Shown: piece after piece, positions 1-64,000 of the stretch
Numbering within the stretch: position 1 is the stretch's first letter
Layout: each line of letters starts with the position of its first letter
NCBI GenBank assembly: GCA_044892525.1
Contig: CM097885.1
Span: 23,746,001 to 23,810,000 of the forward strand
Length of the DNA: 64,000 nt
Direction of reading: 5' to 3'
Source of the DNA: Schmidtea polychroa
Taxonomy: Eukaryota
Made by a program: the position numbers and the translations under genes
Notes under the pieces: model-generated
What the model was told of the DNA's origin: nothing
Databases searched by the model: none
The model's input: the letters and a program-made list of their open reading frames with translations, nothing else

Positions 1-258
1 TGCAATGGGCTCCCATGTTGTCACGGATCATCAAATTTCCAAATGTATATCAGCTGCAGCACGACTAGTCGGACATTTCTCACATAGCCCAATGGCAACG
101 GGGGAGCTCCTGAAAAGACAGTTGTCCATGGACAAGGATAAAACACCACTAAAACTTATTCAGCACTGTAAATGCAAAGTGCAAACGATAATCAGTTTAA
201 AATCGGATTTATACAAACGATAATCGGATTGCTCGAAAAACCGATATTAACAACCCTA
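1..258 (+). mobile_element. Right end of an internally deleted hAT transposon
   Basis: ORF 5-223 reads ARLVGHFSHSPMAT..PLKLIQ, a ZBED/Ac-like hAT transposase segment just upstream of the usual TRWNS motif. ACGAT/ATCGG subterminal repeats follow and end in TAACAACCCTA. Confidence 0.6.
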
Positions 259-918
259 GTTGCAACGGCTCGAAAACGCAACCCTGGTCGGTGAACTCGA
301 GGACGTCGACGGCTACGCACGGTCTCAGTGCTACCCTGATCGGACAGCCGCCATTCGCCGTGGTCTGGAACGCCCAAGAAGTCCACCACGAGGCCCAGAT
401 CAGCCACGAAAGCGAGGACGTCCGCGGAAAAACCGCCCAACACAAACAAGGTAACTGCCGGGCCGAATACCAGCGCCTTGTGATTCGATTTCGATTGGAT
501 ACACTTTCCTGATACGATCGATGTTAATGAACTGTTACTCAGTATAATATTAATTGACTTGTCTTGACTTCGCTATCATCTATGTGTAAAGTGTTGCTAT
601 TGTGTAATTTTGTATTGATTCCCTTATAATCTACGAGTAAATTGTTATTCTTTCATATTTTGTTTATTAATATTAAGCTGATTGTTTGGATTTCCTGATA
701 ATACACGCGTAAATTGGTATTCTTTTATATTTTGCCTATTACTACCAACCTCATAATGTTTTAGTAAGACCCATAAGGCTAAACCCGGGGTCTAAATACG
801 CATTAATACGAGGTTACGACATGGGGATTGTAGCTTATACAGCGATGGTGGTAGCAATAGGGCGTGGACACTTGACGAAAGTACGAAAAGACATATAATT
901 CATTTCGTATTTGTTTTA

Positions 919-1299
919 GTGTTAAAACTCCTGGAAGATATGCGGGTGGACAGGGAGCTAGCGCAACGACAGACGGAAGAATATAGAGCCAAGCAGACGC
1001 GAATCAAGGCCCATTGCCGAAATTTTGAAAGCACTTGGTTCCCGCCAGCAGAGATGAAGAAGCGCATGAAGCTGATCTCACAATTACAATTGCAGAGCGC
1101 TCAGGACCAGGTCGAGTTGCGGGCTCTCCGTCTGAGGGTGAAGGAGCTGGAGACCAGGATACATCAACATGCCATCGATCAAGCGGTAATCTCCAAGATT
1201 CGACCTATGAGCGAATTACTCCACGAGCCGAAGGAGCGCGTACCTTCGATTCCCCCAGGAAGAAGATTCGGCCGGACAAGGCTGCACGGGCTAAGATAA
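919..1299 (+). pseudogene. Unknown coiled-coil 'family A' ORF, divergent subfamily A'
   Basis: TWFPPAEMKKRMKLISQLQLQSAQDQ..IRPMSELL matches the degenerate copy at 31690-32117 and shares TWFxPxxM with the copies at 5378, 28613 and 42014. Confidence 0.55.
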
Positions 1300-4200
1300 G
1301 ACAGGCCAGCCTGGCCCAAATACCATTACAACCGACATTACTAATGGCTACCCCGAAGGAGTCTACCAGAACATTATGAACTCCGACACGAATTGTGTGA
1401 TCCAAATAAAATTGTTGTTGTTATGTTAACGTTCGGGTATTCTGATTTTTCAATAACGTCAATTGTCATAACGGGGACCTAAAGAAATCGGACATAAGCC
1501 TTCTATCGGCAGTCCGTGAACCCCAGTGGGTACTAAACAATTATAGTATGCTAAGCATGCTCACTTTTTGCTAGTACTCAAACCCTTGATACAGTACCAA
1601 CGTTGATTGCTCAACGGGTATCAAGTGGTCAGCTGTCAATTGTATTCTGGGTTACGCTGGAAACAGCACGAGTAGGTAGAAACTTTAGATTACCTGTAAC
1701 CCACCAGTAAGAATATATACATCATCATCATGTATCAATTCATTTCTTTCAATGGAATTAATAAATAAAGATTTTGTCAGATCATCACAATGGAAATCCA
1801 CAATTGAATTTGTGACATGAATGTCTATACGGTCGGTATATCCCAAAAGAGTATCAATGACACGAGAATTTACGTCAAACCTTCTTTCAAATGCATCAGT
1901 TATTGAGAATAGACCCACTGGATGAATAATAATTTTAATAACACTTTCCATTTTTAACAGAGTAACCATTTTTGTCGAAAAACTCTCTTTTAAACAAATC
2001 ACCAAAAATTTCCTTTGAAAACAACCGCAAACTTTCAGAACACAATTCTTTCTAAAAAACAATTTCAATTCTTCGCGTCTGTGTGCGCACATCAATATCA
2101 CAATAATTCTGCACACAGACGCGACAAAACTCAACAAACAAAAACTGCCAGTCAGAGGTAGACGTCATTCCCNNNNNNNNNNNNNNNNNNNNNNNNNNNN
2201 NNNNNNNNNNNNNNNNNNNNNNNNNNNNNNNNNNNNNNNNNNNNNNNNNNNNNNNNNNNNNNNNNNNNNNNNNNNNNNNNNNNNNNNNNNNNNNNNNNNN
2301 NNNNNNNNNNNNNNNNNNNNNNNNNNNNNNNNNNNNNNNNNNNNNNNNNNNNNNNNGTTAAGCTGAACGGTTAATTACTGAACTGAATGGATGGAGGAAA
2401 AGCCGTAAAGAGAAAATAAATAAAATAATTAAACTTAGCAGTAAATAGATTAAGGATAGAAAATTAATAAAATTTAAGAAATAAGAAAATAAAACCCAAA
2501 CAAGAAAATAAGAAAACATAAATAAAAACACGATATATTAATTAAAATTGAAAGAAAACTAAAAATAAGCCGTTACACACCTAAAAACCAACAAAAATAT
2601 GCGAAATTACGCAAAAATATAGGAAAACAAATAAAACAAATAGATAACAAAATAAAAAAAAATAATACCTAGGAAAAACAATAATAAGGAATAAGGAAAA
2701 ATAACCAAAAAACAACCCGACTCAATTGTGATTGGATAAAAATTACATTATATAAAGCGGCCGCTAAGTTAGTTAAATAACTTCTAAATTCATCATCCAG
2801 GTAAAACCTTTTAATTTATTAACCGAAAATAACTTCTAAATTTATCATCAAGGGCAATCTAATAACTCAATTCAAATTCTAGAACAGACTACGACAGTAA
2901 ATGCGACACAGCAGAAATCTACAAGGATTCTATTTTAGCAACTATTGATAATTTCGACTTCACTCGGCTTACCGATCTATTTCAGTATCATAATACTAGC
3001 GAGAATCATCAGAGGATTTCTAGACATTGTTAAGATCTTATTTACTGAATTATTTATTAGAGAAAACTCTTTTGGTGCCGAATCCATTCAGTGCAGCAAT
3101 TATTAACCATTTAAATTGACAAGTAATTAGTTGATAATATATGTCAGAATTCACAATTCGTAAAGCCGAGTTACAATTATTTTATGACTCCAGATTGATG
3201 CGATATGAGGAAATTATATGAATCTCAAATCCAGAATATTTATGGTGAACGATTGGGAAGTCACCTTTAGAATAGTTGATAAATAAACGTCATATATCAT
3301 ACTCGGATTCCAAAGGGCATGGTCAACGGGTGAATTTATTTCATTTATTACATAAAAACTTATTGATAGAAGTAAAACGATTTATAAGATTTTATATTTC
3401 ATACCATTTTTATAATTATCATTGATGAAATAAATCCGGTGGATCTGTCTATCATGACGGTCTAGAGACGGTCGGTAGCAATACCAGTGGTGTCTAGGTG
3501 GGTCATGGTAAGTAGAGAAACTCCTACTGTGAAATCGAAGTGAGTGAAATGAATGAACGATAGTTGGGTGTTCCCATCGAGTAGCAATTGATGTCGTTTC
3601 GCGAAAATTTAACAACCAAAGGAAATCTTCAAATTTCGTAGAAATTCCAAATTTCTTTGGTAACAAAAATTCCATATGAAAAGGAAGAAAATTCCATTGA
3701 GGGACTATCATCGAAACGGCAACTTAGATTAGTTCATTCACTTGTTCATTAGAATTCTTCATCATCGTTTCTTAAATCCCACAGATTGCCTTCAGATCGG
3801 ACACCGATGAATCCATGATCACAATTTTCCATCGAAATCTTCAGCATTTGGATAGTGTATAAGTTCAGTAGAAACTTGCAATTCAACGTCATTAGTACCC
3901 ACAGGTATATCATGATTATCGATGTAGATTTCACATTGCGACCTACCATTAGAAAGGCATTTGATTTTCACCCAATAAACATCCGGTCGATGGAATTATA
4001 TCAATAGGATACCCGCATAACTGTGAGAGTTTTCGTAAATAAAAATGAGAAACGACATAAACAAGCATAGAGGCAACGATTCACTGATTTAACTAAATAG
4101 ACGAATTTTGTTTATAAAATCTACGTGCTCCGATGTTAATATTGATAATAAGTTGGATTCACCTAAAGTCACCCAGAAAATTAGAAAAATTAGATCTATA

Positions 4201-4408
4201 GACAACGAAAATAAAGTAATTATTTACAAAGATCTATCGATTTACATCTAAAAACGATCATCCGACACGACGAGAATAATAATAAACAAATAAACAATAG
4301 GATTTTCTCGAATAAATAATAGTAAATTGAAATATTTTAATTAATTATATGTCTATAAAGTTCTATTCTTGACTACTCTCATCTGATGTTTTCTAGTTCT
4401 CAAAATAC

Positions 4409-5207
4409 GGGTCACCTCATAAAATCGACTTCTAGTACATCGATTTTTAAAACATCGAGTGTGAAAAGATCTACTTTTAGCCTTAAAACATCTATTGTCG
4501 AAAACATCTACTGTCAAAAACATCAACTGTCAATAACATCTAGTAATAAAATGCAAGAACATCAATCGCCTAAAACATCGAGTTTAAAAAACCTTTTTTA
4601 ATTAAATCATTTTTTTTAATTTTAATAGTTTTTTTTAATTTGTTTAATTTTGAAACCATCTCTTTTCGTTATATTTTCATCAATTTAATTAATTCAACAA
4701 AAGATTATTTTGTTGTTGATTATCTAGAAGTCGATGTTTTGGGGGCGCGCCGGCATGTAAGTAGCATGTTCATTTTGATTGCAAAAACTTTAAATGAAAC
4801 AATTTACCATATTTTAACTCCTGTGATTTTTAACACAGAACTTGCTATATTCATTCCCACCCCTCAGATTTTTTTTTAATATCTGGTTTTCTATTTATTA
4901 ACTTGCATGCAATATCTTGCAAAAACTACATTTTGTTGGCTAATAGTTACATGCCTAATTTAGATAATTAAAACAGACACAAATTGATAAAATTTTTCTT
5001 CATATTTAATTTAATTTTAATTTGTAGATGTTTTAAAACTCGATGTTTTAGAAGTTTTAAAAGTAGATTTTATTGACAATCGATGTATTTGTTGTTGATG
5101 TTTTGGACTCGATGTTTTAGACAGTAGATGTTTTCGCCAATAGATGAATTAGAAGTTGATTATTTTGTTGTTGATTATCTAGAAGTCGATGTTTCGGAGG
5201 TGCGCCC
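4409..5207. mobile_element. Non-autonomous Mutator/foldback-like element (MITE)
   Basis: Inverted ends GGGTCACCTC..AAAATCGACTTCTAG and CTAGAAGTCGATG..GAGGTGCGCCC. Inverted arrays of AAAACATC / GATGTTTT. 9-bp TSD TCAAAATAC/TCAAAATAA (8/9 match). An extra right-end copy lies at ~4700-4751. Confidence 0.75.
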
Positions 5208-5377
5208 TCAAAATAAGATAGATAAGGTATTTTATTGGCATTAACCAAATCTTGGTTTCCAAGTATATCGTATTCAAACAATGATAAAATGATAATATAA
5301 AATTATTTCAAAAATTAATTTTGATTAATTTTCTACGATGCCACGATAAATTATCTTAAAAAGCTTCCCTTTCAAGA

Positions 5378-6125
5378 ATGTGCGAGCCAAGTCTGCGGCC
5401 AAAAGGCCTTCAACCGTGCTTCTCCTGTGCGGACAAAAACGCGGATATAAGAAAATTAAACGAATACATTGGGGTATTGAAGAAGCGGATTGAAAATTAC
5501 GAGTGCACGTGGTTCTCCCCACCACAAATGGAGGAGAAAACCAAGGTATTACGGCTGGAGCACTGCAGGGACAGTCTCCTAGAAGAAAGCCGGTGCCAAC
5601 GCTTAACAATGGGAAGCCTTGCATAAGGTATATTCCGAGGCTGAAATCCAACGGAGGGTTCGGGAATACCCGATAAAAGATGGGGCAAATGTGTTCCCTT
5701 TGCATCATCAAGAAGAGGAACCACAGTTGCCAAAGACCAGTTGTATCGGGCATGGATGCCATTTCCCACCTCTGACGGATCCAATTCTATCCGGATCATC
5801 TAAGCCCAACGGTGGGTGTACGGAAACCACAGAAACTGCTACTGCGTCGATACCTATTTCTGACGATAAGCACCTCGCCTCGTCCGCCAAGAAGCGAAAA
5901 CACCCATCGCGGGCCGAGAATAATCAAAAGCAACAGGACACTATCGCCGTCCTGGAAGCGTCCCTGTTCGCAGCTCAAACAGCTAAAGAACAAGTTCCAA
6001 AGATAGATATGCCTGTCCCCAAGGAGAGCTTCAGGATAGTCTCCACAGAAATGTCTCACCTCCGAGAAGACGCCAGGCAACAGGTGGACATCGACGCCCT
6101 GTTAGCCGAGGGCGAAACGTTTTGA
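5378..6125 (+). pseudogene. Family A ORF, frameshifted near 5610
   Basis: ORFs 5378-5626 and 5619-6125 together align to the 42014 ORF (PCFSCADKN..TWFSPPQM..RLEHCRDSLLEE..YSE.E..RRV.E.P). Confidence 0.75.
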
Positions 6126-6619
6126 TGTGCCAAGACCCAAGCCAGTCGGAACCGATTTATGCTCAAAAGATTCGCATTCCCGAATGAAGCGTGTAAATGC
6201 ACTCTGTCCATTGACACTTGATGAATAACTCAATTGTGATTATTGTATGTTTTTGTGTCGCACAATAAAATTTATTGATGTTGAAATTGATATTGTTATG
6301 CTTAGTTGTTTTAATTTGATGCTTAGAATTCACGGGGATTTATATAATCGAGAGGTTCAGTTATAGAGAGACGTCCCTTGGACCAGGACGCCGGTTTGTG
6401 TAAATGAAATGATGTAAGACCTTCTACGGCAATCTGGAACCCGAACTGTGAACTTCTACCATGGGTCACCTGCTGGTAGATTCCAACCTATGTGTGCGAC
6501 ACCAACGTGTTACATCACCACGAATACACATAAGGGAATATGATTCATAAATCATGAAGGTTACTTAGGTAGTTCCATCTGAGCATGCAATTAGTTTCGT
6601 TTCCCCTAACTAACCAACA

Positions 6620-7030
6620 TAGTGGAGTCCTGTTTTTATGAGTCATTGTTCTTAAAAATAGGCGATGAATCGTATGATGAGTTGTCTTTGTTCAAAAAGT
6701 GATGAGTCATCGATGAGTCATACAGAGTGTAGTGAAAAAAATAAAAATACCCCTCCCTCATTTAAACGATGAGTTTAAATGGTTGTTTAAATGGGAGTCC
6801 TGTTCTAAAAAATAGATGATGAATCATGTGATGAGTATTTGTTTTAAAAATAAATTATGCATTGTCTTTGTTCTAAAAAGTGATGAGTCATCGACGAGTC
6901 ATACAGTGGGGGTGTAGTGCAAGAAACAAAAATACCCATCTCTCATTTAAAGGTTGAGTCATCGATGAGTCGTTTAAATTTGAATGGTCTATGTCTTTGT
7001 TTAAATGTTTTGTTCTAAAAAGAATGAGTC
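6620..7030. repeat. Degenerate tandem repeats rich in TGAGTCA; probable relic Polinton terminal repeat
   Basis: Repeated GATGAGTCATCGATGAGTCAT and TGTCTTTGT resemble the TIR motifs of the intact Polinton (GACGTCATCGATGACGTCA, TATGTCTTTGT). A polB 3' relic lies directly next to them. Confidence 0.5.
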
Positions 7031-7079
7031 ATATGTACTTTAATGACCCTGGTTTGTTAATTCAGTTTAATTATTCTTA

Positions 7080-7430
7080 ATTTTAAACAACTGGTGATTT
7101 TTACTTGTTATTCTTGATTAAGGAACGGTAAAGATTTGATTATTTTGATAACAAATTAGATACGACTGATGATTTATGTCATTACCCTTCAATGTTGAAC
7201 CCTTAGCTTTATTTTTTTCTTTATCGCCCAAAAGACTATAACATTTTAGTTTAAGAAACACCCACTCCTTATATTAAGGTTCTTTATTTTCATCTTTGAA
7301 TTTCCCAATGACAGAATCAAGGTTCCTTGAATATAAGGGATGATATTGGTCATAATTGGAACTGTCAAGTAAATTATCTCTTATCATAAAAGGTAAAACT
7401 ATATCAAGCCTACAGTAAATTCCCCAATAG
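7080..7430 (-). pseudogene. polB: C-terminal relic of a Polinton polB
   Basis: Clear nucleotide similarity to ~44160-44420 (e.g. TCTTTGAATTTCCCAATGACAGAATCAAGGTTCC), encoding the LDSVIGKFKDE..FL..KCY region. Confidence 0.8.
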
Positions 7431-8564
7431 GAATTAACAATAATTTGATCATATTTGCATCAAAAATATTTTCGCAAATTTTACACTTGTTTCCACACTT
7501 CAGCATTCAAAAATCAAAACTCAACAATTCTATATGTTTCGACCAGTCAGAAGGGGAATGTCACTCACCTCTGCCTGGCAGTTTGTTTGACGTTTCCTTT
7601 TGTTTCGCATCTGTGTGAGCGGTATGATTTGATCGAATATTGTTAGGATGCGCACACAGTCGCGAGAAGTAGGTTTATTGTGCATTTTTTTGTGAATTTT
7701 TATAGAATTATTTGTAGGAAATTATATTTTGTTTTGCTGCAGAAAAGGTTTTATGTAATTTTTCTGGAATTTTGAATTTCGAATTGTAATCCTTATCATT
7801 GATAATGTTAGTAATGTTATCATTAGCCTACTTTGCACTTTTAAATCAATATTAATAGATAAAAAATATTATTCGCAATAACTCAGAACAAATGCACGGA
7901 AACTATTTTGTGTTGTCGAGAAGTGGGGGAGGGGTATATATGTGATAAATGATAGTGGTCCAGGCCGCTCGCATCTACCTACTTTTAGTGTTTGTTAGTA
8001 AGCTGAAAATTTTTTATTATTATTTAAGTCAAAGATTGTTTTCGAAAATATTATCAATGAAAATTCACAATTCAAGATAATAATTCAAATTCAAGGTGGA
8101 AAAGAATCAAGACAATTGAAAAATAATTGAGACAGATAAATATTTTCAAATTTTATAATTATTCTATTATTTTATAAAGTAAATTTCGAATACTTTTTAA
8201 AATAACATAATGTTGGAGTTAACCAAAAATTTAAATATAAAAATAAAAATGGAAATTAATTAAAAGATAATTAAATATTCAAAAAAGTAAAAATTAAATT
8301 TTTTTCGTGGGTGTGATAACGGTAACAAATTAAACGATCGGTTTTTATGAAATTTATTAAGTGTATAGCATTTCTAGTTTGTTTCGTATTTTAGTTCAAT
8401 AATTTCTATAGAAAAATAAGTAAAATAGATAAGACATTACTAATCTTTGTAATTATATCCATGTACCATTCCATGTGCTTAATTTACATATGCAATTCTT
8501 TTATTTTGTAAAATCAAATCTATTACAAATAATAAACTTTTATATATGATTCTCGATAATTTTG

Positions 8565-9507
8565 AACAAGTAACATACTTTCAATAAGTAATAACGTCAC
8601 ATAAAACTGAACCTAAAATTAATTTTTACTAATAAAAACCAAATTTTAGATTTTTAGTTACGTGATATAAATCAATATTTGTGTTTAAAAAGAAATGAAG
8701 ATAAAAGATATTTAAAATGAAAATAGATCAATGGTGAAACTGATAAAATATTTTACTAGAAGTTCTATTAATAAAAATTTGTAAACAATTTAAATACAAT
8801 TTTTTTTGAAAACATTCTATAGTAAACGTCTCAAAATTGCGGCCCGCTACGAATAAATTTGCAAACCGCCAAATTAATTTATATATTTCTTAAATAGTTA
8901 TATATAATGTACCAATAAAAAAACATAAATATAAACGTCAATCAATCATTGCTAGTCAAAATAATAACGCGAAAATATTTATGCACTAACAACACTGTGT
9001 TCAAGCAATTCCACTGTCAAAACTAAGAAAACCAGTAACAAGTAACATACTTTCAATAAGTAATAACGTCACATAAAACTGAACCTAAAATTAATTTTTA
9101 CTAATAAAAACCAAATTTTAGATTTTTAGTTACGTGATATAAATCAATATTTGTGTTTAAAAAGAAATGAAGATAAAAGATATTTAAAATGAAAATAGAT
9201 CAATGGTGAAACTGATAAAATATTTTACTAGAAGTTCTATTAATAAAAATTTGTAAACAATTTAAATACAATTTTTTTTGAAAACATTCTATAGTAAACG
9301 TCTCAAAATTGCGGCCCGCTACGAATAAATTTGCAAACCGCCAAATTAATTTATATATTTCTTAAATAGTTATATATAATGTACCAATAAAAAAACATAA
9401 ATATAAACGTCAATCAATCATTGCTAGTCAAAATAATAACGCGAAAATATTTATGCACTAACAACACTGTGTTCAAGCAATTCCACTGTCAAAACTAAGA
9501 AAACCAG
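8565..9507 (+). repeat. Near-identical tandem duplication, 472-bp period
   Basis: 8565-9036 is repeated at 9037-9507 and includes the left end and TSD of the hAT element below. Confidence 0.9.
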
Positions 9508-11614
9508 AAAAATAATAAATACTTTGTGCTTATTAATTTGTATGATTTTCTGTAATTGGTAAGTTAATGTTCAATAAAAAAAATAATTTTATTGAAATGT
9601 TTTATTGTTTTTGTTAATGATAACTCATTCATTTCAGCCCTTAATATTCAGTATGTCGTTTTCAAAGTCAAGAGGTAGTAAATTTAAACGAAGAGTTGTT
9701 GATGACCATCGAAATTTTCAAGAAAACTGGGAATTGGAGTATTTTTGTTGTCAGGTAAAAAATAAAATAATCAGTTTGATATGAATCAATGCTATTAGTG
9801 TATCAAAATTATATAATATTAAACATCATTATGAACAACATCGATTAAAATACGATAATTACGAGGGTTTAATGAGACAAGAGAAGTTAATAGAGCTCAA
9901 GTTATTGATTACAAAAGAATTACAATGAAGTGAATCAGAAGTGTGAGCAAATTACGTCTTGTCGGAGTTGATAGCCAAGGAATGTCTAATTAAAGCTTGA
10001 GAAATTGTTTGTCATGAAAGTGTGAAGGCGTTTCAAAAAATCTCGTTGATTCGAAATACAGTGACAGAAAGAATTACTAGTTTAACCTGAAATTTAAGTG
10101 ACTAGATCAAAGCAAAATCACTAAATTTCGACTTTTTTTTATTGACTGTGACGAGTACGGACATTGGTTGCATAGCTCAATTAGCTGTGTTTATTCGTGC
10201 TTGCGACAAATATTTCAACATTTTTGAAGAATTATAGGCATTATTGGCACAACGACAGGAAACTATATATTTAATTTTGTTTATAAACTTCTAGAAAAAT
10301 ACAATCTACCATTGTCAAAATTTAGGTGTGTAGCTACAGATGGAGATCCTTCAATAATTGAGAAAACCAACGATTTGTGGCATTACTGCAAAAAAAAACA
10401 AAGAGAAATGTATGATAGGTCTAAGATTCATCATACGCACTGCATTATAAATCAAGGGGAAGTATGCACGAAATTCTGTCAAGAAAATTATCAATTTTAT
10501 TAGTTCTCGTGGATTAAATAGGCGACAATTCTATGCTTTTCTCAGTCATTTAAACAGCAAATATTCTGGATTAATGTATTATACTGAAGTCCGTTGGTTA
10601 TCTAGCTCCAAGGTACATTTTGGGATTTAAAATAAGAAATATGCCAATTTTTAAATCTAAAAATCAAGACGTAGACATGTTCACCGACACACTGTGGCTA
10701 CAAAATATATCCTTTATGGTAAACGTAACAAAACACTTGCGTGATTTAAACTTGCAATTGCAAGAAATCAGATAACGCAAACGTTTGACCATATTAAAGC
10801 TTTTAAATGTAAGTTATTTTATTTGGAAAAGCAGCTGAAAAATTTGGATTTAACCCATTTTCCAAAATGCAGAGAGTTTAAGAAGTCGAGTTCGAGGGAG
10901 AATGTCTGATACTCAAAATACGGTGACAGAATTTCAAATCTGAGAACTGATTTCAAAATAAGGTTTATTTATATTCAATGTTTAGAAGAAAGGTTCAAAT
11001 ATTTCAATCAATATAGAATTAGTGTCAGGTTAGAGATAACCAATATCCAAAGCAATACAGAATTGAAAGCGAAATTCAATGAGGTCGGTGTGCTCTAATT
11101 TTATAAATATTTATCTCTAAATATGAAAATACAAGGAAAATGACAATGGAAATCATTTCAATGTTTTCTAGTAGGTATCGGTGTGAGCAAGCTTTTAAAA
11201 TTTTGAAAGGGAATAAGTCGTCAGTGAGAAGAAAAATTACCGATCAACATCTAGCAGCGATTTTAAAGGTTTCAACTGCAGATAAGGTTTCTCTCAATTT
11301 CGAAGAATTATTGAAAGAGAAAAGATGCCAAATATCTGGGAAAAAACTTTGAATTTTTTATATTGATTTTTTTATTTACATTCTAATTTCTTTATATTTC
11401 ATTGTTGTTTTACTTCTTTTAATAATACTTTCAAATGCACAAATTAATCAATGGTTACTTTTTTTATATTTATATTCAATTTATTGTATCCACGCCTTTG
11501 AGGGAGAAAAATAAATCTTAGAAGAAAACTATTGATTTTGATTTTTTGCGGCCCTCGTGAGTCTGTCTAACCATGAAAATTTGGCTCGCTGTACTTTTTA
11601 GTTTGACACCCATG
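9295..11614 (+). mobile_element. Degenerate hAT transposon (Spin/Buster/GTF2IRD2-like)
   Basis: 8-bp TSD TTCTATAG (9287-9294, also 8815-8822, and 11615-11622). Right end AGTTTGACACCCATG. Broken transposase ~9653-11352 with HCIINQ (CxxH region), EVRWLS and SRYRCEQAF. Confidence 0.8.
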
Positions 11615-11971
11615 TTCTATAGTATTATACTTAAACATTCATGGAAAACATGAAAATCTTCTTTCGACATTATAAGCCTATAATTTTTTTTAATTTATGT
11701 TAATTTATAATATGTAATCTAAATTATGCACTCACTTTAAACTTTAAAACTTTAATTTTATGCGAATAAATACAGACACAGTGTGCATGTGCAGCAAGTC
11801 AGCACATAAGCTCGGGATTCCCTGTGAGATGTGTACACAGCGCACGTGTTCAAACACAGTAGCATTTAGTAGAGTGCGATAGAAACAAAAAAAATATTTG
11901 GAAAACCGTTTAAAAGCGAAAACGTGTAAAACAAGTACCGTGTAAATCGGGGGATAGGTGTATATATATAT

Positions 11972-13445
11972 AGCATTTTCGCGTTAAATTAGACACTTTC
12001 GAATTTGAATTGGACACTTTAAAAGTTGAATTGGACACTTTAAAAGTTAAATTGGACATTAGTTATAACACCCCTACTATTTAATATATGTGATTTTATA
12101 GAAATACTTTATATACAGAACATAGCAACTAAATTCCCGCCCAAAAATATATAATCGTTTGAAATCATTAATCATGTCAAATGGCCGATATTATGAATTT
12201 TCTGGCGAATCAAACATTGAAGAAACTGAAATTGATGGTGCGGATGTGCATGAGAATCGCGAATCTCCTTCAAAGAAATCGTATGCCAAATCCACCCGGG
12301 ACGTTAAAATGGTGCTAATAAGCATGGTCACAGTGGACGGGAAAACAATAAGGGAAGCAGTAGCTGCTTGCAGAATTAATGAGAGCACCGCGAGAACGAT
12401 AATAAACAACTACAAGCGTAAAGGAACTTTTATTGTAGGAAAAAGAGGTGGTAACAATAAAACAAAAATTACGGATAATATACTAGACCGAATTGAATTT
12501 TTTGTGGAGAACCATAATCAAACTACTTTAAAAATGATAAAAAACAAACTTGAAGCCGAAGGAGTGTCTTTATCAACCACGTCTGTGTCTAAATGTCTTG
12601 AGAAGCTTCGTATTACACGTAAAAAGGCTTCTCGTGAACTTGAACGAGTAAATTTACCAGAAACCATTGAAAAGAGACGACGATACACATTGGATTTTGC
12701 CCGAAATGCATTTTTATAGACGAATGTGGTTTTAATCTACATATTCGTCGAACTACCGCCCGCTCAAAAATTGGAACAAGGGCAAAGATCGTGATACCAA
12801 CATTGAGAGGTCGAAATGTAACTGTTATTGCAGCAATGAATTCAAACAAAATTATTCATAGCCGCATTGTTGACGACAGTACTTGTACAAGTTCAAAATT
12901 CGGTGATTTTTTAATGGAGCTAATTGCGATTATTCAACGCGATGAGATTTACAATGGTGCATGGATAGTTTTAGATAATGCTCAAATTCATAAAACTGAT
13001 TATATACGAAACATCTTTACCGATACCGGATTTGTATTGAAATTTCTCTCACCCTATTCATACATGCTGAATCCCATCGAAAATGCATGGAGTAAGTTGA
13101 AGAGTTTCGTCAAGAATATTTTATCATCGAATGTGGATAATGTAAATCTACGGGATATTATCTGTAATGGCTTGAACAATATTAACCCGGGTGATTGTTG
13201 TGGATATGTTATGCATATGATGAATAACATTTCAAAAGCAGTGGCAGGAGAGCGATTTAAAATTTGAAAGATCATGTTTGATTAAAGTCGTCTTATTTGA
13301 AATATAAATTCACGTCTTTTACAGTTTTATAACTAGTGTCCAATTTGACTTTTAAAATGTCCAATTCAACTTTAAAAGTGTCCAATTCAACTTTTAAAGT
13401 GTCCAATTCAAATTCGAAAGTGTCTAATTTAACGCGAAATATTGC
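11972..13445 (+). mobile_element. Tc1/IS630-like DNA transposon with ~100-bp TIRs containing internal direct repeats
   Basis: TTTCGCGTTAAATTAGACACTTTCGAATTTGAATTGGACAC.. is mirrored at ~13330-13440. TIR ends are approximate. Confidence 0.85.
12159..13267 (+). pseudogene. IS630/Tc1 DDE transposase split by a -1 frameshift near 12712
   Basis: The HTH half (12159-12719) and catalytic half (FIDECGFN, IVLDNAQIH, FLSPYSYMLNPIENAWS) are in different frames. Confidence 0.85.
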
Positions 13446-14126
13446 CAAATAATCAATAATAATCCGAGTAATTATATTTATATTACTTAAGTACTTATGG
13501 CTGTCGTAGACAGATTTGGTCGGTTGGGTTTTAGTAAACTTGTAAAGGGGATACAAGGGGGGGGGGGGGGGGGGGGGTTACAGGGTATATTAATTTAATT
13601 TTATATTCCTTATTCGCATAATTTTAAATGTGTAGTTATTTAAAATTTAAAGATTGTTTATTTATTACGTTTTCTTCCAAAATATCAGTTATGAAAACGT
13701 CAATAGAAATTCTAACTTAGTTCTTTTTGCGGACAAATAAAATGCATCCATAATAGTGGATTTGTTGGGTAATTATTCCTGTAACTCTCAGAGGTTACTG
13801 CTTAGCTAAAATATTGCTTTTAACACCTTGATATTATTGGAAGTGTTCAAAAGTAATCACTTTTGCACCGCCCGCCAAAGTTTTTCAAAGTTAGACTGAT
13901 CTATTAGTTGTTTTGCAAGCCTGCATGCTACAATTTCAGCAAAATATAAAGGATTCACTCGATGACTTACTTATTTTGAAGTAAATTATATCGCACAGAT
14001 CCGAGCATAAGTTAGACCACCACTAACAGTTTCTTCAAAAGAGTTGTGGAACGTCCACACACGTATTTTAGAAGACGATGGACGCACTGATACAAGGTTG
14101 AAGGTTTCCATACTAAGGTTGCTCAC

Positions 14127-16977
14127 TAGGGTGGAGTGAAAATGACCGAAAAAAATTTTTTGACTTAGTAGACTTTGGATAGTTATAAAAACTTGCTATG
14201 AGGTCCAATGAAGTACTCTGTAAAGAAAAACAATAATTTAAATAATGTCTTGAGGTTCCACAACCAACTTTAAAATGTAACCATTGATAAGAAAACGATA
14301 ATGTATTTGCTATTATTGACATATTATTGAAGTCATTGATGGCATTTAAATAATATTTTCATTACTTTTAATAGCAAAATATTTGCCACCCATACACTAT
14401 GGATTTTAAATGCCTCTGGTTTTCCTTTTTAGAGTTGCAATGGCTGTAACCAGAAAGAAAGTGTCTTGTGTCATCTTTGGTGGTCCATCCGAGATGCCCG
14501 ACAATCAACTACCGACTTATGCAGATGTTATGAAATTCTACAACCTGACAAAGCAGAGACTGAAATGCGAATTGAACAATAAAGATCCTTCACATCGCAA
14601 CGTGGCAGAAACAGTGTCAATGAAAGTAGAACAAATATGGGACAAAGCTTCCATACCACGTGTAAGCCACCGCCGTGTTCATGAAATGTTGAACGTGTAC
14701 CACAAGACGTTCATGAAATTGCTGAAGCCGTATAAATCTAGGAAGGACTCAGAACCATACAGAGAGAAAATATCGCAGTTTAAAGATGAATCGATTAAAC
14801 TCTTTGACATTTGCTCCTGCAAGTGCTCTTGTATGTCTCAGTGTCACTGTGAGAAGTCAAGAAAGATACCCACAATTGAACGTGACTTTCTAGAAGATCA
14901 GCGGGGTTCACGCTGTATGATCATAGCTGGAGTTGATGAGTTTGAATCCAGTATATTACAAAAGCGGTATATCCGTAAAGAGTCGACACAGAGGCAGATG
15001 TGTACCAAATCTGCCATTGATGACATCGGTGATAAACAGTCGGATGTCTGTGACGAGATTTCTGGAATGGAAGAGGAAATGGATACCGGCGATGATGACT
15101 CTGATGACGATTGTATAAGCCAAATTAAACAACAGCGAAAATTGAATGACAAGCAGATGAGAGTTAAGCTACCGTCGTTGGCTTTAGCGTGTGATCGACA
15201 TGGCGTATCCGACAGGGCGGCAGCAGGAATCGCCAGTGCTGTTCTTCAAGATGTTGGAATAATCCACGAACATGATGTTTCTAAAGTGATTGACAGAAGT
15301 AAAGTGCGTCGAGAACGTTGTAATAAGCGTGGCGCATTATGTGCCCAAGTCAGTAACACAATCACTGGGTTATATTTTGACGGCAGAAAAGACAATACAA
15401 TGACCCAAATTAAAGAATGCGATGGTAAATTTCATCGGAAAATAATAACTGAAGAACATATATCGATTATAGCCGAACCAGGAGCTACATATTTCGGTCA
15501 CATTACACCAACTGCAGGGTCAAGCAAAGTTATCACGGCTGAGTTGATTGCATATTTGAATAAAAGAAATGTTGACACGAGTGGCATAAAAGCAATAGGT
15601 TGTGATGGGACAGCCACTAATACGGGCATTCGAGGAGGCATCATTCGATTACTTGAAGTGACGTTACACAGACCGCTACAGTGGTTCGTATGTCAGTTGC
15701 ATGCAAACGAATTACCGTTAAGATATTTGTTTCAGTATCTCGATGGACCTACCAATGGTCCAAAAGGATTTTCTGGTCCCATTGGAAAGTCATTGTTGAA
15801 TTGTGAGAAGCTTCCCATCGTTGACTACATGCCGATAAACTGTGTTCTACCGTCAAGTGCAAATTCCGACGATTTAAGTACAGATCAGAAATACCTGTTC
15901 GATTTGTGTACTGCTGTAAGTGTTGGTATTTGTCCTGTCGACCATTCACTTCGCAATCCTGGTCTTATCAACCATTCGAGATGGTTAACCACGGCTAATC
16001 GCATACTACGTCTGTATGTTGCCACAAGAAGCCCGTCGGATGAACTAAAGACGCTTGCTACCTTCATCGTAACAGTTTATGCACCTGCATGGTTTGAAAT
16101 AAAGAATACCCCTTCGTGTAAAGACGGCGCTCAACATGTCCACAGTACGATACTGAAATCACGCTACCTCACAGACGAGCTGAAGAAAGTTGTTGACCCG
16201 GTAATTCAACGCAACGCATTCTTTAGTCATCCAGAAAATCTGTTGCTTGCGATGCTTACCGATGAAAGATCAGATATACGCGAGTTAGCTCTGCGACGCA
16301 TACTGAAATCCAGAAAGCAGAAACGTACGACTTCAGTTAGATCTTTCTGCGTGCCAGTAATCAACTTTGAAGCTACTAGCTACATAGACATGATCGATTG
16401 GCAGAAAACTCCGATCACAGAGCCTCCAATCGTAGTGGACATTGACGAAGATACTTTGTTAACCATGATCCGGGAAGAAGAAATGCCAAGACTGGATTTC
16501 GCCCGCTATCCTTGTCACACCCAGGCAGTAGAGAGACATATCAAGCTAGTGACAGAAGCATCCGAAATGGTGTGTGGTCCAGAAAAACGCGACGGATTCA
16601 TTAGAGCACGCTTGGAATCGAGATTGAAAATGCCAAAACTGGACACCAAAGCCCAACATCATTTGTAGTTATAAAAACATGTTAGACAGTTTGCATGTGG
16701 TTTCCCTTTACAGATATGGTTCTTATTACTTGTAATGTTATGTACAGACTGTTAAAAAGTTAAACCATAACATAAATATGTTACTTATAAAAAAATGTTT
16801 TTTTTAAAGATTATTGCTTTTTTATCGAAATATGCCTATACTTTAGGTCAATTGTGGAACCTCAAGATATGCTTTAAATTGTCTAATTGTTTGCCACATT
16901 ACTAATTGCATGTGTTACCAAGTTTTTATAGCTATCCAAACAAGATATTAAGAAAAAAAAATTTTCACTCCACCCTA
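14127..16977 (+). mobile_element. Intact autonomous hAT-superfamily transposon (hATm-like)
   Basis: Perfect TIR TAGGGTGGAGTGAAAAT / ATTTTCACTCCACCCTA, 8-bp TSD TTGCTCAC (14119-14126, 16978-16985) and an uninterrupted transposase ORF. Confidence 0.9.
14410..16668 (+). CDS. hAT-type DDE transposase, 752 aa (real start may be ATG 14440)
   Basis: Motifs LYFDGRKD, IGCDGTATNTG, CQLH (CxxH) and YPCHTQAVER. Subfamily assignment is from memory of motif style. Confidence 0.85.
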   Translation: MPLVFLFRVAMAVTRKKVSCVIFGGPSEMPDNQLPTYADVMKFYNLTKQRLKCELNNKDPSHRNVAETVSMKVEQIWDKASIPRVSHRRVHEMLNVYHKTFMKLLKPYKSRKDSEPYREKISQFKDESIKLFDICSCKCSCMSQCHCEKSRKIPTIERDFLEDQRGSRCMIIAGVDEFESSILQKRYIRKESTQRQMCTKSAIDDIGDKQSDVCDEISGMEEEMDTGDDDSDDDCISQIKQQRKLNDKQMRVKLPSLALACDRHGVSDRAAAGIASAVLQDVGIIHEHDVSKVIDRSKVRRERCNKRGALCAQVSNTITGLYFDGRKDNTMTQIKECDGKFHRKIITEEHISIIAEPGATYFGHITPTAGSSKVITAELIAYLNKRNVDTSGIKAIGCDGTATNTGIRGGIIRLLEVTLHRPLQWFVCQLHANELPLRYLFQYLDGPTNGPKGFSGPIGKSLLNCEKLPIVDYMPINCVLPSSANSDDLSTDQKYLFDLCTAVSVGICPVDHSLRNPGLINHSRWLTTANRILRLYVATRSPSDELKTLATFIVTVYAPAWFEIKNTPSCKDGAQHVHSTILKSRYLTDELKKVVDPVIQRNAFFSHPENLLLAMLTDERSDIRELALRRILKSRKQKRTTSVRSFCVPVINFEATSYIDMIDWQKTPITEPPIVVDIDEDTLLTMIREEEMPRLDFARYPCHTQAVERHIKLVTEASEMVCGPEKRDGFIRARLESRLKMPKLDTKAQHHL

Positions 16978-17674
16978 TTGCTCACTCTATCGAAATTCAA
17001 CATCTAAATCTATGGGAATATTATACAAGTCTTCAGGGACTATAAGTGGAAAGTGAGAAAAAATATGGCAGAATTAAAGACTGGAGTTATTCTCATGAAA
17101 CAACGTCCAGAACGCGTCCGCAATGTATCCATATCCTGGTATGGCAGGCAAAATTTGGAAGCATACTTAAGAGGCATAAACTACAATTCCCAATATGGAG
17201 GACACTAACACTTATTATTATATTATTTCAGTTATAGATTTTTAAAAATTGCAAAAACAATACAAATTTTTTTAATATTAAATAGTGTTTTAGGTATTAA
17301 AGATTAAAAAACAGGCAATATTCATGAAACCACCACATACCCTCACCATGACAACCACACACAATTAAATTTTTGACAATCCAAATTTAAACAATGACGA
17401 AAATTAACTGAAAAACAAAATCATTTTTAAATGGGATAGCATTCCTAGGTCAGCAAAGTCACATTTTGTAACCAGCAAGTTAACGTTAGACGAATTATCG
17501 TTAGATGAGTTGCAGTGGTAGAGGAAATGTTGGCTTGCAAAGTTTCGGCAGACGAAAAGTCTTTAGACGAATTGTCGTGATCAAACCCCAAACTCCTGAC
17601 ACTATTTTAAGCTTTTGCTGAATTGTTTTAAAAATCTTTTTAATATATTTCGTTTGTTTTTAGAATATCATGTA

Positions 17675-17975
17675 ATGGCTAGAAAGAAGAGCTTGAATAA
17701 TCCAAATTACTTCTGCTATATCTGTGGGGACTTTAATTTTTGTGATGAAAGACTTTTAGTAGCATCTTTAAAAAAATGAAGGTTATATTGCTATTTTAAA
17801 GTTTAAAAAGAGAGATCAAAATAAATATTTTCCAATTCACAGTTTTCAGAAAATTTTCGTCTGATTTCTCGGTGTGGTCAGCTGGAAAGTTAAAGAAACT
17901 ACCATTTTAAACTCTAATAACATTGCAAGAGCCGGCATATCACTGCCATGAATGTTATTTTTCTTAATAGTTTCA
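17675..17975 (+). pseudogene. N-terminal relic of a Chapaev3-like (CMC) transposase
   Basis: MARKKSLNNPNYFCYICG..W..GK...LPF....QEP..H...CYF. Confidence 0.55.
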
Positions 17976-19257
17976 CAAAGGGTGCAAAGAGTGTCTTAAT
18001 TTATCCTCATTTTTATATGAGGAGTGAAGATAGAAGGCATTTCACAAATGAAATAATTGAGATATTTGTCGCTTACAATTTAATAAGTAGATCGGTCATG
18101 GTATTTGTAATGTATTGTTATATTATATTTTTTATTGGTTATTAGGTTTTGTAGTGATTTTTTCGTTTTATTTGACGCGTGTTGTACGTAAAAAAGATTT
18201 TAAAAAACTATATAGTGATAATTTACTAAGGCAAATTATCGCTATACAAAAATCAATCACAAAATAAAAAATCTATAAAAAAGCGAAAATTTGGAAACAA
18301 AATAAAAAGCTTATTTTCAAAAGAAAAACCAAGAATTTCAGAAGATAAAATAACAATTTGAAAACGATTTAGAAACAAAATCACAAGTTTATTTAAAAAG
18401 AAAAACCAAGAATTTCAGAAGATAAAATAATAATTCGGAAACGGTTTATCCACAACTGTTTAGAAACAAAACCACAAGTTTATTTCAAAAGAAAAACCAA
18501 GAATTTCAAAATAAAAGTTGATAGAAAGACGATTAAACAAATCCCCACGAAACAAATTCTCAAAATAATCTTAGGAAAAATTTTGGTAACAAAGTGCATT
18601 TTATTATTACTTTTTTATTTATGATAATAAAAGTTTTTTTTAAATTAACGTTTATTTTTGTATTATATCAGTCACTCTACACATACACGCACTCCAGCTG
18701 TCCCGAGACAGTTTATTTACTGGTGATTCGGCTGGATTCTAACACACTTCCTAACATAGACGGACAAACGTAAACACGATTATATTCATATACTAAATTA
18801 CAACTTATACATATATATTTAATTATAATTGGATAACCAACTATAACAGTATTCATTCCTGCGCGTGTTAATTTATTATTATTTGGGTCTGAATGCGTGT
18901 TTTAGATTTTTCGCGTTTATTTTTTGATGTTTCATTTCTGGATATCATACGATTTTTTGTTTATTTACATCAATTTAAGTTATGTTTTCTGTCTTGAATT
19001 AGAATATTTGAAATTTAATAAAATCTATTGGAATTTTGGAATTTGTTCATTTAATATGGCCACCATAGCATAAACCAACTGATATAATTTCTTCAACTGG
19101 TAATTAAAACGAAGATGATAGTGAAAAATATGTGTGAAATGCCAAAGATACCCTTCAAATTAGCCATCAATTGAATCACTTTATTAAAATACCAGGATAA
19201 TTAAAAGATAATGCTTGCTTGGCTGCCTCAATACTGAAAGATTTTGATGCTCTAACT

Positions 19258-19750
19258 CAGGAGTGGCCAACCGGCGTCCCGCGGGTCATCAATTGGCGGC
19301 CCGCATGCTTTAATATTTTGAAAATATAATAAAAACTTTTTAAAATACGATATAATACAAAAAATGTAATAATGGGCCGCCGGTAAATATTGAACAAAAT
19401 TTATTGTTTATTTCATATTTTTATCTATTTTAACCAATTAGTTTTGTATGCTACATTTTGAAAATTTGCCCGATTCATTATGCTTTATAATCAGGGCTAT
19501 CAAGTATAAATAGTGCCAGTTTATCCTGTACCTAAGAAGCATAATTTATTTAACATGCACGCAAATGCTTTATTGTTTTTTAGCGGTTGTCTCAGACCCC
19601 ACTACGGGCTATTACTGCGCTTCTCCTGTTCCTAAGTTGAAATTAGCACAGAAGCATTAGTTAAAAATTTACGCCTTTCAAACCTGCGGCCCGCCGCATT
19701 ATTCAAAAATATTGTAATGGCCCTTTTACCAAAAAGGTTGGCCATCCCTG
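19258..19750. mobile_element. hAT-family MITE, 493 bp
   Basis: TIR CAGGAGTGGCCAACC / GGTTGGCCATCCCTG, 8-bp TSD CTCTAACT on both sides, GCGGCCCGC subterminal motifs. Confidence 0.9.
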
Positions 19751-20499
19751 CTCTAACTTAAAAGAATAACTGTCAGTTTACAAACAGCAAAATATAGTCT
19801 ACCAAAAGTATTTTTAAAAAGATAAAAAAATTGAGTATTGTTGGTAATTTTAGTACTGACTAGTGGTTGTCCATAGATAAGAGTTAGGGCATAGCCGATT
19901 GTCATTTTCCTGCCGATTTTGGATTTTGCCGATTCCGCATAGATCCAGTTATACATAATCACATAAATTTGTATTTTAATGTTAATTGTAGATGTTTTCT
20001 TTGTTTAAAGTTCAGTAGATAAAAGCCTAGGAGCTAGAATGATGACCAAATCAAATTGACAAGAAAACCAAGAGGAAGCTATCACTCTATTTTGATAAAA
20101 ATAAGACAACATTAATCGAAGATTGTTAAACTAAAATTACGAACTTGTTTCGAGTTTTCAGTTTGTTGTTTAACATTGTTGTTTGATGAATGTTGAACAT
20201 CGACGAATGTATTATTTTATGTTTATGTCTGCTAATTTATACTGTATTAACTAACTTTTGTGCATGTGAAACAAGAACAATTTTTCCACCTTTCAGAAGG
20301 CACGCTGAGTAATTTTTCTTGAGCGGGCGTTTGCCGTAAATTTACCTCATCGAGTTTTCTCCATGTAAGTGTTTTCTTTATATAAATGTTAGGGAATTTC
20401 TGTAATGTTATGAAAAATGATAAATGGCAGTACTTAAATAAATTATTTAACTTTCTTAAAAAACGAAACAACACTCTAAATATGTTAATATTTTAAAAC

Positions 20500-22077
20500 A
20501 AAAATTCATGGAAATGTTCGTGTGGAAATGTTCGTAAGCAGAACATAAAACTTGGTTACTCTAACTTAATAAGCCATATCAAACAGAAACATAAAAATTA
20601 TCTTGATATATACCACTTAAGTAAAAGTGCTAGTGCCGAAGGTGACTCGCAAGATATTGAAAATAGTAACGAATCTCGAGAAATTGTTCCTTCTCTTGCA
20701 TCACGACAGATTACTCTAGAGTACATGCTTGATACTAGATCAAAAAACATTTACTAATGGATGGAATGGATCATAATGGATGAACATGAACTCGTTTTTG
20801 TGAAGAGTTTACTCGTGCAAATACAAATCTTGAATCTATTTCCGTCAAAACACTAAAAAAGTATATGTTTAAGGTAGCAGACAAAGTAGAAAAAAAGATT
20901 TCTCTCCAAGCTAAAGAAGCACCTTGTTATGCACTAGTATTTGACGGATGGTCTGAAAATTCTACACACTTCATTGGTATTTTTATTGTCTTCCCAGGAA
21001 AAGAAAGAGAAGATGCTCCAGTTATGCATCTTTTGGCCTTTGCACCGTTACTTGATGAGACAAGCTTTAATGCAGATAATCACGCTCAATTCATTCGTGC
21101 AACAATCAATAGCTACTCCCTTTCTTTGAGTAATTTATTTTGTTTAATTGGGGATAATTGCTCTACAAACAAGGCAACAGCTAATCTTCTTGGTGTACCC
21201 CTTTTAGGCTGTCGTAGTCATCGTCTTAATATAGCTGTTGAAGCCTATTTAAACAGATTCCTTTCTACAGAAACAGATGCAATAGGAAAGTTGATGTCCA
21301 AATTATCAACACTCAAGCAATCAGGCAGAATGCGTCTCATGACAACACTTCGCCCAGTCAACCGAAACGTCACACGCTGGACTGGAGTTCCAGATATGTT
21401 GGAGCGTTTTGAAAGATTATTACCACACTTAAATAACGAAGATGAAGAACTCTTAGAATTTATTCCAACTGCAGCACAGAAAAAAAATGTTCGTGAACGT
21501 AAACAAGCATTAGTGGACTTCAAGTCGGTTACACTATCCATCCAACGAAACGACATGGCTATAAATGAATCAGAAGTTTTATTTCAATCAATAAGATTCA
21601 TATCCAAAAATGAATTTTGCATCCTACATTGGTGAAGATGCAAAAATTATTCATAATAAGCAATTGGAATCCACAATCATCAAAATTCAAGGAAAAAAGG
21701 AGATTTATCTGACAGTTGAAGAAAAAGAAGTAAAAAAATTGTTATTAAAAGTCGATAATAATGAAGAACATTTTGAAACTTTATCTTTTGCAGAGAGGGC
21801 CCTCAAGAGACAACGATTGCAAGAGAAGCAAATGTGCAGCAAGTACATCAATACTAACTTTTTAATTCCAACATCTTGTGAAGTGGAAAGACTTTTTTCT
21901 TTAGCTAAAAGAGTATTTAGTCCTTACAGAAGAAGTTTGCACCCTCAAACTTTAGAGACATTACTTTTTCTAAATCGAAATAAGTCCCTTTGGAATTTGG
22001 CTCTAGTATCATTAGTGGTCAATGAAAAAGATAATGACAAGGATGAAGATGAATACGAATCTGAAGAAGAATGGTAA
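20500..22077 (+). pseudogene. hAT transposase with BED-like finger, disrupted
   Basis: WKCSCG..YSNLISHIKQKH, LVFDGWS, LIGDNCSTN, GCRSHRLN, NVTRW and PTSCEVERLFS. Contains a stop near 20755 and frameshifts. Confidence 0.85.
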
Positions 22078-22328
22078 TATAGTAAATTAAAACTATATTT
22101 ATTTTGATAAATATTTTATTCTTTAATATCTTATGTTGTACAAAAAGCAATTTATTGCATATTTTATGGCTAGAACCTTAAATTGACGATCAATAATATG
22201 GTAATGAAAATAAAAAATGATGCAATATATTATATTAAAAAAATAAGAAAATAAATAATAATATAAATTACATATCAACATAGTATTGAAAAAAATATAT
22301 TATATTATATTGTAATAAAACTATATTG

Positions 22329-23082
22329 CAACGGTGGGCAAATGCGGCTCTTCGTTGAGTAAACTGCGGCTCATTGATAATTGAATTCTTGATAATCGAA
22401 TTCGATTTTTTATTTTAAAATTTTTTACTAAATGTTTTGAGAAAAAAGTTTTTGTTGCAATTGTATTTTCATAAATGTCAAAAATTAACGAAACATTGTT
22501 TTTCACATTTTACTGCTTTTTAAAATTATTTTGTAGTAGGCGGCGCTTTGTTATAACAACGAGAGAGAAGCATCAAAAATAAATTTAGTGAATTTTGATT
22601 GGTTATTATTTTGTTTGTACAAGATTGCGGTCGTTTGTATATTTTAGTATAGTTTTCTATTCGTGTTTTTTGAAAAATTTGGTAAGAAGATTTTTTTATG
22701 AAGCATTTTAAAATTTTAAACTAATTAAAATTAAATTAATGTCTTTTTATTATTTTGTTTAAATTTCAGCCATATAGTTATTTAAATTTATTATTATAAT
22801 GACATCAGAAAACATCAAAAAACGAAAATACTGACAAGAAAATAGAACTTTTCAAGAAGAATGGACAGAAAAGTTTTTTTTTATTGACAATAATGGTAAA
22901 TCGTTGTGTCTTATTTGTAAAGGTACAATTTTGAAATAATTATTTTGTTTTTTTTTAATAGCGTTTAAGTCTCTTTAATCAAATTAATGAAATAAAAAAA
23001 ATATGTACTTTACTATGGTGGCTCTGTAAAAAATAAATTTTCGGAAAATGGCTCTTATTGAACCCATGCGTGCCCACCCTTG
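22329..23082 (+). mobile_element. hAT internal-deletion derivative
   Basis: TIR CAACGGTGGGCA / TGCCCACCCTTG and 8-bp TSD CTATATTG. Retains a transposase N-terminal stub (FQEEWTEKFFFIDNNGKSLCLIC). Confidence 0.85.
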
Positions 23083-23289
23083 CTATATTGCAATATATTG
23101 TATTGAAATAAAAATATATTGCAATATATTGTATTGAAATAAAAATATATTGCAATATATTGTATTGAAACAAAAATATTATACAATATATTGTATTGTA
23201 ACAATATTTTAACAATATTATTGTGCGCAGCCTTGACTTCAACAGCTTAATAATAAACGACCTTAATAATCTTCATTAAATGCTAATAC

Positions 23290-24620
23290 TCAAATGTCAC
23301 AACTTCCAAGTTCTTTTGAAGAAACAGCAACATTCCCATCTTAGAATCAGAAATGCACAATCGTTTGTCGTCGCAAATAGCTCCACTGATACTAAAACTA
23401 CGTTCACTATCCACACTGGATGGAGGAGTGGCACAAAAACGTCTTGAAACGGGTGCAGGATGTGGGTAATTGTGTTGTCTAGACTTTTAATAAATGACGG
23501 GATCTGTTGGTAGTGACGTTATTGGCTGGATGGGTTCTGCCAGGTAAAAATTAATTTCATGCAGATACTTGATTTCATTAATGATCGAGGTTGTGTCCAA
23601 ATAGTTAGAGGTGCAAAAAGCGAAGAATTCTTGATAGTATAAATCCAGAGAAGTTGAAGTGATTGGAGCCGGATCGGGATCTAATAAAATTGCGTCGATC
23701 AGACCGCTTCTCATTTTTTCAGCTTCAATACGAAGTTCAGCGAGCAGTGATGCTTTCGTGTTATCTCGTTCAACTGGTTTGAAAAACAAAAGTTTATATG
23801 TTCAATCCAGAATCGTTGCAAGTACACAAACCTTATTTCTTTCCACTTCTGCATAACATGCACTTAGATCATTCATCATGTCTGACCGCATAGTCTGAAT
23901 TCTCACATCATCGCCAACTTTTAAAGGTTTCATCAAATTTGGCTGCAGAACAGGAACACTATCCCGGCAGTTGCAGTCAACATTCTGGCATTTTGACATC
24001 CATCATATTCCATTCATTTGCCGTCAAGTTTACGACTCAAATATAGTCCTGACAGTAGATTGCAATAGCTCTCTCCCGTTCCACCAGGCGTTCAAGCATA
24101 TAGAAGGTGGAATTCCATCGTGTTTGTACATATTGTACAAGCCGATGTGTTGGATACGGTGTTCCATCCACTGACTGAAGATTTTCTGAATTCTGATCAA
24201 CTGTTCTGTATTTTGAGTTGAATAGCGGAAGCTTCCAACTAGAGCTCTTGCTGTGTTAACTGCCTCGTCGACTGCCCCTGACTTTTAAGTCCAAGCTTTA
24301 CAACCAACTGGATGGTGTATATAAAGCAATCCAAGTCCCGTAATCCACTTAATTGAGCTACCTCACCATACTTGCTCCATTATCTTTGACTAGGACGCTT
24401 GAGATCGACCATCCATCTAGTATGTCAATGAGACTGGTAGCAAACCGTTGACCAGTGTGGAGGTCCTCAAGATTTCTCAATGAGAGAACAACAAACATCC
24501 GGTTCCCAAATGGGTCATTCTAATGGCCAGTCAAGGACAAAAATGAATTCAGATTATTGGTGCTATTCCACACATCACTTGTAAAGCTGATGTAGTCTGC
24601 CTTATCGACCAAAATCTGAA
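23290..24620 (-). pseudogene. hAT (Ac/ZBED-like) transposase relic
   Basis: FTSDVW, TRWNSTFYMLERL, ATILD and SVDSERSFS (dimerisation domain), with multiple frameshifts. Confidence 0.85.
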
Positions 24621-24859
24621 ATAGAGATAACGAAATAGTAGCAATGAAAAACGAAAGTGGATATCTTGTCAATGTCGGGTATTTGTGATTTTTTAATACT
24701 TTCACTTTTTTTCAGGATATTTTTGTTTCATTTTTATTGTTAAAAACACGTTCTTTTTGTAATTTAGATCGGTCTTTGGTGTTGGTGCCGATACCGATTA
24801 ATCGGTTCGATCAAAATCCAACAGAAACCGATTTCCGAATCAAAAGTCATCTATACCCA

Positions 24860-25440
24860 AATTCAAAGTTTGAAAGCTGTACTCTTACATGTTGAAAATA
24901 AATATCCAGTCATTCCAGTGGCTTATGGAAGGTCAGTAAAGGAATTATCTGAAATGATGCCGACAATACTTAGATTGATCAAATATAATAATTACAAAAG
25001 GAAGGTTGGAGGTAATTTAAAAGTTGTGGAGATGATAACTGGAATGCGATACAGTTTTGCTGTTGCATGTCTATAAAAAAGTTGCGTTAGACGGAATTAC
25101 TATACATCAAATTAATGACAACCACGAAGATCATGACCTTCTAGAAGACATCTTATTAAATTGCAATCCCTTATTAATACAGAGGATATATTGTAACTCC
25201 GACTTCACATTAAGTATGGAATCTTCAAGCAATTTATTAAAGCTTTAGAACATATTTCCTACACTATCTGAAAGAAAAATCATATCAGTTGAAGAATTTA
25301 ATGAAAAGTGATGCTTAAACGAACTTAGAGCTCGAATTCTTTTCCTCTAACAATGGAAATCTTTCTGGGAAAGTATCGCTCAGATAACTACACAAATATT
25401 ATAGCAAAATTGTTGGATGCATTTGCTGATTATAACGTTA
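24860..25440 (+). pseudogene. Central relic of a Chapaev3-like transposase
   Basis: LKAVLLHVENKYPVIPVAY..IKYNNY...GNLKVV and SDNYTNIIAKLLDAF. Confidence 0.55.
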
Positions 25441-26370
25441 TTATTATAGCAAATGAAAAATCAGAAGTACATGTAAATGAGAAGTTAAATGAAAGTATAA
25501 ATTTATAGAAAGATAAGAAATGATTCAAAAATTAATAACAATAATAACTAAATTTCTTTGTAATCGGTTTAATTATTTCAGAGCATTTTTTAAATTTATC
25601 TTAATTTATTTATTATGTTATAATTGACTCGTTGATAATCGTCAATTTAATATAATAAAACGACGTATATCTAGTTGAAAAGAGGAAATGTATAGAGGTT
25701 TCTATCAAAATTATTTAGATTCATTTCATTGATTGTGGTGGTTTTCCTTGTGGTCACCTGCCCTTATTATCAAGCAAAGAATCATTTCTATATTTGAACA
25801 TTTTAACGAGTTTAATATGTAGTAATAAGAAAAGGCTGTGTTATTATTATGATCAACACTTGCAGTTAGATTTGTATTTCTATCCTACAACTCAACTATA
25901 TAATTAACACTAATTTTTTGTAATTTATTATCGGCCTTACACATTAATCTACAAATAATTTAACAAAGATTTAGTATAAATTTCACAAACATAAAATGTT
26001 TCACAAATCGCACATGAAATACCTTAAATAAAAAATTCAAATAGTACACAAATTAATTAAGGTCATTTCAAAATAGTCACTAATAATTAGTTATTTAATT
26101 GTTTTTCTTTATATTTGCTCAGTTTACTTAAATCTACATAGATGTTTGTTGAGGAAAATCTTAGTTGGTTTTCGTTCAAAAATGATCTGTAATAGTTTTT
26201 TTAATTCACTGCATTATTTTAATTAAAATTAAAGAATTAAAGAAAGCTTAAATTATAAGAAAATGTTTTAACGATATTCCATTCTAAGAACTATATAATA
26301 GCAAAATGTGAGGAATTGTCGGTGTGTCAAGTTTTTTAACTTAGTTTAAAAAAATTCTTTGAAACCTTTT

Positions 26371-26700
26371 CCACGCCTGATTCCAAAACAATTCAACAAT
26401 AATTTCGATTAAATATTACAATATATAAATTCAATGTGCATTGAAAGTAATGGCCAAGTTGTTTGAATATTCACTTTCGATAGGCAGTTTTTTATTCAAT
26501 TTAATAAATAATTAACTTGTTAAATTGTTATTATTATTTTATCTAAGATTATTTTTATTATGTAAAAACTAAAATGGTATTACGAACAATCACGAATAAG
26601 GATAAATTCTCCAAATTATTAATTTTACACATGTGGAATCTACTGATGAAACTGTAAAAGAATACACCAGAGTTCATATATTTAGTTAATGTGATAGTCA
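26371..26700 (+). repeat. Dispersed AT-rich repeat, second copy at ~34586-34920
   Basis: Shared block starting CGCCTGATTCCAAAACAATTCAACAATAATTTC..GAAAGTAATGGCCAAGTTGTTTGAAT. Confidence 0.8.
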
Positions 26701-27179
26701 GAGAAAGGATATTATTAGAGAATTAGAGAAACCTTGAATTATAAGAAATTGCTAATCCACATAAAGATTTAAAATAATGTGTTTTAACGATATTCCAATA
26801 ATTTTTAATGACATCTCTATGGATTCTGTGGAAATTTATATTGTACAATTTAATTGAGATTTAAATTCGTAATGTACATAAAATTTGTTATCATTATCCA
26901 AATTACTGTTGGGACAATTGTTTGGTCGAAGTGAAAAGATAACTAGGAAACACTGAACCCGCGAGAAATTCCAAAATAAATTCAGGTAGCGTAGAGACCT
27001 ACCTGAATTGAAATCAAGGTTATAAATACCCGAACAAAAATAAATAAATATCTGACTCTGAAATTCAATGCCACACCCGAATTTTATCACACTAAAAGGA
27101 AGGAAAACTAAAGAATGAGAATTCAGCAGTACAAACTCTCAAACAGATAACCATACAAACGGAAATCAAACAGAAGCAT

Positions 27180-27700
27180 TAATGATGGATTTTGAACTAA
27201 CTGTTATGAATTCAGCGCGACAGGCGTTCCAAAATATAATTATATATTAGAAACACCATTCACTCATTCATGGCTCCAGCTTTCATCCCAGAAAATGAAA
27301 TATTATCTACGTTTAAAATTATAACATCAACTACTTCTTCTTTATTGGATAAATTTATCAATTACTACGGAAGAAATTATATCGGAGTTTATAAAAACTA
27401 TGATCATGAATAGATTGATACGATTCTCAGGTTTGATATTAGTAGATGGAATTGTTATAATTCAGTAATCAATAATTCAAGAAAAAATAACGTTGTCGAA
27501 GGTTGGCATTCTAAGCTTCAGACATCAATCGTTACAAGGCATGAAACAATATGGAAATTCCTTGAGTTTATTAAAAAAAACGAAAAAGACAATAGCATAT
27601 TAATTACGCGGCTGATTGGTGGTTGCATAAGAATAAGACATCCAATTAAAAAACAATATATTGTTAACAATCGAAGAGTCAACGAAATTGTCAGCAATTA
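27180..27700 (+). pseudogene. MULE transposase relic
   Basis: MDFELTVMNS and WNCY..RKNNVVEGWHSKL..IWKFLEFIK. TATACGAATT subterminal repeats lie at ~27950-28075. Confidence 0.75.
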
Positions 27701-28149
27701 TAACGAATTCAAGGAGAGAAATGAAATCAACAAGTATTTAATAAATATAAGAATGCTGTTTAAAACAACTTCACTTATATTCCTGAAACGCCTACCAATA
27801 ATCAACAAGCCATCGATGATTAAAGATCCTTTCGTTTTACTTTTTATATGATTTATGTTACATCTATTATAAAGTATTTGTACTTGTCATTTTGCAATTT
27901 CATATTATCCAAAAACAATCCTATACAAATTTATACAAACTTTATTTTGAAGAATTTTATTTTACACCAAAGGTGCTATATACAAAATTTATTTTATACG
28001 AATTTTATACGAATTTGTTGTAATGTAAATATTTTTTAGACGAGTTTTACTTTATACGAATTGTCTGTGAATCTTTTAAAGCTTCTGTTTAAATTTAAAA
28101 AATTTTTACCTGTAGAGTTTTGGTAAAAAGTGATACTCTACAGATGTTT

Positions 28150-31100
28150 CGCGTTTCTTATATACTATTTTTCGTCCAATCAGGACACAGTTAGCTTGTA
28201 ATTTTGTTATTTATTATTATTTTTATTATAATATAATGAATTTTTGTGACCTTATTTTATTTTTATTATTATTCTATTATTTTCTTAATGTTTATTGTTT
28301 TTCTCCTATTTTCCTATAGATCTATCGTTGTTTTGTTGCGATATAATTTTTTGTTTTAATTAGCTTACAAATTTATTTGGAATCGTTTTTATTTTTATTT
28401 TGTTTCTTTAATTCCTTAATTATTTACCTTAAATTTTTGCTATTCTATTTCCCCTTTATTTGTTATGCGCATTAGGTAGTTTTTTGTCTTATTTTTTAAT
28501 CTTAAGGGTTTTATTGTTTTTATTAATTATTCCTATTTCTTTTATTGGTATTTTGTTTGATTCTTAATATATTATTGAAGTTTTCGGAAGAATTTATTTT
28601 TATCCTATTCTATTATTCCGTGGAATTCCTTTCTACCTTTGACTCATTTCTCGACATCCTCAAGACTTGGCCCAACACATCTTTGATCGGGTATTCTCGT
28701 ATCCTTTTCCGTATTTCTGATTCGGAATACATCTGGTGTAGTGCTTCCGATTGAGCCTTAATTGTCAACCTCTGACAACGGCTTTCTTTGAGGAGACTGT
28801 CCCTGCAATGCTCCAGTCGTAGTATCTTCGTCTTTTCCTTCATCTGTGGCGGGGAGAACCACGTGCATTCGAGCGTCGCAATACGCTTCTTCAGAACCCC
28901 TATATATTTATGCAATTTTCTGATATCTGTATTCTTGTCTGCGCAAGAAAAGCATGGTTGCAGACCCTTTGGCGTAAAACTTGGCTCACGCATATCTAAA
29001 TAAGTTAAGATGGCTTATCGGCATATACAAAAATTCGTCATAAGGTGTTATTAGACACTTTGATAATAATTCCCCACTTCCTACCCTGTAGACAACATTG
29101 ATGTATTTTTACTCCCGTACAATTTAAATCGAATTTCATCGCGGGAATTTAATCATTGAGGGCAAGACTTGATCAATTTATTTCGCTTAAAGAATTATTA
29201 ATACTCAATTTTTACCGAAAATTTTACATCTTATAAATTGTAGTCCATATAATACGCGTTGAACGTGTTATTATTAACTATAAAATTTTACCCTCGCTAT
29301 TAATCGTTAAAACGAAATATGTATTTATAAACGGGAAAAATTTATACGTAAAATACTATTATTATTATATTAATTAAATCGTTGTATATTGATCATTTGG
29401 TTATCTTATTCATGATCTGTTATGCCGGAAATCATCTCATGCCTTGTATTTCATGCCCTAAATAATTGTTTAAATTATTGAACAGTATTTACCCAGAACT
29501 AGCCTTGTCTGGTTCGGATCTGTTTATGTTAACTGGGTGATTATGGAAATAGCTAATGTGATTCTCAGGTTCATTTAGTTGAAACGACGATATAAACAGA
29601 ATTTATAAAATTTATCTAAATCAACGTCCAAGATCTATCTGACTAGTTTACGTTAGTGATTCGTTCGTTGTGATGGGATCTAGAAAAGCAGTTTTAGAAT
29701 AGTATGTTCTGTAAATATTTAAATCACGATTGACCGGATGTACAGAATGTTTACACTAACTTTTCGACGTTTTGATGAACGAGTTCGAAAGTTTACCAGA
29801 GCGGAAATCGCGAAATGAATATTATACCGATGTTCACTCAATGTCTGAATCTATATGCCGAAAATTGGATTTACAAAGGCATGCGAGTAAGTATTTCTCT
29901 CGTTGCTGGAGTTGCAACCGACGATTAACTGGATGTTCGAAATAAATGCAAGAATTCAGGCGAAGTCTTATGATAGAAGATCTAAAGGTGCAAATTCTCT
30001 GTTAATGTTTGGATCAGATGTTTCTCAGTATATTATTACGACTAACATTTTTGAGAACTAAATTTTTCTCTAAAGATCATGTATTCCTCTGGCTGTGAAA
30101 ACGGTCGAAATTTGCAAGACAACTGGTGATTCTCACAACACTACTATAACGGACATATCCCTTTGGGGTGCTCCTCGATGAAGACACTTATCTCATGGAA
30201 TGACTTTGTTTTTTATACATCTACCTCATTGGCTTCTCCACTTACCATGGCTTACCTGGGGACCACCGGTATTACTACCGACCGTCTACACACCACCACG
30301 ATAGACGGATCTACCATACCCATGACAATAATTAAAATGATAATATAAAAATGTACATGAATAAAATTTATAAATGAAATCATTGGTTTTTACTAAAAAT
30401 TATAAATATATCTAATCTACCTGGCGACCATGTCCTTTGGCTCTGAGTATGAGGTGTCGTATCCGATCTTAAAATTCACTCTTCAAAGGTATTCCATATA
30501 CAACTGACTCGATCGTATTCGATCATAGTTTTCCTACATTTCATTTCATGCTAACATTATACTCTTGGCCTGAAAACAAATCGCATATTCTCAGAAAATT
30601 TCAACCTCGTTGATGCGTTGTTCTCGCACTTTCGGTTCATGACCATCATACTCAGAGTTCCCAAACGGCATCGTCCCCAGTTTCGTGAAGAGAAAAGTCT
30701 TAAGTTGTTTTTGAATATAATATTTTATCTAATGAAAATTCATAATACTATAATAATCAATTATTAATACCAATTCATAAAAAATATCAATCATTTACTT
30801 GTTCCTTCAAATGGTTTTTCCAAGCGGATATACTGAATTTGATGTGGAAATCAGTCGGTTGATATTCGTCAATGTTTTTAAACGGTTATCGTTCAAATAG
30901 TTCTTCGTGAAGTCGATGTCTAATAGTCCCGTAATAAGTTTGTATAGTCCTTGATAGTCACTAGTAAATATGTTGAAATTTGATTCCGAGTTCTGTAAAA
31001 TTCTTGATAGTCGCTGATAAATAAGTTTTATGGAGTTAGTCTGTAATGGATTTTAAAGAAGTTAAGCAAATGACTTAGTGTTCACCTTATATAGTATATT

Positions 31101-31560
31101 TTGTCCAATCAGGACTGAGTTATGTTGTATTTTGATTATTTTTCCTTATTTCTTATATTTTAAATGTTTTTTCTTGATTATTTTTATTTTATTTTGTTAA
31201 TTTATTTAATTCGTATATTTCTTGTGTATTTTTCGTTAATAATTCTGCGTAATTGTCTGTTTCTAATTTTCTTTCGTTTTTAGTTAATATTTTATGCCAT
31301 TATTTTATGTTTTTCGTATTTAGATTTTATTCCCTTAATTCTTATTTTTATTTAACCATTTTTATCTTTTTTGTCTGTTGGCCCTGGTTGATATCTTGTT
31401 TCTTTATACTATTTCCGTTTCTTGCGATTTTTATTTTTTAACTGTTTCTATTTTTTTATTCTATTATTTGTTTAAATTTTATTAATTCCTTCGACTCTCT
31501 ATTATAGAGTTTGTTTTTACTTAGTTTATTTAATATTGAGTTTTTACTTATTCATATTTA
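28150..31560 (-). mobile_element. Inverted, truncated copy of the ~4-kb element (promoter/A-tract, region C, region B, family A, second A-tract/promoter)
   Basis: Family A at 28613-28993. Region B (29400-30350) is homologous to 3400-4300, e.g. CTTACCATG..ACCAC.GGTATT.CTACCGACCGTCT. CTTATATA..CCAATC motifs at ~28157 and ~31086. Ends not identified. Confidence 0.55.
28613..28993 (-). pseudogene. Family A ORF, 3' truncated
   Basis: MREPSFTPKGLQPCFSCADKN..TWFSPPQMKEK..LEHCRDSLL..YPIKD. Confidence 0.8.
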
Positions 31561-31689
31561 TTTTTGACTTGGTAATTATCGATGGGGCGCGGGACGTCCG
31601 GAATTATTAATTTTCTTTTACACTAATTGCAAATAAATAACTAGAGTAATTGTTCTAAACATTAAGAATCCACCGATGTTATGCGATTT

Positions 31690-32117
31690 CCCTTTATTTT
31701 AGGGCTTAAATTAATGGAGAATATGCGGCAAGACCGCGAACAAGAACAGCAACCAGTGGAGGATTTTCGGTCCAAACTATTAAAGTTTAAGTGACGGTCC
31801 CGCGAATTGGAGGATACTTGGTTTTGCCCGCGGAGATGAAAAAGCGCCTGATGCTGATCCAACAGCTACAGCTTCAGAGCGCCCAGGATCAAAATTCGAA
31901 CTACGAACTCTCCACCTGAGCAAATCAAGAAGAGGTGGACAAGGACGCGATCACCAGAATCCGTCCTATGACGGAACTCATCGACAGGCCCAGCGCTTCC
32001 GCACCATCTGCGCCACCCAAGGAAAAGATCCGTCTCGGCAAAGCGGCACGGGCCAGACTACGGCAATCAAAACCAGCCCACATGCCGGTTGCTCGAGAAA
32101 TGTTTGATTACCTGTAA
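31690..32117 (+). pseudogene. Family A' ORF relic
   Basis: PAEMKKRLMLIQQLQLQSAQDQ and IRPMTELI..KIRLGKAARARLRQ match 919-1320. Confidence 0.7.
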
Positions 32118-32848
32118 CCCACCAATTGTTTAACATTTAATTAATGCTGCTACCAAGAAATCATTACTTTATAATATTATAATAATCGAATAATCATAAT
32201 AGAATAATAATGAAAGGATAATAATAATAAAATAACAATATTAGCAAATTAATAATAATAATATAATGTTATTAAAATGGTAATAATAGAATGATAATAA
32301 TAATAGAATGATAATAATAATATCATTATAATAATCCAAATTACAGATGTTTTGACGGAAAGCACTATTTATAATCTCACATTTTCAAATTTTCTGAATC
32401 TCATTTAGGAGAAAGTTTTAATATAAGAATAGAAAGGTAAATCACAACAACTTAAAGATTGAGTAATTCATAAAACAAGGAAGAGACTAGAGAAAACGAG
32501 GCACGATACCTTTTACGGTAGCCCATGAACCAAGCGACTCGTCAGGTCATCAGCAGTTCTCGTTGTAGAGCTCACTTTTAGCCGACAGTCACCCACTAAA
32601 TCGCAGTACCAACGTCGCTCTGTGGTCAACTACAATAATTATGCGTGGTTACAGACGGGAATACGAAGAAAGCGATGCTTATATCAGTTTCCAGGAGTGA
32701 AAGAATTTTCCCACCAGTAACCCACCATTACTTAACAATTTCAAATCCATACATGATCTTATTTATTTATTAACAGAATTTAAATATTTCTTGTTGGAAT
32801 TTTATTATGTAGTTTTAATAAAATGGATAAGATAAATATATAATTTTC

Positions 32849-33042
32849 TGTTATGTGTAAAGTTATGTAAATTATCGAGTGAAAAATGTTCTATATTATG
32901 TAAAATATGGATTTCAGTCGGAAAGGGATTAATATAATGCCTTATTCATTAACCTCTTAAGTGGTTTTGTCGTATATATTCGTCTGGTTTATTTCAATGT
33001 TTCACTTCCCGTTAACCACCACATTGGTGTCAGAAGTGGGAT
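32849..33042 (+). mobile_element. Short Ty3/Gypsy-type LTR stub with tRNA-Leu primer-binding site
   Basis: TGTTATG...ACCACA (32849-33023) followed by TGGTGTCAGAAGTGGGAT (33025-33042), complementary to the 3' end of eukaryotic tRNA-Leu. LTR start is approximate. Confidence 0.7.
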
Positions 33043-35919
33043 GTGATAATAATAACATGGCATCGAATTTGCTTTACTCGGAGTCACTTCGTACAATGCA
33101 TCAAACCGCATAAGGAGCTAAAATAATTCTTACTTCGTGATTAATATTTTAGTTTTTGACTCCTACTGAACTGCAATGAATAACCCTTATGTTTAACTTA
33201 ACATTAAAGTATTGCTAAATGAAGAGTAGTGATATCTCTGAAAATATCGTGTCCATTTTAGAATAAAACCATAGAAAACAAACAATTGAAAAATTATAAG
33301 AAAATGCAAAATTTTGCTAACAATCAAACTTGACGCAAGAATGATCGAGAATATTCTAAAGGTTCATATTTTTATCGTTAAAAAACGTTTTAAAAACTAA
33401 TATTATATTTTATGTCAATTAATTTACGTTTATTTTAATTGTTATCTTTGTAAAATAATCACATACAAATACTCCAGCTGTCCCGAAATAACATTTTTAA
33501 ATGAGACTGCTGGGCTCTAACATACCTTCTTATAGCACGCATACATAAACATCAAACATACAAAATATATATTACATATATACAACAACGCTATCAATAA
33601 TAATAACAAGGGACCATAATAGTTATATATCAGAAGATAAGAAATTTACAATGACAAATATTTGAAAATTCAGTAAAAATTGCATTTGAATTCTGATTCA
33701 ACCTAATATGCAAAAGATTGGCATTGATAATATAAATAAGGCATCATAGAACATTTGGAGAAAATGGGGGAAATATGCACCATAATAAAATTTAAGCATG
33801 TGTTTGAATACTGTTGTCTATAAATCTCACGAATAATCTATTGCTAATTTATTTACATAATTGTAAAATTCGAACAATATTTTTGGCGACAAAGTGCAAG
33901 AACTTTAAAAACTTCCTATCGTTATTCGTTTTGAAGGCAAAAAACCTCAACAAGAACACAGACCTCGTGAGAAGTTGAGCCATGTCCGTGTCTTTCCTTA
34001 CTTGCATACTCTATCAGAAAAAATTATTTTTATAAAATGAAAATATGAGCGTATATTTAGCAAATAGAATTGTCATGAGATTTTTGTTGCGCTAATGAAA
34101 ATTTGTCCGCGTTCCATAGGTTCACCATCACTGCTCTATATGAAAATATCACAATATATAAACAGCTAATCGCTTTTCGATGCCGTTGCATATTTAGAAA
34201 AACAATTTTTTTAGTCTATTTGTATCTACGAAATCTGCAAAATATAATGGGCTACGTGAGAGCAGGAACATTTAAATCTAAGAAAAGAACAAAAATTAAA
34301 TCACGTTCAAATAATGTTTGATTAAGTAAAATATCACATGCCAATCTTTTACCAACCACTATTTTTGTTATGAAAATAGTATCGTTCGTACACAACATGC
34401 AATAATACAAAATTTTTGAGATGATCCTAAATCACCTGAGAAAATATTATCACCGATGTACACAGGTCCATGAAAAATGCCTCTTAATACAAAATTCACA
34501 AAGGTGTAACATGTTTTTCAACTTGGTTTAAATAAATTCTCTCCTGTCATTCCTAGTTCTGATTATAAACGCTTTAAAATCTTTCCTACGCCTGATTCCA
34601 AAACAATTCAACAATAATTTCAATTAAATATTACAATAAATAAATTCAATATGTATTGAAAGTAATGGCCAAGTTGTTTGAATATTTACTTTCAATTGGC
34701 AGTTTTTTATTCAATTTAATAAATAATTAACTTGTTAAATTGTTGTTTTTATTATTTAATTTAAGATTGTCTTTATTATTTTAAAACCTAAGATGATATT
34801 ACGAACAATAAGGATAAATTCACCAAATTATTAATTTTAAACATGTGGAATTTACTGTTGAAACTGTAAAAGAATACACCAGAGTTCATATATTTAGTTA
34901 ATGTGATAGTCACATTAGAAATTTTTCTTCGATATTTCGACAAAAATAAACTGCGATAAAGATGAAAAGCATAAACGTGACATTGAAATCTACTAAAAGA
35001 TCCCAAAATTATTGAAGGTAAAAAATCAAAATTTCATTAATTGCTGCGATTTACAGAGATAAAGTTCAGAAAATGAATGAATACATTGTCTATTTTAGAA
35101 GAATAATTAGAATGCGCTGTATAAACTGAATAAATTATCGTCAATCATTAAAGTTTTTATTAATAATTATAAAACGACAAATAAGAATGAAAATTGTCAG
35201 TTAAATTGTGAAAAAAAACTTTCAAAATTATAGATTTCGATGAGAGCTGAAATACTGGAGCATCATAATTTAGCTAAAAATAACGCAGGAATATCTTTAT
35301 GTCTAATTTAGAACAGTCAACATTTTTAGTTGTTTTCCATTTATTGTGCCCAATTATTGGACGAATAATAAAATAATGCATAAAAATTATCTATCATTTC
35401 TTAACATAAATATACATTACTATACAAAATTTAATCTTTAGGAACTAAAAATTCTAGCTACAACATCATAAATGTAACTATAAGTAGATTGTAAATTAAA
35501 TATTTGTTTGAAAAACTTCCATATCGCAAGCAAAATTATAATTTTTATACGTGTCTCTAAATTTTGAAATTCTACTTGTAGATTAATAAGAATATTAAAA
35601 TTATAATATCATTCAATTGATTAAATGCACTGATTTAATAGATTTAAACTAATAAAAATGACTTACTTTAGCAATAAGCATCAAAATTTAGTGAAATGAA
35701 TTTTATTTAAATTTCTATAAAAATTATATATAATAAATCTACAAAATATATAAAATGGTAAACAAACCAAATTAATTTTATCTTTGTAATTAAAACAAAT
35801 TATAGAATATATGAAATAGCCATCTTAATTAGAATTACTTCTTTTTTGTTTTATATTTTGTTTATCCTTTCAACAACTTGCTTAAATTATTATAATAAAA
35901 AATCATTCTTATAATAAAT

Positions 35920-36107
35920 TGTAAGATGTGATACCAGTTATCAAGATAATTTTAATTTAATCTTCTCTTAATTTTAATTTAGTTCTGTGCTGTTACTGTG
36001 TCACCATGATCTCAGTTTGAGTTATTTGGCTGAATAAGAACACGAGGAATCAGAGAGCGAACCGACTTTCAAATAAAAACCCAACATTTCGGTGAGCCCG
36101 GCGTGAT
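35920..36107 (+). mobile_element. Possible LTR stub with tRNA-Trp-like PBS
   Basis: AATAAA..CCCAACA then CGGTGAGCCCGGCGTGAT (36090-36107), 15/18 identical to the TGGTGACCCCGACGTGAT Trp PBS. Confidence 0.45.
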
Positions 36108-38037
36108 AAAAGTCGGCGGTTAATATTGTGGGGAAAAAGTATATCAAGAATACGATTTAAGATGAACGAAAGTTCGAGAATGTATAGTTAAACGTACTAC
36201 GTTTGTATTTTACTGTGGAAAGTGAAGCCACACTTCATTGATAAAGATGTATACAATCCCAAGACCTGTGGAAGTTATGCCAGAAAATTGTTTAGCAGCA
36301 TTTCAAACAGAAAAGTTGAAAATTAGCCCTGAAATTAAATTAAATGCAAAAATAAATCTTAGAACGAGAGAAACGGTAGCTATAAAAGGAATAATGAAAC
36401 AAAACGGAGATTATGAAAGGGAACTGTACAAAGTCAGTGGTAAAATTATTCAAAGTGCTGTGGTGATTGAGGAATATTTAACGGGATTGAGGTATATTTA
36501 ACGGGATTGAGGAATATTTAACGGAATTGAGAGAATTTGAAGGAGCTTTCCATGGTGATGCGGGGAAGTTACAGACCCATTCATTTTGTAATATGAAGCA
36601 AAATTGTTGTCAAATGGGAGAATCAATTCTTGTTTATGAGGTAAAAACCAATGTGTGTAACTTAGCGCATTCCAAAACTATGAATTTCAAAGAAATTAGT
36701 GGAGAGAAATTTAGAGAAAGAACAAATAGTATTAATATGAATTATGGAACAATTATAGTTCATGCTAATCGTTGAAAAAAGTGACAGCAATGGAGAATAA
36801 TAGATACCCCTTAAGATCGAAAAAGAATGACACTAAAGAAGGAAAAGTTCTCAAGATAAAAATTATTAAAAATCCCGAGCCATTGGGATACACCACCAAA
36901 GTTTTATTGATAACATTAATTATGCTAATAAATGTTTTGGAAACAAATGATTTTAATTAGAAATTATATCGGTTGAATATCGGTAATTAATTTTTCAATG
37001 GGATCTATTTGGTTAAATTGTATAGTAATATTTTTTTTAAATTTCGACTTTTAGAAAAGAATTTTTAATTATTCTTAATTATTTTTAATTTTAACTGGTT
37101 TTATCATTAGATTTTATAAATTGTTTAGAGTTATTGATCAAATTAATTTTTGATGATTTTAGTGAAATATTTGTAATAATAAGAATTAAGGGTAGAAATA
37201 TAGTCATTTAAAGAAATTTTAAGGAATCTTATTAGTATGAGGGAAATATATAACCTATTATGGCTATTTATCGATGAAAAAATTAATCTTTAAAGACAGA
37301 TATATTTCTGGGAAATTTGATGCTTTTTAGATGATTTTATTAGAGAATTTACTTGGATATAACAAATGGTAGAATATTGTCATTTTAAAGAATTTACTGG
37401 TTTATTAGATGTTATAAGTCTCTTTTGGAATTTAATGATAATTATTTTTAGTGTAAATTGACGACTTTGATAATTGTAATGAATTTATACTGAATTTTTT
37501 GAATATTTTGAGCAATCAGTCATTCACTTTAAGTATGCATGTATTACTTTTTAAAAAATAATTAAAATTTATATATTTCAATTAATTTATTCAATTAATT
37601 TATTCAATTTAAACCATTTATTTACTAGATCTTATTACAAAATTCTTATTAATTAATTATCTTAGTTGATTCATATTAACTTGAATGATCAGTATTTATG
37701 TATTTACTGGATTATTAAGGACTAGAATTTAAAGTTCTTTCTTGTCCATTAATTACATTTTTATGATATTTATTTAGTATGTTTTGAATAATTTAAATTT
37801 TTACAATTATTAATCAATTTTACATAGTTATTGGTGCCTTGAGTTCAATTAATTTTTCATCCAATTTTTTTTCAAGTGAAGAAGATTTTTTTTAAAAGAT
37901 TTATTTGTTAGTACATAGTTGCTGGTATTTGTTAGTAAGAACTTGGTTGTTAGTACTTAGTACTTGGTATCTTGTTCTTTGTACTTGGTATTTGGTTGTT
38001 TGCTTGTTGTTGTTAGCTAGTGAAGAAACATTGTTGG

Positions 38038-39276
38038 TATCCCAATTTTTCATTTCATTTAAACCATATTTAAGAATATGATGTAAATCATATCCACGTA
38101 TATTATGAAAAATTACAGGCATGATAAACCTAATTTGTCTTGAAATATTACATTTGGAACAAGAAGCCCCCAAATATTTACCCGTGTAATGATCATGATC
38201 TTTAACTGGGTTTCCTAATAGTTTATTGCACAAGTAACAAATGGTTGAAGAACGAAAGGATTTTTTCTGGTCAGAAGAAAGAAATTCCATTTTCTTTTTG
38301 GAATTATTTAAGAAGTAAGGTAAAACTATTTTTTCACCATTGTCATTTATTTCAGTCAAAAACTGTTCAATACAGTTTAAACCATAAAAACTCTTATATA
38401 TATTTTCGCCAGTAAAATTATTAATTAATAATATTCCGGCTGAAATCGGCAAGTGGAGTTAAAATATTTATCGTCCTTAGGTAAAACAGCCTGAAAATCA
38501 GCATATACAACAAACGGAGGAGTCACAATCTTAGACCAATCTTTAAATATCAAGTTCTTATCGGAAGGAAAACTATACAAAGTTGTACCTAGTTGGTTTT
38601 TCTTACATAATGCCTGATGTTTCTTAAAAGCTTCAGCCATTCGGAATTCATTCAAGCATCGTTCACATCAAATACTCTGAATTCTAACATTTGAAACAGT
38701 ATTACAATTCAAGAGCCTGTCAAGATTAATAACTGCTATGTAATGAAAAGAGTCACTTTCATTCCAACAAAATTAAATTAATGGGAATTCCACCTACAAC
38801 TTTAGACTTATGTATGACATCTACAAAAGGATGTTTCAAAACTTCCTTATCATAACATTTATTAAGTCAAATTCATCATACGAAAGAACATTAATCGCAA
38901 TATCCAGGATTTTAGCCTCAAAATTTGGGATATAACACAATTTCATTGGCAAATCAGAAGAATCAAAGACAAGATCTGATGGATTATAACTAGATGCTAT
39001 ATTTCTATCATGTCTACTAACCTCATCATATTTTATAATAGATAAAATACTATAGATGAAACACATCGTCAGTGTTTTTCACATTAACCGAACGATATTT
39101 TAAAGATAATTTTGGAGAAGTATCAATACCTCCGTGACCACTCAACCTACTTATTTGTGAATATTTTGTCAATTTAAAACTAATTTATTTAATTTTATTA
39201 ATTGACCAGTTGCTACCATTTTCACAGACTTGAGTTATTTTATCATTCAAAAGAGCAATACTGTCATCTAAAAAAG
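38038..39276 (-). pseudogene. polB: Middle fragment of an older Polinton polB
   Basis: CFIYSILSIIKY, PPFVVYADF, CYLCNK..DHDHYTG..CSKCN and FHNIRGYDLHHIL are colinear with the intact PolB. Many stops and frameshifts. Confidence 0.9.
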
Positions 39277-42200
39277 TGTTGGGCTAGAAACCGTGGTAAT
39301 CAAAATTTTTGTAAATTTAAACTTTCTGTAAATTAATTAAAGGAAACCCTGTATTAACTTAAAATGAGGTAATCACCCAAATGTAAGGAAAATAAAGAAT
39401 AAAAGAGAGAAAAAATAATAAAATAAAACAAAAATTAAAACAAAAGTCACTAAAATAAAATAAATGATAAACAAGTTGCAAATAGACAAAAATACACAAC
39501 CATCACCAACAAGCAAAGAGAAAATAATTAGAACGAATAAAAATAAATATCAAAAGAACAAAATATTAATAAGAAAATAAATTATAATCAAGATAAACAA
39601 TAAATAAAAACAAAGAAAGAATAAAACACCAAATTACAAACAAAACTACCATCAGGATCCAACAAAAAAAAGAGGAAAATATGGAAATTAAATTATTTAA
39701 TAAATTATCAAAAGAAAAAGATAAATAACCTAGAAAGAGAAATTTAAAATAACAAAAATATGAAAAAACAATACTTCACACTGATTGAACGAAAATTACT
39801 ATATAAGGAAAACACTTGGTTGATTCCCTCAATTCTAACAAAACTCTATACAGATAAAATTATAAATTTTTTTAATGAATTCTAACAAAACTCTATACAG
39901 GGATCTAGTTCAATATCACTCCAATTAACCCAGTATTCAATTTGTATATCATATTACAACATTTTTCTCAGCATCTTATCATCTCTATCGGAAAGGAAAA
40001 ATGTAAATTTTCATTTATTATTAATTTTTTACAAATATTATGTTAATTTAATTGAATTTAAATATTATAATGATCATAAATTGTTCCTTCTTTTCTCCTC
40101 ACGATATGAGGTTCAACGACGATATTGTTCGGGGATTGTGAATGTGAGAAGCCAAATGATTGAGGAGAAGGAAAGCGTTTAGGCATGAGAGGGAGAGGTG
40201 GAAGGATTTTGAGCCAGGTTTCCTGATATTGAATCACATGACTTGAGTCGAGTAGAAATAGATATTGGCTGAATATTAGGGATCGCAGTATCACCAGCGA
40301 AGAAAATTCTCTACAAATATGATGAGGTAGAAATGAATCGTATGAATTGTGACAACTTAAAAATGGAATTACCCGAGAAAATGGAGAGCGTGAGATATGT
40401 TTTAGGCTGAGTAGTAATGATTGACAAATGAAGAATCGATTGTCATTGATGTAGAAAGGACTAAGAGGTATAATTTCCAATTTACGAAGAGTATGGTCGT
40501 TGAATGTCAAGATTGATTAGATTTTATTTTGATTACTCTTGAATGCTAGAGTGGGTTTGATTTTATTTAAACTTTGCGAATTAATTAGATTTATTATAAT
40601 TATTTATTTACCCGTTTGTGAGGATCGTTTGGGGATTGCTGACACTTGTGTCGGTAGTTACCAGATGATATTCACAGATGGCGAGACAAAGGTTATGACT
40701 TCCGTTTAGGAATGACTAAGTTATATGATAAAAAATTGAATATTCATCGAGTGGCAACTTTCCATGGTAGAAATGAACTCCAATTCGTGGGCTGGAACAA
40801 GAATAAACACTTCTAATTTTCGTCACAGTTACGATGAAAATCCGTTCAGTGCGTGAAATCACGATACTATGATCAATCTTAAAGCTTGTAGTCATCGGCA
40901 GTTACACACCTTAACATTAGCTGAGAGAGCTTCGATAGTTTTATCACGAATTATCATCCTAAAGTGTCCGATTTTCTTTCACTTTGATAGATCAAATTTT
41001 CCACGATAGACGGTTAACATCAACCGATACGAGATTCCCACCGTAATAGGATAGACCTTTGATTCGTCGCCTGTATTAAAACATCCGGTCTCTGAGATAA
41101 GAGGATACACGATATTCCACGACATCCATCTTGAGATATATACAATTACTGCTATTATAAACATCCTCATACAGGATGTCGACGATTTGTCATGATCAAT
41201 CTAATACACATGAACGAACATAGTAAGATTACGATGAAATTGACAAATCAACAGTCGGAATCAAGAACACCACTGAATCGGTCGTTTAGATTATTCTTAA
41301 GTTTTTCATGTTAATCTGTTTACTCGTCGGCGAGATTTCGATGCCACTGTGATGCGTGCCCCATCAATGATATAAACATACAATAGCACTATATCGACAA
41401 ATAATTTGGCCTGATTATTTTAATTAAATTCATGAGAAAAACATTTCTTCACTAAGATAAAATCGAGATGAGAACGAATAATTGTGAAAACTTAATATCA
41501 TAAGGAGACGATGATGCCCTATGTAAGGGAAGATATTGCAAAATTCCTAATCTAAAATAAAAAGTTTTTCTTTTCTTTCTCAGTTTTAATAATTTTTTGG
41601 AGTAATTAAAATATTAATCCATGGGGTGGTTAAGAAAATGATTTTCGTCACGAACAAAATTTGTAATTGAACATGAGAGAGTGAGTTGGAGTGGCTGATA
41701 GAGCTTTAAGTTTCATGGGCTATTTCCTAAGTCATGGTACTTTAAACAAGGGCCACTTATTCCAGCGAATAAATTTGTAATGTTAATAATAATGTAAAAG
41801 TGCTAAGTCAAATCTCACTACTGTTGAAACCAAACGAAATAGTTGAGAACCATTAAAACATATTAAAAAGCGGTCACATTCGACAGGAAAATAAATTTCG
41901 AAAAATTAAATGAGTGTTGAAACAAGGAGGATAATACAATGTTTGAGGTGTGATAGGAGTGTGTCAATCTATTTCGTATAGTTAAGATTTTATTTTTAAC
42001 TCATTTTTCCAGTATGTCGGAACCTAACTTGTCAATACGCGGCTCGAAACCCTGTTTTTCGTGCGCCGACAAGAATGCGGACATGCACAAGCTGAAAGAC
42101 CATATAGGGGCTCTGAAGAAGCGTATTGACACGCTGGAGCATACGTGGTTCTCCCCTCCACAAATGAAAGAGGCTAACATGAAAATCTTACGTCTCGAAC

Positions 42201-42723
42201 ATTGCCGGGATAGCCTATTGGAGGAAAGCAAATGCCAACGGCTCATGATCAAGGCCAAGTCAGAGGCCCTACATCAAATATACTCTGAATCCGAGTTAAA
42301 AAGGCGAGTCAAGGAGTTCCCAATAGCGGATAAGATGAATATTTTCCACATCCACTATCAAACGGATGAAATAACTTCATTAAAACCTTCTGGTTGTCAA
42401 GGCCATGGTCCCGACTTCCCGCCAATCGTCGCTTTTATCTTAGGCGGTGTACCACGTGCCAACGTTCCTCCGGAATCCACTCTTACTGAATCGTCACTCG
42501 TCGTATCTGTAGCACAATCAGATAGTCCAACAAAACTCAATTCCCGAAAAAGAAAACGTCCGACTCGTGCTGAGCGAACTCAACGACACCAAAGCAAAAT
42601 CACTGCACTAGAAGCCACGTTATTTGCGGCTCAGGAGGCTAACACAAAATCATCCAGTAGAAGTCTTATCGCACCACTCGCCACAGCTTCGTATCGAGTA
42701 ATCCCTTCGCAGCATCCGTGCTC

Positions 42724-43438
42724 AGTAGGGTATTGTGTGGACCCGGGAACAAAGACATATGACGTCATCGATGACGTCACAAAGACATATGANNNNNNNN
42801 NNNNNNNNNNNNNNNNNNNNNNNNNNNNNNNNNNNNNNNNNNNNNNNNNNNNNNNNNNNNNNNNNNNNNNNNNNNNNNNNNNNNNNNNNNNNNNNNNNNN
42901 NNNNNNNNNNNNNNNNNNNNNNNNNNNNNNNNNNNNNNNNNNNNNNNNNNNNNNNNNNNNNNNNNNNNNNNNNNNNNNNNNNNNNNNGTTGCGGTATTTT
43001 AAAATTTATATTACGTTGCGGTATTTTAAAATTTATATTACGTTGCGGTATTTTAAAATTTATATTACGTTGCGGTATTTTAAAATTTATATTACGTTGC
43101 GGTATTTTGAAATTTTAATTATTAAATATATTACGTTGCGGTATTTTGAAATTTTAATTATTAAATATATTACGTTGCGGTATTTTAAAAACTTATTTTG
43201 ATGGTTAAATAAAATAAAATTATTACACACAATACTCAGACAAAATATTCTGTTCCCCTATGGTCACACACACACAATGTATAAAAATATTATTTACACA
43301 CACGCAACAAGTTAGTGTTCTCATCGATATATTATTAATCTATATACTCCGAGTTTATCCGACAAAATATTCTGTCCCCCTATGGGTACTGCTAACAAGG
43401 GTACTGGTCGCGCTCAACAACTCGCAAGGGTATTATTA
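42724..43438 (+). repeat. Left terminal inverted repeat (about 700 bp or more, gapped), with a 27-bp tandem array at 42988-43190
   Basis: Reverse complement of 57810-58501 with a few indels. Repeat unit GTTGCGGTATTTTAAAATTTATATTAC. Confidence 0.92.
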
Positions 43439-43870
43439 NNNNNNNNNNNNNNNNNNNNNNNNNNNNNNNNNNNNNNNNNNNNNNNNNNNNNNNNNNNNNN
43501 NNNNNNNNNNNNNNNNNNNNNNNNNNNNNNNNNNNNNNNNNNNNNNNNNNNNNNNNNNNNNNNNNNNNNNNNNNNNNNNNNNNNNNNNNNNNNNNNNNNN
43601 NNNNNNNNNNNNNNNNNNNNNNNNNNNNNNNNNNNNGTAAATGTCACAAAGTTACTGTTAAAAAATATTCAAGACAAAACATTAACAAAGAAATTATACT
43701 TTAAATATACACTAAAATTTATTAACACACTGGGTAAAGGTGATAAAGGTAACTAACAAAACTTTAACATATTATTATTACACACAATGTATAAAAATTG
43801 TTCACAAAGTTACTGTTAAAAAATATTCAAGACAATATGACTAATACATTTATTAAATAATTTAAACACA

Positions 43871-46800
43871 TCATCGAAAATAATCATGTCCAAAATAATT
43901 ATCATCTGCTGGATCATGGAAATCATCTGTATCATCTGCTGAGATAGCTTCCGTTGAATCTATAAATATAACGGTGTCACCGCCCCTATAATGACCATAT
44001 GCCAAACTTTGATTTTTATCCACCCAATTTCGCTTATCATCTCTACATGTCAAGGCTCTTTTATTATTTTTAATACTAAAAAGTTGGTGATTTTTTGACG
44101 TTATTCTAAACTGAGGGACTGTGTATATTTTATCATTTAAATAACAATCTAGATACGACTGATGTGTTAGTCCAGTATCTTTCATACTTATCCCCTTAGC
44201 CTTCATACTTTCCTCATCACCCATCAAACTGTAACATTTAGGTCTCAAGAACACCCAATCTTTATATAATAACCCTTTATTCTCGTCTTTGAATTTACCA
44301 ATGACAGAATCAAGGTTCCTACTATATAAAGGATGATTTGGGTCATAATTCGAAGTATCTAATAATTGATCTCTAATCATCGCAGGTAAAAGAATGTCAA
44401 GACTACAATGTTTAATTTCCAAGAAGAAGGAATCTGTGTCTCCAGCAACGATATTAATTTCGCAGTTGAATTCGTCGCGATATTTTTGCAACTCTTCATA
44501 CTGCAGCTGGTACATCCTGAGTTTGGATAAATCAAGTACGGTTTGACCAATGTAACTAGGTCTATTCAAACATACTATGTCCTTCCTCAATAAAACCGAA
44601 ATCAAGTCATCATCGATTTTCGTGGATTTACGAAAAGTCGGTTTCGAACAGAATGTTAATAATCTCTGTGAAGAATTACACAGACGTAAATTAATACGTT
44701 TTTTAAGATTTTCAACAGTCTTGCCGTAAAGACTGTTGTTTAATAATTTATAAAAATTTTTATCGAGTTTATTTGTCGACGCTGCTCGTAACGCCGTATT
44801 TGTGTTAATATAATTTTTGAAAATTTTATCTTGTTTAAATTTAATTGCTCTATGTGTTTTTGATATTTTAACACCTAATTTAATAAATATTTGTAGAAGC
44901 CTCCAATGAAGAACGTAGTTCCTCTTGGGGCTGTGTGTAAGCAACAGCTTCTCTATTTTCGAACCCAGTACACACATCTTTTCAGCGGCAACGGGAAGAT
45001 CGTCCAGTTTGTCGTGAATTGACGTCGGTATTTCTAAATCCACTTCTATGGTATAACCATAATCAAGCAGATCTAAATCTACCGTTGTGCATTCAACAAT
45101 TATATTATTTAATAAATTATCATCAGTAACCCATTCAAAGTCACTGCAAGGTAATGGTTGACTTAAAGCCCAACCGTATAAATTATTTATATCTATGTAA
45201 AGCAAAGCGGTATCCGGGTCTGTTTTTACATAATGTTTATTTACAAAAGTTAGTCCGCCACGGATACCGCCCTCGAAAAAGTTATACATCTCCATATCGG
45301 TGAGGAGCTCAATTGGAGAGTTTAAAGTTAATAAGGCTGAATTCCAAGACATACCTGGAATCCCTAAGAAATTTAATGGCTCTAGTCGGTTATGAGCAAT
45401 GGACTTAGCTCTAAATTGCTGGAAAAAATCGGCTAAAAGGAAAACATCAAGTTTTAAATAAACCATCATGTAATCGAAAAGTGAAGTACATGAAGTTTCA
45501 ACCCAAATTCGCTGAGCTGTCTCATATTCAGCGGGAGTCACATCTTTCCAAATAGGAGGTAACTGATGAGTGTTATGCAAAACCTCTAATGAAGTTGCGG
45601 CATCATAAGGAAAAATTCCCTTTGCAGTTATTATTGTACCCTGAAATTCTGATTCGGTCAAGGGTAAAGATGATAAAGTTTTGACAGCATTATTTAAAGA
45701 CTCGCTGACAAATTGATAAGAGTCTATAAATTTAACAGTTAATGAGTCAATCCTAGCAAAAAGACTAAGGAATTTCTCGCTGGTTAAAGAAATACAACTA
45801 ATATTCCATGAATGATATTTTGAAAGGCCAAATTTCAAGATATGATGCAGATCATAACCCTTTAAATTATGAAATACTACAGGAAGGGTATGTCTAATTT
45901 GCCTCGACAGATTACAAGTTGTACAAGCGGCACCAAGATATAGACCGGTAAAATGATCATGGTCCCTAACTGGACTAACTAAAGGCTTATTGCACAAATA
46001 ACATGATGTGCTGTTTTCAAACATTAATTGTTGCTCATCTGTAATTATCATTTTCTTTTGATAATTTTTATAATAATAAGGAGTTACAATATATTTCCCT
46101 ATCATTTCAATTTCAGTAAGAAATTGATCGACACAATCTAAACCGGTGAACGACTTATAAATTTTTACGCCCGTGAAATTATTAATAAAAAGCATACCGG
46201 CAGAAATAGGCAGATGACGTTGAAAGTAGCGAGTGTCTTTAGGTAAGATAGCCTCAAAGTCAGCGTAAATAACAAAGGGAGGAGTAACTGTTTTACTCCA
46301 ATCAGTAAATTCTAAATATTTATTTTTAGGCAATGTGTACAAGGTAGTACCAAGCTGATTTTTATCGCAAAGACCCTTATGTCTATTAAAAGCGTCATCA
46401 TTCCTAAAACCGTTTAAACATCTAGGGCACCACTGACTACAAATCCTAACAGGAGTGATTGAACTATTCCTACAATTAAGAAATCTATTTAGGTCTGTGA
46501 TTCCAAGATAATGATAATTATCATTCTTTTCAATTAATAATAAATTGATAGGTATGGCTCCTACTATCTTACTCCTATATATTATATCAATAAAGGGATG
46601 TTTCATAACTGCATCTTCATCGGAAATGTCAATCAAAGCCCTTTCGTTATAAGTAAGAACATTAATACTATAACCCGGATTTTGTTGTTCAAATTTACTT
46701 ATATTTGATAGTTTCATCGGCATATCATTAGGATCAAATTTAATTTCAGAAAGATTGTAGGAATTAGGGCGATTTCTATATTGCCTATTTATACTATCAT

Positions 46801-47718
46801 ATTTAATAATTGACAAGAAACTATACAAAAAGCAGAAGTGGTCATTATTAACTACATTAACGAGACAGCTTAAGTTTCTTAAAGATTTTGGGGTTTCAAT
46901 AAAACTTCTACCACTTAACCGACTTATTTCAGCAAATTTAGTCAGAACAAAGCTTATGTATTCTATTTTATTGATAGTCCAATTACTACCTTTCTCATTA
47001 ATTTTAATTATTTTTTCATTTAAACGAGCAATACCTTCGTCAATGAATGTATCGCTCCAAACTCGGGCGGAATTCGAGATTACAAAAGATTGTAACTCAT
47101 CATCTTTTATAAATTCCACCTTTAGACAAAATTGAATTTTACATGATTTTAATTTATTTACATATAAATTTAATTTATTTATTAAAATGTCTGGTACAGA
47201 GACCGTTTTTAAATCTAAAGACGAAACGTCCATTTTTAATATAATATGATTATTATTTAAATCACTGGTGACATCTACGACACCATAACCTATTTGATTA
47301 TTATTATTATTATTACCATTATTATAATAAATATTACTACTACTATTATTATTATCAATTTCATCATCACTTATGTTGATTATTTCATCATCATCACTTA
47401 TGTTGATTATTTCAATAACTTTAGATTTTTTACTTGGTATTGAATTGATTTTTTCATTATTTTTTCTTTTATTCATATTAATTAGAATATTTATTTGATC
47501 ATTTAATTTATTTACTTGATCTTTTAGTTTAGTTATTTCGTTTATATCATTATTATTGGTGTTGTTAGTATTGTTGTTGGTGATATTATTATCATTATTG
47601 TTGATATTATTATTATTGTTGATATTATTATTGTTGTTGATATTATTAGTGTTGATATTATTATTAGTGTTGTTGATATTATTATTAGTGTTGTTGATAT
47701 TATTATTATTGTTGTTGA

Positions 47719-47749
<31 letters not shown>

Positions 47750-48425
47750 AAACGATTCATATAAGCTATAGAAAAGAGACTTCTTAGAAGGTTTAAATTG
47801 TTGGAGATGGAGTCTATGCTTATTATAAAATTCCTTATACGTTATAACTTCAATAACCTCACATTTAGGGCATAGGATGTAGGTGACACCGTTATATTTG
47901 TGACTATAATATCTTTCCATTATATCATCGCAGTCATTATGATATTGACTATTACAAAAGTTTTGGTATTTCAAACCTATGAAAATATTTTTATCATAAA
48001 ATGTTTAAAAAATAATAAGATAATAATCATTTTTAAAGTTTAAGATATTTTTCGTAAGATATTATTCAAAATTGACTTTTAAATAGTATCTTATAAGAAA
48101 TTATATATAATTTAATTCATTTTCATAAATAAATAATTCATTTTCTAAAATAGATTTTCATAAATAATATATAAAAGTTATTAATTATAATGTTCAAAAT
48201 CATCATCATATTTCATAAATCTTCTTTATAAAATCATCATAAATAAATAAATCTTCTTTTCATGAATAAATCTTTTCATAAATCTTCCTTTCAAAATTAT
48301 CATAAATCTTCTTTTCATGAATAAATCTTCTTTTCATAAATCTTCCTTTCAAAATAAGTAAATCTTCTTTTCATGAATAAATCTTCTTTTCATAAGTTTC
48401 TTCTTTTAATTATTATTATTATTAA

Positions 48426-48456
<31 letters not shown>

Positions 48457-48802
48457 ATTGTTTAAAAAAAAAAAAAAAAAAAAAACTTAAAAACTTATTA
48501 CAATAAATAAATACTTACATTTTCGTCCTTTCGAAAGAAATTTTCCAGCATCGGCACCATCAGAAGTATTTATTACATTTCCATCTAAAAGCATAATAAA
48601 AATAATAATGATAATAAGAGTAAACTATTACCATTTATTCTATTCATGTCTACATCTTGTCCGTCGATATTCATTTTAATTTGTTGATTAGTACCTAATA
48701 ATCATATTAAAAATAATAAAATAATAAAATAATAAATTTACCATTAATTCCTCCTACGATCTTTCCGTCAACTCTTTGAATATTGTTGTTGTTGTTGTTC
48801 AT
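43871..48802 (-). CDS. polB: Protein-primed family B DNA polymerase; predicted join(48742-48802, 48632-48694, 48519-48584, 43871-47976), 1431 aa
   Basis: Exo motifs YADFE, FHNLKGYD and YLKLDV. Pol motifs DINNLYG, KLLNNSLYGK and GDTDS. EndoVII-like Zn insert. The main exon is certain; the three upstream exons are predicted from phase-compatible GT-AG sites. Confidence 0.93.
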
Positions 48803-49232
48803 GTTGTTAAATATTGGTAATAGATTTTTAAAAGTGATGAAAAAATGAAAGTGTAGACTATATAAGAGAGATATTACAGGTTTTATTAACCGACCAATGA
48901 AAATAGAGATAGGATAGGAAAAGACACTACATGTTTGTTTATACAAACCATGATGAAATAATGACCTTTACATGTCTTTATTACTCAGTGCTTTGTTACT
49001 TTGCACTGTGCATGCACTGAACATGTAATAGTATTACATAATATTTTTAAACATAAAATTTAACAAATAATATATTAAACATAAAATAATAATATATTAA
49101 ACATAAAATAATAATATTTAACAAATAATAATAATATTTAACAAATAATAATAATAATATTTAACAAATAATAATAATATTTAACAAATAATTAAAATAG
49201 TCAACAAATAAAAATCATACAGTATACATTTA

Positions 49233-49644
49233 TTAACCATCAAATTTTTTATACAACAACCATGCCAAACAGTGTTGACCACATGTTTGAGTCAATGGAT
49301 TTTGAAACATAGTTTTATTATATACAATAGGTTTCCCAATTGTTTGAAGTTTTGATATCAACAAAGCAGGATAATAGAAACCCATAGGATCGAATACGAA
49401 TATATTACTAGGTTTCACATATATAGCTATCCAATGTTCTCCACCAAGATGAGACGAATGAGTATTGACGATTATGGCTTGATTATTGCTCAAATAAGGA
49501 ATTTTATCGAGAGGGAAAACACCTACAAATTCATTTCCTAATATTTGTTTTCCAATTCGATTAACCTGAACAGAACTACTTTAATAAAATTAAACAGTAT
49601 CAAAAAACTTACTCCATGACAACTTTTTGTGTTTCTGTATACAT
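49233..49644 (-). CDS. Adenain-like cysteine maturation protease, join(49613-49644, 49233-49575), 124 aa
   Basis: GVFPLD..VNT..GEHW..FD..Q..CG (His/Asp/Cys triad). A 37-nt GTAAGT..AG intron restores MYTETQKVVMDSVQVNRIG.., and its ATG directly follows the capsid stop (TAAATG). Confidence 0.9.
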
Positions 49645-50868
49645 TTATACTAGCACGGTTCTATTTGCAGTAATTTGAACTTCATTTTCAAATACTCCAT
49701 ATATTATAACATGTACCGGTTCAGTGATAGCTTTTGCAAACTTAATATCCAGTCGTAAATTCCCGTTTTGTGGTAGTTGACTCTGATTTAAATCAAAATC
49801 AGGGGCTAAAACAAATGTGAAAAATGGATATTTGCTTTTAAATTCTTCTAGAGTAATTCCACAATTCAAGTTTTTATCTAAGTAACCCAGATTTCTAACA
49901 ATACTCTGCATATATGTCGCACAGTAATTATCGCTTTCGAAATCTTGAGTATATGTTTCTCTATAATCAGTATTTTTCGACAAAGTCAATGAAGTAACAC
50001 CAAAATTTTTGAAAATTGAGCTGGAAGCAGTATAAGATCCATTATATTGCGTTTCACTTTGAAATGTTACCAGAATAAAATTAGGCATTCTTCTGTCACC
50101 AAATATTTGTTCTTTATAGAATGATGAAGCACCTTTAGCAATAGCAAATTGTACAATTTCCTTTGTTTTTAATGGATAAATTGCATGTTTTGAATTAAGA
50201 CCCAATTGATGACCAGCTAATACTGACGGGTCTACTCGAACTCTTCTCACCAATAATTTTGCATCAACTAATTGACATATTGGTGCACCAGTTGCACTAG
50301 TAAGAGTTAGTGCAGAATCGGACCTTTTCAATCTAATGTGTACATTAACTCCTGGTAGCAAATATTTCGGTTGATCCATAAAATCGAGTTGTAATGATGA
50401 GCACATAGTGAATGATTTTGAGCCTTTAACCCACTTTTTTCTTTCATCATCTGTTGCAGCATAACCCATAGGTGTAAGACAGGTATTTTTAGTATCAGAA
50501 TTGTAATTTAAAATAGTTTCTATCAAAGCCTTGTGAATGAATGTATTATTTCCGCCCTCAATCTTGATATTATTAAATCCCAACACTGCATCTTTAAATA
50601 GAGTATGAAACAGGAAATTGTTCGGTATTACATCTGCATTGGCATCCAAAACTTTTCTATCTTTATCTACAACCTTGATCTGGACAGTCAATAAAGTATC
50701 GTTCAAATCTAAATATTCAGTTTGCGAACCATTAATATAAAACTCGATATCATTTCTACTATCAGTAATTGAATTCATAGGAAAAACTTCCTCAAATGCC
50801 CCAAATTCTATTACAGCCTGGGGCGACGGTCTATCAAATATACATAATTCAGATTTACCACAAATCAT
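49645..50868 (-). CDS. Major capsid protein (double jelly-roll, hexon-like), 407 aa
   Basis: SELCIFD..IEFYING..YLDLNDTLL..NNFLFHTLF, typical of Maverick MCPs, in the expected position. ATGA overlap with the upstream gene. Confidence 0.9.
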   Translation of the reverse strand: MICGKSELCIFDRPSPQAVIEFGAFEEVFPMNSITDSRNDIEFYINGSQTEYLDLNDTLLTVQIKVVDKDRKVLDANADVIPNNFLFHTLFKDAVLGFNNIKIEGGNNTFIHKALIETILNYNSDTKNTCLTPMGYAATDDERKKWVKGSKSFTMCSSLQLDFMDQPKYLLPGVNVHIRLKRSDSALTLTSATGAPICQLVDAKLLVRRVRVDPSVLAGHQLGLNSKHAIYPLKTKEIVQFAIAKGASSFYKEQIFGDRRMPNFILVTFQSETQYNGSYTASSSIFKNFGVTSLTLSKNTDYRETYTQDFESDNYCATYMQSIVRNLGYLDKNLNCGITLEEFKSKYPFFTFVLAPDFDLNQSQLPQNGNLRLDIKFAKAITEPVHVIIYGVFENEVQITANRTVLV

Positions 50869-51227
50869 TTTGCAAATATAGTTCCATGTCCTTTCATTCG
50901 TTTGTTTATACGTGATATTCCATGTCTTTTACGTTTTGGAGCTGGGGCTGGAGGCGTATCTTTTTGAAACATACCTGCAACCCCTGGTAAAACTTTCCCT
51001 AATTCAGCTAAAGCATTTGTTTTTAGGGATGGTAATATTTTCTGTTCATTCATAATAACGTCTTTTGCAGTTTTCATACCAAAACTACCAATACGTTTAA
51101 GAATAGGCAATGCAAATCTACCAATTGTTCTCAACCATCCCGATCCGTACTGTTTACCAATAAAATATGGTAATTCGCCACCAGATTGGCTATCACTATA
51201 CATACTAATAATATCAGAATTTGCCAT
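50865..51227 (-). CDS. Small basic core-like virion protein, 120 aa
   Basis: Q-x-G-x-G motif (QYGSGW) followed by the amphipathic LRTIGRFALPILKRIG and a basic tail. Lies between the penton and hexon genes. Confidence 0.7.
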   Translation of the reverse strand: MANSDIISMYSDSQSGGELPYFIGKQYGSGWLRTIGRFALPILKRIGSFGMKTAKDVIMNEQKILPSLKTNALAELGKVLPGVAGMFQKDTPPAPAPKRKRHGISRINKRMKGHGTIFAK

Positions 51228-52287
51228 CTACTTTACGAAAATGTAGTGTCAAATGAGTTTTTGAGTCTTTTGGAAAGTTTATAAGTTTTCCACTATCGTC
51301 ACAAATATTTATTTCTATATTGTTTATACATGAGCTTGAAATTGGTAAATACATGGGATTATCTATATTTATATTGACAACTTCATCATGTTCATATTTT
51401 CCAATCCATACCGATTTCAAAAGAGGAACACTGGAATCACCAACAATTATGGGTTCGATAATGTTAGTATATATGAACATTTGTTGATGATGTTCTAGTA
51501 TTCTTGGTTTGCGTATACCAGTCGATTTTTCTCGATATTTTTGCCTATCTAATCCAAGTGAATTTGCCAAATTTTTATCAAATGTAACTTCGCAAATGTC
51601 ATCATTCAAACTGAAGGTAAACATCAAATCTTTCACAATTTCCAAATTTTTAAATATGTGTGAACAATTGAACTTTAAATATTTAAGTAAATCATCAAGT
51701 TTATCAAAATATAATTCATCAGCAAAGGTAAATGATTCTTCAACTTCATCATTATACGACACAGATATTTTGATTTCTTCTTTCATTACACTGTTTGCTT
51801 CAAATAGATTAAAACGTAATAAATACTCGGTCTCCGTAACAATATATTTCAACTTATTGCAACCCATTCGTTTGGCATCTTCAATAGTTTCGAATGTTAT
51901 TGTAAACGGTTTAAAATCACAACTGATATTTAATCCATCCTTGTAAAACATATAGCAATGCGAATCTAATATTTGATTCGGAATATGATATGTTTTATCA
52001 TAATTACTAATAACAAAGATACCGCTACATGTTTTCACAATATTCCTTCTGAAATCAATCTTACAATGACTATAAAATGGGAATGTGTTGTACACAAATG
52101 TAAAATCTTGCAGTGCAACTTCCCAGTCCCCATTTAAAGAAATCGGATTCTGGAGATTGACCATAGATTTACTGGCTTGATTGTCTGGATGAATTAATGG
52201 GCAACTATTGCTTGGTAAAATAGTATAAAAATTCACTTTACTAGATCCTTTTCTGATATCCATGATGGGTTTTGATAACCATGCCAT
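51214..52287 (-). CDS. Minor capsid protein (penton-like), up to 357 aa
   Basis: FYTILPSNS..N..S..V.LQNPI.L.GDWEVAL and MFIYTNII..VGDS.VPLL..YLPI..IEINI.D. Confidence 0.87.
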   Translation of the reverse strand: MAWLSKPIMDIRKGSSKVNFYTILPSNSCPLIHPDNQASKSMVNLQNPISLNGDWEVALQDFTFVYNTFPFYSHCKIDFRRNIVKTCSGIFVISNYDKTYHIPNQILDSHCYMFYKDGLNISCDFKPFTITFETIEDAKRMGCNKLKYIVTETEYLLRFNLFEANSVMKEEIKISVSYNDEVEESFTFADELYFDKLDDLLKYLKFNCSHIFKNLEIVKDLMFTFSLNDDICEVTFDKNLANSLGLDRQKYREKSTGIRKPRILEHHQQMFIYTNIIEPIIVGDSSVPLLKSVWIGKYEHDEVVNINIDNPMYLPISSSCINNIEINICDDSGKLINFPKDSKTHLTLHFRKVDGKF

Positions 52288-53352
52288 TTGACATAGTATT
52301 GTTTATCCTTGCCGACCTTTTTAGTTTTCAATATCTTTTGAATTCTAAATACTTTTGGAGGAGGAATAACTTGTAATTCTTGCTCATAAAATTTTCCTTG
52401 TACAATATTGTTATCATAATCACTGATGACATACATTACAGGATTCTGACTAGTATTTATTTTTGAAATTACAAAGACTTCATCACTCCAATTTGTATCG
52501 AAATTTTTAATAAATGGTGATGCACTAATTTTACTAATTCTAACATGGTCACCGACTTTATATTTAGGTTTTGCAATTTTTACAGATTTCTTAGAAGTCA
52601 ATGTTTTTGATGTAATATCAACCGGTCTTAATCCATTAAGTCCTCGATGTGATGAATGATTATAACTTGTTATTATTTTCGGTAAAGCATTTACCCATTT
52701 TTTATTACCTTGATGCACGAATAATTTCTTTAATCTATCTCTCAATGTTCTGTTAAATCTTTCAACATGAGCAGCTTTGTATTGAGAATGTACCGAGTAA
52801 TGGTTTATTTTCAATTTATTGAGGATTTGCTTGACTTTACTNNNNNNNNNNNNNNNNNNNNNNNNNNNNNNNNNNNNNNNNNNNNNNNNNNNNNNNNNNN
52901 NNNNNNNNNNNNNNNNNNNNNNNNNNNNNNNNNNNNNNNNNNNNNNNNNNNNNNNNNNNNNNNNNNNNNNNNNNNNNNNNNNTATTAGGATGTCCATCTT
53001 TAAATAAAATATTAATTGCCTTGGACATTTCATCTGAAGATTTTGCCTTGACGGGTATTGCTCGGGCAAACCGACTGAATACATCAATACATGTTAAAAT
53101 ATATTTATTCCCATTGTTAATTTTCGAATAAGGTATCATCTCCATCAAATCCATTTGCCATAAATCATTTATTCCATATGTTTTATATACTCTTGTTGGG
53201 AATCGTTTCTGCATTGGTTTGTTCAAACTGTACGCAAGCTGGTCTGATAACCACTTCTGGGTTTCCTTTTTCGAATTCGGAACTCTTTTGTTTAATTTTG
53301 CCACTCCACCGAAACCGGCTTCGTCTTCGGGGTTCGTCCAAATCTTCTCCAT
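52233..53352 (-). CDS. int: Retroviral-like DDE integrase with C-terminal chromodomain (spans the N-gap 52842-52982)
   Basis: WQMDL..YILTCIDVFSR..HVERFNRTLR..YNHS.H and YYVKWHGY..SWI. The frame change across the gap is a gap-size artefact. Confidence 0.92.
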
Positions 53353-53413
53353 TACAACAAGAAGATTTAATATTAAATTTAATGTCTGGTAATGAAGGAT
53401 TAGCACCCATTGT

Positions 53414-53908
53414 TTATGATCGACTTCCTATTATTCCACCTAATAATGATATTGCTAAAGGTATCAATGCACCGATAAATCCCCCTTGTTGTTTATATAT
53501 AATTTTTCTCATTTGTTGACGATTTTTATTATTTACTAATGATAGCAAAGGTTTCCTATGTTTACTCAATAATTGCTTTTTAGATTTACTGATTTTAATC
53601 TTGCCTTTGACTACTTTAAGTATAATATCGAGTAAATCATCGACAACATAATTTGGAAAAGATTGTAAAATACTGTTTCTTTTCATACTGGGTGCTTTTA
53701 ACAATGTATTGAAAAACGGGAAACTCCGATGATTTTTAACAACTTTTACTTTCTTAGTGGTTTTACTTTTAGGTTTAGGTTTAGGATTTTTCGAAATAAG
53801 ATTCATTGCAGGAAAATTTTCTGTAATAAGTTCTTTAGATGGAGTATAACTAGTTGTTGGTGGAACTTTTGGTTGTTTTTTACTCGATATCCTTGTTTTT
53901 GAAAACAT
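53414..53908 (-). CDS. Lys-rich protein with adenovirus pX-like C-terminus, 164 aa
   Basis: Ends KQQGGFIGALIPLAISLLGGII, resembling pX (RGGILPLLIPLIAAAIG) with an xGG cleavage-type site. Confidence 0.7.
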   Translation of the reverse strand: MFSKTRISSKKQPKVPPTTSYTPSKELITENFPAMNLISKNPKPKPKSKTTKKVKVVKNHRSFPFFNTLLKAPSMKRNSILQSFPNYVVDDLLDIILKVVKGKIKISKSKKQLLSKHRKPLLSLVNNKNRQQMRKIIYKQQGGFIGALIPLAISLLGGIIGSRS

Positions 53909-53921
53909 GATTTATATGTTT

Positions 53922-54560
53922 TCAATTTTGTTTTGAACTTTGTTTATAAACCATGGCACCTTTTGGGTTGAAAATATCTGTTTTTACCCGTATATCATCA
54001 GGACATTGTTGTGTGAAATCGAGAAATATATACCCATGAGGTATTTTCGTAGCATCTTGAAATGCATTGATAAGAAAATTACGGTTATTAGGGTATGCTT
54101 GTCGTCCAAGAAAATCAATGACAGTTGCATCTCTAGGATTCTTGAAAATAACTAGATATTGTACATTTAAATTACGTGTTCGATGTGCCCCACCTTGATG
54201 AAATAAATTTTGTGTTATGAAAATAACTGTTACACCAACATGTCTGCTGATTTTTGTGAATAAATTATTAAAATCCTTTTCTTTATTGGCTTCTTGATAC
54301 AAATCATCGATAATGATTACATCATCTTTCTTCAAACGACTTGACCAGTTTTTATCAAAACCCTTTACTATTTTCATGTTTTTCAATTGACAGAAACTTG
54401 ATTGTGTCAATCCATGTTCTTCATCGGCGCCCCTATGCCAATAAATATTGTTGAATTTTGTTTTGAACAAATTTGATTTTAGTAATTTACAAACAAATAA
54501 TGTTTTTCCGCTACCACTTGGACCAACGATTTGGTATACTGCATCATTTCGTAATTCCAT
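53922..54560 (-). CDS. A32/FtsK-like genome-packaging ATPase, 212 aa
   Basis: Walker A GPSGSGKT, Walker B IIIDD, SRH arginine finger and ITQNLF. Confidence 0.93.
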   Translation of the reverse strand: MELRNDAVYQIVGPSGSGKTLFVCKLLKSNLFKTKFNNIYWHRGADEEHGLTQSSFCQLKNMKIVKGFDKNWSSRLKKDDVIIIDDLYQEANKEKDFNNLFTKISRHVGVTVIFITQNLFHQGGAHRTRNLNVQYLVIFKNPRDATVIDFLGRQAYPNNRNFLINAFQDATKIPHGYIFLDFTQQCPDDIRVKTDIFNPKGAMVYKQSSKQN

Positions 54561-54572
54561 TTTTTAAATTTA

Positions 54573-54639
54573 AACTATATATAATTATTGTTTATATTGA
54601 TAATTTAAATGAACTCCTTTTTAAAATAACTATATATAA
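54573..54639. promoter_or_regulatory. Divergent promoter with two AACTATATATAA boxes
   Basis: Identical 12-mers at 54573-54584 and 54628-54639 in the 107-bp gap between the head-to-head ATPase and TBP-like genes. Confidence 0.55.
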
Positions 54640-54667
54640 CAGAGTTTTTTATAATTATTTCATTAAA

Positions 54668-55132
54668 ATGCTTTCAAATATAAATTACAGGGCAAAAGCT
54701 GATGTATCAAAAATGGTATTTCCAATGGGGAAACCACAACAACTCATCAATAGAAGTAAAAAATATCCAATAATATATTTCAAAACTGGTAAATGTAGAA
54801 TTATGGGGTGTAAGGAAATAATCAAAGCTAGTGAATATAATGTTTATGATTTAGAAATACAATCGATAACCATAACTTCCGATATAGGTTTTTCTTGTAA
54901 TTTAAATAAATTGGCTAAATTAATACCATGCTTTTACGAACCAGAATTATTTCCAGCTTTGAGATATATAAAATATAACCCTATGTGTGTAAATATATTC
55001 GCTAGCGGTAAGATAGTAATTCTTGGAATAAAAAATATTGATTACAAATGTATAGTTGATAATATCATATCTGAAATTAAATCAATAATTGAAGGAAATG
55101 AATTTTTAGATTTTTTATTATCACTTAATTAA
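54668..55132 (+). CDS. Divergent TATA-binding protein (TBP) homologue, 154 aa
   Basis: Repeat 2 FYEPELFPALRY..NPMCVNIFASGKIVILGIK resembles canonical SYEPELFPGLIY..KPKIVLLIFVSGKIVLTGAK. Repeat 1 IYFKTGKCRIMGCK resembles LIFASGKMVVTGAK. Confidence 0.85.
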   Translation: MLSNINYRAKADVSKMVFPMGKPQQLINRSKKYPIIYFKTGKCRIMGCKEIIKASEYNVYDLEIQSITITSDIGFSCNLNKLAKLIPCFYEPELFPALRYIKYNPMCVNIFASGKIVILGIKNIDYKCIVDNIISEIKSIIEGNEFLDFLLSLN

Positions 55133-55253
55133 TTATTTATCATTACAAATTCAATGCAATTGAAATGCATGATTCTGATTGGTCGAAATCTAATTGGCTG
55201 ATGATTATTTATAACAAAATGTTTTCGGTTTAGTTGTCATTTATTCAACAAAA

Positions 55254-55661
55254 ATGTACAACATACAAAGTTCCGCAATCACCTCAATGAAAGAGCATGC
55301 AAATTATGGTAATTTCAAATTTTTATTATTACATTAATATATATATTTTACAGATGAATATCAATCAATTATCCTGCAAAGATTATGCTTCTATTATCCA
55401 GAATTAAATGAAATTCTACAAGATAGAGATAAAGCTATCATTCCGGATTTGGTATACAACCAAACACGAATCTGGATATTTGATATAATAAACACCTTTC
55501 TATGGGATATCAAGATAGGAAGGGGGATGAAAGAAATGAAACCAGAGGCTCCTTGCATTTTCGGATGTAGCTGTTGCAATTTCCGTTATCAACAATATGT
55601 TGAATGGTGTTTGGTGAAGACTCTGAGAAATCACCACTCGAGTCAGATTGTATCAAAATAA
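55254..55661 (+). CDS. Unknown Cys-rich protein, join(55254-55308, 55354-55661), 120 aa
   Basis: A 45-nt GT..TTTTACAG intron contains an in-frame stop. Spliced product MYNIQ..ANYDEYQS..PCIFGCSCCNF. Confidence 0.75.
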
Positions 55662-55793
55662 ATTTTTATGTTGAATTGTTTTGTTTTTGTAAATCGAAAT
55701 AATAGAAATAATAATAATAATAGTAATAGAAATAGTAATAATAATATAAGTAATAATAGTAATAAAAAACAATATTTATAATAAAAACATTAA

Positions 55794-56411
55794 TGCAACA
55801 TTAATGCAAATGACATGCAATTTAAACAAAGACATACAGCAATCTGATTGGTTGATAAACAATAGTCATAGGTATAAAAACCCTGTACCATTTCATTTTA
55901 ATCATAATTCACGATGACAAAGAAAATTTCAAGCACTGAAAAGCCAAAAGTTGTTCCAGAACTTGTAAAACCTGTTCAAATGTTCCACAACTATAAAATG
56001 TATTTTTTAAAAGAAGAAATCAATATGAAATTGGCGTCGCCGATCAAGCTAATTCCAACTAAATTTCAATTCTTATCCGGCACGCTTTCAATGATAGATA
56101 TTAAATCTATTGATGAGGTTTTCAAACGGTTGAATACGAATCTATCTTGTAATCAACATGCCTGGTTCAACAACAGATATGCAAGATTTTATGATTCCTT
56201 TGATGAAATCGGTTTCAAAGAAAACGAAAATTGGTATATAACAATTGCAATCCAAGGATATAAAGTAGATAATAATGATGTGTATTCTCCAATTTGGAAA
56301 ATTATGTCTGCTAGACTTTCACAACTATTTTAATGTTATATTTAATAAATGTATTAGTCATATTTGTTTTTTCTCTTTATTAATTGCAACATTAATGCAA
56401 ATGACATGCAA
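55794..56411 (+). promoter_or_regulatory. Duplicated 27-bp promoter module containing the octamer ATGCAAAT
   Basis: TGCAACATTAATGCAAATGACATGCAA is identical at 55794-55820 and 56385-56411, each upstream of a gene. Confidence 0.7.
55914..56333 (+). CDS. Unknown 139-aa protein (possible OB-fold ssDNA-binding protein)
   Basis: Clean ATG ORF with its own GATTGG+TATAAA promoter and AATAAA. The fold guess is weak. Confidence 0.65.
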   Translation: MTKKISSTEKPKVVPELVKPVQMFHNYKMYFLKEEINMKLASPIKLIPTKFQFLSGTLSMIDIKSIDEVFKRLNTNLSCNQHAWFNNRYARFYDSFDEIGFKENENWYITIAIQGYKVDNNDVYSPIWKIMSARLSQLF

Positions 56412-56460
56412 ATTTAACAAAGAAAATCTATAAACAAACTTATAATATAGTTTTAAAGTG

Positions 56461-56786
56461 ATGAAAATGACTGCAGAAAAAGGTTAACATGATTAATTAA
56501 ATACTGAATTATTTATTATTTAGAATTATTAATCAACTTTTTGTTGGAAAAATTAGCAGAAATATCTGGTGTAAAAATTGAGGATATATTATCTGTTACA
56601 AATGCATTAAATATCGGCTGGGTAGTTGAGAGTCAAGATTCAAGATTTGAAGAAACCGATACTCAAGAAATTGATGACGAAATCTATGAACCTAAAGATA
56701 ATATTACGAATGATTGTATTGATCATGTCGTTGAAAATATAATGAAATGTGGAGATGACGATTGCGAATGTGTTAATAAATTTTAA
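56461..56786 (+). CDS. Unknown acidic protein, join(56461-56482, 56524-56786), 94 aa
   Basis: A 41-nt GT..TTATTTAG intron supplies an ATG in frame: MKMTAEKELLINF..EETDTQEIDDE..KCGDDDCEC. Confidence 0.7.
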
Positions 56787-56830
56787 AATTGAATTATTTT
56801 CATTTAAATATACTATTAAAAACAATAACA

Positions 56831-57359
56831 TTAATTTTTATTCATATATCTACAGAAAATATACATTATAACAACTCCAGTTGTAAGTTTTATAAAGTTT
56901 TTCATTTTTCTTTTGATTTCATCAGTTTCTTTAAAATTGCAGGCCAGTTTATTTAATACACCCCATCCGCCATTGGCTTCTATCCATGGGGTAAACTTGG
57001 ACTTGATTATCTAGAAATGAATATTATTAAAATATAGATTATAAAAGAAATCTTACTTCTAAAGACCACTGATAATAATGTTCTGAGTCATGTTGACCTT
57101 TTGCAATGATTATCTTCATGTAGGTGAATCCTACAATTATCCTTGTCCATTTCATGTCTTCATCGAAAAGACACTGAAATATTCTATTGAAGTAATACTT
57201 CTTGGTTTCCAGGGATTCCATCTCCATCATCTGCTGATAATCGATATGTTCACCTTCAATGATTTGTTCGGTTCGATTGATCAGGAAATTGAGGCTGTCG
57301 ACTATATTCGCGGTGACAATTCCGTTTAGAACATTTTCCATAAAATTTGGTTGCGACAT
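56831..57359 (-). CDS. Bcl-2-family protein, join(57057-57359, 56831-57010), 160 aa
   Basis: BH1-like LFDEDMKWTRIIVGF. A 46-nt GTAAGA..TTCTAG intron brings in BH2 WIEANGGW and the hydrophobic tail LTTGVVIMYIFC followed by RYMNKN. Confidence 0.85.
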
Positions 57360-57809
57360 TTCTAAATTAATTTAAAATATAATGTTTTATTTATACTAAT
57401 ACCATATGATTTTGATTGGTTGATAGACTATAAATGTAAAAGAAAGGTTTTGATTTGATACACCATAAAAACTGTATTGCTAATTATTATTATAACGAGT
57501 GTGTGCTAACACAATACTATAAATTTTATAATATTCGACTATGTTTTTTGTTAACTNNNNNNNNNNNNNNNNNNNNNNNNNNNNNNNNNNNNNNNNNNNN
57601 NNNNNNNNNNNNNNNNNNNNNNNNNNNNNNNNNNNNNNNNNNNNNNNNNNNNNNNNNNNNNNNNNNNNNNNNNNNNNNNNNNNNNNNNNNNNNNNNNNNN
57701 NNNNNNNNNNNNNNNNNNNNNNNNNNNNNNNNNNNNNNNNNNNNNNNNNNNNNNNNNNNNNNNNNNNNNNNNNNNNNNNNNNNNNNNNNNNNNNNNNNNN
57801 NNNNNNNNN

Positions 57810-58501
57810 TAATAATACCCTTGCGAGTTGTTGAGCGCGACCAGTACCCTTGTTAGCAGTATCCCATAGGGGGGACAAAATATTTTGTCGGATAAACTCG
57901 GAGTATATAGATTAATAATATATCGATGAGAACACTAACTTGTTGCGTGTGTGGACATTAATAATATTTTTATACATTGTGTGTGTGACCATAGGGGAAC
58001 AGAATATTTTGTCTGAGTATTGTGTGTAATAATTTTATTTTATTTAACCATCAAAATAAGTTTTTAAAATACCGCAACGTAATATATTTAATAATTAAAA
58101 TTTCAAAATACCGCAACGTAATATATTTTTAAAATACCGCAACGTAATATAAATTTTAAAATACCGCAACGTAATATAAATTTTAAAATACCGCAACGTA
58201 ATATAAATTTTAAAATACCGCAACGTAATATAAATTTTAAAATACCGCAACGTAATATAAATTTTAAAATACCGCAACNNNNNNNNNNNNNNNNNNNNNN
58301 NNNNNNNNNNNNNNNNNNNNNNNNNNNNNNNNNNNNNNNNNNNNNNNNNNNNNNNNNNNNNNNNNNNNNNNNNNNNNNNNNNNNNNNNNNNNNNNNNNNN
58401 NNNNNNNNNNCCGGGGGGTGGGGGGTATGACGTCATATGTCTTTGTGACGTCATCGATGACGTCATATGTCTTTGTTCCCGGGTCCACACAATACCCTAC
58501 T
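57810..58501 (-). repeat. Right terminal inverted repeat (gapped)
   Basis: Mirrors the left TIR, with a 27-bp array at ~58069-58278, a G-tract at 58411-58425 and TGACGTCA sites. Confidence 0.92.
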
Positions 58502-59078
58502 GTGCTCCAATATGATCCGCATCTATAGACAGATATTGATGCGATGATAAAAGAAGGAGAGTTGATGTGAAAAGATCCGATTCCGTACCTCGAGAGATGA
58601 ACTATCGTTCCAGCCAAAACGTATCGGTCATTGTTTAGTATAGACACTGTACAAGACTTTATATGATCTATCGGTGTTAATTCTTGTCGTATGCAATAGA
58701 ATTCGTTGAAAAGGGCCTCGTGTTCTCACATTTTCATACGAAATTATGTAGAAAGGTGTTATTTTCTAAATCCGTCATTATGTCGAAAAACCAAGAATTC
58801 TGAAGTCGTCTCACTGAACCAGAGACAGACCGTGGTTAGAAAGACGAGTAGCGTAGATGTAAGTCCTTCTATCGATATTCAGGAACCCGTACAGCAAATA
58901 TTGTGAATAGTAGTCATAATGCAGGGGCTAACCTGTTCGGAAGTTCCAACCCGAGTGTGCAGCACCAACATGACATATCATCATGGGCACACATGAGGGA
59001 GATCATTGTCAAGTCATGACGGACATTTACTGAATTCGACAGTGAATAAATAACATTCCCCTAAGTCACCAGCAAAAG

Positions 59079-59610
59079 TATCTATCACTCATGGGTTTCG
59101 CCGAATTAGATATTATAAAAGACTGAAATTGTCCATCTTTTCAAATTCTACATCTATGCAGAATTGAATTTTAACATATCCCATTTCGGATATAACAGAA
59201 TTTAATTTAGTTATAAATGGTGCAGGGATAATTAATTTTTTTAAATTTAAAGAAACTATTTCAACAATTATAACCACCATATTGAACAATATTTTCGTCA
59301 TTTGATGAATAAACATCTTCATCATCGGAAATTACGAATAGTTTCGATGGTTGTGGACAAACAGTAACCATTCGTCTTTTATTTAGACTAATAAATGCAA
59401 AAAGATTCTTCTTTGTACAAGAAAATTGATTTAAATGTGCACAGTGTTGACTATAAAAGTCAGAAAAAGTTATATTTTGGAAGCTCTTACAAATGGGACA
59501 TATAAAGAAGGTGACTCGTTTATTCACATGTCGATAGTATTTTTTCATTATTTTATGGCAATTGCGGTCATCATGGACTTTACATTGACAATAATTCGGG
59601 TAAAGATTAC
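59079..59610 (-). pseudogene. polB: N-terminal fragment of the older Polinton polB
   Basis: YPNYC..HDD..C..IMKKYY..CPIC..H..HL.QF and KIQFC..EF..QSFIISNSA align to the intact PolB N-terminus. Confidence 0.8.
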
Positions 59611-59981
59611 CTTAATTATAAAATACCATTAAAATTATTCAAAGGTTTTTTAAATATCATAAAATAAAAGAAATTCGATATATAATTGTAATTATACACA
59701 AAATATTATTATTATTACTAAATAATATTAAAGAAATCTGATTAAATTAATGTTTACACAAAACTTTGCCAATTATTATTATTTATTAGAAGAAATATTT
59801 ACAAAATTTATTACTAAAAATATTTACTAAATTAAAAATTATATTAAATTTCCTTTAAATCATAAAAAGTAATCAATACTTACATTGTAAATTTTCATTT
59901 CGATTTATTGACATATAGACATAATTTTTCTCTTTATTCGTATTACCTAAATTACTAATTATATCCTGCAACAAAGACGAC

Positions 59982-60416
59982 TTGCTCGTATACTGCCAAC
60001 ATTTGGAAAATCTTCACAGTGATTTCATTGAAAGATTCCAGGACATTTTGAAATTGGAAATACCAAACTGGGTGTTAGATCCTTTTTCAAATGTCAACAT
60101 TGCAATATCACCCCAGCTGGAGGAAGAACTTATAGAGCTGACAACGAACGAGGAAATAAAATTCAAATTCAAAAATGGCTACCAACAATTTTGGCTACAA
60201 AAGTCAATTCCGCAGTTGTACCCTGTACGATTTTTGATAGCATTCCCATCGTCATATTTGTGTGAACGTGGATTTAGCGCTGTGACAACGCTGTTTACTA
60301 AAATGAGAAATCATTTGCAAGTTACCAAACGCGGCGACTTACGACTGTTTTTGAGTAAAATCGAACTTGATATCAACAAACTTGTTAAAAATCATCAAAT
60401 TCAACCATCTCATTAG
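59982..60416 (+). pseudogene. C-terminal fragment of a Buster/ZBED5-type hAT transposase
   Basis: ERFQD..WVLDPF..FW..FPSSYLCERGFS..DLRL.LS. Confidence 0.8.
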
Positions 60417-60489
60417 ATTAGTTTAAAAAACAAAATTGATTACCTATCTATACTGTTTCTTTTAATTTGATTAAAATATATTATTAATA

Positions 60490-63115
60490 CAGTGAAGATT
60501 CAGAAAAAGAAACTTCTTTGACACAAAATTCGAAAAAAAGTTTCTTTTTCTGTAAAAAGTTTATTTTTGTGAATTTAGTGTACAATTTTATTTTGTGTGC
60601 AAAAACAACAATTTCTAAGTACATTTTAAAGTAAATATTATTTTATATTTATCACTAAGCAATTAGAAATAGCATATATAACGAAAACAAACTTTTATTG
60701 TAGAAAACACTAGTTCATAATCTTCTTTAAAGTTATTTTGTCTCTGATATTGCGAAGAAACAATATATCAGAATAGGATAAATTAGATTCGGCCCAATTA
60801 AGAGTTACATTTACGCTCCTGAGTACAATGTTAACATCAGGGCTTGAAAAGTCACCACTATTGTCTGCATCATCCATATTAATATTTTCAATTATTTCGC
60901 CCTCGGTAATTAATGATCTTGACATTTCGTTACTTCCTCTTGCCCAATTCAATATCTGCTCGTCATTCATATTATCTCCTGGAACTACATGGTGGTAAAG
61001 TTCTATTAATGGAATTTCATCCTCTTCTAAAAAGTGATTCTGTGGCAAATTAAAAATTATTTCATCAACTGAGCAGAACAGATGCTTAAAACTAGAATTG
61101 ACTGTTTAATATTAACTTCATTCCATGCCTCCACCACCATGTAAACAACTTCTTTCAATGTAACGTGCTTTAATTTTTCGTCTAAATTTTGAATTCAAAT
61201 TTTACTCGTTTTGGAAAGTTTTGGAATTCAAATTTTTGACAATTAATCCAGTTTCATCTGCGTTGTATATTTGCTCAGGTCACAATCCTAGCCGTTGAAT
61301 ATTCGTCTTAAAATTTTCAATAAATGCAGGTACAGCAGAATCATTAGCGGATAATTTTTCTCCACAAATTTTGAGGATTCGAATTGAATGCCGTTTTTTA
61401 AATTTTTGAATCCAACCGTGGCTGCCTGAAAACAAAATGTCAGAGTTCAAATCACGATGAAATTCTAGCGCTTTGATTCTAAGCATATCATCGTTAATTA
61501 TGTTATGCTTGAGTCTCTCATTTAAAAACCACTGATAAAGGGCCTTTTCAATATCTGAAAATTTAACTGTAGAAATTCTCTTAATTTTGTTCGTAGACTG
61601 GATAGAATTCTTTGCAAATTCTTTTATGTTTTCTTTATTATTTCTGATCTTAGAAATTGTACTTTTATTCACACCGTATTGTGCGCAAATATTGTTGGCT
61701 TTGGTACCATCTTCCAATGCAGTCAGGATATTACATTTATTCTCAATTGTTAGTTTCTGTTTTCTTTTATTCATAGCGGGCCTAACAAATGCTATTTTTG
61801 AATATTTAATGTTTAAAATTGAATTTTATAGTACATACTAAATAGCTTCATTAACAGTGCAATACCTCAGGTATAATAAATTTAACGTAAATCAAAAGTT
61901 ATTTGAAAATTTAGCAATGTTAAACATTTACGTTTGTTAGGGATAGGCCCCTGGCCTTAAATTATTTTAGAATCAGTTTTTTATTTTCATGCTAATTTAG
62001 AAATTATTATAAAAGGGATTAACTTTTTTAGGACACGCGAGAAATAATAGTTGTAGCAGCTTGCAGAAAAGGAGTGATTAGCAACAGTCAAAGAGAATTA
62101 TAATTACTTGAGATAGATTAGGCGAAACAATCAGCGTGGAATTATATTTTAGTTATTTAAGAGGAATCCCAGAAAGAATAGAGAGAATATACCAGCTGTG
62201 GTCATAAAAGAAAGCAATTACAATGAGCTTCAAAAATCCATAGGGATTAAATAAGTAATTTCAAATATTTACCAGCCGTTGATTTGAGAAGAATTACTTG
62301 AACACAGCTGTTGTATTAGAGAAAGAAAAGTCAAGATCAAAATACAGCTGTGCTCAATAGACTATAAATGGAAAGCAACATTGTTGGAAATTAGTTGTGA
62401 AATTGGCAGAGCAGAAGAAACTAGAATATTTTAGAAAAGAAAAGGGACGATAAACATTGAGAAGAATTATTTACGAACAGAAACGAGAATATTTAAAAGT
62501 AAAATTTAATTAATTTAATTAAATATAAGGGTGAGTGAGGATAAATTAGTATCCTGTGGAATAGTTAAAATAAAGCGAACGCAAAGTATTGTTCTATTAC
62601 TTTAGTGTTCCCTGGGAGCCTCAAAATCATTCCCTCTTGCTTGCCCAACTCTTTTAGTCATATTGCGATCGTTGTGCTACACAGGAGCCATCGATTTCTT
62701 GCAGACTGTTGACAACAGTAGGGATCAAAGAATCCGTTTTCTTGTATTCTTTGCACATTAATTGTAAAGCAACTTTTTGTAAATTATTGAATACATTTTT
62801 GTAAAAAGTGAAAGAGTTTGTTTTGTTTTTAATTCAGTGATTTGAACTTACACGCGCAACCACATTAAATATAATCTATTTATATTTATTTTTATTTATT
62901 TTTCTTAATTAAATTATTGGAGTCATTTGTGTTAAGATCTGTAGTCCCCGTTTTTCGATCTTAACACGTTAAACAAAATAAACAAAGCAAAATTTTCAAA
63001 AGTTCCTTTTATTGAATCACTTTTTTAATTTGAATCAAAAAAAGTTTCTTTTTACGTTAGTTTCTTTTTGTGAAAAGTTTCTTTTTGCGAAGTTGCCTTT
63101 TGTGAATCGTTACTA
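60490..63115 (-). mobile_element. Degenerate pogo/Tigger element (transposase relic 60710-61774)
   Basis: CENP-B-type HTHs (S.GWIQKFKKRH..CGE), IYNADETG and an internal deletion. Imperfect TIRs CAGTGAAGATTCAG.. and ..GAATCGTTACTA, with TA on the left. Confidence 0.75.
61936..62864 (+). mobile_element. Possible solo-LTR-like insertion inside the pogo element
   Basis: TGTTAGG...ACCACA with LTR-like composition and AATAAA. No TSD found. Confidence 0.3.
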
Positions 63116-63484
63116 TTAAGGTGACCAACTATTTTTTGTTCAAAAAGAGTACACTTTGCAAGTAATTCATAGGTGAAAAAAAGAAGAAAAACTTTATTTT
63201 CTTTTAAAAACATATTTTTCGTCAGAGTGGATTTTTTTTGCTAAATGAGGATGTTCGTCTAATAATAATATTATAAATTTGCATTTTAATTTCTTTCACT
63301 GGTAAAGATTTCTAGTTTAGAATGTAAGTTTAAACACCAGAACCGACTAATATAGCATACTATAACTAAATGAACTAAAGTAATGAAATTGTGGTTTTTA
63401 AGTTTTAGGAGTGTATGAAAAAATTGGGCGCTGAAAAATAATTGATTTTCAAAAGGTGCGGTAAAAGAAATAAGTTTGATAATC

Positions 63485-64000
63485 TATGGTTTAAATGAAA
63501 TGAAAAATGGGGATATTAGTTGTATTCCTACCAGCAGCGAAAAGTTTTTGACTTTAACAGCAAGAGTCGATAGTTTAAGCATTAAATTTATCGATTCTGG
63601 TCAATTTGTTAGTTCCAGTTTAAATGAACTACAACATCAGTCGAATTTAGGGGGACTGTTGTTAATTCAAAGAGGATATTCCCATATAATTTTGCAACTT
63701 CTTTAGAAGATTTAAAAGATATTTATGACTTACCACCAATTTGGGAAGGAGTCACGGTCGATGAATATGAAAAGGCACAACATATCTGGACAGAATTTCA
63801 TTGTGAATCATTGTTTGATTACATGATGTTATATCTTAAATTGGATGTTTTCTTTCTAGCTAACTATTTTCAACAACTTCGTTCAAAATCTATTGCACAT
63901 AATCGATTTGAACCTCTTAATTTCTTGGGCATTCCAGGCATGAGCCGGAGTTCCGCTTTGATGACTTTGAAATCTCCTATCGAGCTGTTACAAGATATGG
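63485..64000 (+). pseudogene. polB: Downstream fragment of the older Polinton polB, inverted relative to the other two pieces
   Basis: GLNEMKN.DISCIPTSSEKF..KFIDS.QF..LFDYMMLYLKLDVF..EPLNFLGIPGMS. Confidence 0.9.

Follow-up and report, generated by a model that had tools for sequence, protein, structure and literature searches.

A solo LTR is normally a non-coding leftover. Solo LTRs of the planarian element Burro-1 are reportedly far more numerous than full copies and reportedly produce a peak in intron sizes near 4 kb. Among retroviruses, genes within or overlapping an LTR include sag of MMTV, nef of HIV, bel of foamy viruses and HBZ of HTLV-1, and Rev and Rex are known as regulators.

For the Burro elements themselves, an excerpt of PMC6431247 gives an internal region of up to 25 kb, a total length above 30 kb and thousands of copies; the first two figures together imply LTRs of several kb. 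In the portion of PMC3601003 used here, the LTRs of animal Metaviridae have the ends TGTTRNR...YNYAACA, a low-complexity U3, AATAAA followed by a GT-rich stretch, and R and U5 regions better conserved than the more variable U3. Ginger DNA transposons, as far as the partial text of PMC2836005 goes, are defined by terminal inverted repeats (TIRs) of 40-270 bp in Ginger1 and 50-180 bp in Ginger2. A/T content exceeds 70% in planarian genomes (PMC11410931), and the B compartment houses Burro, Gypsy and Polintons together (PMC10558129).

Here we describe a unit, M, in a 64,000-nucleotide stretch of the Schmidtea polychroa genome (GCA_044892525.1 CM097885.1:23746001-23810000; "the window"), which has a GC content of 31% and abundant Mavericks. 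With a probability of roughly 70%, we take M to be a solo LTR left by a giant LTR retrotransposon of the Gypsy (Metaviridae) type, and its main point of interest is the gene that such an LTR would bear.

Ends, target site and related copies

The initial annotation had described a ~4-kb element with exact ends and a 4-bp target site duplication (TSD), and both junctions bear this out: the left one reads ...aaaag/TGTTGGGC at 39277 and the right one CCAGCA/aaag at 59074, with the termini TGTTGG...CCAGCA and the TSD AAAG both exact. The size holds as well, at 4,014 bp (Table 1) once the nested Maverick separating the two halves, which accounts for 15,778 of the 19,798 bases in the span 39277-59074, and one copy of its 6-bp TSD are subtracted. 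M lies inserted in an old Maverick polB, and its removal had been said to restore that gene. Aligned separately, the two flanks do map collinearly to adjoining positions of an intact polB relative at 43871-48004 (~65% DNA identity; residues ~300-321 for the right flank and ~318-388 onward for the left), overlapping slightly and with no loss of target DNA, but the old polB is decayed, in several frames, on both sides of M, so that apart from the interruption it was not intact either.

TG...CA ends and a matching 4-mer would be found by chance within ~8 nt of such a junction in 0.6% of cases (200,000 random trials). A 6-bp TSD, AAAAGT, was rejected: ends of other copies, lying in different flanks, share the terminal T and A, which places these bases inside the unit and makes the TSD 4 bp long. 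The ends are close to the Metaviridae consensus, with an imperfect fit (5 of the 6 first bases are inverted between the M ends), and together with the TSD they support integration by a retroviral-type integrase, as had been proposed. Terminal direct or inverted repeats in M did not rise above the shuffled background.

About seven related pieces occupy 22% of the 64-kb window. Their right ends read CCANCA in all five cases and their visible left ends TGTTGGGC in both; homology breaks off sharply at the TG and CA ends, and the flanks differ and are unrelated. The expectation of shared termini and TSDs was thus borne out for the termini, and for the TSD in the single piece of the ~7 where it can be assessed, M itself, because the left end of C1 is hidden in an N run. 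Of the copies listed in the initial annotation, the one at 2356-6619 has the expected layout and right end, its left end being the hidden one; the inverted copy at ~28150-31560 is indeed on the minus strand but resolves into two, C2 and a truncated C3; and the pieces at 900-1700 and 31690-32730 belong to a second, B type. On the best reading, these pieces come from several related families and represent either solo LTRs or fragments of LTRs, gathered in a transposon nest.

Table 1. Coordinates of M, its target, the nested Maverick and the related pieces in the window
Feature	Position	Strand	Remarks
Target: old decayed Maverick polB, downstream half	38024..39276	-	
TSD AAAG, left copy	39273..39276	+	
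M, left part	39277..42723	+	att end TGTTGGGC through ORF A to Maverick
A-rich low-complexity tract	39277..39800	+	57% A; stops in 3/3 frames; putative U3
Promoter-like block	39783..39807	+	GATTG(A)-N-TATATAAG; in 4/4 A-type copies
Conserved non-coding block	40470..40680	+	AT-rich gap, then GTCGGTAG motif
Splice-acceptor-like TTTTTCCAG	42003..42013	+	immediately 5' of ORF A start
ORF A	42014..42721	+	236 codons before Maverick
Nested Maverick/Polinton	42724..58501	.	15,778 bp; outside the unit
M, right part	58508..59074	+	tail of ORF A; AATAGA as candidate poly(A) site; terminal block; CCAGCA att end
Conserved terminal block	58825..59074	+	putative U5
TSD AAAG, right copy	59075..59078	+	
Target: same old polB, upstream half	59075..59611	-	
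B1 (B-type)	260..1706	+	acceptor-like site 919; ORF B 922-1299; AATAAA 1405; terminal block present; end CCACCA
C1	2357..6619	+	left end inside N run 2173-2356; TATA 2749; donor-like sites 2801, 3330, 3508; insert with inverted repeat 4413-5202; ORF A 5378-6125, frameshift near 5611; AATAAA 6264; right end CCAACA
C3, inside ORF A of C2	28083..28677	-	TGTTGGGC end at 28677; A-tract; TATA 28164; donor-like CAG/GTAAAA at 28109; truncated
C2	28678..31590	-	without left end; TATA 31093; ORF A 28993-28679, interrupted by C3
B2a (B-type)	31680..32124	+	acceptor-like site; broken ORF B; CCACCA immediately 3' of ORF B; terminal block mostly absent
B2b (B-type)	32480..32727	+	terminal block alone; end CCACCA

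The nested Maverick has a 6-bp TSD, GTGCTC (42718-42723 and 58502-58507), TIRs of at least 700 bp that start with AGTAGGG (outer TIR identity 98.6% over 73 nt), and genes for polB, an A32-like ATPase, an rve+chromo integrase and a TBP-like protein. It is younger than M, having landed in ORF A, and its Maverick/Polinton hallmarks (long TIRs from AGT, 6-bp TSD) are not those of M. No further integrase remnant was found when the window was searched with its integrase. A protein search with polB returned mostly contig proteins, at 53-60% identity. The region 32125-32330, a candidate for Maverick DNA, proved to be an AAT microsatellite. Rfam and tRNA scans of the whole window gave no match.

Internal layout and the ORF A protein

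The A-rich tract (55-59% A) and the ATTG(G/A)-TATATA block, already pointed out in the initial annotation, recur in all four A-type copies. Further downstream, M, C1 and C2 have the GTCGGTAG motif in common, and this block contains splice-like sites that are clear in C1 and C2 and not in M, whose first donor position is without GT. An acceptor-like site precedes the ORF in four of five copies, C2 narrowly failing, under a set rule that was fixed only after the sequences had been inspected (background 0.7% within 2 nt and 6.4% within 20 nt). At this site B1 and B2a have an identical intron phase and LKL-E sequence. Downstream of the ORF, C1 and B1 have AATAAA with a TTG-rich tract, at 356 and 302 nt from the end, respectively; M has AATAGA instead, at 58695, 380 nt from the end, and B2b has no comparable AATAAA signal. 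The order of signals is TATA and then AATAAA with a GT-rich tract, AATAGA standing in for AATAAA in M.

The conserved 3' block and the ORF A family are shared between copies, as had been noted. The terminal blocks of M and C1 are 71% identical over 235 aligned bases, 8-mers of the M block recur in C1 and B1 in register with the end, and the A and B types have their last 230 bp in common; folding of the block was not better than that of shuffles in 7 of 8 tests. Degenerate coding regions on the opposite strand, which had also been suggested, found no support. Searches of 12 of the 18 possible frames of the three middle regions gave no Pfam match reaching the cut-off, the best shared middle block shows no codon periodicity (18 mismatches, 6/7/5 by codon position, versus 13/4/37 in ORF A), and blastp of the middle regions returned only short C1-C2 matches over the same DNA block and none to M.

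ORF A, by contrast, is a true protein under strong purifying selection: differences by codon position are 27/17/65, 18/14/50 and 13/4/37, with pS of 0.75-0.95 and pN of 0.09-0.19. This selection and the splice-like structure are additions to the initial annotation. ORF B of B1 is a distant relative. In M the ORF A tail past the Maverick, to about 58572, is broken and weakly similar. Long helices are predicted at residues 18-101, followed by a disordered linker and then a basic stretch and helix at 185-214.

Eight distant relatives were found among 1.84 billion proteins (E 5e-8 to 3e-4, 30-38% identity), and in seven of them the gene model joins the relative to unrelated eukaryotic host domains, a sign that the sequence is a dispersed repeat elsewhere too; such fusions are what a repeat lying in introns would produce. 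None of 183 candidates passed in a word-indexed protein search, the ESM atlas gave nothing at 0.9 or above, and a PDB sequence search gave a single match at E 0.58. The AlphaFold model (pLDDT 68.5, pTM 0.33) had no Foldseek match at E 0.001 in the viral and PDB libraries. ORF A represents a small protein family without a counterpart in Pfam, the PDB or the atlas, and elsewhere it already corrupts gene models. A Pfam REV match below the cut-off appeared in one of 12 rows, a relative (E 0.0013), and ORF A contains a basic motif. The likeliest role, though with the odds against it, is that ORF A is a coiled-coil, Arg/Lys-rich nuclear accessory protein acting in trans in the manner of Rev or Rex.

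Origin of the unit

Among the three options offered in the initial annotation, the best fit is a giant solo LTR that bears a gene. A wholly new cargo-carrying family, another of the three, is conceivable, but the size, the ends, the lack of enzymes and the scatter of copies are all explained by a kind already known, namely solo LTRs from giant Gypsy elements like the planarian Burro. We slightly favor a parent of the Burro kind, with which the low GC content and the many Mavericks of the window agree. A full-length parent with LTRs of ~4 kb would have entered the old polB by means of its own DDE integrase, and LTR-LTR recombination would then have deleted gag-pol and left a single LTR between the TSDs, into whose ORF A the young Maverick later jumped. 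On the strand of ORF A, the A-tract and ATTG/TATA would fall in a U3 of ~550 bp; R would be very long, at ~3.1 kb, and would contain the spliced gene; and U5 would be the ~300-380 bp after AATAAA and the GT-rich tract. The window contains no full-length parent and no PBS, PPT or gag-pol piece beside any end; the giant Burro polyprotein (Gag, BIR/BCL2, Env, PR-RT-RH-IN) is likewise absent from it, which is what solo LTRs would lead one to expect. In line with the initial annotation, no RT, retroviral integrase, gag or transposase family turned up in any copy when 22 long and 117 further ORFs and 12 of the 18 middle-region frames were scanned with Pfam; the ORF scans covered ORFs of at least 62 codons, a length below which short decayed pieces of RT or integrase could escape.

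It would be atypical for an R to extend over 3 kb and to include both an intron on the sense strand and an early poly(A) site, and that site would have to be suppressed in the 5' LTR. ORF A might act on the RNA or transcription of its parent, favoring unspliced full-length RNA over a short LTR transcript. A bolder proposal, which we regard as doubtful, is that the giant LTR is a complete spliced gene unit, with promoter, introns, regulatory protein and poly(A) signal, forming a Rev/Rex-like switch in an invertebrate Gypsy element, and that solo LTRs in host introns are working trans cassettes. An LTR with its own selected gene would retain coding capacity once its parent was deleted, and would offer a first handle on the regulation of a 30-kb retroelement RNA.

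The solo LTR may also be read in reverse, which is unlikely and forms part of the roughly 70% given above. U3 would then start at the TGNTGG end, in the 3' block, and the T-rich tract, which ends in GCCCAACA, would serve as U5. From a promoter of its own within this U5, ORF A would be transcribed in antisense and spliced, as with HBZ of HTLV-1. Antisense placement would explain how an intron survived reverse transcription, TATATA can be read on either strand, both strands begin with TG, and the basic stretch and following helix of ORF A look bZIP-like by eye. However, no bZIP family matches ORF A at E 0.1, ATTG lies 5' of TATA when read along with ORF A, an order that the Maverick's promoter-like sites also show, and the best-conserved block would become U3, the more variable part according to the available portion of PMC3601003.

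TRIM/LARD non-autonomous LTR elements were rejected, terminal direct repeats being absent. A stand-alone non-autonomous element with one regulatory gene, mobilized in trans by an integrase of the Gypsy, Ginger or Maverick type, is quite improbable. It would agree with ~7 pieces in 64 kb without any gag-pol remnant, and with a promoter, gene and poly(A) signal that resemble a complete transcription unit, but solo LTRs commonly exceed full copies in number, the Maverick here leaves a 6-bp and not a 4-bp TSD, and no copying or excision route is known for an element without terminal direct repeats or TIRs. A non-autonomous Ginger transposon, also offered initially, is very unlikely: according to the partial text of PMC2836005, Ginger1 and Ginger2 share 4-bp TSDs and TGTNR ends, and Ginger2 prefers AT-rich targets, but the defining TIRs of 40-270 bp are absent, the inverted match between the M ends stopping after 6 bases at a shuffle-level score. 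Segmental duplication of a host gene, raised initially as a possibility, or mere chance is scarcely credible. In its favor, the unit resembles a gene in having a promoter, introns and a poly(A) signal; against it stand the sharp TG/CA borders with unrelated flanks and the relatives fused to seven unrelated genes, and the TSD inside polB and the nesting of one copy in the ORF of another refute it.

Comparison with known systems

As a solo LTR, M is about 10 times longer than is usual for animal Metaviridae LTRs. It resembles them, as characterized in the portion of PMC3601003 used, in its TG...CA att ends, TATA, AATAAA with a GT-rich tract, low-complexity U3 and conserved terminal part, and differs in that a protein gene, spliced and under selection, separates its TATA from its AATAAA. 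With Burro/GYPSM1 it shares the AT-rich host, co-location with Polintons, a very high copy number and the multi-kb LTRs that the sizes in PMC6431247 imply; the excerpt of that paper covers polyprotein domains and accessory ORFs without mention of an LTR-internal gene. No account of a Burro LTR with a gene in it emerged from the literature searched, which lies outside the two main Burro papers (Grohme 2018, Lee 2026); should M be just the known Burro LTR, its ORF having gone unremarked, what is gained would be an annotation and a testable gene. Plant Ogre elements also have long LTRs (1.9-6.5 kb), but their hosts are plants and, in the same excerpt, their extra ORFs sit in the internal region (PMC6431247). 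Ginger1 and Ginger2 share with M a 4-bp TSD and a TGT start (AAAG and TGTTG in M), again from the partial text of PMC2836005. M is unlike them in lacking TIRs and transposase, and its AAAG differs from the CCGG/CCGT of Ginger1.

The retroviral LTR genes and Rev/Rex offer the likeness of an LTR-linked accessory gene, a spliced mRNA and an Arg-rich motif, with no match in sequence or fold. What sets M apart from the retroviral cases is that a single LTR apparently houses the promoter and the ORF together with the poly(A) signal.

Insertion of the main unit and its setting

The window has a GC content of 31% and is dense in eukaryotic transposons (Tc1-like, hAT, pogo/CENP-B-like and Maverick pieces); Rfam and ARAGORN scans of it returned no match. 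The initial annotation had treated 39277-59074 as one ~4-kb element. The TG...CA unit (M) stands, at 4,014 bp, and 15,778 bp of the interval are a Maverick/Polinton nested within it. This Maverick is young and near-intact, with a 6-bp TSD (GTGCTC) and TIRs of at least 700 bp that are 99% identical (inner part 244/246, outer part 98.6%); its polB has an Asn-rich insert and, as closest relatives, contig proteins (53-60% identity).

The insertion of M is real and precise. The exact ends and 4-bp TSD described initially were recovered at the junctions aaag/TGTTGGGC and CCAGCA/aaag, and in random trials TG...CA together with a matching 4-mer close to a junction of this kind turned up 0.6% of the time. 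Since a second left end (TGTTGGGC) occurs at 28677 on the minus strand and five of five right ends agree (CCAGCA, CCAACA and three times CCACCA), the terminal T and A are part of the unit itself, and a 6-bp TSD, AAAAGT, was rejected. When each flank of M is aligned by itself to the intact polB relative, the two fall next to each other on it (~65% identity); they overlap slightly and no sequence is missing. Removing the unit rejoins the old polB at this point, as had been claimed, but that gene is also broken elsewhere.

Coordinates of the unit, its relatives and neighbouring features
Feature	Position	Strand	Remarks
M, A-type	39277-42723 + 58508-59074		surrounds nested Maverick
C1, A-type	2357-6619		left end in N run
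Insert in C1	4413-5202		790 bp, inverted-repeat (MITE-like), 16-bp subrepeats
C2, A-type	~31590 to 28678	minus	
C3, A-type	28677 to ~28083	minus	nested in ORF A of C2
B1, B-type	to 1706		
B2a, B-type	to 32124		
B2b, B-type	32480-32727		
Nested Maverick	42724-58501		polB, A32-like ATPase, rve-chromo integrase, TBP-like gene
Intact polB relative	43871-48004		
TBP-like gene	54467-55132		Pfam TBP, E 1e-14
Decayed older Maverick polB, at least 3 remnants	7055-7417, 38024-39276, 59075-59611, 63476-63999		
Inverted pair	1979-2172, 7554-7752		63% identical, flanks C1 on both sides
Open stretch	260-451	plus	64 codons, 5' of ORF B
MPN gene piece	1688-1966	minus	eIF3f/Rpn8-type; PDB E 3e-6 to 1e-5; cut at 1706 by B1 end
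Tandem duplication	8565-9525		472 bp, exact; assembly artefact or recent event
Tc1/IS630-like element	11977-13439		HTH + DDE_3; frameshift near 12700; TIRs of 21-bp subrepeats
Intact ORF	14410-16668	plus	752 codons, no Pfam match; resembles a transposase by eye; inverted repeats near 14124 and 16980
N runs (6)	2173-2356, 42793-42987, 43439-43636, 52842-52982, 57557-57809, 58279-58410		first conceals left end of C1; four at mirror positions within both Maverick TIRs

Related copies and their anatomy

The several diverged copies noted initially are indeed present: A-type and B-type copies together occupy ~22% of the window, both ends being visible only in M. Their pairwise DNA identity is 59-71% and is confined to the A-tract/promoter, one middle block, the ORF and the terminal block, and they are therefore related families rather than recent copies.

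Read along the ORF strand, the first ~520 bp of A-type copies are 55-59% A, and in all four this tract is followed by GATTG(G/A), 12-14 bases and TATATA(A), in agreement with the initial annotation. A donor-like CAG/GTAAAA lies 52-55 nt past the TATA in C1 and C3 and is absent from M and C2. The middle block, containing GTCGGTAG, is common to M, C1 and C2; between C1 and C2 it is conserved (62/80 identical, ending in a common ATG/GTAAGT) without codon periodicity, and is therefore conserved non-coding sequence. Ahead of the ORF, 4/5 copies have an acceptor-like site (background 0.7% and 6.4%), by a rule defined after inspecting the copies and narrowly missed by C2; behind this site B1 and B2a share phase and a similar peptide. 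Downstream of the ORF, 300-380 nt from the end, are AATAAA with a TTG-rich tract (C1, B1) or AATAGA (M). The conserved 3' block reported earlier comprises the last ~230 bp, where 8-mers are in register between A and B types; its folding exceeded shuffles in one of eight tests. The degenerate opposite-strand regions also described there gave no family match in 12/18 frames scanned.

ORF A and its relatives

ORF A, the protein gene of A-type units, is under selection: differences by codon position (27/17/65, 18/14/50, 13/4/37) are dominated by third positions, with pS 0.75-0.95 and pN 0.09-0.19. ORF B, its distant relative in B-type pieces (E 3e-5 in an 11-sequence set), has a weaker third-position bias (16/15/27 and 14/13/24). 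The open stretch 5' of ORF B ends in an AT-hook-like RGRP motif; it may be the tail of another copy (its match to ORF A has E 0.39) or a second gene.

Pfam, PDB, atlas and fold searches gave no match to ORF A. Among 1.84 billion proteins, searched exhaustively, there were eight relatives (30-38% identity), all UniParc records. In their shared core W-x-x-P stands between long helices, and a linker leads on to a stretch rich in Arg and Lys. Fusions to unrelated domains (SNF, GDC-P, CRAL-TRIO, L21, subtilase, PTP, ABC) occur in seven, which we read as gene models that absorbed an intronic repeat.

A probable giant solo LTR and its known counterparts

The unit is a real feature and most likely (about 70%) a known kind of element in unusual form. 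The giant gene-bearing solo LTR, one option of the initial annotation, fits best. The precise insertion, the nesting order, the selected ORF and the motif order are shown directly. A full-length LTR element would have integrated via its own DDE integrase, and recombination would then have left a single LTR. Animal Metaviridae LTRs, as described in PMC3601003, have TGTTRNR...YNYAACA ends, AATAAA with a GT-rich tract, a low-complexity U3 and higher R/U5 conservation; the unit fits this pattern if U3 is ~550 bp, R ~3.1 kb and U5 ~300-380 bp. Such an LTR would yield a short spliced ORF A mRNA, and the full-length RNA would require intron retention and skipping of the first poly(A) site. With its presumed coiled coil and its Arg-rich motif, ORF A would be a natural candidate for the switch between the two RNAs; the idea is possible rather than probable, and its sole support is a REV match, below threshold, in one of the relatives. 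An LTR-borne regulator would, if true, raise the importance of the unit. In the literature covered, outside which Grohme 2018 and Lee 2026 fall, no published description of a gene carried within an LTR of this kind was found.

A reverse orientation of the LTR, with ORF A antisense, is possible but less likely. Ginger elements have TIRs and TRIM/LARD elements terminal direct repeats, whereas the unit has neither above shuffles; both were rejected, including the Ginger-like option raised initially. Segmental duplication was rejected on the TSD and the nesting of copies.

Compared with Burro and with planarian genomes, the unit behaves as the solo LTR of a giant Gypsy element would, and it may be of the planarian Burro kind. 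Grohme 2018 reportedly describes a 4-kb intron peak due to solo Burro LTRs. The accessible parts of PMC8532177, PMC6884822, PMC13465017 and PMC6839031 give no further LTR detail. Planarian genomes exceed 70% A/T (PMC11410931), Mavericks have expanded in Dugesia (10.64898/2025.12.11.693146), and Burro, Gypsy and Polintons have one compartment in common (PMC10558129). Planarian Burro elements number in the thousands; their internal regions reach 25 kb and their full length exceeds 30 kb (PMC6431247).

Follow-up and report, generated by a model that had tools for sequence, protein, structure and literature searches.

Several described systems resemble the locus reported here. The 'intact' Polintons/Mavericks of Barreat and Katzourakis 2021 (PMC8097293) are presented, in the text available, as elements of 12.7-24.6 kb with a 6-bp duplication, inverted repeats, and core as well as capsid genes; their morphogenesis genes are under purifying selection, and they are intronless by definition. 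Adintoviruses (Starrett et al. 2021, PMC8502044) encode an rve integrase, an FtsK-type ATPase, adenain, hexon and penton, along with accessory genes that include Bcl2 homologues and a TBP-like gene. They were annotated from open frames over 100 aa, and the available main text lacks the stem 'splic' and uses 'intron' a single time, on a different matter. Nematode Mavericks (Widen et al., 10.1101/2022.07.12.499685; Jeong et al., 10.1101/2023.08.22.554363) have the same core set; in the accessible parts of these papers the core genes are described as intronless, introns are confined to cargo genes near one end, and virions are inferred but unseen. Finally, dinoflagellate maverick-polinton-like proviruses with introners (PMC11957031) are, according to the available text, full-length, with capsid genes and spliceosomal introns. 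Virion formation by animal Polintons is a long-standing open question, and existing sequencing data could answer it in a young and abundant family whose capsid module is under selection.

The window that we analysed, which is the whole 64,000-nt stretch of DNA, contains at 42724..58501 an element of 15,778 bp with AGTAG...CTACT ends, a size within the range of the intact elements of PMC8097293. Its terminal inverted repeats, with AG/AGT-type ends, measure 0.7-0.9 kb each: the left one (42724..43636, + strand) is visible up to 43438, its inner border falling in gap 43439-43636, and the right one (57557..58501, - strand) is visible from 57810, its inner border falling in gap 57557-57809. Altogether 919 nt of the element (5.8%) are N. 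The 6-bp target-site duplication is perfect, as an earlier note on this DNA had claimed, the letters at 42718..42723 and 58502..58507 being identical. The same note held that the repeats differ by only a few indels. There are indeed four indel events in 43124-43438, but two substitutions lie there too, and further arm-to-arm differences occur in a 27-nt tandem array (42988-43190 in the left repeat). The tips agree in 69 of 69 letters, and outside the array the visible arms carry about 0.5% substitutions. We rejected an age estimate from this divergence, since no rate is known and two of the differences lie at most 70 nt from a gap edge.

The gene set comprises a polymerase, an integrase, an ATPase, a protease and both capsid proteins, the minor one putative. 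The element is a full-length Polinton/Maverick and so belongs to an established class, of which animals contain many intact copies. It shares the duplication, the repeats, and the core and capsid genes with the elements of PMC8097293 and the core set with the nematode Mavericks; with the adintoviruses it shares integrase, ATPase, protease and hexon, and a penton that is putative here. As far as the available text of PMC8097293 goes, it differs from the elements described there in that all its core genes lie on one strand and in its end motif, AGTAGG, which matches five of the six letters of the (AGT)2 motif given in that paper. The single copy is itself ordinary for its class and not uniquely intact.

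The protein-primed DNA polymerase B has its main exon at 43871..47976 (- strand; Pfam DNA_pol_B_2, PF03175, E=5e-29, above cut-off), with an open frame of 1349 aa counted from the first ATG. It contains an Asn-rich linker, an endonuclease-VII-like insert, and exonuclease and polymerase motifs that could be located. Its best homologues are 62% identical, and, of 274 columns with at least 85% conservation among 69 sequences, it departs from its homologues at 6. It also carries candidate OTU-like Cys and His motifs, an N-terminal OTU-like domain being a trait of the Alpha adintovirus PolB. The PF03175-type polymerase corresponds to the Alpha class PolB of PMC8502044, a likeness that concerns PolB only.

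The capsid module, also on the - strand, is led by a double jelly-roll major capsid protein (MCP) of 407 aa at 49645..50868, with 177 homologues. Its AlphaFold2 model has a pLDDT of 91.2, and Foldseek matches it to the iridovirus, PBCV-1, mavirus and Sputnik capsids (best E=2.4e-17); in IMG/VR, none of 39 pattern matches encoded an MCP relative. A conserved basic protein of 120 aa (50865..51227) has no match in Pfam; it is conserved and syntenic in related loci, and its position suggests a core-type role. The putative minor capsid (penton) protein, 357 aa at 51214..52287, is so designated from position and size; it matches no family in Pfam or NCBIfam, and its syntenic homologues show 27-35% identity across most of the protein. 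Another conserved basic protein with syntenic homologues, 164 aa at 53414..53908, ends in a hydrophobic helix; Atlas offers weak leads for it, with unnamed clusters at 0.92-0.93 and Adeno_PX at 0.78 only. The A32-type packaging ATPase (212 aa, 53922..54560; Pfam Pox_A32 E=2e-7, above cut-off) has visible Walker A and B motifs and relatives that are 55-75% identical. The whole module keeps the same gene order in relatives at 40-60% identity.

It is important to ask whether these core genes can be read as they stand. [quoted passage not shown] The adenovirus-type maturation protease (49233..49617, - strand; Pfam Peptidase_C5 E=1.6e-6, above cut-off) has a frame, 49580-49233, without an ATG ahead of its conserved body, and it is therefore readable only if spliced. 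A predicted 37-nt phase-2 intron (49612-49576) would join exon 2, which runs to 49233, to a 5-nt exon 1 (49617-49613) that supplies the start codon. This pattern arose by chance in 81 of 200,000 shuffles. Fifteen of 30 related loci have the intron, with canonical splice ends, and the other 15 have an in-frame Met there; an in-frame ATG upstream of or inside the intron occurs in 3 of the 15 intron-bearing relatives. On the MCP tree the intron-bearing loci form one clade, with one gain and one loss. As judged from these comparisons, the predicted intron is old, conserved in position and divergent in sequence across the clade; the introns of PMC11957031, in contrast, are described in its available text as recent transposon-derived insertions.

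The start of the polymerase probably consists of three upstream mini-exons, a spliced leader at 47977..48802 (- strand; exons 48802-48742, 48694-48632 and 48584-48519). The predicted introns, of 47, 47 and 542 nt, are all GT..AG and phase 1, and their phases fit. A polB relic at 59611, 42% identical, begins its homology at the same acceptor, with a GTAAGT donor 273 nt upstream.

The retroviral-type integrase with a C-terminal chromodomain (52233..53352, - strand) is 42-68% identical to continuous homologues, and its matches to Pfam rve (E=6e-7), rve_3 and Chromo fall on two pieces, each below the Pfam cut-off. The pieces lie in different frames across a 141-N gap (52842-52982) that conceals the middle catalytic motif; the first and last acidic residues are visible. 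The spacing over the gap is 145 nt, gap sizes being estimates; of 12 relatives, 11 have 39 nt here and the remaining one has 45 nt. Sister-copy contigs contain exactly the 35 coding letters that are missing relative to intronless relatives, together with the GT and AG ends of an AT-rich stretch between, and contigs of run X14 have loose ends at both edges of the gap. Thus, the gap probably holds an intron of about 106 nt. A 75-aa overprinted gene starting Met-Gly (53183..53410, - strand) overlaps the 5' end of the integrase in another frame, and 8 of 12 relatives have an equivalent overlapping Met-Gly frame of at least 40 codons.

By our reading, three or four of the core genes are intron-dependent, a feature that the earlier note had missed. 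With a protease that needs an intron and an integrase gap that probably holds one, the element falls outside the intact class as PMC8097293 defines it in its available text, namely with complete and intronless core ORFs. Core genes are usually described as intron-free, in the nematode Mavericks as well, whereas several here appear to need host splicing.

The accessory genes lie towards the right end. A short TATA-binding-protein homologue (54668..55132, + strand; Pfam TBP E=1.3e-14) reaches E values down to 4e-14 with the NCBIfam TBP models, under their cut-offs, and is found in related loci. The next gene (55254..55661, +), without a homologue in related loci, has a candidate 45-nt phase-1 intron at 55309-55353, proposed from splice signals and phase only. 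A 139-aa gene (55914..56333, +) has homologues in the related loci L002 and L027; it has no family in Pfam or NCBIfam and no usable Atlas match. An acidic gene (56461..56786, +) has a candidate 41-nt phase-1 intron at 56483-56523, with a weak donor and again judged from splice signals and phase only. The last, a Bcl-2-like gene (56831..57359, - strand), meets a stop unless spliced; two exons, 57359-57057 and 57010-56831, would be in phase across a GT..AG stretch, the predicted intron being 46 nt and phase 0. Pfam Bcl-2 matches at E=8e-4, under the cut-off, and in the PDB five proteins match at E<=1, all of them weakly and all from the Bcl-2 family. The sister protein P0241 follows the Bcl-2-like protein as far as the predicted donor and differs from it beyond that point. 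Exon 1 has one match among 1.84 billion representatives and no longer homologue among 40 candidates. Both the Bcl-2 and the TBP likenesses recall the adintovirus accessory genes listed in the available text of PMC8502044. Of 11 gene starts, 7 have a TATAAA 32-56 nt ahead of them, compared with 25 of 390 control windows. Rfam (E<=0.1) gave no match on 42000-59500, and ARAGORN found no tRNA in the whole window.

Outside the element, the relics that the earlier note had called decayed are indeed so: four polB fragments, at about 7043-7495, 37907-39280, 59072-59611 and 63476-63999, all contain stops or frame changes. A search with 120 MCP homologues as queries found no capsid-gene relic outside the element in the window. 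The element might seem to be a sole capsid-bearing survivor, an idea that we rejected at the family level from contig abundance. The internal 13.9 kb matched 15,613 contigs in run X3 and 92,632 in run X1, spread over 90-100% identity. As to copy number, which the earlier note had wished to see checked, this copy is one member of a very high-copy family; according to the available text of PMC8097293, the intact elements there number 1-38 copies. Thousands of family contigs are at least 99% identical, and together with the perfect duplication, the low arm divergence and the visible catalytic motifs they uphold the proposal of a comparatively recent, full-length insertion.

In order to ask what selection has acted on, we used 40 of 596 variant rows, those with the best support, a sample that favours old, frequent variants. 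Within it, 20 of 28 family-variable coding sites are synonymous against 25.5% expected (P=5e-7), including 11 of 16 in the MCP and 5 of 5 in the protease. This excess suggests a capsid module that worked recently, and purifying selection on morphogenesis genes is also a property of the elements in PMC8097293, as its available text describes them. The signal, read from the variants, belongs to the family and not to this copy, and purifying selection on the capsid genes is evidence that they function, which need not mean that particles are infectious. At near-private sites in the same 40 of 596 rows, 6 of 11 are synonymous (P=0.04) and 5 of 11 change an amino acid. Since these sites, too, are enriched in synonymous changes, some of them may mark a subfamily rather than decay after insertion.

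The earlier note regarded this copy as potentially virion-competent. That it is a fully functional provirus, which excises, replicates and makes infectious particles unaided, we consider unlikely. It is true that no core exon outside the gaps has a stop or frameshift, that catalytic motifs are visible in the polymerase, protease and ATPase, and that the capsid model is confident; five unusual MCP residues, moreover, are family traits, because they also occur in the 99%-identical P0001. Against this, the five near-private amino-acid changes include one in a polymerase column with 94% conservation, this copy's residue being shared by 1 of 69 homologues, and one in a minor-capsid column that is 75% conserved, where none of 16 homologues has it. 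Further changes are possible, as 40 of 596 rows were covered; neither the integrase core nor the full length of either repeat can be read; and animal Polinton virions are described as unobserved in the available texts of PMC8097293 (2021) and 10.1101/2023.08.22.554363. At the other extreme, the lack of a protease start codon, the differing frames of the integrase pieces and the stop in the Bcl-2-like gene might be lesions of an element already dead. Each site does look broken when read unspliced, and among the 15 of 365 contig joints listed, all from X1 and X3, none is a spliced junction; contigs of X9 and X14, which are RNA by guess only, include unspliced intron sequence. The recurrence of the protease arrangement in 15 relatives of one clade, the exact integrase letters with their GT and AG ends in sister copies, and the phase of the Bcl-2 halves make this very improbable.

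The family might instead spread intracellularly as a transposon, with a capsid module that serves intracellular packaging or is a recent leftover, so that no particles exit. Very high copy number is more typical of such a life than of the low-copy intact vertebrate elements of PMC8097293 (1 to 38 per genome in the available text), and introns bind expression to the host nucleus. We nevertheless find it quite doubtful: within-family MCP and protease variants are mostly synonymous, relatives retain the module in order, and the conserved Met-Gly overprinted and hydrophobic-tailed core proteins are plausible entry factors. The reading that we favour, and consider probable, is that the element is a recent full-length insertion belonging to a high-copy Polinton/Maverick family of the adintovirus type, in a host that is an AT-rich animal and probably a flatworm; that the virion module of this family was recently under selection; that several genes are spliced; and that this copy itself is drifting.

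Under this favoured reading, and by analogy with its class, the integrase would have brought a linear genome into the host DNA, with the 6-bp duplication as its trace; once excised, a copy would be replicated from its inverted ends by the protein-primed polymerase; and the ATPase, the two capsid proteins and the protease would package and mature the genome. The genes themselves would be transcribed by host RNA polymerase II, the host splicing the protease, polymerase, integrase and Bcl-2-like transcripts. The TBP homologue may act on the TATAAA boxes before most structural genes, and the Bcl-2-like protein may delay cell death. Some family members probably made particles, because the virion module was under purifying selection during the recent spread. 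This copy seems already to be drifting, and a passenger that can be complemented in trans is a likelier description of it than a self-sufficient provirus.

A broader reading is possible, and we offer it tentatively: an animal polintovirus clade with host-spliced polymerase and protease (and integrase in this family), with old conserved introns and ongoing intron gain and loss, which reaches very high copy number while still spreading in particle form, its own TBP homologue driving the structural genes. If it is true, expression of the maturation protease would be controlled by the splicing of its 5-nt first exon, and surveys that rely on ORFs would count elements of this kind as broken. Core Maverick genes are called intronless in the papers cited above, and this property is used to define intact elements. 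By that rule, a clade with conserved protease and polymerase introns and a family-specific integrase intron would be scored as decayed; active lineages may therefore be undercounted.

Two minor observations concern the contigs. One X9 contig begins at 48741, the first predicted polymerase donor, and carries 85 letters that do not match; this is no more than a hint. In addition, in each of the four runs used, from which small-share runs were left out, the capsid module has a higher summed contig depth, which is no copy number, than the polymerase.

The element at 42724-58501 (15,778 bp, starting AGTAG and ending CTACT) is a real, young, full-length Polinton. The same six bases border it on both sides (42718-42723 and 58502-58507), in keeping with the perfect target duplication that the earlier note had claimed, and in outline the note's observation is borne out. 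Five N gaps, 919 nt together, lie within the element: the integrase has one and the terminal repeats have the other four. Since the inner borders are hidden, the length of the terminal repeat is given as a range, 715-913 nt. The outer tips of the arms are identical at 69/69 nt, and a 27-mer array, interrupted by gaps in both arms, has four perfect units on the left and five on the right. Across 43124-43438 the arms are two substitutions and four indel events apart, and so the claim that they differ by a few indels is correct as to the indels, but not in the claim that there is nothing else. The neighbouring Polinton relics are indeed decayed: the window contains four other traces, all of them polymerase fragments broken by stops or by changes of frame. 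The Polinton lies within an open frame of 236 codons (42014-42723), which would run on for about 12 codons past the right duplication (58508-58546). This frame has no Pfam or NCBIfam match and is part of a repeat family, of which pieces about 70% identical occur at 5412-5601 and 28716-28959.

On its minus strand the element carries a packaging ATPase, a basic protein of 164 aa, an overprinted Met-Gly frame of 75 aa that 8 of 12 relatives share, an integrase containing one N gap, a putative minor capsid, a core-type protein of 120 aa, a major capsid, a protease and a polymerase; the plus strand carries a short homologue of TBP as well as three small genes, and a Bcl-2-like gene adjoins the right repeat. 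The major capsid model (pLDDT 91.2) matches the capsids of iridovirus, PBCV-1, mavirus and Sputnik, as well as adomavirus and virophage models, and the gene order from ATPase to protease is conserved in metagenomic relatives with 40-60% capsid identity. The element thus fits the Polinton/Maverick definition as tested; a gene set of this kind makes such elements viruses, as argued in PMC4028283. Three of the related loci (L025, L026 and L027) each have two minor-capsid-like genes in tandem.

As plain open frames, the element is not intact. The core genes had been described as free of breaks, which holds if splicing is allowed for and fails for plain frames, because the protease has no ATG and the integrase frames differ. 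Up to eight introns are predicted, of which that of the protease is well supported. Upstream of its conserved body the protease frame contains no ATG; the start codon would come from an exon of 5 nt, separated from the body by an intron of 37 nt with GT..AG ends. Upstream DNA sufficed for comparison in 30 related loci. In 15 of them the 5-nt exon recurs, with an intron of 37-47 nt that differs in sequence (another in-frame ATG is present in three of these), and the remaining 15 have an in-frame Met at the intron position. By chance, the exon-intron pattern arose in 81 of 200,000 shuffles. In a tree built from 29 capsid rows, which omits L047 and L051 for short capsid cover, the intron requires two changes. 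Its 16 bearers all belong to a single clade (support 100/100) and represent about 12 independent lineages, as several rows are near-copies. Intronless L008 is nested within this clade, an apparent precise loss; L051, outside the tree, also lacks the intron.

Three further introns are moderately supported, namely the third of the polymerase and those of the integrase and the Bcl-2-like gene. Homology between the polymerase and the relic, a decayed polymerase fragment to the right of the element, begins at a splice acceptor upstream of the polymerase's first ATG; three predicted upstream mini-exons fit in phase, and a donor of matching phase is present in the relic. The relic (59078-59960) is 42% identical to the element's polymerase in its first domain and retains the phase-1 position of the third intron (donor 59883, 273 nt). 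The integrase pieces lie in different frames, separated by 145 nt, whereas the spacing in relatives is 39 nt in 11 of 12 and 45 nt in the other. Three contigs of run X14, two from the 52841 edge and one from the 52983 edge, extend into the gap and, read by eye, prolong the coding sequence by 35 letters in total, the exact shortfall, including the integrase's middle acidic motif; beyond these letters comes ATT-rich sequence, of which the contigs show a GT end and an AG end. Given the spacing excess, the frame mismatch and these contig ends, the gap most likely contains an intron, about 106 nt long and absent from relatives, that is seen in sister copies and that we infer for the element. The halves of the Bcl-2-like gene are in phase, split by 46 nt with GT..AG ends. 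Four further introns are predicted solely from splice signals and phase.

What is new in the element relative to known Polintons is these predicted introns in core genes. Vertebrate Mavericks differ in this respect: PMC8097293 describes 134 intact copies from 17 species, without introns, with all core genes under purifying selection and with particles unobserved. Nematode Mavericks differ likewise, their core genes being termed intronless by Widen et al. (10.1101/2022.07.12.499685). Given those 134 copies, an intact-looking young copy is in itself ordinary. The Bcl2 and TBP-like genes are a likeness to adintoviruses, where both are already reported in PMC8502044. Recent introner insertions are reported in dinoflagellate proviruses (PMC11957031), and particles are reported for polinton-like algal viruses. 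A search of titles and abstract openings, outside subscription journals and Repbase entries, found none on conserved introns in animal Polinton core genes.

By analogy with its class, the element would integrate, replicate by protein priming from its ends, package by means of the ATPase and mature its product by proteolysis. Because of the predicted introns, expression of its genes would require the spliceosome of the host, an AT-rich animal whose introns are short. TATAAA occurs 32-56 nt upstream of 7 of 11 gene starts, compared with 25 of 390 control windows, and is absent before the TBP homologue, polymerase, integrase and minor capsid; the TBP homologue may act at these boxes. Planarian Polintons are piRNA targets partly de-silenced in differentiation, according to PMC8532177, which bears on the element if its host is flatworm-like.

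The earlier note's suggestion of a potentially virion-competent virus can be weighed at the level of the family and of the copy. Sequence words of the stretch are present in 20 of the 24 runs listed, from seven studies, and seven of the 20 contain half or more of them. On the internal 13.9 kb, run X1 yields 92,632 contigs and run X3 15,613 (4,971 at 99% or more, 5,216 at 95-99% and 5,426 at 90-95%), counts which are not copy numbers; the family is shown to be large and still homogeneous. In the best 40 of 596 variant rows, 20 of 28 family-variable coding sites are synonymous, where 25.5% would be expected (P=5e-7); the major capsid contributes 11 of these, out of its 16 sites. The same 40 rows include eleven sites at which 89% or more of the depth, in X1 as well as in X3, disagrees with the element; five of these are missense. 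One missense change, at 44967, falls on a polymerase column whose conservation across 69 homologues is 94%; another, at 52166, falls on a minor-capsid column with 75% conservation across 16. Across conserved columns, the element differs from its homologues at 6 of 274 in the polymerase and at 5 of 108 in the capsid, and all five capsid departures also occur in a 99%-identical database protein. From the synonymous excess and the element's own missense changes, the family looks recently functional and the element nearly, though not provably, so. We consider it somewhat probable that the family recently used particles, and unlikely that this element alone is virion-competent. In all four runs, summed contig depth over 43640-49200 (the polymerase side) is several-fold below that over 49200-54800 (the capsid-integrase module), a weak hint that copies with different polymerases may share a capsid module.

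Elsewhere in the window, an unbroken 752-aa frame (14410-16668, within 14124-16980) lies between inverted repeats about 130 nt long and 69% identical; it has no Pfam or NCBIfam match and probably encodes a cut-and-paste transposase whose family those libraries lack. A Tc1/mariner-like element (11977-13439; inverted repeats of 84 nt, 98%) has HTH and DDE_3 domains in two frames. A short decayed MPN/JAB-domain fragment (1685-1970, Pfam E=6e-4) is possibly a host pseudogene. There are also a tandem duplication at 8565-9525 (490 nt, 99%) and a dispersed repeat at 26357-26700 and 34572-34912 (348 nt, 90%).

Follow-up and report, generated by a model that had tools for sequence, protein, structure and literature searches.

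Where does the polymerase gene of this Maverick begin? The question is raised by a pPolB main exon (43871..47976, minus strand) that matches PF03175 and runs uninterrupted for 1367 codons past a split codon; positions here are those of the window, the whole 64,000-nucleotide stretch that was analyzed. A first-pass annotation had proposed that the gene starts farther upstream. Judged from the DNA itself, this Maverick polB very probably does start in three tiny upstream exons. The best explanation, to which we give a probability of about 0.8, is that promoter-like motifs at 48943-48859 drive host transcription of polB and that three introns are then spliced out, which would give the polymerase its start codon, an N-terminal peptide and its first putative zinc ligand.

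The Element That Carries polB

The gene lies in a complete Polinton/Maverick of 15.8 kb (42724..58501, no strand assigned), which is delimited by terminal inverted repeats with AG...CT ends and by a 6-bp target-site duplication, an identical hexamer at 42718-42723 and 58502-58507. The inverted-repeat arms (∼42724-43640 and 57600-58501) are 94-99% alike outside of N, and N gaps hide part of them. Pfam identifies the pPolB (PF03175, E 5.3e-29), an A32-type packaging ATPase (PF04665, E 1.8e-7) and an adenovirus-like protease (PF00770, E 1.6e-6), all above cut-off. The rve integrase gene is split by an N gap; the piece before the gap matches PF00665 (E 1e-6) and the piece after it matches rve_3 and chromo, each of these matches falling under the curated cut-off because the gap cuts the gene. 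The frame at 49645-50928 resembles a double jelly-roll capsid, with an Atlas feature score of 0.97 to a cluster in which 65% of the members carry PF21738; the call comes from a lead-level method, its recognition value lies under the usual mark, and Pfam gave no match for this frame. The ORF at 51214-52302 is by position the candidate for the minor capsid gene, and it too had no Pfam match. The family is abundant, with 1551 contigs from one run mapping to a 1.3-kb stretch.

We note several other features of the window. A TBP-like gene (54467-55132, plus strand; PF00352, E 1.4e-14) stands head-to-head with the packaging ATPase. Elsewhere there are a 752-codon open frame at 14410-16668 (plus strand) with no Pfam match, a Tc1-like element whose ends are inverted over 84 nt and whose transposase is split, and a fragment of the Tc5/CENP-B type, the last two at 11977-13439 and 61280-61825. 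The Tc1- and Tc5-type transposase fragments suggest that the host is an animal.

Predicted Exons and Introns Upstream of the Main Exon

The first-pass annotation had described exons of 61, 63 and 66 nt separated by two 47-nt GT-AG introns, and the coordinates, frames and phases of this arrangement hold. On the minus strand, the coding part of predicted exon 1 (48742..48802, 61 nt) starts with an ATG and is stop-free only in the frame of that ATG. It is followed by intron 1 (48695..48741, 47 nt, GC 0.06), exon 2 (48632..48694, 63 nt, with in-frame ATGs at 48674 and 48647), intron 2 (48585..48631, 47 nt, GC 0.17) and exon 3 (48519..48584, 66 nt, without an in-frame ATG). Both 47-nt introns are of the GT-AG type. 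Intron 3 (47977..48518, 542 nt, GC 0.13) has a GTAAGT donor and the acceptor TTTCATAG and leads into the main exon. The three leader exons total 190 nt, and therefore all three introns are in phase 1. Exons 2 and 3, symmetric at phase 1-1 and with lengths divisible by 3, are each stop-free in one of three frames, which is the frame that the chain requires. The GC content of the leader exons is 0.29-0.35, compared with 0.06-0.17 for the introns. The further proposal that the donor at 48518 is phase-compatible with the acceptor at 47977 is borne out by the phase-1 fit; 48518 is the only GT[AG]AG donor within 1.25 kb above this acceptor, which leaves no alternative donor of that type for intron 3. 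The ends, base composition and phase of the predicted introns agree with U2-type spliceosomal introns; no clear branch-point consensus was found.

Could such a chain be a chance pattern in AT-rich, low-complexity DNA? In favor of chance, the region has a GC content of 20%, and a blind scan with a filter similar to ours, set to find AT-rich GT-AG segments that are short and show a GC contrast, returned 6 rows from the 42.7 kb that lie outside the element. In the 13.9-kb element interior the same scan gave five rows, of which two are introns 1 and 2 and one is an antisense false positive inside polB. Against chance, an open chain of ATG-exon-intron-exon-intron-exon was obtained in none of 2000 dinucleotide shuffles with the last donor held fixed; the test was run at three GC cut-offs, and the count was 0/2000 even without a GC filter. 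The relic copy, the homologue cysteine and the related loci described below agree with the chain independently, and we give a chance origin almost no credence.

Short GT-AG segments are also seen in other genes of the element. A Bcl-2-like gene lies in two pieces (57359-57057 and 57010-56834, minus strand) around a 46-nt phase-0 GT-AG segment (57056-57011); the first piece matches PF00452 (E 8e-4, below cut-off), and the second holds a BH2-like motif and then a hydrophobic tail. A small gene at 55254-55661 (plus strand), with no Pfam match, has a predicted 55-nt first exon and a 45-nt phase-1 GT-AG intron (55309-55353). A 41-nt intron whose GTTAAC donor is weaker may precede a small acidic frame at 56461-56783 (plus strand). 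The protease frame (49644-49233, minus strand) has no ATG near its start, and a short ATG frame is followed by a GTAAGT donor at 49612. Joining this donor to an acceptor at 49576, across a 37-nt intron, would keep the frame; joining it to one at 49566 (47 nt) would not. The protease may be a second core gene that is spliced. The occurrence of 45-46-nt GT-AG segments in other genes of the element supports a spliced polB.

Upstream of exon 1, a motif scan found promoter-like motifs at 48859..48943 (minus strand), namely TATA-like boxes at 48943 (TATAAAC) and 48864 and a reversed CCAAT at 48898. The position of exon 1 just below these motifs, with its ATG the first to be met, bears on a variant of the spliced gene in which the leader is variable: translation would often start in exon 2, or the symmetric exons would be skipped, making exon 1 optional within a set of isoforms. 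The symmetry and lengths of exons 2 and 3 and the two in-frame ATGs of exon 2 are what such a variant would use, and leader exons with their own ATGs recur in the relic exon beside the main intron and in the related loci L010-L012 (below). Exon 3 has no in-frame ATG, so that intron 2 at least must be removed, and the placement of exon 1 speaks for the first ATG. We regard the variable leader as unlikely, and note that variable starts and exon skipping are compatible with the main spliced-gene model.

The sequence also predicts what unspliced transcripts would encode. Retention of intron 1 ends translation after 31 codons, and read-through into intron 3 meets a stop 9 codons past the split codon. 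Each of the three intron lengths leaves a remainder of 2 when divided by 3. Regulated retention has a precedent in the third intron of the Drosophila P element. These stops and lengths, together with a conserved cysteine that requires a splice, would suit a regulated switch in which retention in most cells yields short peptides and the full polymerase appears solely in cells that remove the introns. Such stops are, however, expected from any AT-rich intron, and the short introns in the accessory genes of this element and in the polB of its relatives fit ordinary intron gain; a switch of this kind is, in our estimate, quite unlikely.

The predicted leader peptide is 63 residues long, N/D/G-rich and of low complexity, and it has no counterpart among the best 150 of 1471 homologues. 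An (I/V)DG motif is visible by eye in exons 1 and 2, and exon 3 has SDG. The first-pass annotation had read these as loose repeats, a reading that does not gain statistical support: the DNA similarity of exons 1 and 2 has p=0.06 and no other exon pair reaches significance, so we do not treat (I/V)DG as a structural repeat. Introns 1 and 2 are similar to one another at p=0.005, yet both are of low complexity.

A Conserved Cysteine Codon Completed by the Last Predicted Splice

The main exon begins with a Cys/His module (47747..47976, minus strand) that was delineated from homologue alignments and contains the internal ATG 47920. The module is 76 residues long, is distinct from the terminal-protein fold, and follows the pattern of a C-x6-C-x4-H-x2-C half, completed by splicing, and then a C-x2-C...H-x2-H half; from this residue pattern it probably binds zinc. 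Intron 3 interrupts the codon of the first conserved cysteine. In the unspliced DNA the split codon reads as glycine, and when it is joined to the last base of exon 3, which begins the codon, it reads as cysteine, six residues ahead of the next one.

A homologue search with main-exon residues 1-458 as the query gave 1471 proteins at E up to 0.001, and we kept the best 150. Among these 150, 25 carry the module, and the C-x4-H-x-C half-site is found in 10 of the 25. All 10 half-site homologues have a Cys 4-6 residues ahead of the half-site, where the background frequency of Cys is 0.028. In nine of these 10 full-module homologues 2-10 residues precede the first Cys, and in the tenth there are 30. 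That polB of the window obtains the conserved first Cys only across intron 3 supports the spliced-gene model. Homologues that show this Cys contiguously may be intronless, so that intron 3 would not be universal in the clade.

These alignments also bear on a shorter protein. In this alternative PolB begins at ATG 47920, and the three small exons form a tiny gene of their own or a leader with no coding link. All of the 7 aligned rows share the Met at 47920, and the module-bearing homologues P0005, P0006, P0010 and P0048 are called from the equivalent Met. A PolB starting at 47920 is plausible because several homologues, among the best 150 of 1471, have the second half of the module only. Against it, C-x4-H-x-D-C is preserved within the 19 codons preceding 47920 in the intact copy and in the relic alike, the split codon yields exactly the missing cysteine, and the small exons have neither a stop codon of their own nor a 3′ exon before the main exon. 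We judge a start at 47920 very improbable. The earlier claim that the stretch upstream of this ATG is coding finds good support in the homologue cysteines, the relic and the related loci.

A model of a homologous module (pLDDT 75) depicts a helix, a hairpin and a second helix. Fold searches with it gave nothing significant; the top Foldseek rows were C2H2 proteins at E about 1, and the best Z was 2.7. The absence of a significant match is no demonstration of a new fold. Pfam gave no match for the module, and as the sole query it retrieved no locus in viral contigs and no useful Atlas match.

The Predicted Intron Position in a Relic Copy

A second, frameshifted and truncated polB copy was located by tblastn and profile search at 59078..59610 (minus strand), where a Cys/His module 42% identical to that of the intact copy is followed by broken terminal-protein fragments. 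The first-pass annotation had pointed to an AG|GT in this relic and to a Cys/His stretch upstream of its first ATG, and both are present: the AG|GT falls at 59611/59610, and the acceptor position matches that of the intact copy. Above it lies a predicted intron of 273 nt (59611..59883, minus strand, GC 0.13), which shares its codon and phase with intron 3. Its donor, AAT|GTAAGT at 59883, has the same donor sequence as intron 3 and is the sole GT[AG]AG in 490 nt. The donor, phase and acceptor are common to the relic and the intact copy, and therefore the intron position predates their split.

Above the relic donor is an open exon of 63 nt (59884..59946, minus strand, phase 1-1) with its own ATG. 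At the DNA level it resembles none of the intact copy's leader exons (p 0.18-0.64), which suggests that the leader sequence, unlike the intron position, was not kept between the two lineages. A transposase-like fragment at 59925-60416 (plus strand), presumably of the hAT type and without a Pfam match, abuts and overlaps the top of this exon, and any further relic exons would have been lost because of this overlap.

Related Loci and Their Place in a Tree

A locus search with a three-sequence alignment returned nine viral-contig and 15 metagenome-contig loci. The three closest, the metagenome loci L010, L011 and L012 (37-40% identity), are near-copies of each other and represent one lineage. Their polB models contain AT-rich GT-AG segments of 42-46 nt, 11 of 11 in phase 1; two predicted introns fall in a leader made up of short exons rich in N/Q, and one or two more lie within the conserved region. 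Four of the five internal 42-nt segments contain an in-frame stop, and all five interrupt an otherwise colinear match; one leader intron of L010 (45 nt) and one internal intron of L011 (42 nt) are open in frame. Each leader exon of L010 and L012 has an ATG; in L011 the first leader exon has none and the second has one. The Cys/His module is absent from these loci, so homology between their leader introns and those of the window is not a given. By eye, two leader exon-intron units look like tandem copies in L010 (348-489) and in L011 (890-1033).

The other 21 loci have 25-33% identity, and their best match is stop-free in 20 cases. An upstream Met in the open frame is present in 14 of the 21 and absent in seven, for which upstream exons are possible. 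After shorter matches had been dropped, 84 rows entered a quick tree: the window, the three intron-bearing loci, 17 of the remaining 21 and 63 of the 150 proteins. One clade of 41 rows (SH-aLRT 97) has the window, L010-L012 and 16 of the 18 module-bearing rows, and none of the 17 continuous-frame loci.

Neither near-identical nor spliced forms of the protein turned up in word-index searches at lengths of 757-2410, 68-219 and 220-2000 residues. The window contains three more broken polB copies of 49-69% identity (38024-39280, minus strand; 63476-63999, plus strand; 7055-7417, minus strand). The first of these, judged by match lengths, has no 42-nt insert at the two internal intron positions of L010.

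Domain Order of the Predicted PolB

The first-pass annotation had held that the upstream exons extend the presumed terminal-protein region, and here we part from it. A model of the first 458 residues contains a confident alpha/beta domain at about residues 233-349, so the terminal-protein fold starts ∼230 residues into the main exon. The terminal-protein (D1)-like domain (46928..47278, minus strand) matches the PolIV little finger: model residues 241-349 align to 4IR1 with a Z of 8.6 and an rmsd of 2.5 over 92 residues, the top seven structure matches are Y-family polymerases, and a Gly-Ser loop lies between helix 2 and the last strand. The best viral matches are to adintovirus and MELD-virus proteins. 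Between the Cys/His module and this fold runs a linker of ∼150 residues (47279..47746, minus strand), asparagine-rich, of low complexity and with a basic KRK patch, where pLDDT is under 50 at residues 83-139 and 170-226. We therefore reject the leader exons as part of the D1 fold, with the module and the linker intervening; in the model, what they extend is the separate Cys/His module, ∼230 residues ahead of the terminal protein.

Candidate OTU-like Cys/His motifs were seen by eye near main-exon residues 381 and 488. An OTU fold was not among the structure matches listed for the model, which covers residues up to 458. A weak match to Endonuclease_7 (HNH-like; E 2.7e-4, below cut-off) lies in PolB at 46040-45908 (minus strand, residues 656-699). 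A glycine-rich motif, Q-x-G-(G/Y/x)-G, is found in the PolB linker at 47296-47282 (minus strand), just before the terminal protein, and also in homologues; motifs of this type occur in two small frames at 50865-51227 and 53414-53911 (both minus strand) as well, and exon 1 has I-V-G-G at 48760-48749 (minus strand). The Q-x-G-(G/Y/x)-G motifs resemble adenovirus protease sites, so that the leader and the Cys/His module may be released together as one separate piece.

Sequencing-Run Contigs and Copy Variation

Contigs from four runs, covering 47760-49040, contained no splice joints at the predicted sites, which is no evidence either way: none of the 14 listed runs is on record as RNA, 48396-48497 and 48587-48740 were skipped as repeats, and run X2 gave no cover. 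One contig of run X1 (47760-48061) crosses the acceptor at 47977 unspliced, and this run may be DNA. Four substitutions are listed among copies, three of them in exons and all three synonymous, including one in exon 3 at 48553. Two of the three lie above ATG 47920, a weak signal, since each has a probability of about 0.33 by chance. The sole exon indel among copies is of 3 nt and lies inside a trinucleotide run.

Discussion

Taken as a spliced gene, polB would comprise four exons transcribed in the host nucleus, from which the host spliceosome would remove three phase-1 introns. Splicing would place an ATG and a 63-residue peptide before the main exon and complete the first cysteine codon of the N-terminal Cys/His module. 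The product would then read, in order, leader, Cys/His module, linker, terminal protein, OTU-like domain, exonuclease and polymerase. We suggest that the microexons mainly supply the start codon and that the leader peptide is dispensable and unconserved; the layout would have been inherited within one pPolB clade, and the leader probably grew via tandem duplication of short exon-plus-intron units.

A broader reading can be built upon this, in which one animal Polinton clade has ceded control of its polymerase to the host spliceosome. The tandemly duplicated, phase-1-only leader would act as a gate, such that a polymerase whose N-terminal zinc site is complete would arise only in splicing cells, and its 5′ introns would help a long viral transcript to pass host surveillance of intron-free RNA. 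Introns are described, in the available part of a study on the human HUSH complex, as protecting transcripts from silencing (PMC7618375). We consider this broader reading unlikely.

The spliced-gene model itself has practical consequences. Maverick core genes are annotated as plain frames, a practice that would overlook the true N-terminus of these polymerases or truncate it at an internal Met. An intron in a conserved cysteine codon across divergent copies would mean that the element depends on host nuclear splicing, which bears on its host range and on whether such elements can still pass from host to host like viruses. With regard to intron gain, every polB intron modeled here is in phase 1. 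A junction that exists only in transcripts would provide a simple activity assay, and the locus points to an uncharacterized Cys/His module ahead of the terminal protein.

The element resembles other Polintons/Mavericks, as the adintoviruses with their pfam03175 PolB are described in the available text of PMC8502044, in its inverted repeats, 6-bp duplication, pPolB and rve integrase. The likeness extends to the packaging ATPase, adenain-type protease, capsid-like gene and Bcl-2-like cargo. In the accessible portions of the reports, the genes of intact vertebrate Mavericks are intronless (PMC8097293), and in a nematode Maverick the core genes are intronless and only cargo genes have introns (10.1101/2022.07.12.499685). 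In contrast, polB of the window is predicted to need three splices and not to be one intron-free pPolB frame, intronless core genes being a described Maverick trait and not a defining criterion. We found no spliced Maverick polB in the portions at hand of PMC8502044, 10.1101/2023.08.22.554363, PMC12220804, PMC6431247, 10.1101/809541, 10.1101/2024.03.25.586562 and PMC2646287. Our literature search, which found no host-type introns in an animal Maverick polB, had Repbase, subscription papers and supplements (including the maps of PMC8502044) outside its scope, and these may describe them.

Among pPolB proteins, the closest description is that of TP-vOTU-EXO-PALM polymerases (PMC11071308), which, in the part available, uses 4IR1 as the comparison structure for the terminal-protein domain; the D1 fold of the window likewise matches the PolIV little finger and has the Gly-Ser loop. 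Relative to that description, the window polB adds a Cys/His module, a long linker and a predicted spliced leader ahead of the terminal protein. Sections 6 and 7 of PMC11071308 do not mention the module, linker or leader, and "intron" and "splic" occur 0 times in the text available. Spliceosomal introns inside Polinton-like elements have a parallel in the maverick-polinton-like proviruses of dinoflagellates, whose introners, according to the accessible text, were mostly gained after integration (10.1101/2025.03.18.643946). Introners are mobile copies, whereas the intron position in the window is common to divergent copies.

In adenovirus E2B, a short upstream exon supplies the start codon. The DNA polymerase and pTP of this region are expressed from spliced mRNA, as the available parts of PMC9499273 and PMC7070027 describe, so that related protein-primed replication proteins are produced there from spliced messages, much as we propose for polB. 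The two systems differ in that adenovirus has a separate pTP and polymerase and long alternative introns, whereas the window has one fused gene with host-sized microintrons in an integrated element.

Follow-up and report, generated by a model that had tools for sequence, protein, structure and literature searches.

Analysis of a 64,000-nucleotide stretch of DNA (the window) revealed a whole Polinton/Maverick copy of 15,778 bp that carries a gene for a protein resembling the TATA-binding protein (TBP). The element has AGT...ACT termini at 42724 and 58501 and inverted arms at 42720-43636 and 57612-58505, and it is flanked by a 6-bp target duplication, GTGCTC, at 42718-42723 and 58502-58507. The original prediction had placed the TBP-like open reading frame (ORF) inside a Polinton. 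This placement was confirmed by the terminal inverted repeats, the 6-bp duplication, and the pPolB and A32-like ATPase genes (Pfam); the integrase was recognized by motifs only. The element contains the following features.

42724..58501, no strand: whole Polinton/Maverick copy (terminal inverted repeats and target-site duplication)
43871..47920, minus strand: pPolB gene (Pfam DNA_pol_B_2, E 5e-29)
49200..49644, minus strand: cysteine protease-like gene, broken in this copy (gene order, motifs)
49645..52287, minus strand: putative genes for a major capsid (407 aa), a core (120 aa), and a minor capsid (357 aa) protein
52233..53352, minus strand: retroviral-type integrase with chromodomain, partly masked (motifs)
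53922..54560, minus strand: A32-like packaging ATPase (Pfam Pox_A32, E 2e-7)
54668..55132, plus strand: TBP-like gene, 154 aa (Pfam, PDB sequences, AF2, Foldseek)
55914..56333, plus strand: 139-aa beta-rich gene, adjoining the TBP gene in 20/81 loci
57011..57359, minus strand: Bcl-2-like gene (Pfam Bcl-2, E 8e-4, below the cut-off)

The putative capsid and core genes (49645..52287) gave no Pfam match, and we take them to be such genes from their size and order. The putative major capsid protein (MCP) matched PF21738-type capsids weakly (20% identity, E 0.08). The gene at 49200..49644 is presumably a protease, judged from Polinton gene order and its motifs; protease homologues come after the MCP gene in 11/81 loci. 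The gene at 52233..53352, which gave no family match and spans a masked stretch in this copy, is taken to be an integrase from its motifs. The 139-aa protein is confidently modeled as folded (pLDDT 87.9) and gave no family match in Pfam, PDB-sequence, or Atlas searches. Presumably it resembles the OB-fold single-stranded DNA (ssDNA)-binding proteins, and it is possibly one of them. No 139-aa neighbor was detected beside the TBP genes of the deeper relatives. At locus L095, a gene placed like the 139-aa gene had a weak match to T7 SSB (E 0.048).

A small gene before the polymerase gene (48500-48950, minus strand) looks spliced, with short GT-AG introns and an ATG at 48803, and has a TATA box and, further upstream, an ATAAAC box. 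The element lies between polymerase fragments that belong to other Polinton families (37901-38290 and 59261-59548 [-]), and it interrupts a repeat related to the ORFs at 940 and 28613.

Contigs from 4 of 14 listed runs, none of which is recorded as RNA, were inspected; such contigs give no starts, strand, or level. A contig of run X1 covers 54770-55114, which is not a sign of TBP gene expression. In the Bcl-2-like gene, the apparent stop lies inside a 46-nt GTAAG...TAG intron (57011-57056); contigs from two runs of one study, X1 and X3, skip this intron. Contigs of X3 revealed a poly(A) end behind the 139-aa gene. The spliced intron and the poly(A) end, which do not address start sites or the TBP level, hint that this Polinton family is transcribed. 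Planarian Polintons are repressed by piRNAs and de-repressed in piRNA-pathway knockdowns, according to the accessible part of PMC8532177.

The TBP-like protein, its copies, and its relatives

Searching Pfam with the 154-aa protein revealed a PF00352 match (E 5.2e-15; 55.5 bits, where the cut-off is 22.9) restricted to residues 62-125, the second repeat. The PDB sequence matches were TBPs in 35/35 cases. The AF2 model, generated from a 70-sequence alignment, had a mean pLDDT of 96.2 and a pTM of 0.85, and all Foldseek PDB matches listed for it at an E of ≤0.001 were TBPs (44 counted), the best with E 3.3e-9, prob 1.00, and TMq 0.69. The two-lobed saddle fold is present (Foldseek prob 1.00, TMq 0.6-0.7 to TBPs). 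The C-lobe is complete and contains the TFIIB stirrup residues E91 and E93. In the reduced N-lobe (repeat 1), the strands are present, helix H1 is absent, and H2 has 4 residues in the AF2 model; deeper-branching relatives have kept both N-lobe helices, and the short N-lobe marks a subclade.

The Pfam, PDB sequence, and AF2/Foldseek results bear out the prediction of a TBP-like 154-aa ORF. The claim of two repeats stands for the second, a complete lobe, and has to be qualified for the first, a reduced lobe in which helices H1 and H2 are lost or cut. Comparison with the host TBP and its paralogues agreed with the predicted retention of both Phe residues in repeat 2 (F95 and F111) and the predicted change of the second Asn to Ser (S66). 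Repeat 1, as had also been read, keeps the second Phe only (F38), the first being replaced by K22. The 154-aa protein is a member of the TBP fold family and not a canonical TBP. A 210-aa reading from the in-frame ATG at 54500 was ruled out: this ATG is not conserved as the start, and in most copies the open frame is 163 codons long.

The genome, probably that of a planarian-like animal, is AT-rich with short introns and measures 781 Mb, with four large contigs. It holds at least 150 TBP copies of 97-100% protein identity (150 scored of 4,133 first-look candidates). The coding core is identical in the best 30 copies, and most copies match over 3.4 kb at >99%. This near-identity points to a recent burst. 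At least three further families in the genome (four families in all) have the TBP gene head-to-head with the ATPase gene; compared with this family, their TBPs are 55-58% and their ATPases 83-94% identical. The head-to-head layout that had been predicted is thus valid for the families of this genome, with the ATPase as the partner (107 nt between the ATGs), and not for the metagenome loci, where the TBP gene is mostly co-directional and located before the ATPase or after the protease gene.

The homologue search yielded 84 proteins among 118 candidates, mostly of 145-170 aa, and a profile search for the TBP family yielded 68 clusters at an E of ≤1e-30. Among 81 loci (80 metagenome, 1 IMG/VR), a Polinton core gene was found in 39, and in 20/25 of those of at least 4 kb. 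The single TBP relative in IMG/VR lies on an unrelated large-virus contig, and no ATPase or capsid relatives were found in IMG/VR, which therefore supplied no control. The original prediction regarded TBP as a nonstandard Polinton gene; it is instead standard in a broad Polinton clade and not rare.

Selection was analyzed with NG86 on a set of 70 coding cores that differ from one another; they form 2,415 pairs, which are not independent. The median dN/dS was 0.28 (maximum, 0.51) for 78 metagenome pairs with a dS of 0.15-1.5 and 0.26 for 123 inter-family pairs of this genome. Judged from these coding sequences, the Polinton TBP clade is under purifying selection, with an estimated dN/dS of about 0.27. 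A quick TBP tree was generated with 49 rows, after 30 rows, among them partial and very divergent ones, had been dropped. In this tree, a single branch (SH-aLRT of 100) sets the 32 family rows apart as a long-branched clade. The top PDB matches are archaeal, and the quick tree gives the clade no fixed place among cellular and large-virus TBPs, so that a host, archaeal-like, or giant-virus source of the gene may each apply.

The host genome contains several divergent TBP paralogues (L113-L121). It also contains an intronless 300-aa TFIIB paralogue in multiple copies (13 matches; L233 and L234), located at G000 C3:38.2-39.1 Mb and C1:23.85-24.19 Mb, with some copies <50 kb from the window.

The ATAAAC box and elements without this TBP family

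Inspection of the regions before the genes of this copy revealed the following sites.

54631..54639, plus strand: TATATATAA canonical TATA-like box, 37 nt before the TBP ATG (sequence)
54660-54664: TCATT initiator-like word, downstream of the TATATATAA box
54589..54596, minus strand: TATAAACA box, 35 nt before the ATPase ATG, candidate site of the viral TBP
53942..53947, minus strand: ATAAAC 39 nt before the 164-aa gene, within the ATPase coding end
53491..53496, minus strand: ATAAAC 86 nt before the 75-aa ORF
53412..53417, minus strand: ATAAAC 65 nt before the integrase ATG
52301..52306, minus strand: ATAAAC within codons of the integrase chromodomain, preceding the putative minor capsid gene
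51277..51327, minus strand: two ATAAAC, preceding the 120-aa putative core gene by 55 and 100 nt
50904..50909, minus strand: ATAAAC 41 nt before the putative MCP gene

In the 5.3-kb cluster of this copy, ATAAAC[AG] has seven occurrences, all of them on the coding strand and none on the opposite one. The box is absent before the protease gene in this copy, and one ATAAAC is present in each terminal repeat.

The motif was first seen before the ATPase gene, at almost all loci, and then tested in windows from -110 to -11, with starts de-duplicated at 75% identity. Of 98 virion-module starts, taken from 37 loci, 84 had ATAAAC on the sense strand (21/23 in this genome and 63/75 in metagenomes), where dinucleotide shuffling predicts 8.9; on the antisense strand it was found at 6/98. 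It ranked first of all hexamers de novo, with the flanks Y-ATAAAC-R, and its one-letter variants ATAAAT, ATAAAA, and ATAAAG occurred at 16, 14, and 6 of the 98 starts. The box precedes ATPase (26/29), MCP (13/13), core (7/7), minor capsid (8/9), and integrase (12/17) genes, the 164-aa gene (9/12), the 75-aa ORF (6/6), and protease genes (3/5). The median distance at ATPase starts is 36 nt. The ATPase starts that lack the box are those of locus L110 and of two genomic copies that carry one-letter changes.

ATAAAC was found before 84/98 virion-module genes compared to 8/73 of all other genes, where the early and late classes are assigned from gene type. It precedes the TBP gene in 4/57 cases, the 139-aa gene in 4/10, one polymerase gene (L077), and several accessory genes. 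A canonical TATA box precedes 31/57 TBP genes compared to 17/98 virion-module starts. From these counts we infer that the TATATATAA box at 54631..54639 is the early promoter of the TBP gene, probably read by host TBP. The TATA boxes within 54573-54639 had been proposed as targets of the viral TBP for EMSA; this choice appears misplaced, because the TATATATAA boxes look like ordinary host-TBP boxes, and the candidate cognate site is instead TATAAACA at 54589-54596 on the minus strand. At L084:3994-4395 and in its deeper-branching relatives, a parvovirus-type phospholipase A2 gene lies beside the TBP gene and is preceded by ATAAAC, as expected of a virion entry protein.

The integrase chromodomain contains a D/H/N/Y-K-Q tripeptide whose codons are always nAT AAA CAr (11/11 loci, near-copies included), and in 3 loci of other lineages the chromodomain codons are free. 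Since the residue varies while the box letters are fixed, the constraint acts at the nucleotide level. The idea that amino acid conservation gave rise to the motif incidentally was ruled out by this codon constraint and the strand counts.

Elements without this TBP family served as controls. The second Polinton group of the same genome (PF21738-type capsid) has ATAAAC at 2/35 starts, and no TBP of its own was found in six 20-kb regions, where one strong TBP match belongs to an adjacent first-group element and a weak one (E 3e-4) lies outside any identified element ORF. In many genes of this group (L172-L203), the ATG immediately follows an A/T-rich run with ...ATAAAA or ...TTAAA at its end, a pattern suggesting that the group may use another expression strategy. 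Related elements without this TBP family have ATAAAC at 0/27 starts, a total made up of the 0/19 and 0/8 given below. Five contigs, all in prokaryote bins, were found by the ATPase alone. One of them (L212) has both the TBP gene and the ATAAAC box; in the other four (L213, L214, L215, and L221), which are incomplete and GC-richer, no TBP was detected and the box was found at 0/19 starts. L216/L237 has ATAAAC at 0/8 virion-module starts. L216/L220/L223 was ruled out as a TBP-free control because Pfam finds a different TBP on the contig. TATAAG or TATAAA occurs at similar places in L213, L214, L215, and L221 (ahead of the gene that follows the ATPase, after the integrase, and ahead of the core gene), and TATAA occurs in 9/27 control windows. 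The controls are limited in number; most are contigs that are incomplete and GC-richer (51-59%), and the control group from the same genome is a distant one. A single branch of the capsid tree (96/93) separates the elements with this TBP family from the others (15 versus 3 rows), so the co-occurrence of motif and TBP may be a single historical event.

DNA contacts and a possible late switch

Residues were counted in 225 family proteins, with gaps left out of the denominators. The yeast DNA-contact list used for numbering is that in Table 1 of PMC12529657, a source available in part. In yeast numbering, the kept contacts are N69 (169/179), F116 (196/196), F190 (221/223), P191 (194/223), and F207 (216/221). 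Changed and near-fixed are V122R (196/198), T124M (214/216), N159S/T (219/221), V161T/S (218/221), L205N (219/222), V71N (146/179), and I194R (179/221), and F99 is lost. By protein position, R44 is present in 196/198, N109 in 219/222, F38 in 196/196, and F95 in 221/223 proteins. Compared with the four Phe and two Asn residues of canonical TBP, three Phe and one Asn are found here. The TFIIB-stirrup glutamates, at C.L3.2 and C.L3.4, are well conserved (E91, 204/221; E93, 217/223); we take them to correspond to yeast positions 186/188, and the number of position 194 is likewise presumed. The canonical N-lobe helices H1/H2, which form the surface for TFIIA, TAF1, Mot1, and Brf1, are absent or have 4 residues. 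Structures of TBP on DNA show the N-lobe reading the box's 3' half, and it is in this half that the ATAAAC motif departs from TATAAAAG. Locus L110 encodes a divergent TBP without R44, and its ATPase gene lacks ATAAAC; in its close relative L111, the second Asn (N159) is kept. These two loci hint that protein and box may co-vary.

The accessible text of PMC7221094 describes two stirrup glutamates that contact TFIIB and that vary in giant-virus TBPs, which have their own TFIIB. A TFIIB search gave no match at an E of ≤1 in 87 loci of the TBP family, many of them partial, and no RNA polymerase gene was detected in the elements of this family. The 22.9-kb Polinton-like contig L237 (G004:C86) has adjacent genes for a TBP (L235:1495-2061, minus strand; Pfam, 2e-11) and a TFIIB (L235:797-1552, minus strand; Pfam, 4e-6, plus a zinc ribbon). 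A TFIIB profile built without the L237 sequence recovered this TFIIB at 2.5e-13. The L237 TBP stirrup lacks the glutamates, and its TFIIB lacks the Arg of the host protein. The two proteins are apparently an orthogonal pair that would represent a second acquisition of TBP in Polintons. The contrast between L237, with its own TFIIB and no glutamates, and this family supports the use of host TFIIB.

We assign a probability of roughly 0.7 to the reading that the Polinton TBP is a late switch, one that binds to YATAAACR, docks host TFIIB, and so initiates Pol II transcription of the virion module; "late" is a class that we infer for these genes from gene type. Expression of the TBP gene would come first, with host TBP acting at an ordinary TATA promoter. 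The altered DNA face (V71N, F99 lost, V122R, T124M, N159S/T, V161T, I194R, and L205N) would prefer C at position 7 of the box and tolerate C or G at position 1. The conserved stirrup glutamates would then dock host TFIIB, and Pol II would start about 25-30 nt downstream of the box, which would result in very short leaders. In this subclade, loss of the N-lobe helices would remove the surfaces for TFIIA, TAF1, Mot1, and Brf1 and free the protein from host control. The late-promoter role suggested by the original prediction is strengthened by the strand-specific ATAAAC, the kept glutamates, and the lack of a detected TFIIB of its own, and it remains a predicted role. Its second suggestion, a dominant-negative host shut-off factor, received no specific support.

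The box might instead be read by a host factor (host TBP, a paralogue, or a forkhead protein), with the viral TBP acting otherwise, e.g., by titrating TFIIB and so damping transcription of the host. This arrangement is unlikely, even though at least four divergent paralogues accompany TBP in the host and the stirrup glutamates fit sequestration of TFIIB as well as its recruitment. Canonical host TBP can reportedly bind TATAAAC through a Hoogsteen pair, and RYAAAYA, the forkhead site, speaks for the same arrangement. A decoy, however, needs no near-invariant novel DNA-face residues (R44, N109, S/T66, and M46), same-host Polintons without the gene are also without the box (2/35), and the box lies at TATA distance on a single strand.

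It is considerably less probable that the viral TBP binds the box and represses, either silencing virion genes in latency or acting as a dominant negative on host promoters. With one intercalating Phe and the N-lobe helices lost, DNA bending or the TFIIA/TFIID contacts may be defective, as repression would allow; yet the TFIIB glutamates, which are needed for activation, are among the best conserved residues, and the boxes occupy the core-promoter position at virion-module starts, most of which have no other TATA (17/98). That the protein acts outside transcription (at the termini, in replication, or in packaging, perhaps with the 139-aa protein) and that the motif is unrelated is very improbable: the 139-aa gene adjoins in 20/81 loci and each terminal repeat contains ATAAAC, but such a role would leave the TFIIB stirrup without a use, the motif follows gene starts rather than termini, and deeper relatives have no detected 139-aa neighbor.

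Beyond this genome, we lean slightly toward a broader version of the late-switch reading, in which a broad clade of animal Polintons would use the smallest known viral late-transcription system, one TBP of about 150 aa whose re-programmed specificity lets it read YATAAACR and which works with host TFIIB and Pol II, and other lineages would independently use other TBPs, one of them with a TFIIB of its own. If the late switch is real, it would join the vTBP complexes of herpesviruses and the TBP-TFIIB pairs of giant viruses as a third viral solution to late transcription, the elements would be autonomous nuclear viruses with an early-to-late program, and protein and box would form a natural orthogonal TBP-promoter pair. 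Because the TBP DNA face is otherwise nearly frozen, an altered-specificity TBP that keeps its TFIIB contact is of interest to transcription biologists. Virions of vertebrate Mavericks have not been seen, as stated in the accessible part of PMC8097293. For the expression of Polinton capsid genes and for viral autonomy, a dedicated TBP with a matching box offers a concrete, cheap test, and the ATAAAC box could serve as a sequence marker of late genes in the annotation of thousands of elements. With some thousands of candidate copies (4,133 at first look), TBP expression could affect host promoters.

Comparison with known systems

The element resembles Polintons, Mavericks, and adintoviruses, as far as these are described in the accessible parts of PMC8097293 and PMC8502044, in its pPolB, integrase, ATPase, protease-like, and putative capsid genes, its terminal repeats, and its 6-bp duplication. 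Bcl2 homologues have been reported in adintoviruses in the material available to us. The eight core genes listed for vertebrate Mavericks in the available text of PMC8097293 do not include TBP. A "TBP" label appears, without discussion, in a figure legend on MELD viruses in the accessible text of PMC8502044 and its preprint (10.1101/697771), and the term has 0 matches in the supplement text of PMC8502044; the maps of that paper may show this very gene. A search of the full-text literature, with subscription journals, Repbase annotations, and preprint supplements outside its scope, found no description of the TBP family or the motif. The available portions of 10.64898/2026.06.19.733378 and 10.64898/2026.10.13.758929 contain no mention of TATA.

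Like the cellular TBP family (eukaryotic TBP/TRF and archaeal TBP), the Polinton protein has the saddle, a complete C-lobe, and both stirrup glutamates, and it keeps N69, F116, L189, F190, P191, F207, and V213 (yeast numbering). Unlike cellular TBP, it has lost the first intercalating Phe, carries V71N, V122R, T124M, N159S, V161T, I194R, L205N, and T215L, lacks the N-lobe helices in this subclade, and belongs to a long-branched clade of its own.

Predicted viral TBPs were compared at the sequence level. Nucleocytoviricota, a double-jelly-roll virus lineage, likewise have a TBP homologue. According to the accessible text of PMC7221094, which covers viral TBPs of large DNA viruses and contains the word "polinton" 0 times, they mostly have their own TFIIB and their glutamates vary, whereas here the glutamates are kept and no TFIIB was found. 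The L237 Polinton follows the giant-virus TBP-TFIIB pattern.

The herpesvirus vTBPs (KSHV [Kaposi's sarcoma-associated herpesvirus] ORF24, Epstein-Barr virus [EBV] BcRF1, and human cytomegalovirus [HCMV] UL87) work with a TATT late box, as described in the accessible text of PMC12529657. KSHV ORF24 reads TATT boxes with a polar-rich face (PMC12529657, Table 1), which is changed at some of the positions that are altered here, namely, V122, T124, V161, and L205. Both systems would combine a TBP mimic with a polar-rich DNA face, a nuclear DNA virus, and host Pol II, features that are predicted here from sequence, and both have a one-letter-variant TATA before virion genes and ordinary early promoters (classes inferred from gene type in the present case). 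ORF24 is a 752-aa multidomain protein that is part of a six-protein complex, lacks acidic TFIIB contacts, and binds Pol II directly, with an N-terminal domain for this binding (PMC12529657, accessible text). In contrast, the Polinton protein consists of no more than a 154-aa saddle, in which the acidic TFIIB contacts are retained, and the gene list of the 15.8-kb element has no room for the genes of a six-member complex. No sign of common descent with the herpesvirus vTBPs was found. Though not a member of the herpesvirus vTBP family, the Polinton TBP most likely works in the manner of a herpesvirus late-promoter TBP.

Follow-up and report, generated by a model that had tools for sequence, protein, structure and literature searches.

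The window analysed here is a 64-kb stretch of planarian DNA (64,000 nt), and its minus strand carries a Bcl-2-family gene at 56831-57359; the plus strand of the same interval has no long frame. An ATG at 57359 opens an ORF of 106 aa (57039-57359, minus strand), whose stop lies 5 codons past a GTAAGA donor at 57056. Exon 1 (57057-57359, minus strand; 303 nt, 101 codons, phase 0) spans helices 1 to most of 6 and aligns to residues 15-126 of a host relative. It is followed by a 46-nt, phase-0 spliceosomal intron (57011-57056, minus strand; GTAAGA...TTTCTAG), which sits at the same site in sister lineages, and by exon 2 (56831-57010, minus strand; 59 aa plus stop), which contains BH2 and a short hydrophobic tail with basic flanks. 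The spliced product of the window's gene is 160 aa long. The intron boundaries read GAA/GTAAGA ... ATTTCTAG, with the acceptor TTTCTAG ending at 57011, and the GC content of the intron is 15% versus 36% and 29% in the exons. Only 3 GT-AG pairs bring BH2 in frame, and every one of them uses the same donor.

Splicing was checked in the contigs of 4 public runs (X1-X4), of which X1 and X2 come from one study and are presumed to be RNA. Contigs of X1 and X2 contain the joint 57010/57057, flanked by CT..AC ends, and those of X3 and X4 lack it; an X3 contig traverses the intron unspliced. Run X2 additionally has poly-A loose ends at 56360 and 56787, behind two neighbouring genes. The nature of X1 is unsure because it also contains unspliced sequence across the element, protease region included; X1 and X2 both have no cover at 57446-57550. 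We found no intronless DNA source for the joint: among 150 scored exon-2 copies (1933 candidates), which were 98-100% identical (37 at 100%), none had an open frame longer than 62 aa. As no intronless DNA copy of the window's lineage was seen, no DNA copy seen could mimic the joint. The gene is transcribed and spliced in the contigs of at least one study. The first-pass annotation had proposed a hidden spliced gene with precisely this intron and a 160-aa product, leaving the minus strand unstated, and the exact joint in X1 and X2 bears this out; the splice check that it had called for thus came out positive in 2 of the 4 runs, both from a single study of guessed RNA status, and negative in X3 and X4.

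It had likewise noted that the ORF track ends after BH1 and that splicing adds BH2 and a C-terminal tail, and this holds, since the ORF stops 5 codons into the intron and both features lie in exon 2. The BH1-like motif KWTR (57152-57141, minus strand) keeps the Trp and Arg but not the Asn and Gly of the NWGR of A1 and Bak, to which it aligns. BH2 is WIEANGGW (56986-56963, minus strand), which aligns to WIQENGGW of Bcl-xL and fits the motif W-I-x-x-x-G-G-W. The tail (56896-56852, minus strand) is short, has the basic flanks of a tail anchor and aligns to the host tail; its best 15-residue and 19-residue Kyte-Doolittle means are 1.9 and 1.1 (1.6 and 1.3 in the host relative), and anchoring of the protein in a membrane by this tail is likely. 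The canonical BH3 consensus, Leu...Gly-Asp, characterises the pore-forming Bax/Bak subgroup. The helix-2 region at the BH3 position (57258-57305, minus strand, placed by alignment) reads IVDSLNFLINRTEQII and has no Gly-Asp, as in the host donor, the intronless lineage and every other member aligned, which argues against a Bax/Bak-like killer.

Profile and structure searches gave a graded picture of family membership. Exon 1 alone scored 20.3 bits (E 8e-4) against the Pfam Bcl-2 family (PF00452), below the cut-off of 31.4, which is passed by the intronless lineage D (32.7), the host donor (46.2) and sister copies with in-frame introns (32-34.5). Among solved structures, exon 1 matched A1 and Bak best (E 0.1 or more), and the family profile matched the pro-apoptotic Bak best (E 8e-5). 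Bcl-2 clusters ranked first for exon 1 in the language-model Atlas (0.93, a weak recognition value). AlphaFold2 models of the two sequences folded, exon 1 alone and the intronless lineage-D protein, had low pLDDT (60 and 65, respectively) with a helix order that fits the bundle, and Foldseek ranked Bcl-2 proteins top with these low-confidence models, but only at E 0.1 or more and TM of about 0.3-0.4; the wide VIA structure search listed no Bcl-2 chain. The lineage-D protein reached a pLDDT of 82-83 in a complex run (see below). Homologue searches with the 106-aa ORF returned only 3 ENA proteins, all of them exon-1 read-throughs without splicing (63-99% identity), and a profile search returned 2 matches among 1.84 billion representatives, one of them a host-type orthologue. 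An exact look-up of 5 window proteins in the protein collection found none, and none of 168 pattern matches in metagenome contigs was confirmed as a relative. Two of 6 viral contigs matched (42% over 40 residues, E 7e-4), which we judged to be chance.

The decisive link to the Bcl-2 family is a collinear cellular protein of planarians. Exons 1 and 2 align end to end, with a gap-free junction, with residues 15-126 and 127-182 of the 184-aa Bcl2-like protein of Schmidtea mediterranea (ACW83059.1 / C9WPR4), to which they are 21-27% identical and which itself matches Bcl-xL best among solved structures (E 4e-9). This protein shares with the window's product the collinear exons, a BH1 without Gly (RWSR), the lack of a canonical BH3, BH2 and a tail anchor. 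It differs in being cellular and single copy and in having its intron right after BH2, with none at the element's site.

The gene lies in a Maverick/Polinton of 15,778 bp (42724-58501), where it is the first gene inside the right terminal inverted repeat. The ends of the element read AGTAG...CTACT, and its terminal inverted repeats, partly covered by N, measure at least about 700 bp. A 6-bp target-site duplication, GTGCTC, flanks the element on the left (42718-42723, plus strand) and on the right (58502-58507, plus strand). On the minus strand, the element encodes a protein-primed PolB (43871-47920; PF03175, E 5e-29), an adenain-type cysteine protease (49233-49617; PF00770, 28.4 bits, cut-off 21.3; a 115-aa frame without an in-frame ATG), a retroviral-type integrase with chromodomain (52233-53352; rve, E 6e-7; halves in different frames across an N stretch) and an A32-like packaging ATPase (53922-54560; PF04665, E 2e-7). 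Also on this strand is a 407-aa ORF (49645-50868) that is 77-89% identical across lineages and has no match in Pfam, PHROGs or PDB; by position and size it is a putative major capsid protein. Two conserved ORFs of 120 and 357 aa beside it (50865-52287, minus strand) are, by position, putative core and minor capsid proteins, and the 357-aa one likewise gave no library match. The plus strand carries a TBP-like accessory gene (54500-55132; PF00352, E 1e-14), with counterparts about 50% identical in lineages B, D and E, and two accessory ORFs (55914-56786; 139 aa and a 92-aa acidic frame) that converge on the Bcl-2 gene. The polymerase, integrase, ATPase and protease, together with the terminal repeats and 6-bp duplications, place the element in the Maverick/Polinton class. 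A TBP-like match beside the host locus L043 was traced to a separate decayed element and not to a host gene.

At least 150 near-identical copies of the Bcl-2-bearing element are present in the genome, which comprises 781 Mb in four large contigs, and over a 601-bp stretch the window's sequence recurs unchanged in 24 of 40 scored copies (the window's own place counted). Nine copies, picked for 100% identity at the Bcl-2 gene, were fetched, and 8 of them have their own matching and distinct 6-bp target duplications; such near-identical copies with target duplications of their own indicate a young element family. The putative capsid gene is open in 7 of the 9, and 2 keep the Bcl-2 gene without polymerase and capsid genes. 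Internally deleted copies (L127-L128 and L131-L132; one of 6.6 kb) lack polymerase and capsid genes, and in these both ends, the target duplications and the whole Bcl-2 gene are preserved. More distant lineages vary in organisation. In lineage D (L061-L066) the gene order differs, running PolB, Bcl-2, 139-aa gene, TBP, and the C-terminal tail is different too; the ATPase and putative capsid of this lineage are 77-81% identical to those of the window, and its Bcl-2 protein about 22%. A rearranged lineage-C copy (L069-L071, C1:203685000-203714999) has 3-kb inverted arms with a Bcl-2 gene at both ends. Elsewhere (L031-L037, C4:89.9-90.8 Mb), seven near-identical, apparently intronless Bcl-2 copies of the NWGR type are clustered, by tandem expansion or assembly artefact.

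The host locus most closely tied to these genes is L042, which is 89% identical to the S. mediterranea Bcl2-like protein (the orthologue was noted at L042/L082). All 5 of the 5 element lineages tested scored best against L042 among 8 host paralogue loci and a Burro-like domain, and for the window's exon 1 the score was 31.9 bits, with the next best at 13.4. L042 is single copy, in that its 150 scored genome matches comprise itself and multi-copy element-type sequences (20 fetched and inspected). The Maverick Bcl-2 gene was therefore likely captured from one host Bcl-2 paralogue of the L042 type, judging by sequence comparison. This origin also bears on BH1, where the motif is RWSR in the host donor, KWSQ in another, planarian-like orthologue, CWSK in lineage D, TWSR and KWSR in others and KWTR in the window's group. 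Since the donor already lacked the glycine, its loss is older than the capture, and only the change from Ser to Thr arose in the element. The Gly-to-Thr change reported at first pass is accordingly real as a motif, KWTR, but is no viral invention, given Ser in the donor (RWSR), in the orthologue (KWSQ) and in other element lineages.

The introns record a further difference between donor and element. At L042, a GT directly follows the GGW of BH2, as it does in 5 of the 8 host paralogue loci (L042 included), and we take this position to be the usual intron site of the Bcl-2 family. The last (second) exon of L042 lies about 3 kb downstream, and the locus has no intron at the element's site, which is nine codons before BH2. 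Conversely, none of the element genes has an intron after BH2, from which capture as a spliced or intron-stripped copy can be inferred. The GT at the window's intron site was present in 20 of 26 intron-lineage loci inspected (30-85% identity to the window's exon 1), and the other 6 were decayed. Where an in-frame exon 2 was found, introns of sister lineages were 38-54 nt long, many of them not a multiple of three. In lineage B (L046, L059, L060) the intron is an (ATT)n tract of 42-51 nt, and in lineage F (L105, L110, L113) it holds a (TA)n tract and measures 38-44 nt or more. At the window's intron site, the frame continues uninterrupted in all 3 lineage-D loci and in the host gene. The simplest history would be that a spliced or intron-stripped copy was captured and that a new intron was then gained inside the element.

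In a tree of exon 1, intron-bearing lineages grouped together (support 70/93), all elements grouped at 43/32 and elements plus the host clade at 53/30, with long branches flagged. The tree omits two host loci whose domains are interrupted by introns (L043 and L045), and the lineage-D copy L098, which has BH1 substitutions and was dropped between tree runs. With this low support at the base of the tree, and with one residue missing from lineage D where the intron would sit, there may have been one capture or two, or an imprecise loss of the intron in D; a second capture or such a loss could be the explanation for this lineage. The phylogeny with intron positions that had been suggested at first pass therefore gave a nearest cellular relative, L042, and distinct intron sites, with low support at the base.

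Both exons show the signature of constraint. Rough Nei-Gojobori estimates of dN/dS, with dS near saturation, were 0.07-0.15 for exon 1 (5 of 6 lineage pairs, one being saturated) and 0.06-0.46 for exon 2 (6 of 6 lineage pairs), and purifying selection acts on both. Even lineages of only about 30% identity still have the Trp and the basic residue of BH1, the BH2 motif and the tail.

The explanation that we favour, at rather better than even confidence, is that this is a spliced and selected Bcl-2 gene of a young Maverick, probably captured from a host paralogue, whose product would be a putative tail-anchored pro-survival protein that binds host BH3 helices; the pro-survival function itself is a prediction we hold to be moderately probable. 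Under this model, transcription of the gene would start just within the terminal repeat of the element and the host spliceosome would excise the intron, as seen in the contigs. The protein, presumably anchored by its tail, would bind pro-death proteins of the host by their BH3 helices, and the carrier cell would thereby survive while the element copies itself; linear DNA ends, breaks made by the integrase and lost PIWI silencing may be the pressures toward death of that cell. A setting for expression is suggested by PMC8532177, where Polintons are described as among the classes most strongly repressed by nuclear PIWI in planarians and as rising during differentiation. The donor might be the planarian bcl2-1, knockdown of which is reported to kill the animal (PMC6970515); an accession search gave no match.

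Structural modelling is consistent with groove binding for a related protein. The lineage-D protein, about 22% identical to the window protein and used here in place of the window's own product, scored 0.75 in a complex with a BH3-like host exon, versus 0.02 for the best of 3 controls, and the modelled BH3 leucine sits in the groove beside BH1 residues 68-72 of the lineage-D protein. The partner exon, which had no PDB match, is presumably Bax-like. Of solved pairs, 51 of 78 microbial and 39 of 65 eukaryotic ones attain the complex-score mark, as do 2 of 108 and 2 of 126 mismatched pairs, respectively; contact agreement between runs was at least 81% and partner pLDDT at least 57. Because Bcl-2:BH3 is a textbook pair, the score may reflect memory of solved structures and raises the odds only little. 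The BH1 glycine of Bcl-2 and Bcl-xL is needed for Bax binding, and we counted the Thr at this position of the window protein against our favoured explanation.

The gene might instead be no gene at all, that is, a passenger or chance reading in which a decayed host fragment is interrupted by a frameshifting insertion mistaken for an intron. Exon 1 alone does fall under the Pfam cut-off and the folds gave no clear answer, but the exact GT-AG joint in contigs, an intron of 38-54 nt at the same site in lineages down to about 30% identity and dN/dS well under 1 in both exons already largely refute this reading, which we consider very improbable. More serious, though still rather unlikely, is a protein that retains the Bcl-2 fold and acts outside the BH3 groove, in autophagy, innate immune signalling or membrane traffic, like several poxviral Bcl-2-fold proteins. 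Against it stand the conservation, over the same range of identity, of the BH1 Trp and basic residue, BH2 and tail anchor, and the lineage-D model, in which the BH3-like helix is predicted to occupy the canonical groove. A pro-apoptotic protein or dominant-negative decoy, timing cell death for release of element DNA or particles, could draw on the match of the family profile to Bak and on viruses that trigger apoptosis for release (PMC5691641). Helix 2 without a canonical BH3, the Bcl-xL matches of the host donor and the cost of hundreds of transcribed, spliced germ-line copies if these were lethal to cells all speak against this, and we regard it as improbable.

A true viral Bcl-2 serving a particle-forming infection cycle, current or recent and cell-to-cell or animal-to-animal, is compatible with the anti-death reading and adds to it, and we consider such a cycle a real but less than even possibility. 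The polymerase, integrase, packaging ATPase and adenain protease would fit it, as would a putative capsid gene that is 77-89% identical across lineages and open in 7 of 9 copies (chosen for 100% Bcl-2 identity); vertebrate Mavericks have been argued to be viral from purifying selection on such genes (PMC8097293). The same source states that no Maverick particle had been observed as of 2021. Moreover, the putative capsid has no library match in Pfam, PHROGs or PDB, the distinct 6-bp duplications in 8 of 9 copies speak of integration and not of infection, 2 of 9 copies retain the Bcl-2 gene after losing polymerase and capsid genes, and viral and metagenome contigs gave only two weak 40-residue matches. 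Nor does the cargo decide the matter: carrier survival would aid an element with particles or one copying within the genome alike, so the Bcl-2 gene is no proof of productive infection, and the giant LTR retrotransposons of the same genome carry their own, different Bcl-2 domain, so the gene does not by itself show an infection cycle. The claim at first pass of a productive infection cycle is thus unsupported as stated, young insertions with target duplications being also explained by intragenomic copying.

The first-pass annotation had further described the gene as a viral Bcl-2 analogous to adenovirus E1B-19K. What remains of this is a Bcl-2 gene in a virus-like element that is an analogue in its likely role; the gene descends from a host gene, and neither exon 1 nor its relatives had a Pfam match to PF01691 (Adeno_E1B_19K), so that membership in that family is not indicated by sequence. 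E1B-19K is, like the window's product, a small Bcl-2-family protein with BH1 and BH2, from a virus of the pPolB lineage (PMC5691641, PMC7022251), and differs from it in that the window gene descends from a host paralogue. An Atlas cluster with 20% Adeno_E1B_19K members was the top look-alike of lineage D (0.93, a weak recognition value) and ranked 11 for exon 1 (0.86). Reviews of viral Bcl-2 proteins give precedents for both groove binding and non-apoptotic roles (PMC5691641, PMC7022251).

Bcl2 homologues have already been reported in adintoviruses/Polintons (Starrett et al. 2021, PMC8502044; section 3.2 and three labels in Supplementary Fig S2), which, like the window element, have anti-apoptotic-type Bcl2 accessory cargo beside pPolB, integrase, ATPase and protease; the main text and the text of Supplementary Fig S2 of that account hold no planarian, flatworm, intron or traced host donor. 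In vertebrate Mavericks (Barreat and Katzourakis 2021, PMC8097293), the core genes are the same as here, the size range (12.7-24.6 kb) fits, and terminal repeats and 6-bp target duplications are likewise present. Their intact elements are described in that source as having no introns, whereas the window element has a spliced Bcl-2 gene and probably spliced integrase and protease genes. A BCL2-like domain is also reported from the Burro giant LTR retrotransposons (PMC6431247), which are, like the Maverick, large mobile elements of a planarian host. Unlike the Maverick gene, this domain lies in frame within a polyprotein of up to about 3000 aa, near protease, RNase H and integrase; its BH1 is different, and the Maverick genes are far less similar to it than to the host donor. 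The Burro domain is likely an independent capture by these comparisons, and a common Burro and Maverick Bcl-2 clade was not rejected (AU p 0.30).

The literature covered, with Repbase and most subscription journals outside it, yielded no description of a planarian Polinton Bcl-2, of a spliced one or of introns in Polinton genes, and the available parts of PMC11071296, PMC10680173 and PMC10157310 hold nothing on a Maverick Bcl-2 gene. The window element is hence no new kind of system. Bcl-2 cargo in Polintons is known, and what we did not find in print is a traced donor, the swap of introns and the further introns of integrase and protease. Polinton Bcl-2 cargo has so far been a label on genome maps, and here donor gene, intron history and spliced transcript can be traced. 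Because planarians offer RNAi, single-cell data and PIWI biology, the benefit of an anti-death gene to an endogenous DNA virus-like element is testable in them. The element also supplies examples of intron gain that are dated and span several lineages, a rarity, and it illustrates that annotation by ORFs only undercounts Maverick genes.

Other genes of the element have similar insertions. In the integrase gene (52233-53352, minus strand) of sister copies and lineage B (L120, L130, L134, L068), a tract of the form GT(ATT)n...AG, variable in length, splits a TTAG/GT site, and the lineage-D integrase (L061) has no insert at this site; judged from its sequence, the insert is probably an intron of microsatellite type that arose within the element. 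Lineages A, B, D and E all have ATGGA/GTAAG upstream of the protease frame, and the protease gene probably opens with a small exon of just its first codons, followed by a short intron. No spliced joint for the proposed protease intron was seen in the 4 runs, and in the capsid/integrase module X2 covers 12 of 30 bins; neither observation speaks for or against expression. Speculatively, and with less conviction than for the favoured function, planarian Mavericks may have become spliceosome-dependent, with introns gained in at least three genes (Bcl-2, integrase and protease), some as (ATT)n at AG/GT, the host intron of the captured Bcl-2 swapped for another and, with Burro, both giant classes of planarian mobile elements having evolved a brake on apoptosis; we think this doubtful as a whole. 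If it were true, hundreds of spliced element copies would shift the death threshold of the cells expressing them, and Mavericks and Burro, by separate captures, would each brake the very active cell-turnover apoptosis of their host.

The rest of the window is rich in other repeats. The Maverick is inserted in a repeat at 42014-42723, whose short ORF (...PCFSCADKN...) recurs at 28613-28993, 5378-5626 and 940-1299. DNA transposon remnants lie at 12174-13267 (Tc1/mariner-like), 14410-16668 (a 752-aa frame without a family match), 20865-22077 (hAT-like) and 61280-61774 (pogo/CENP-B-like). Short PolB-like fragments at 37901-38290 and 59261-59548, outside the terminal repeats, are likely older decayed Maverick pieces.
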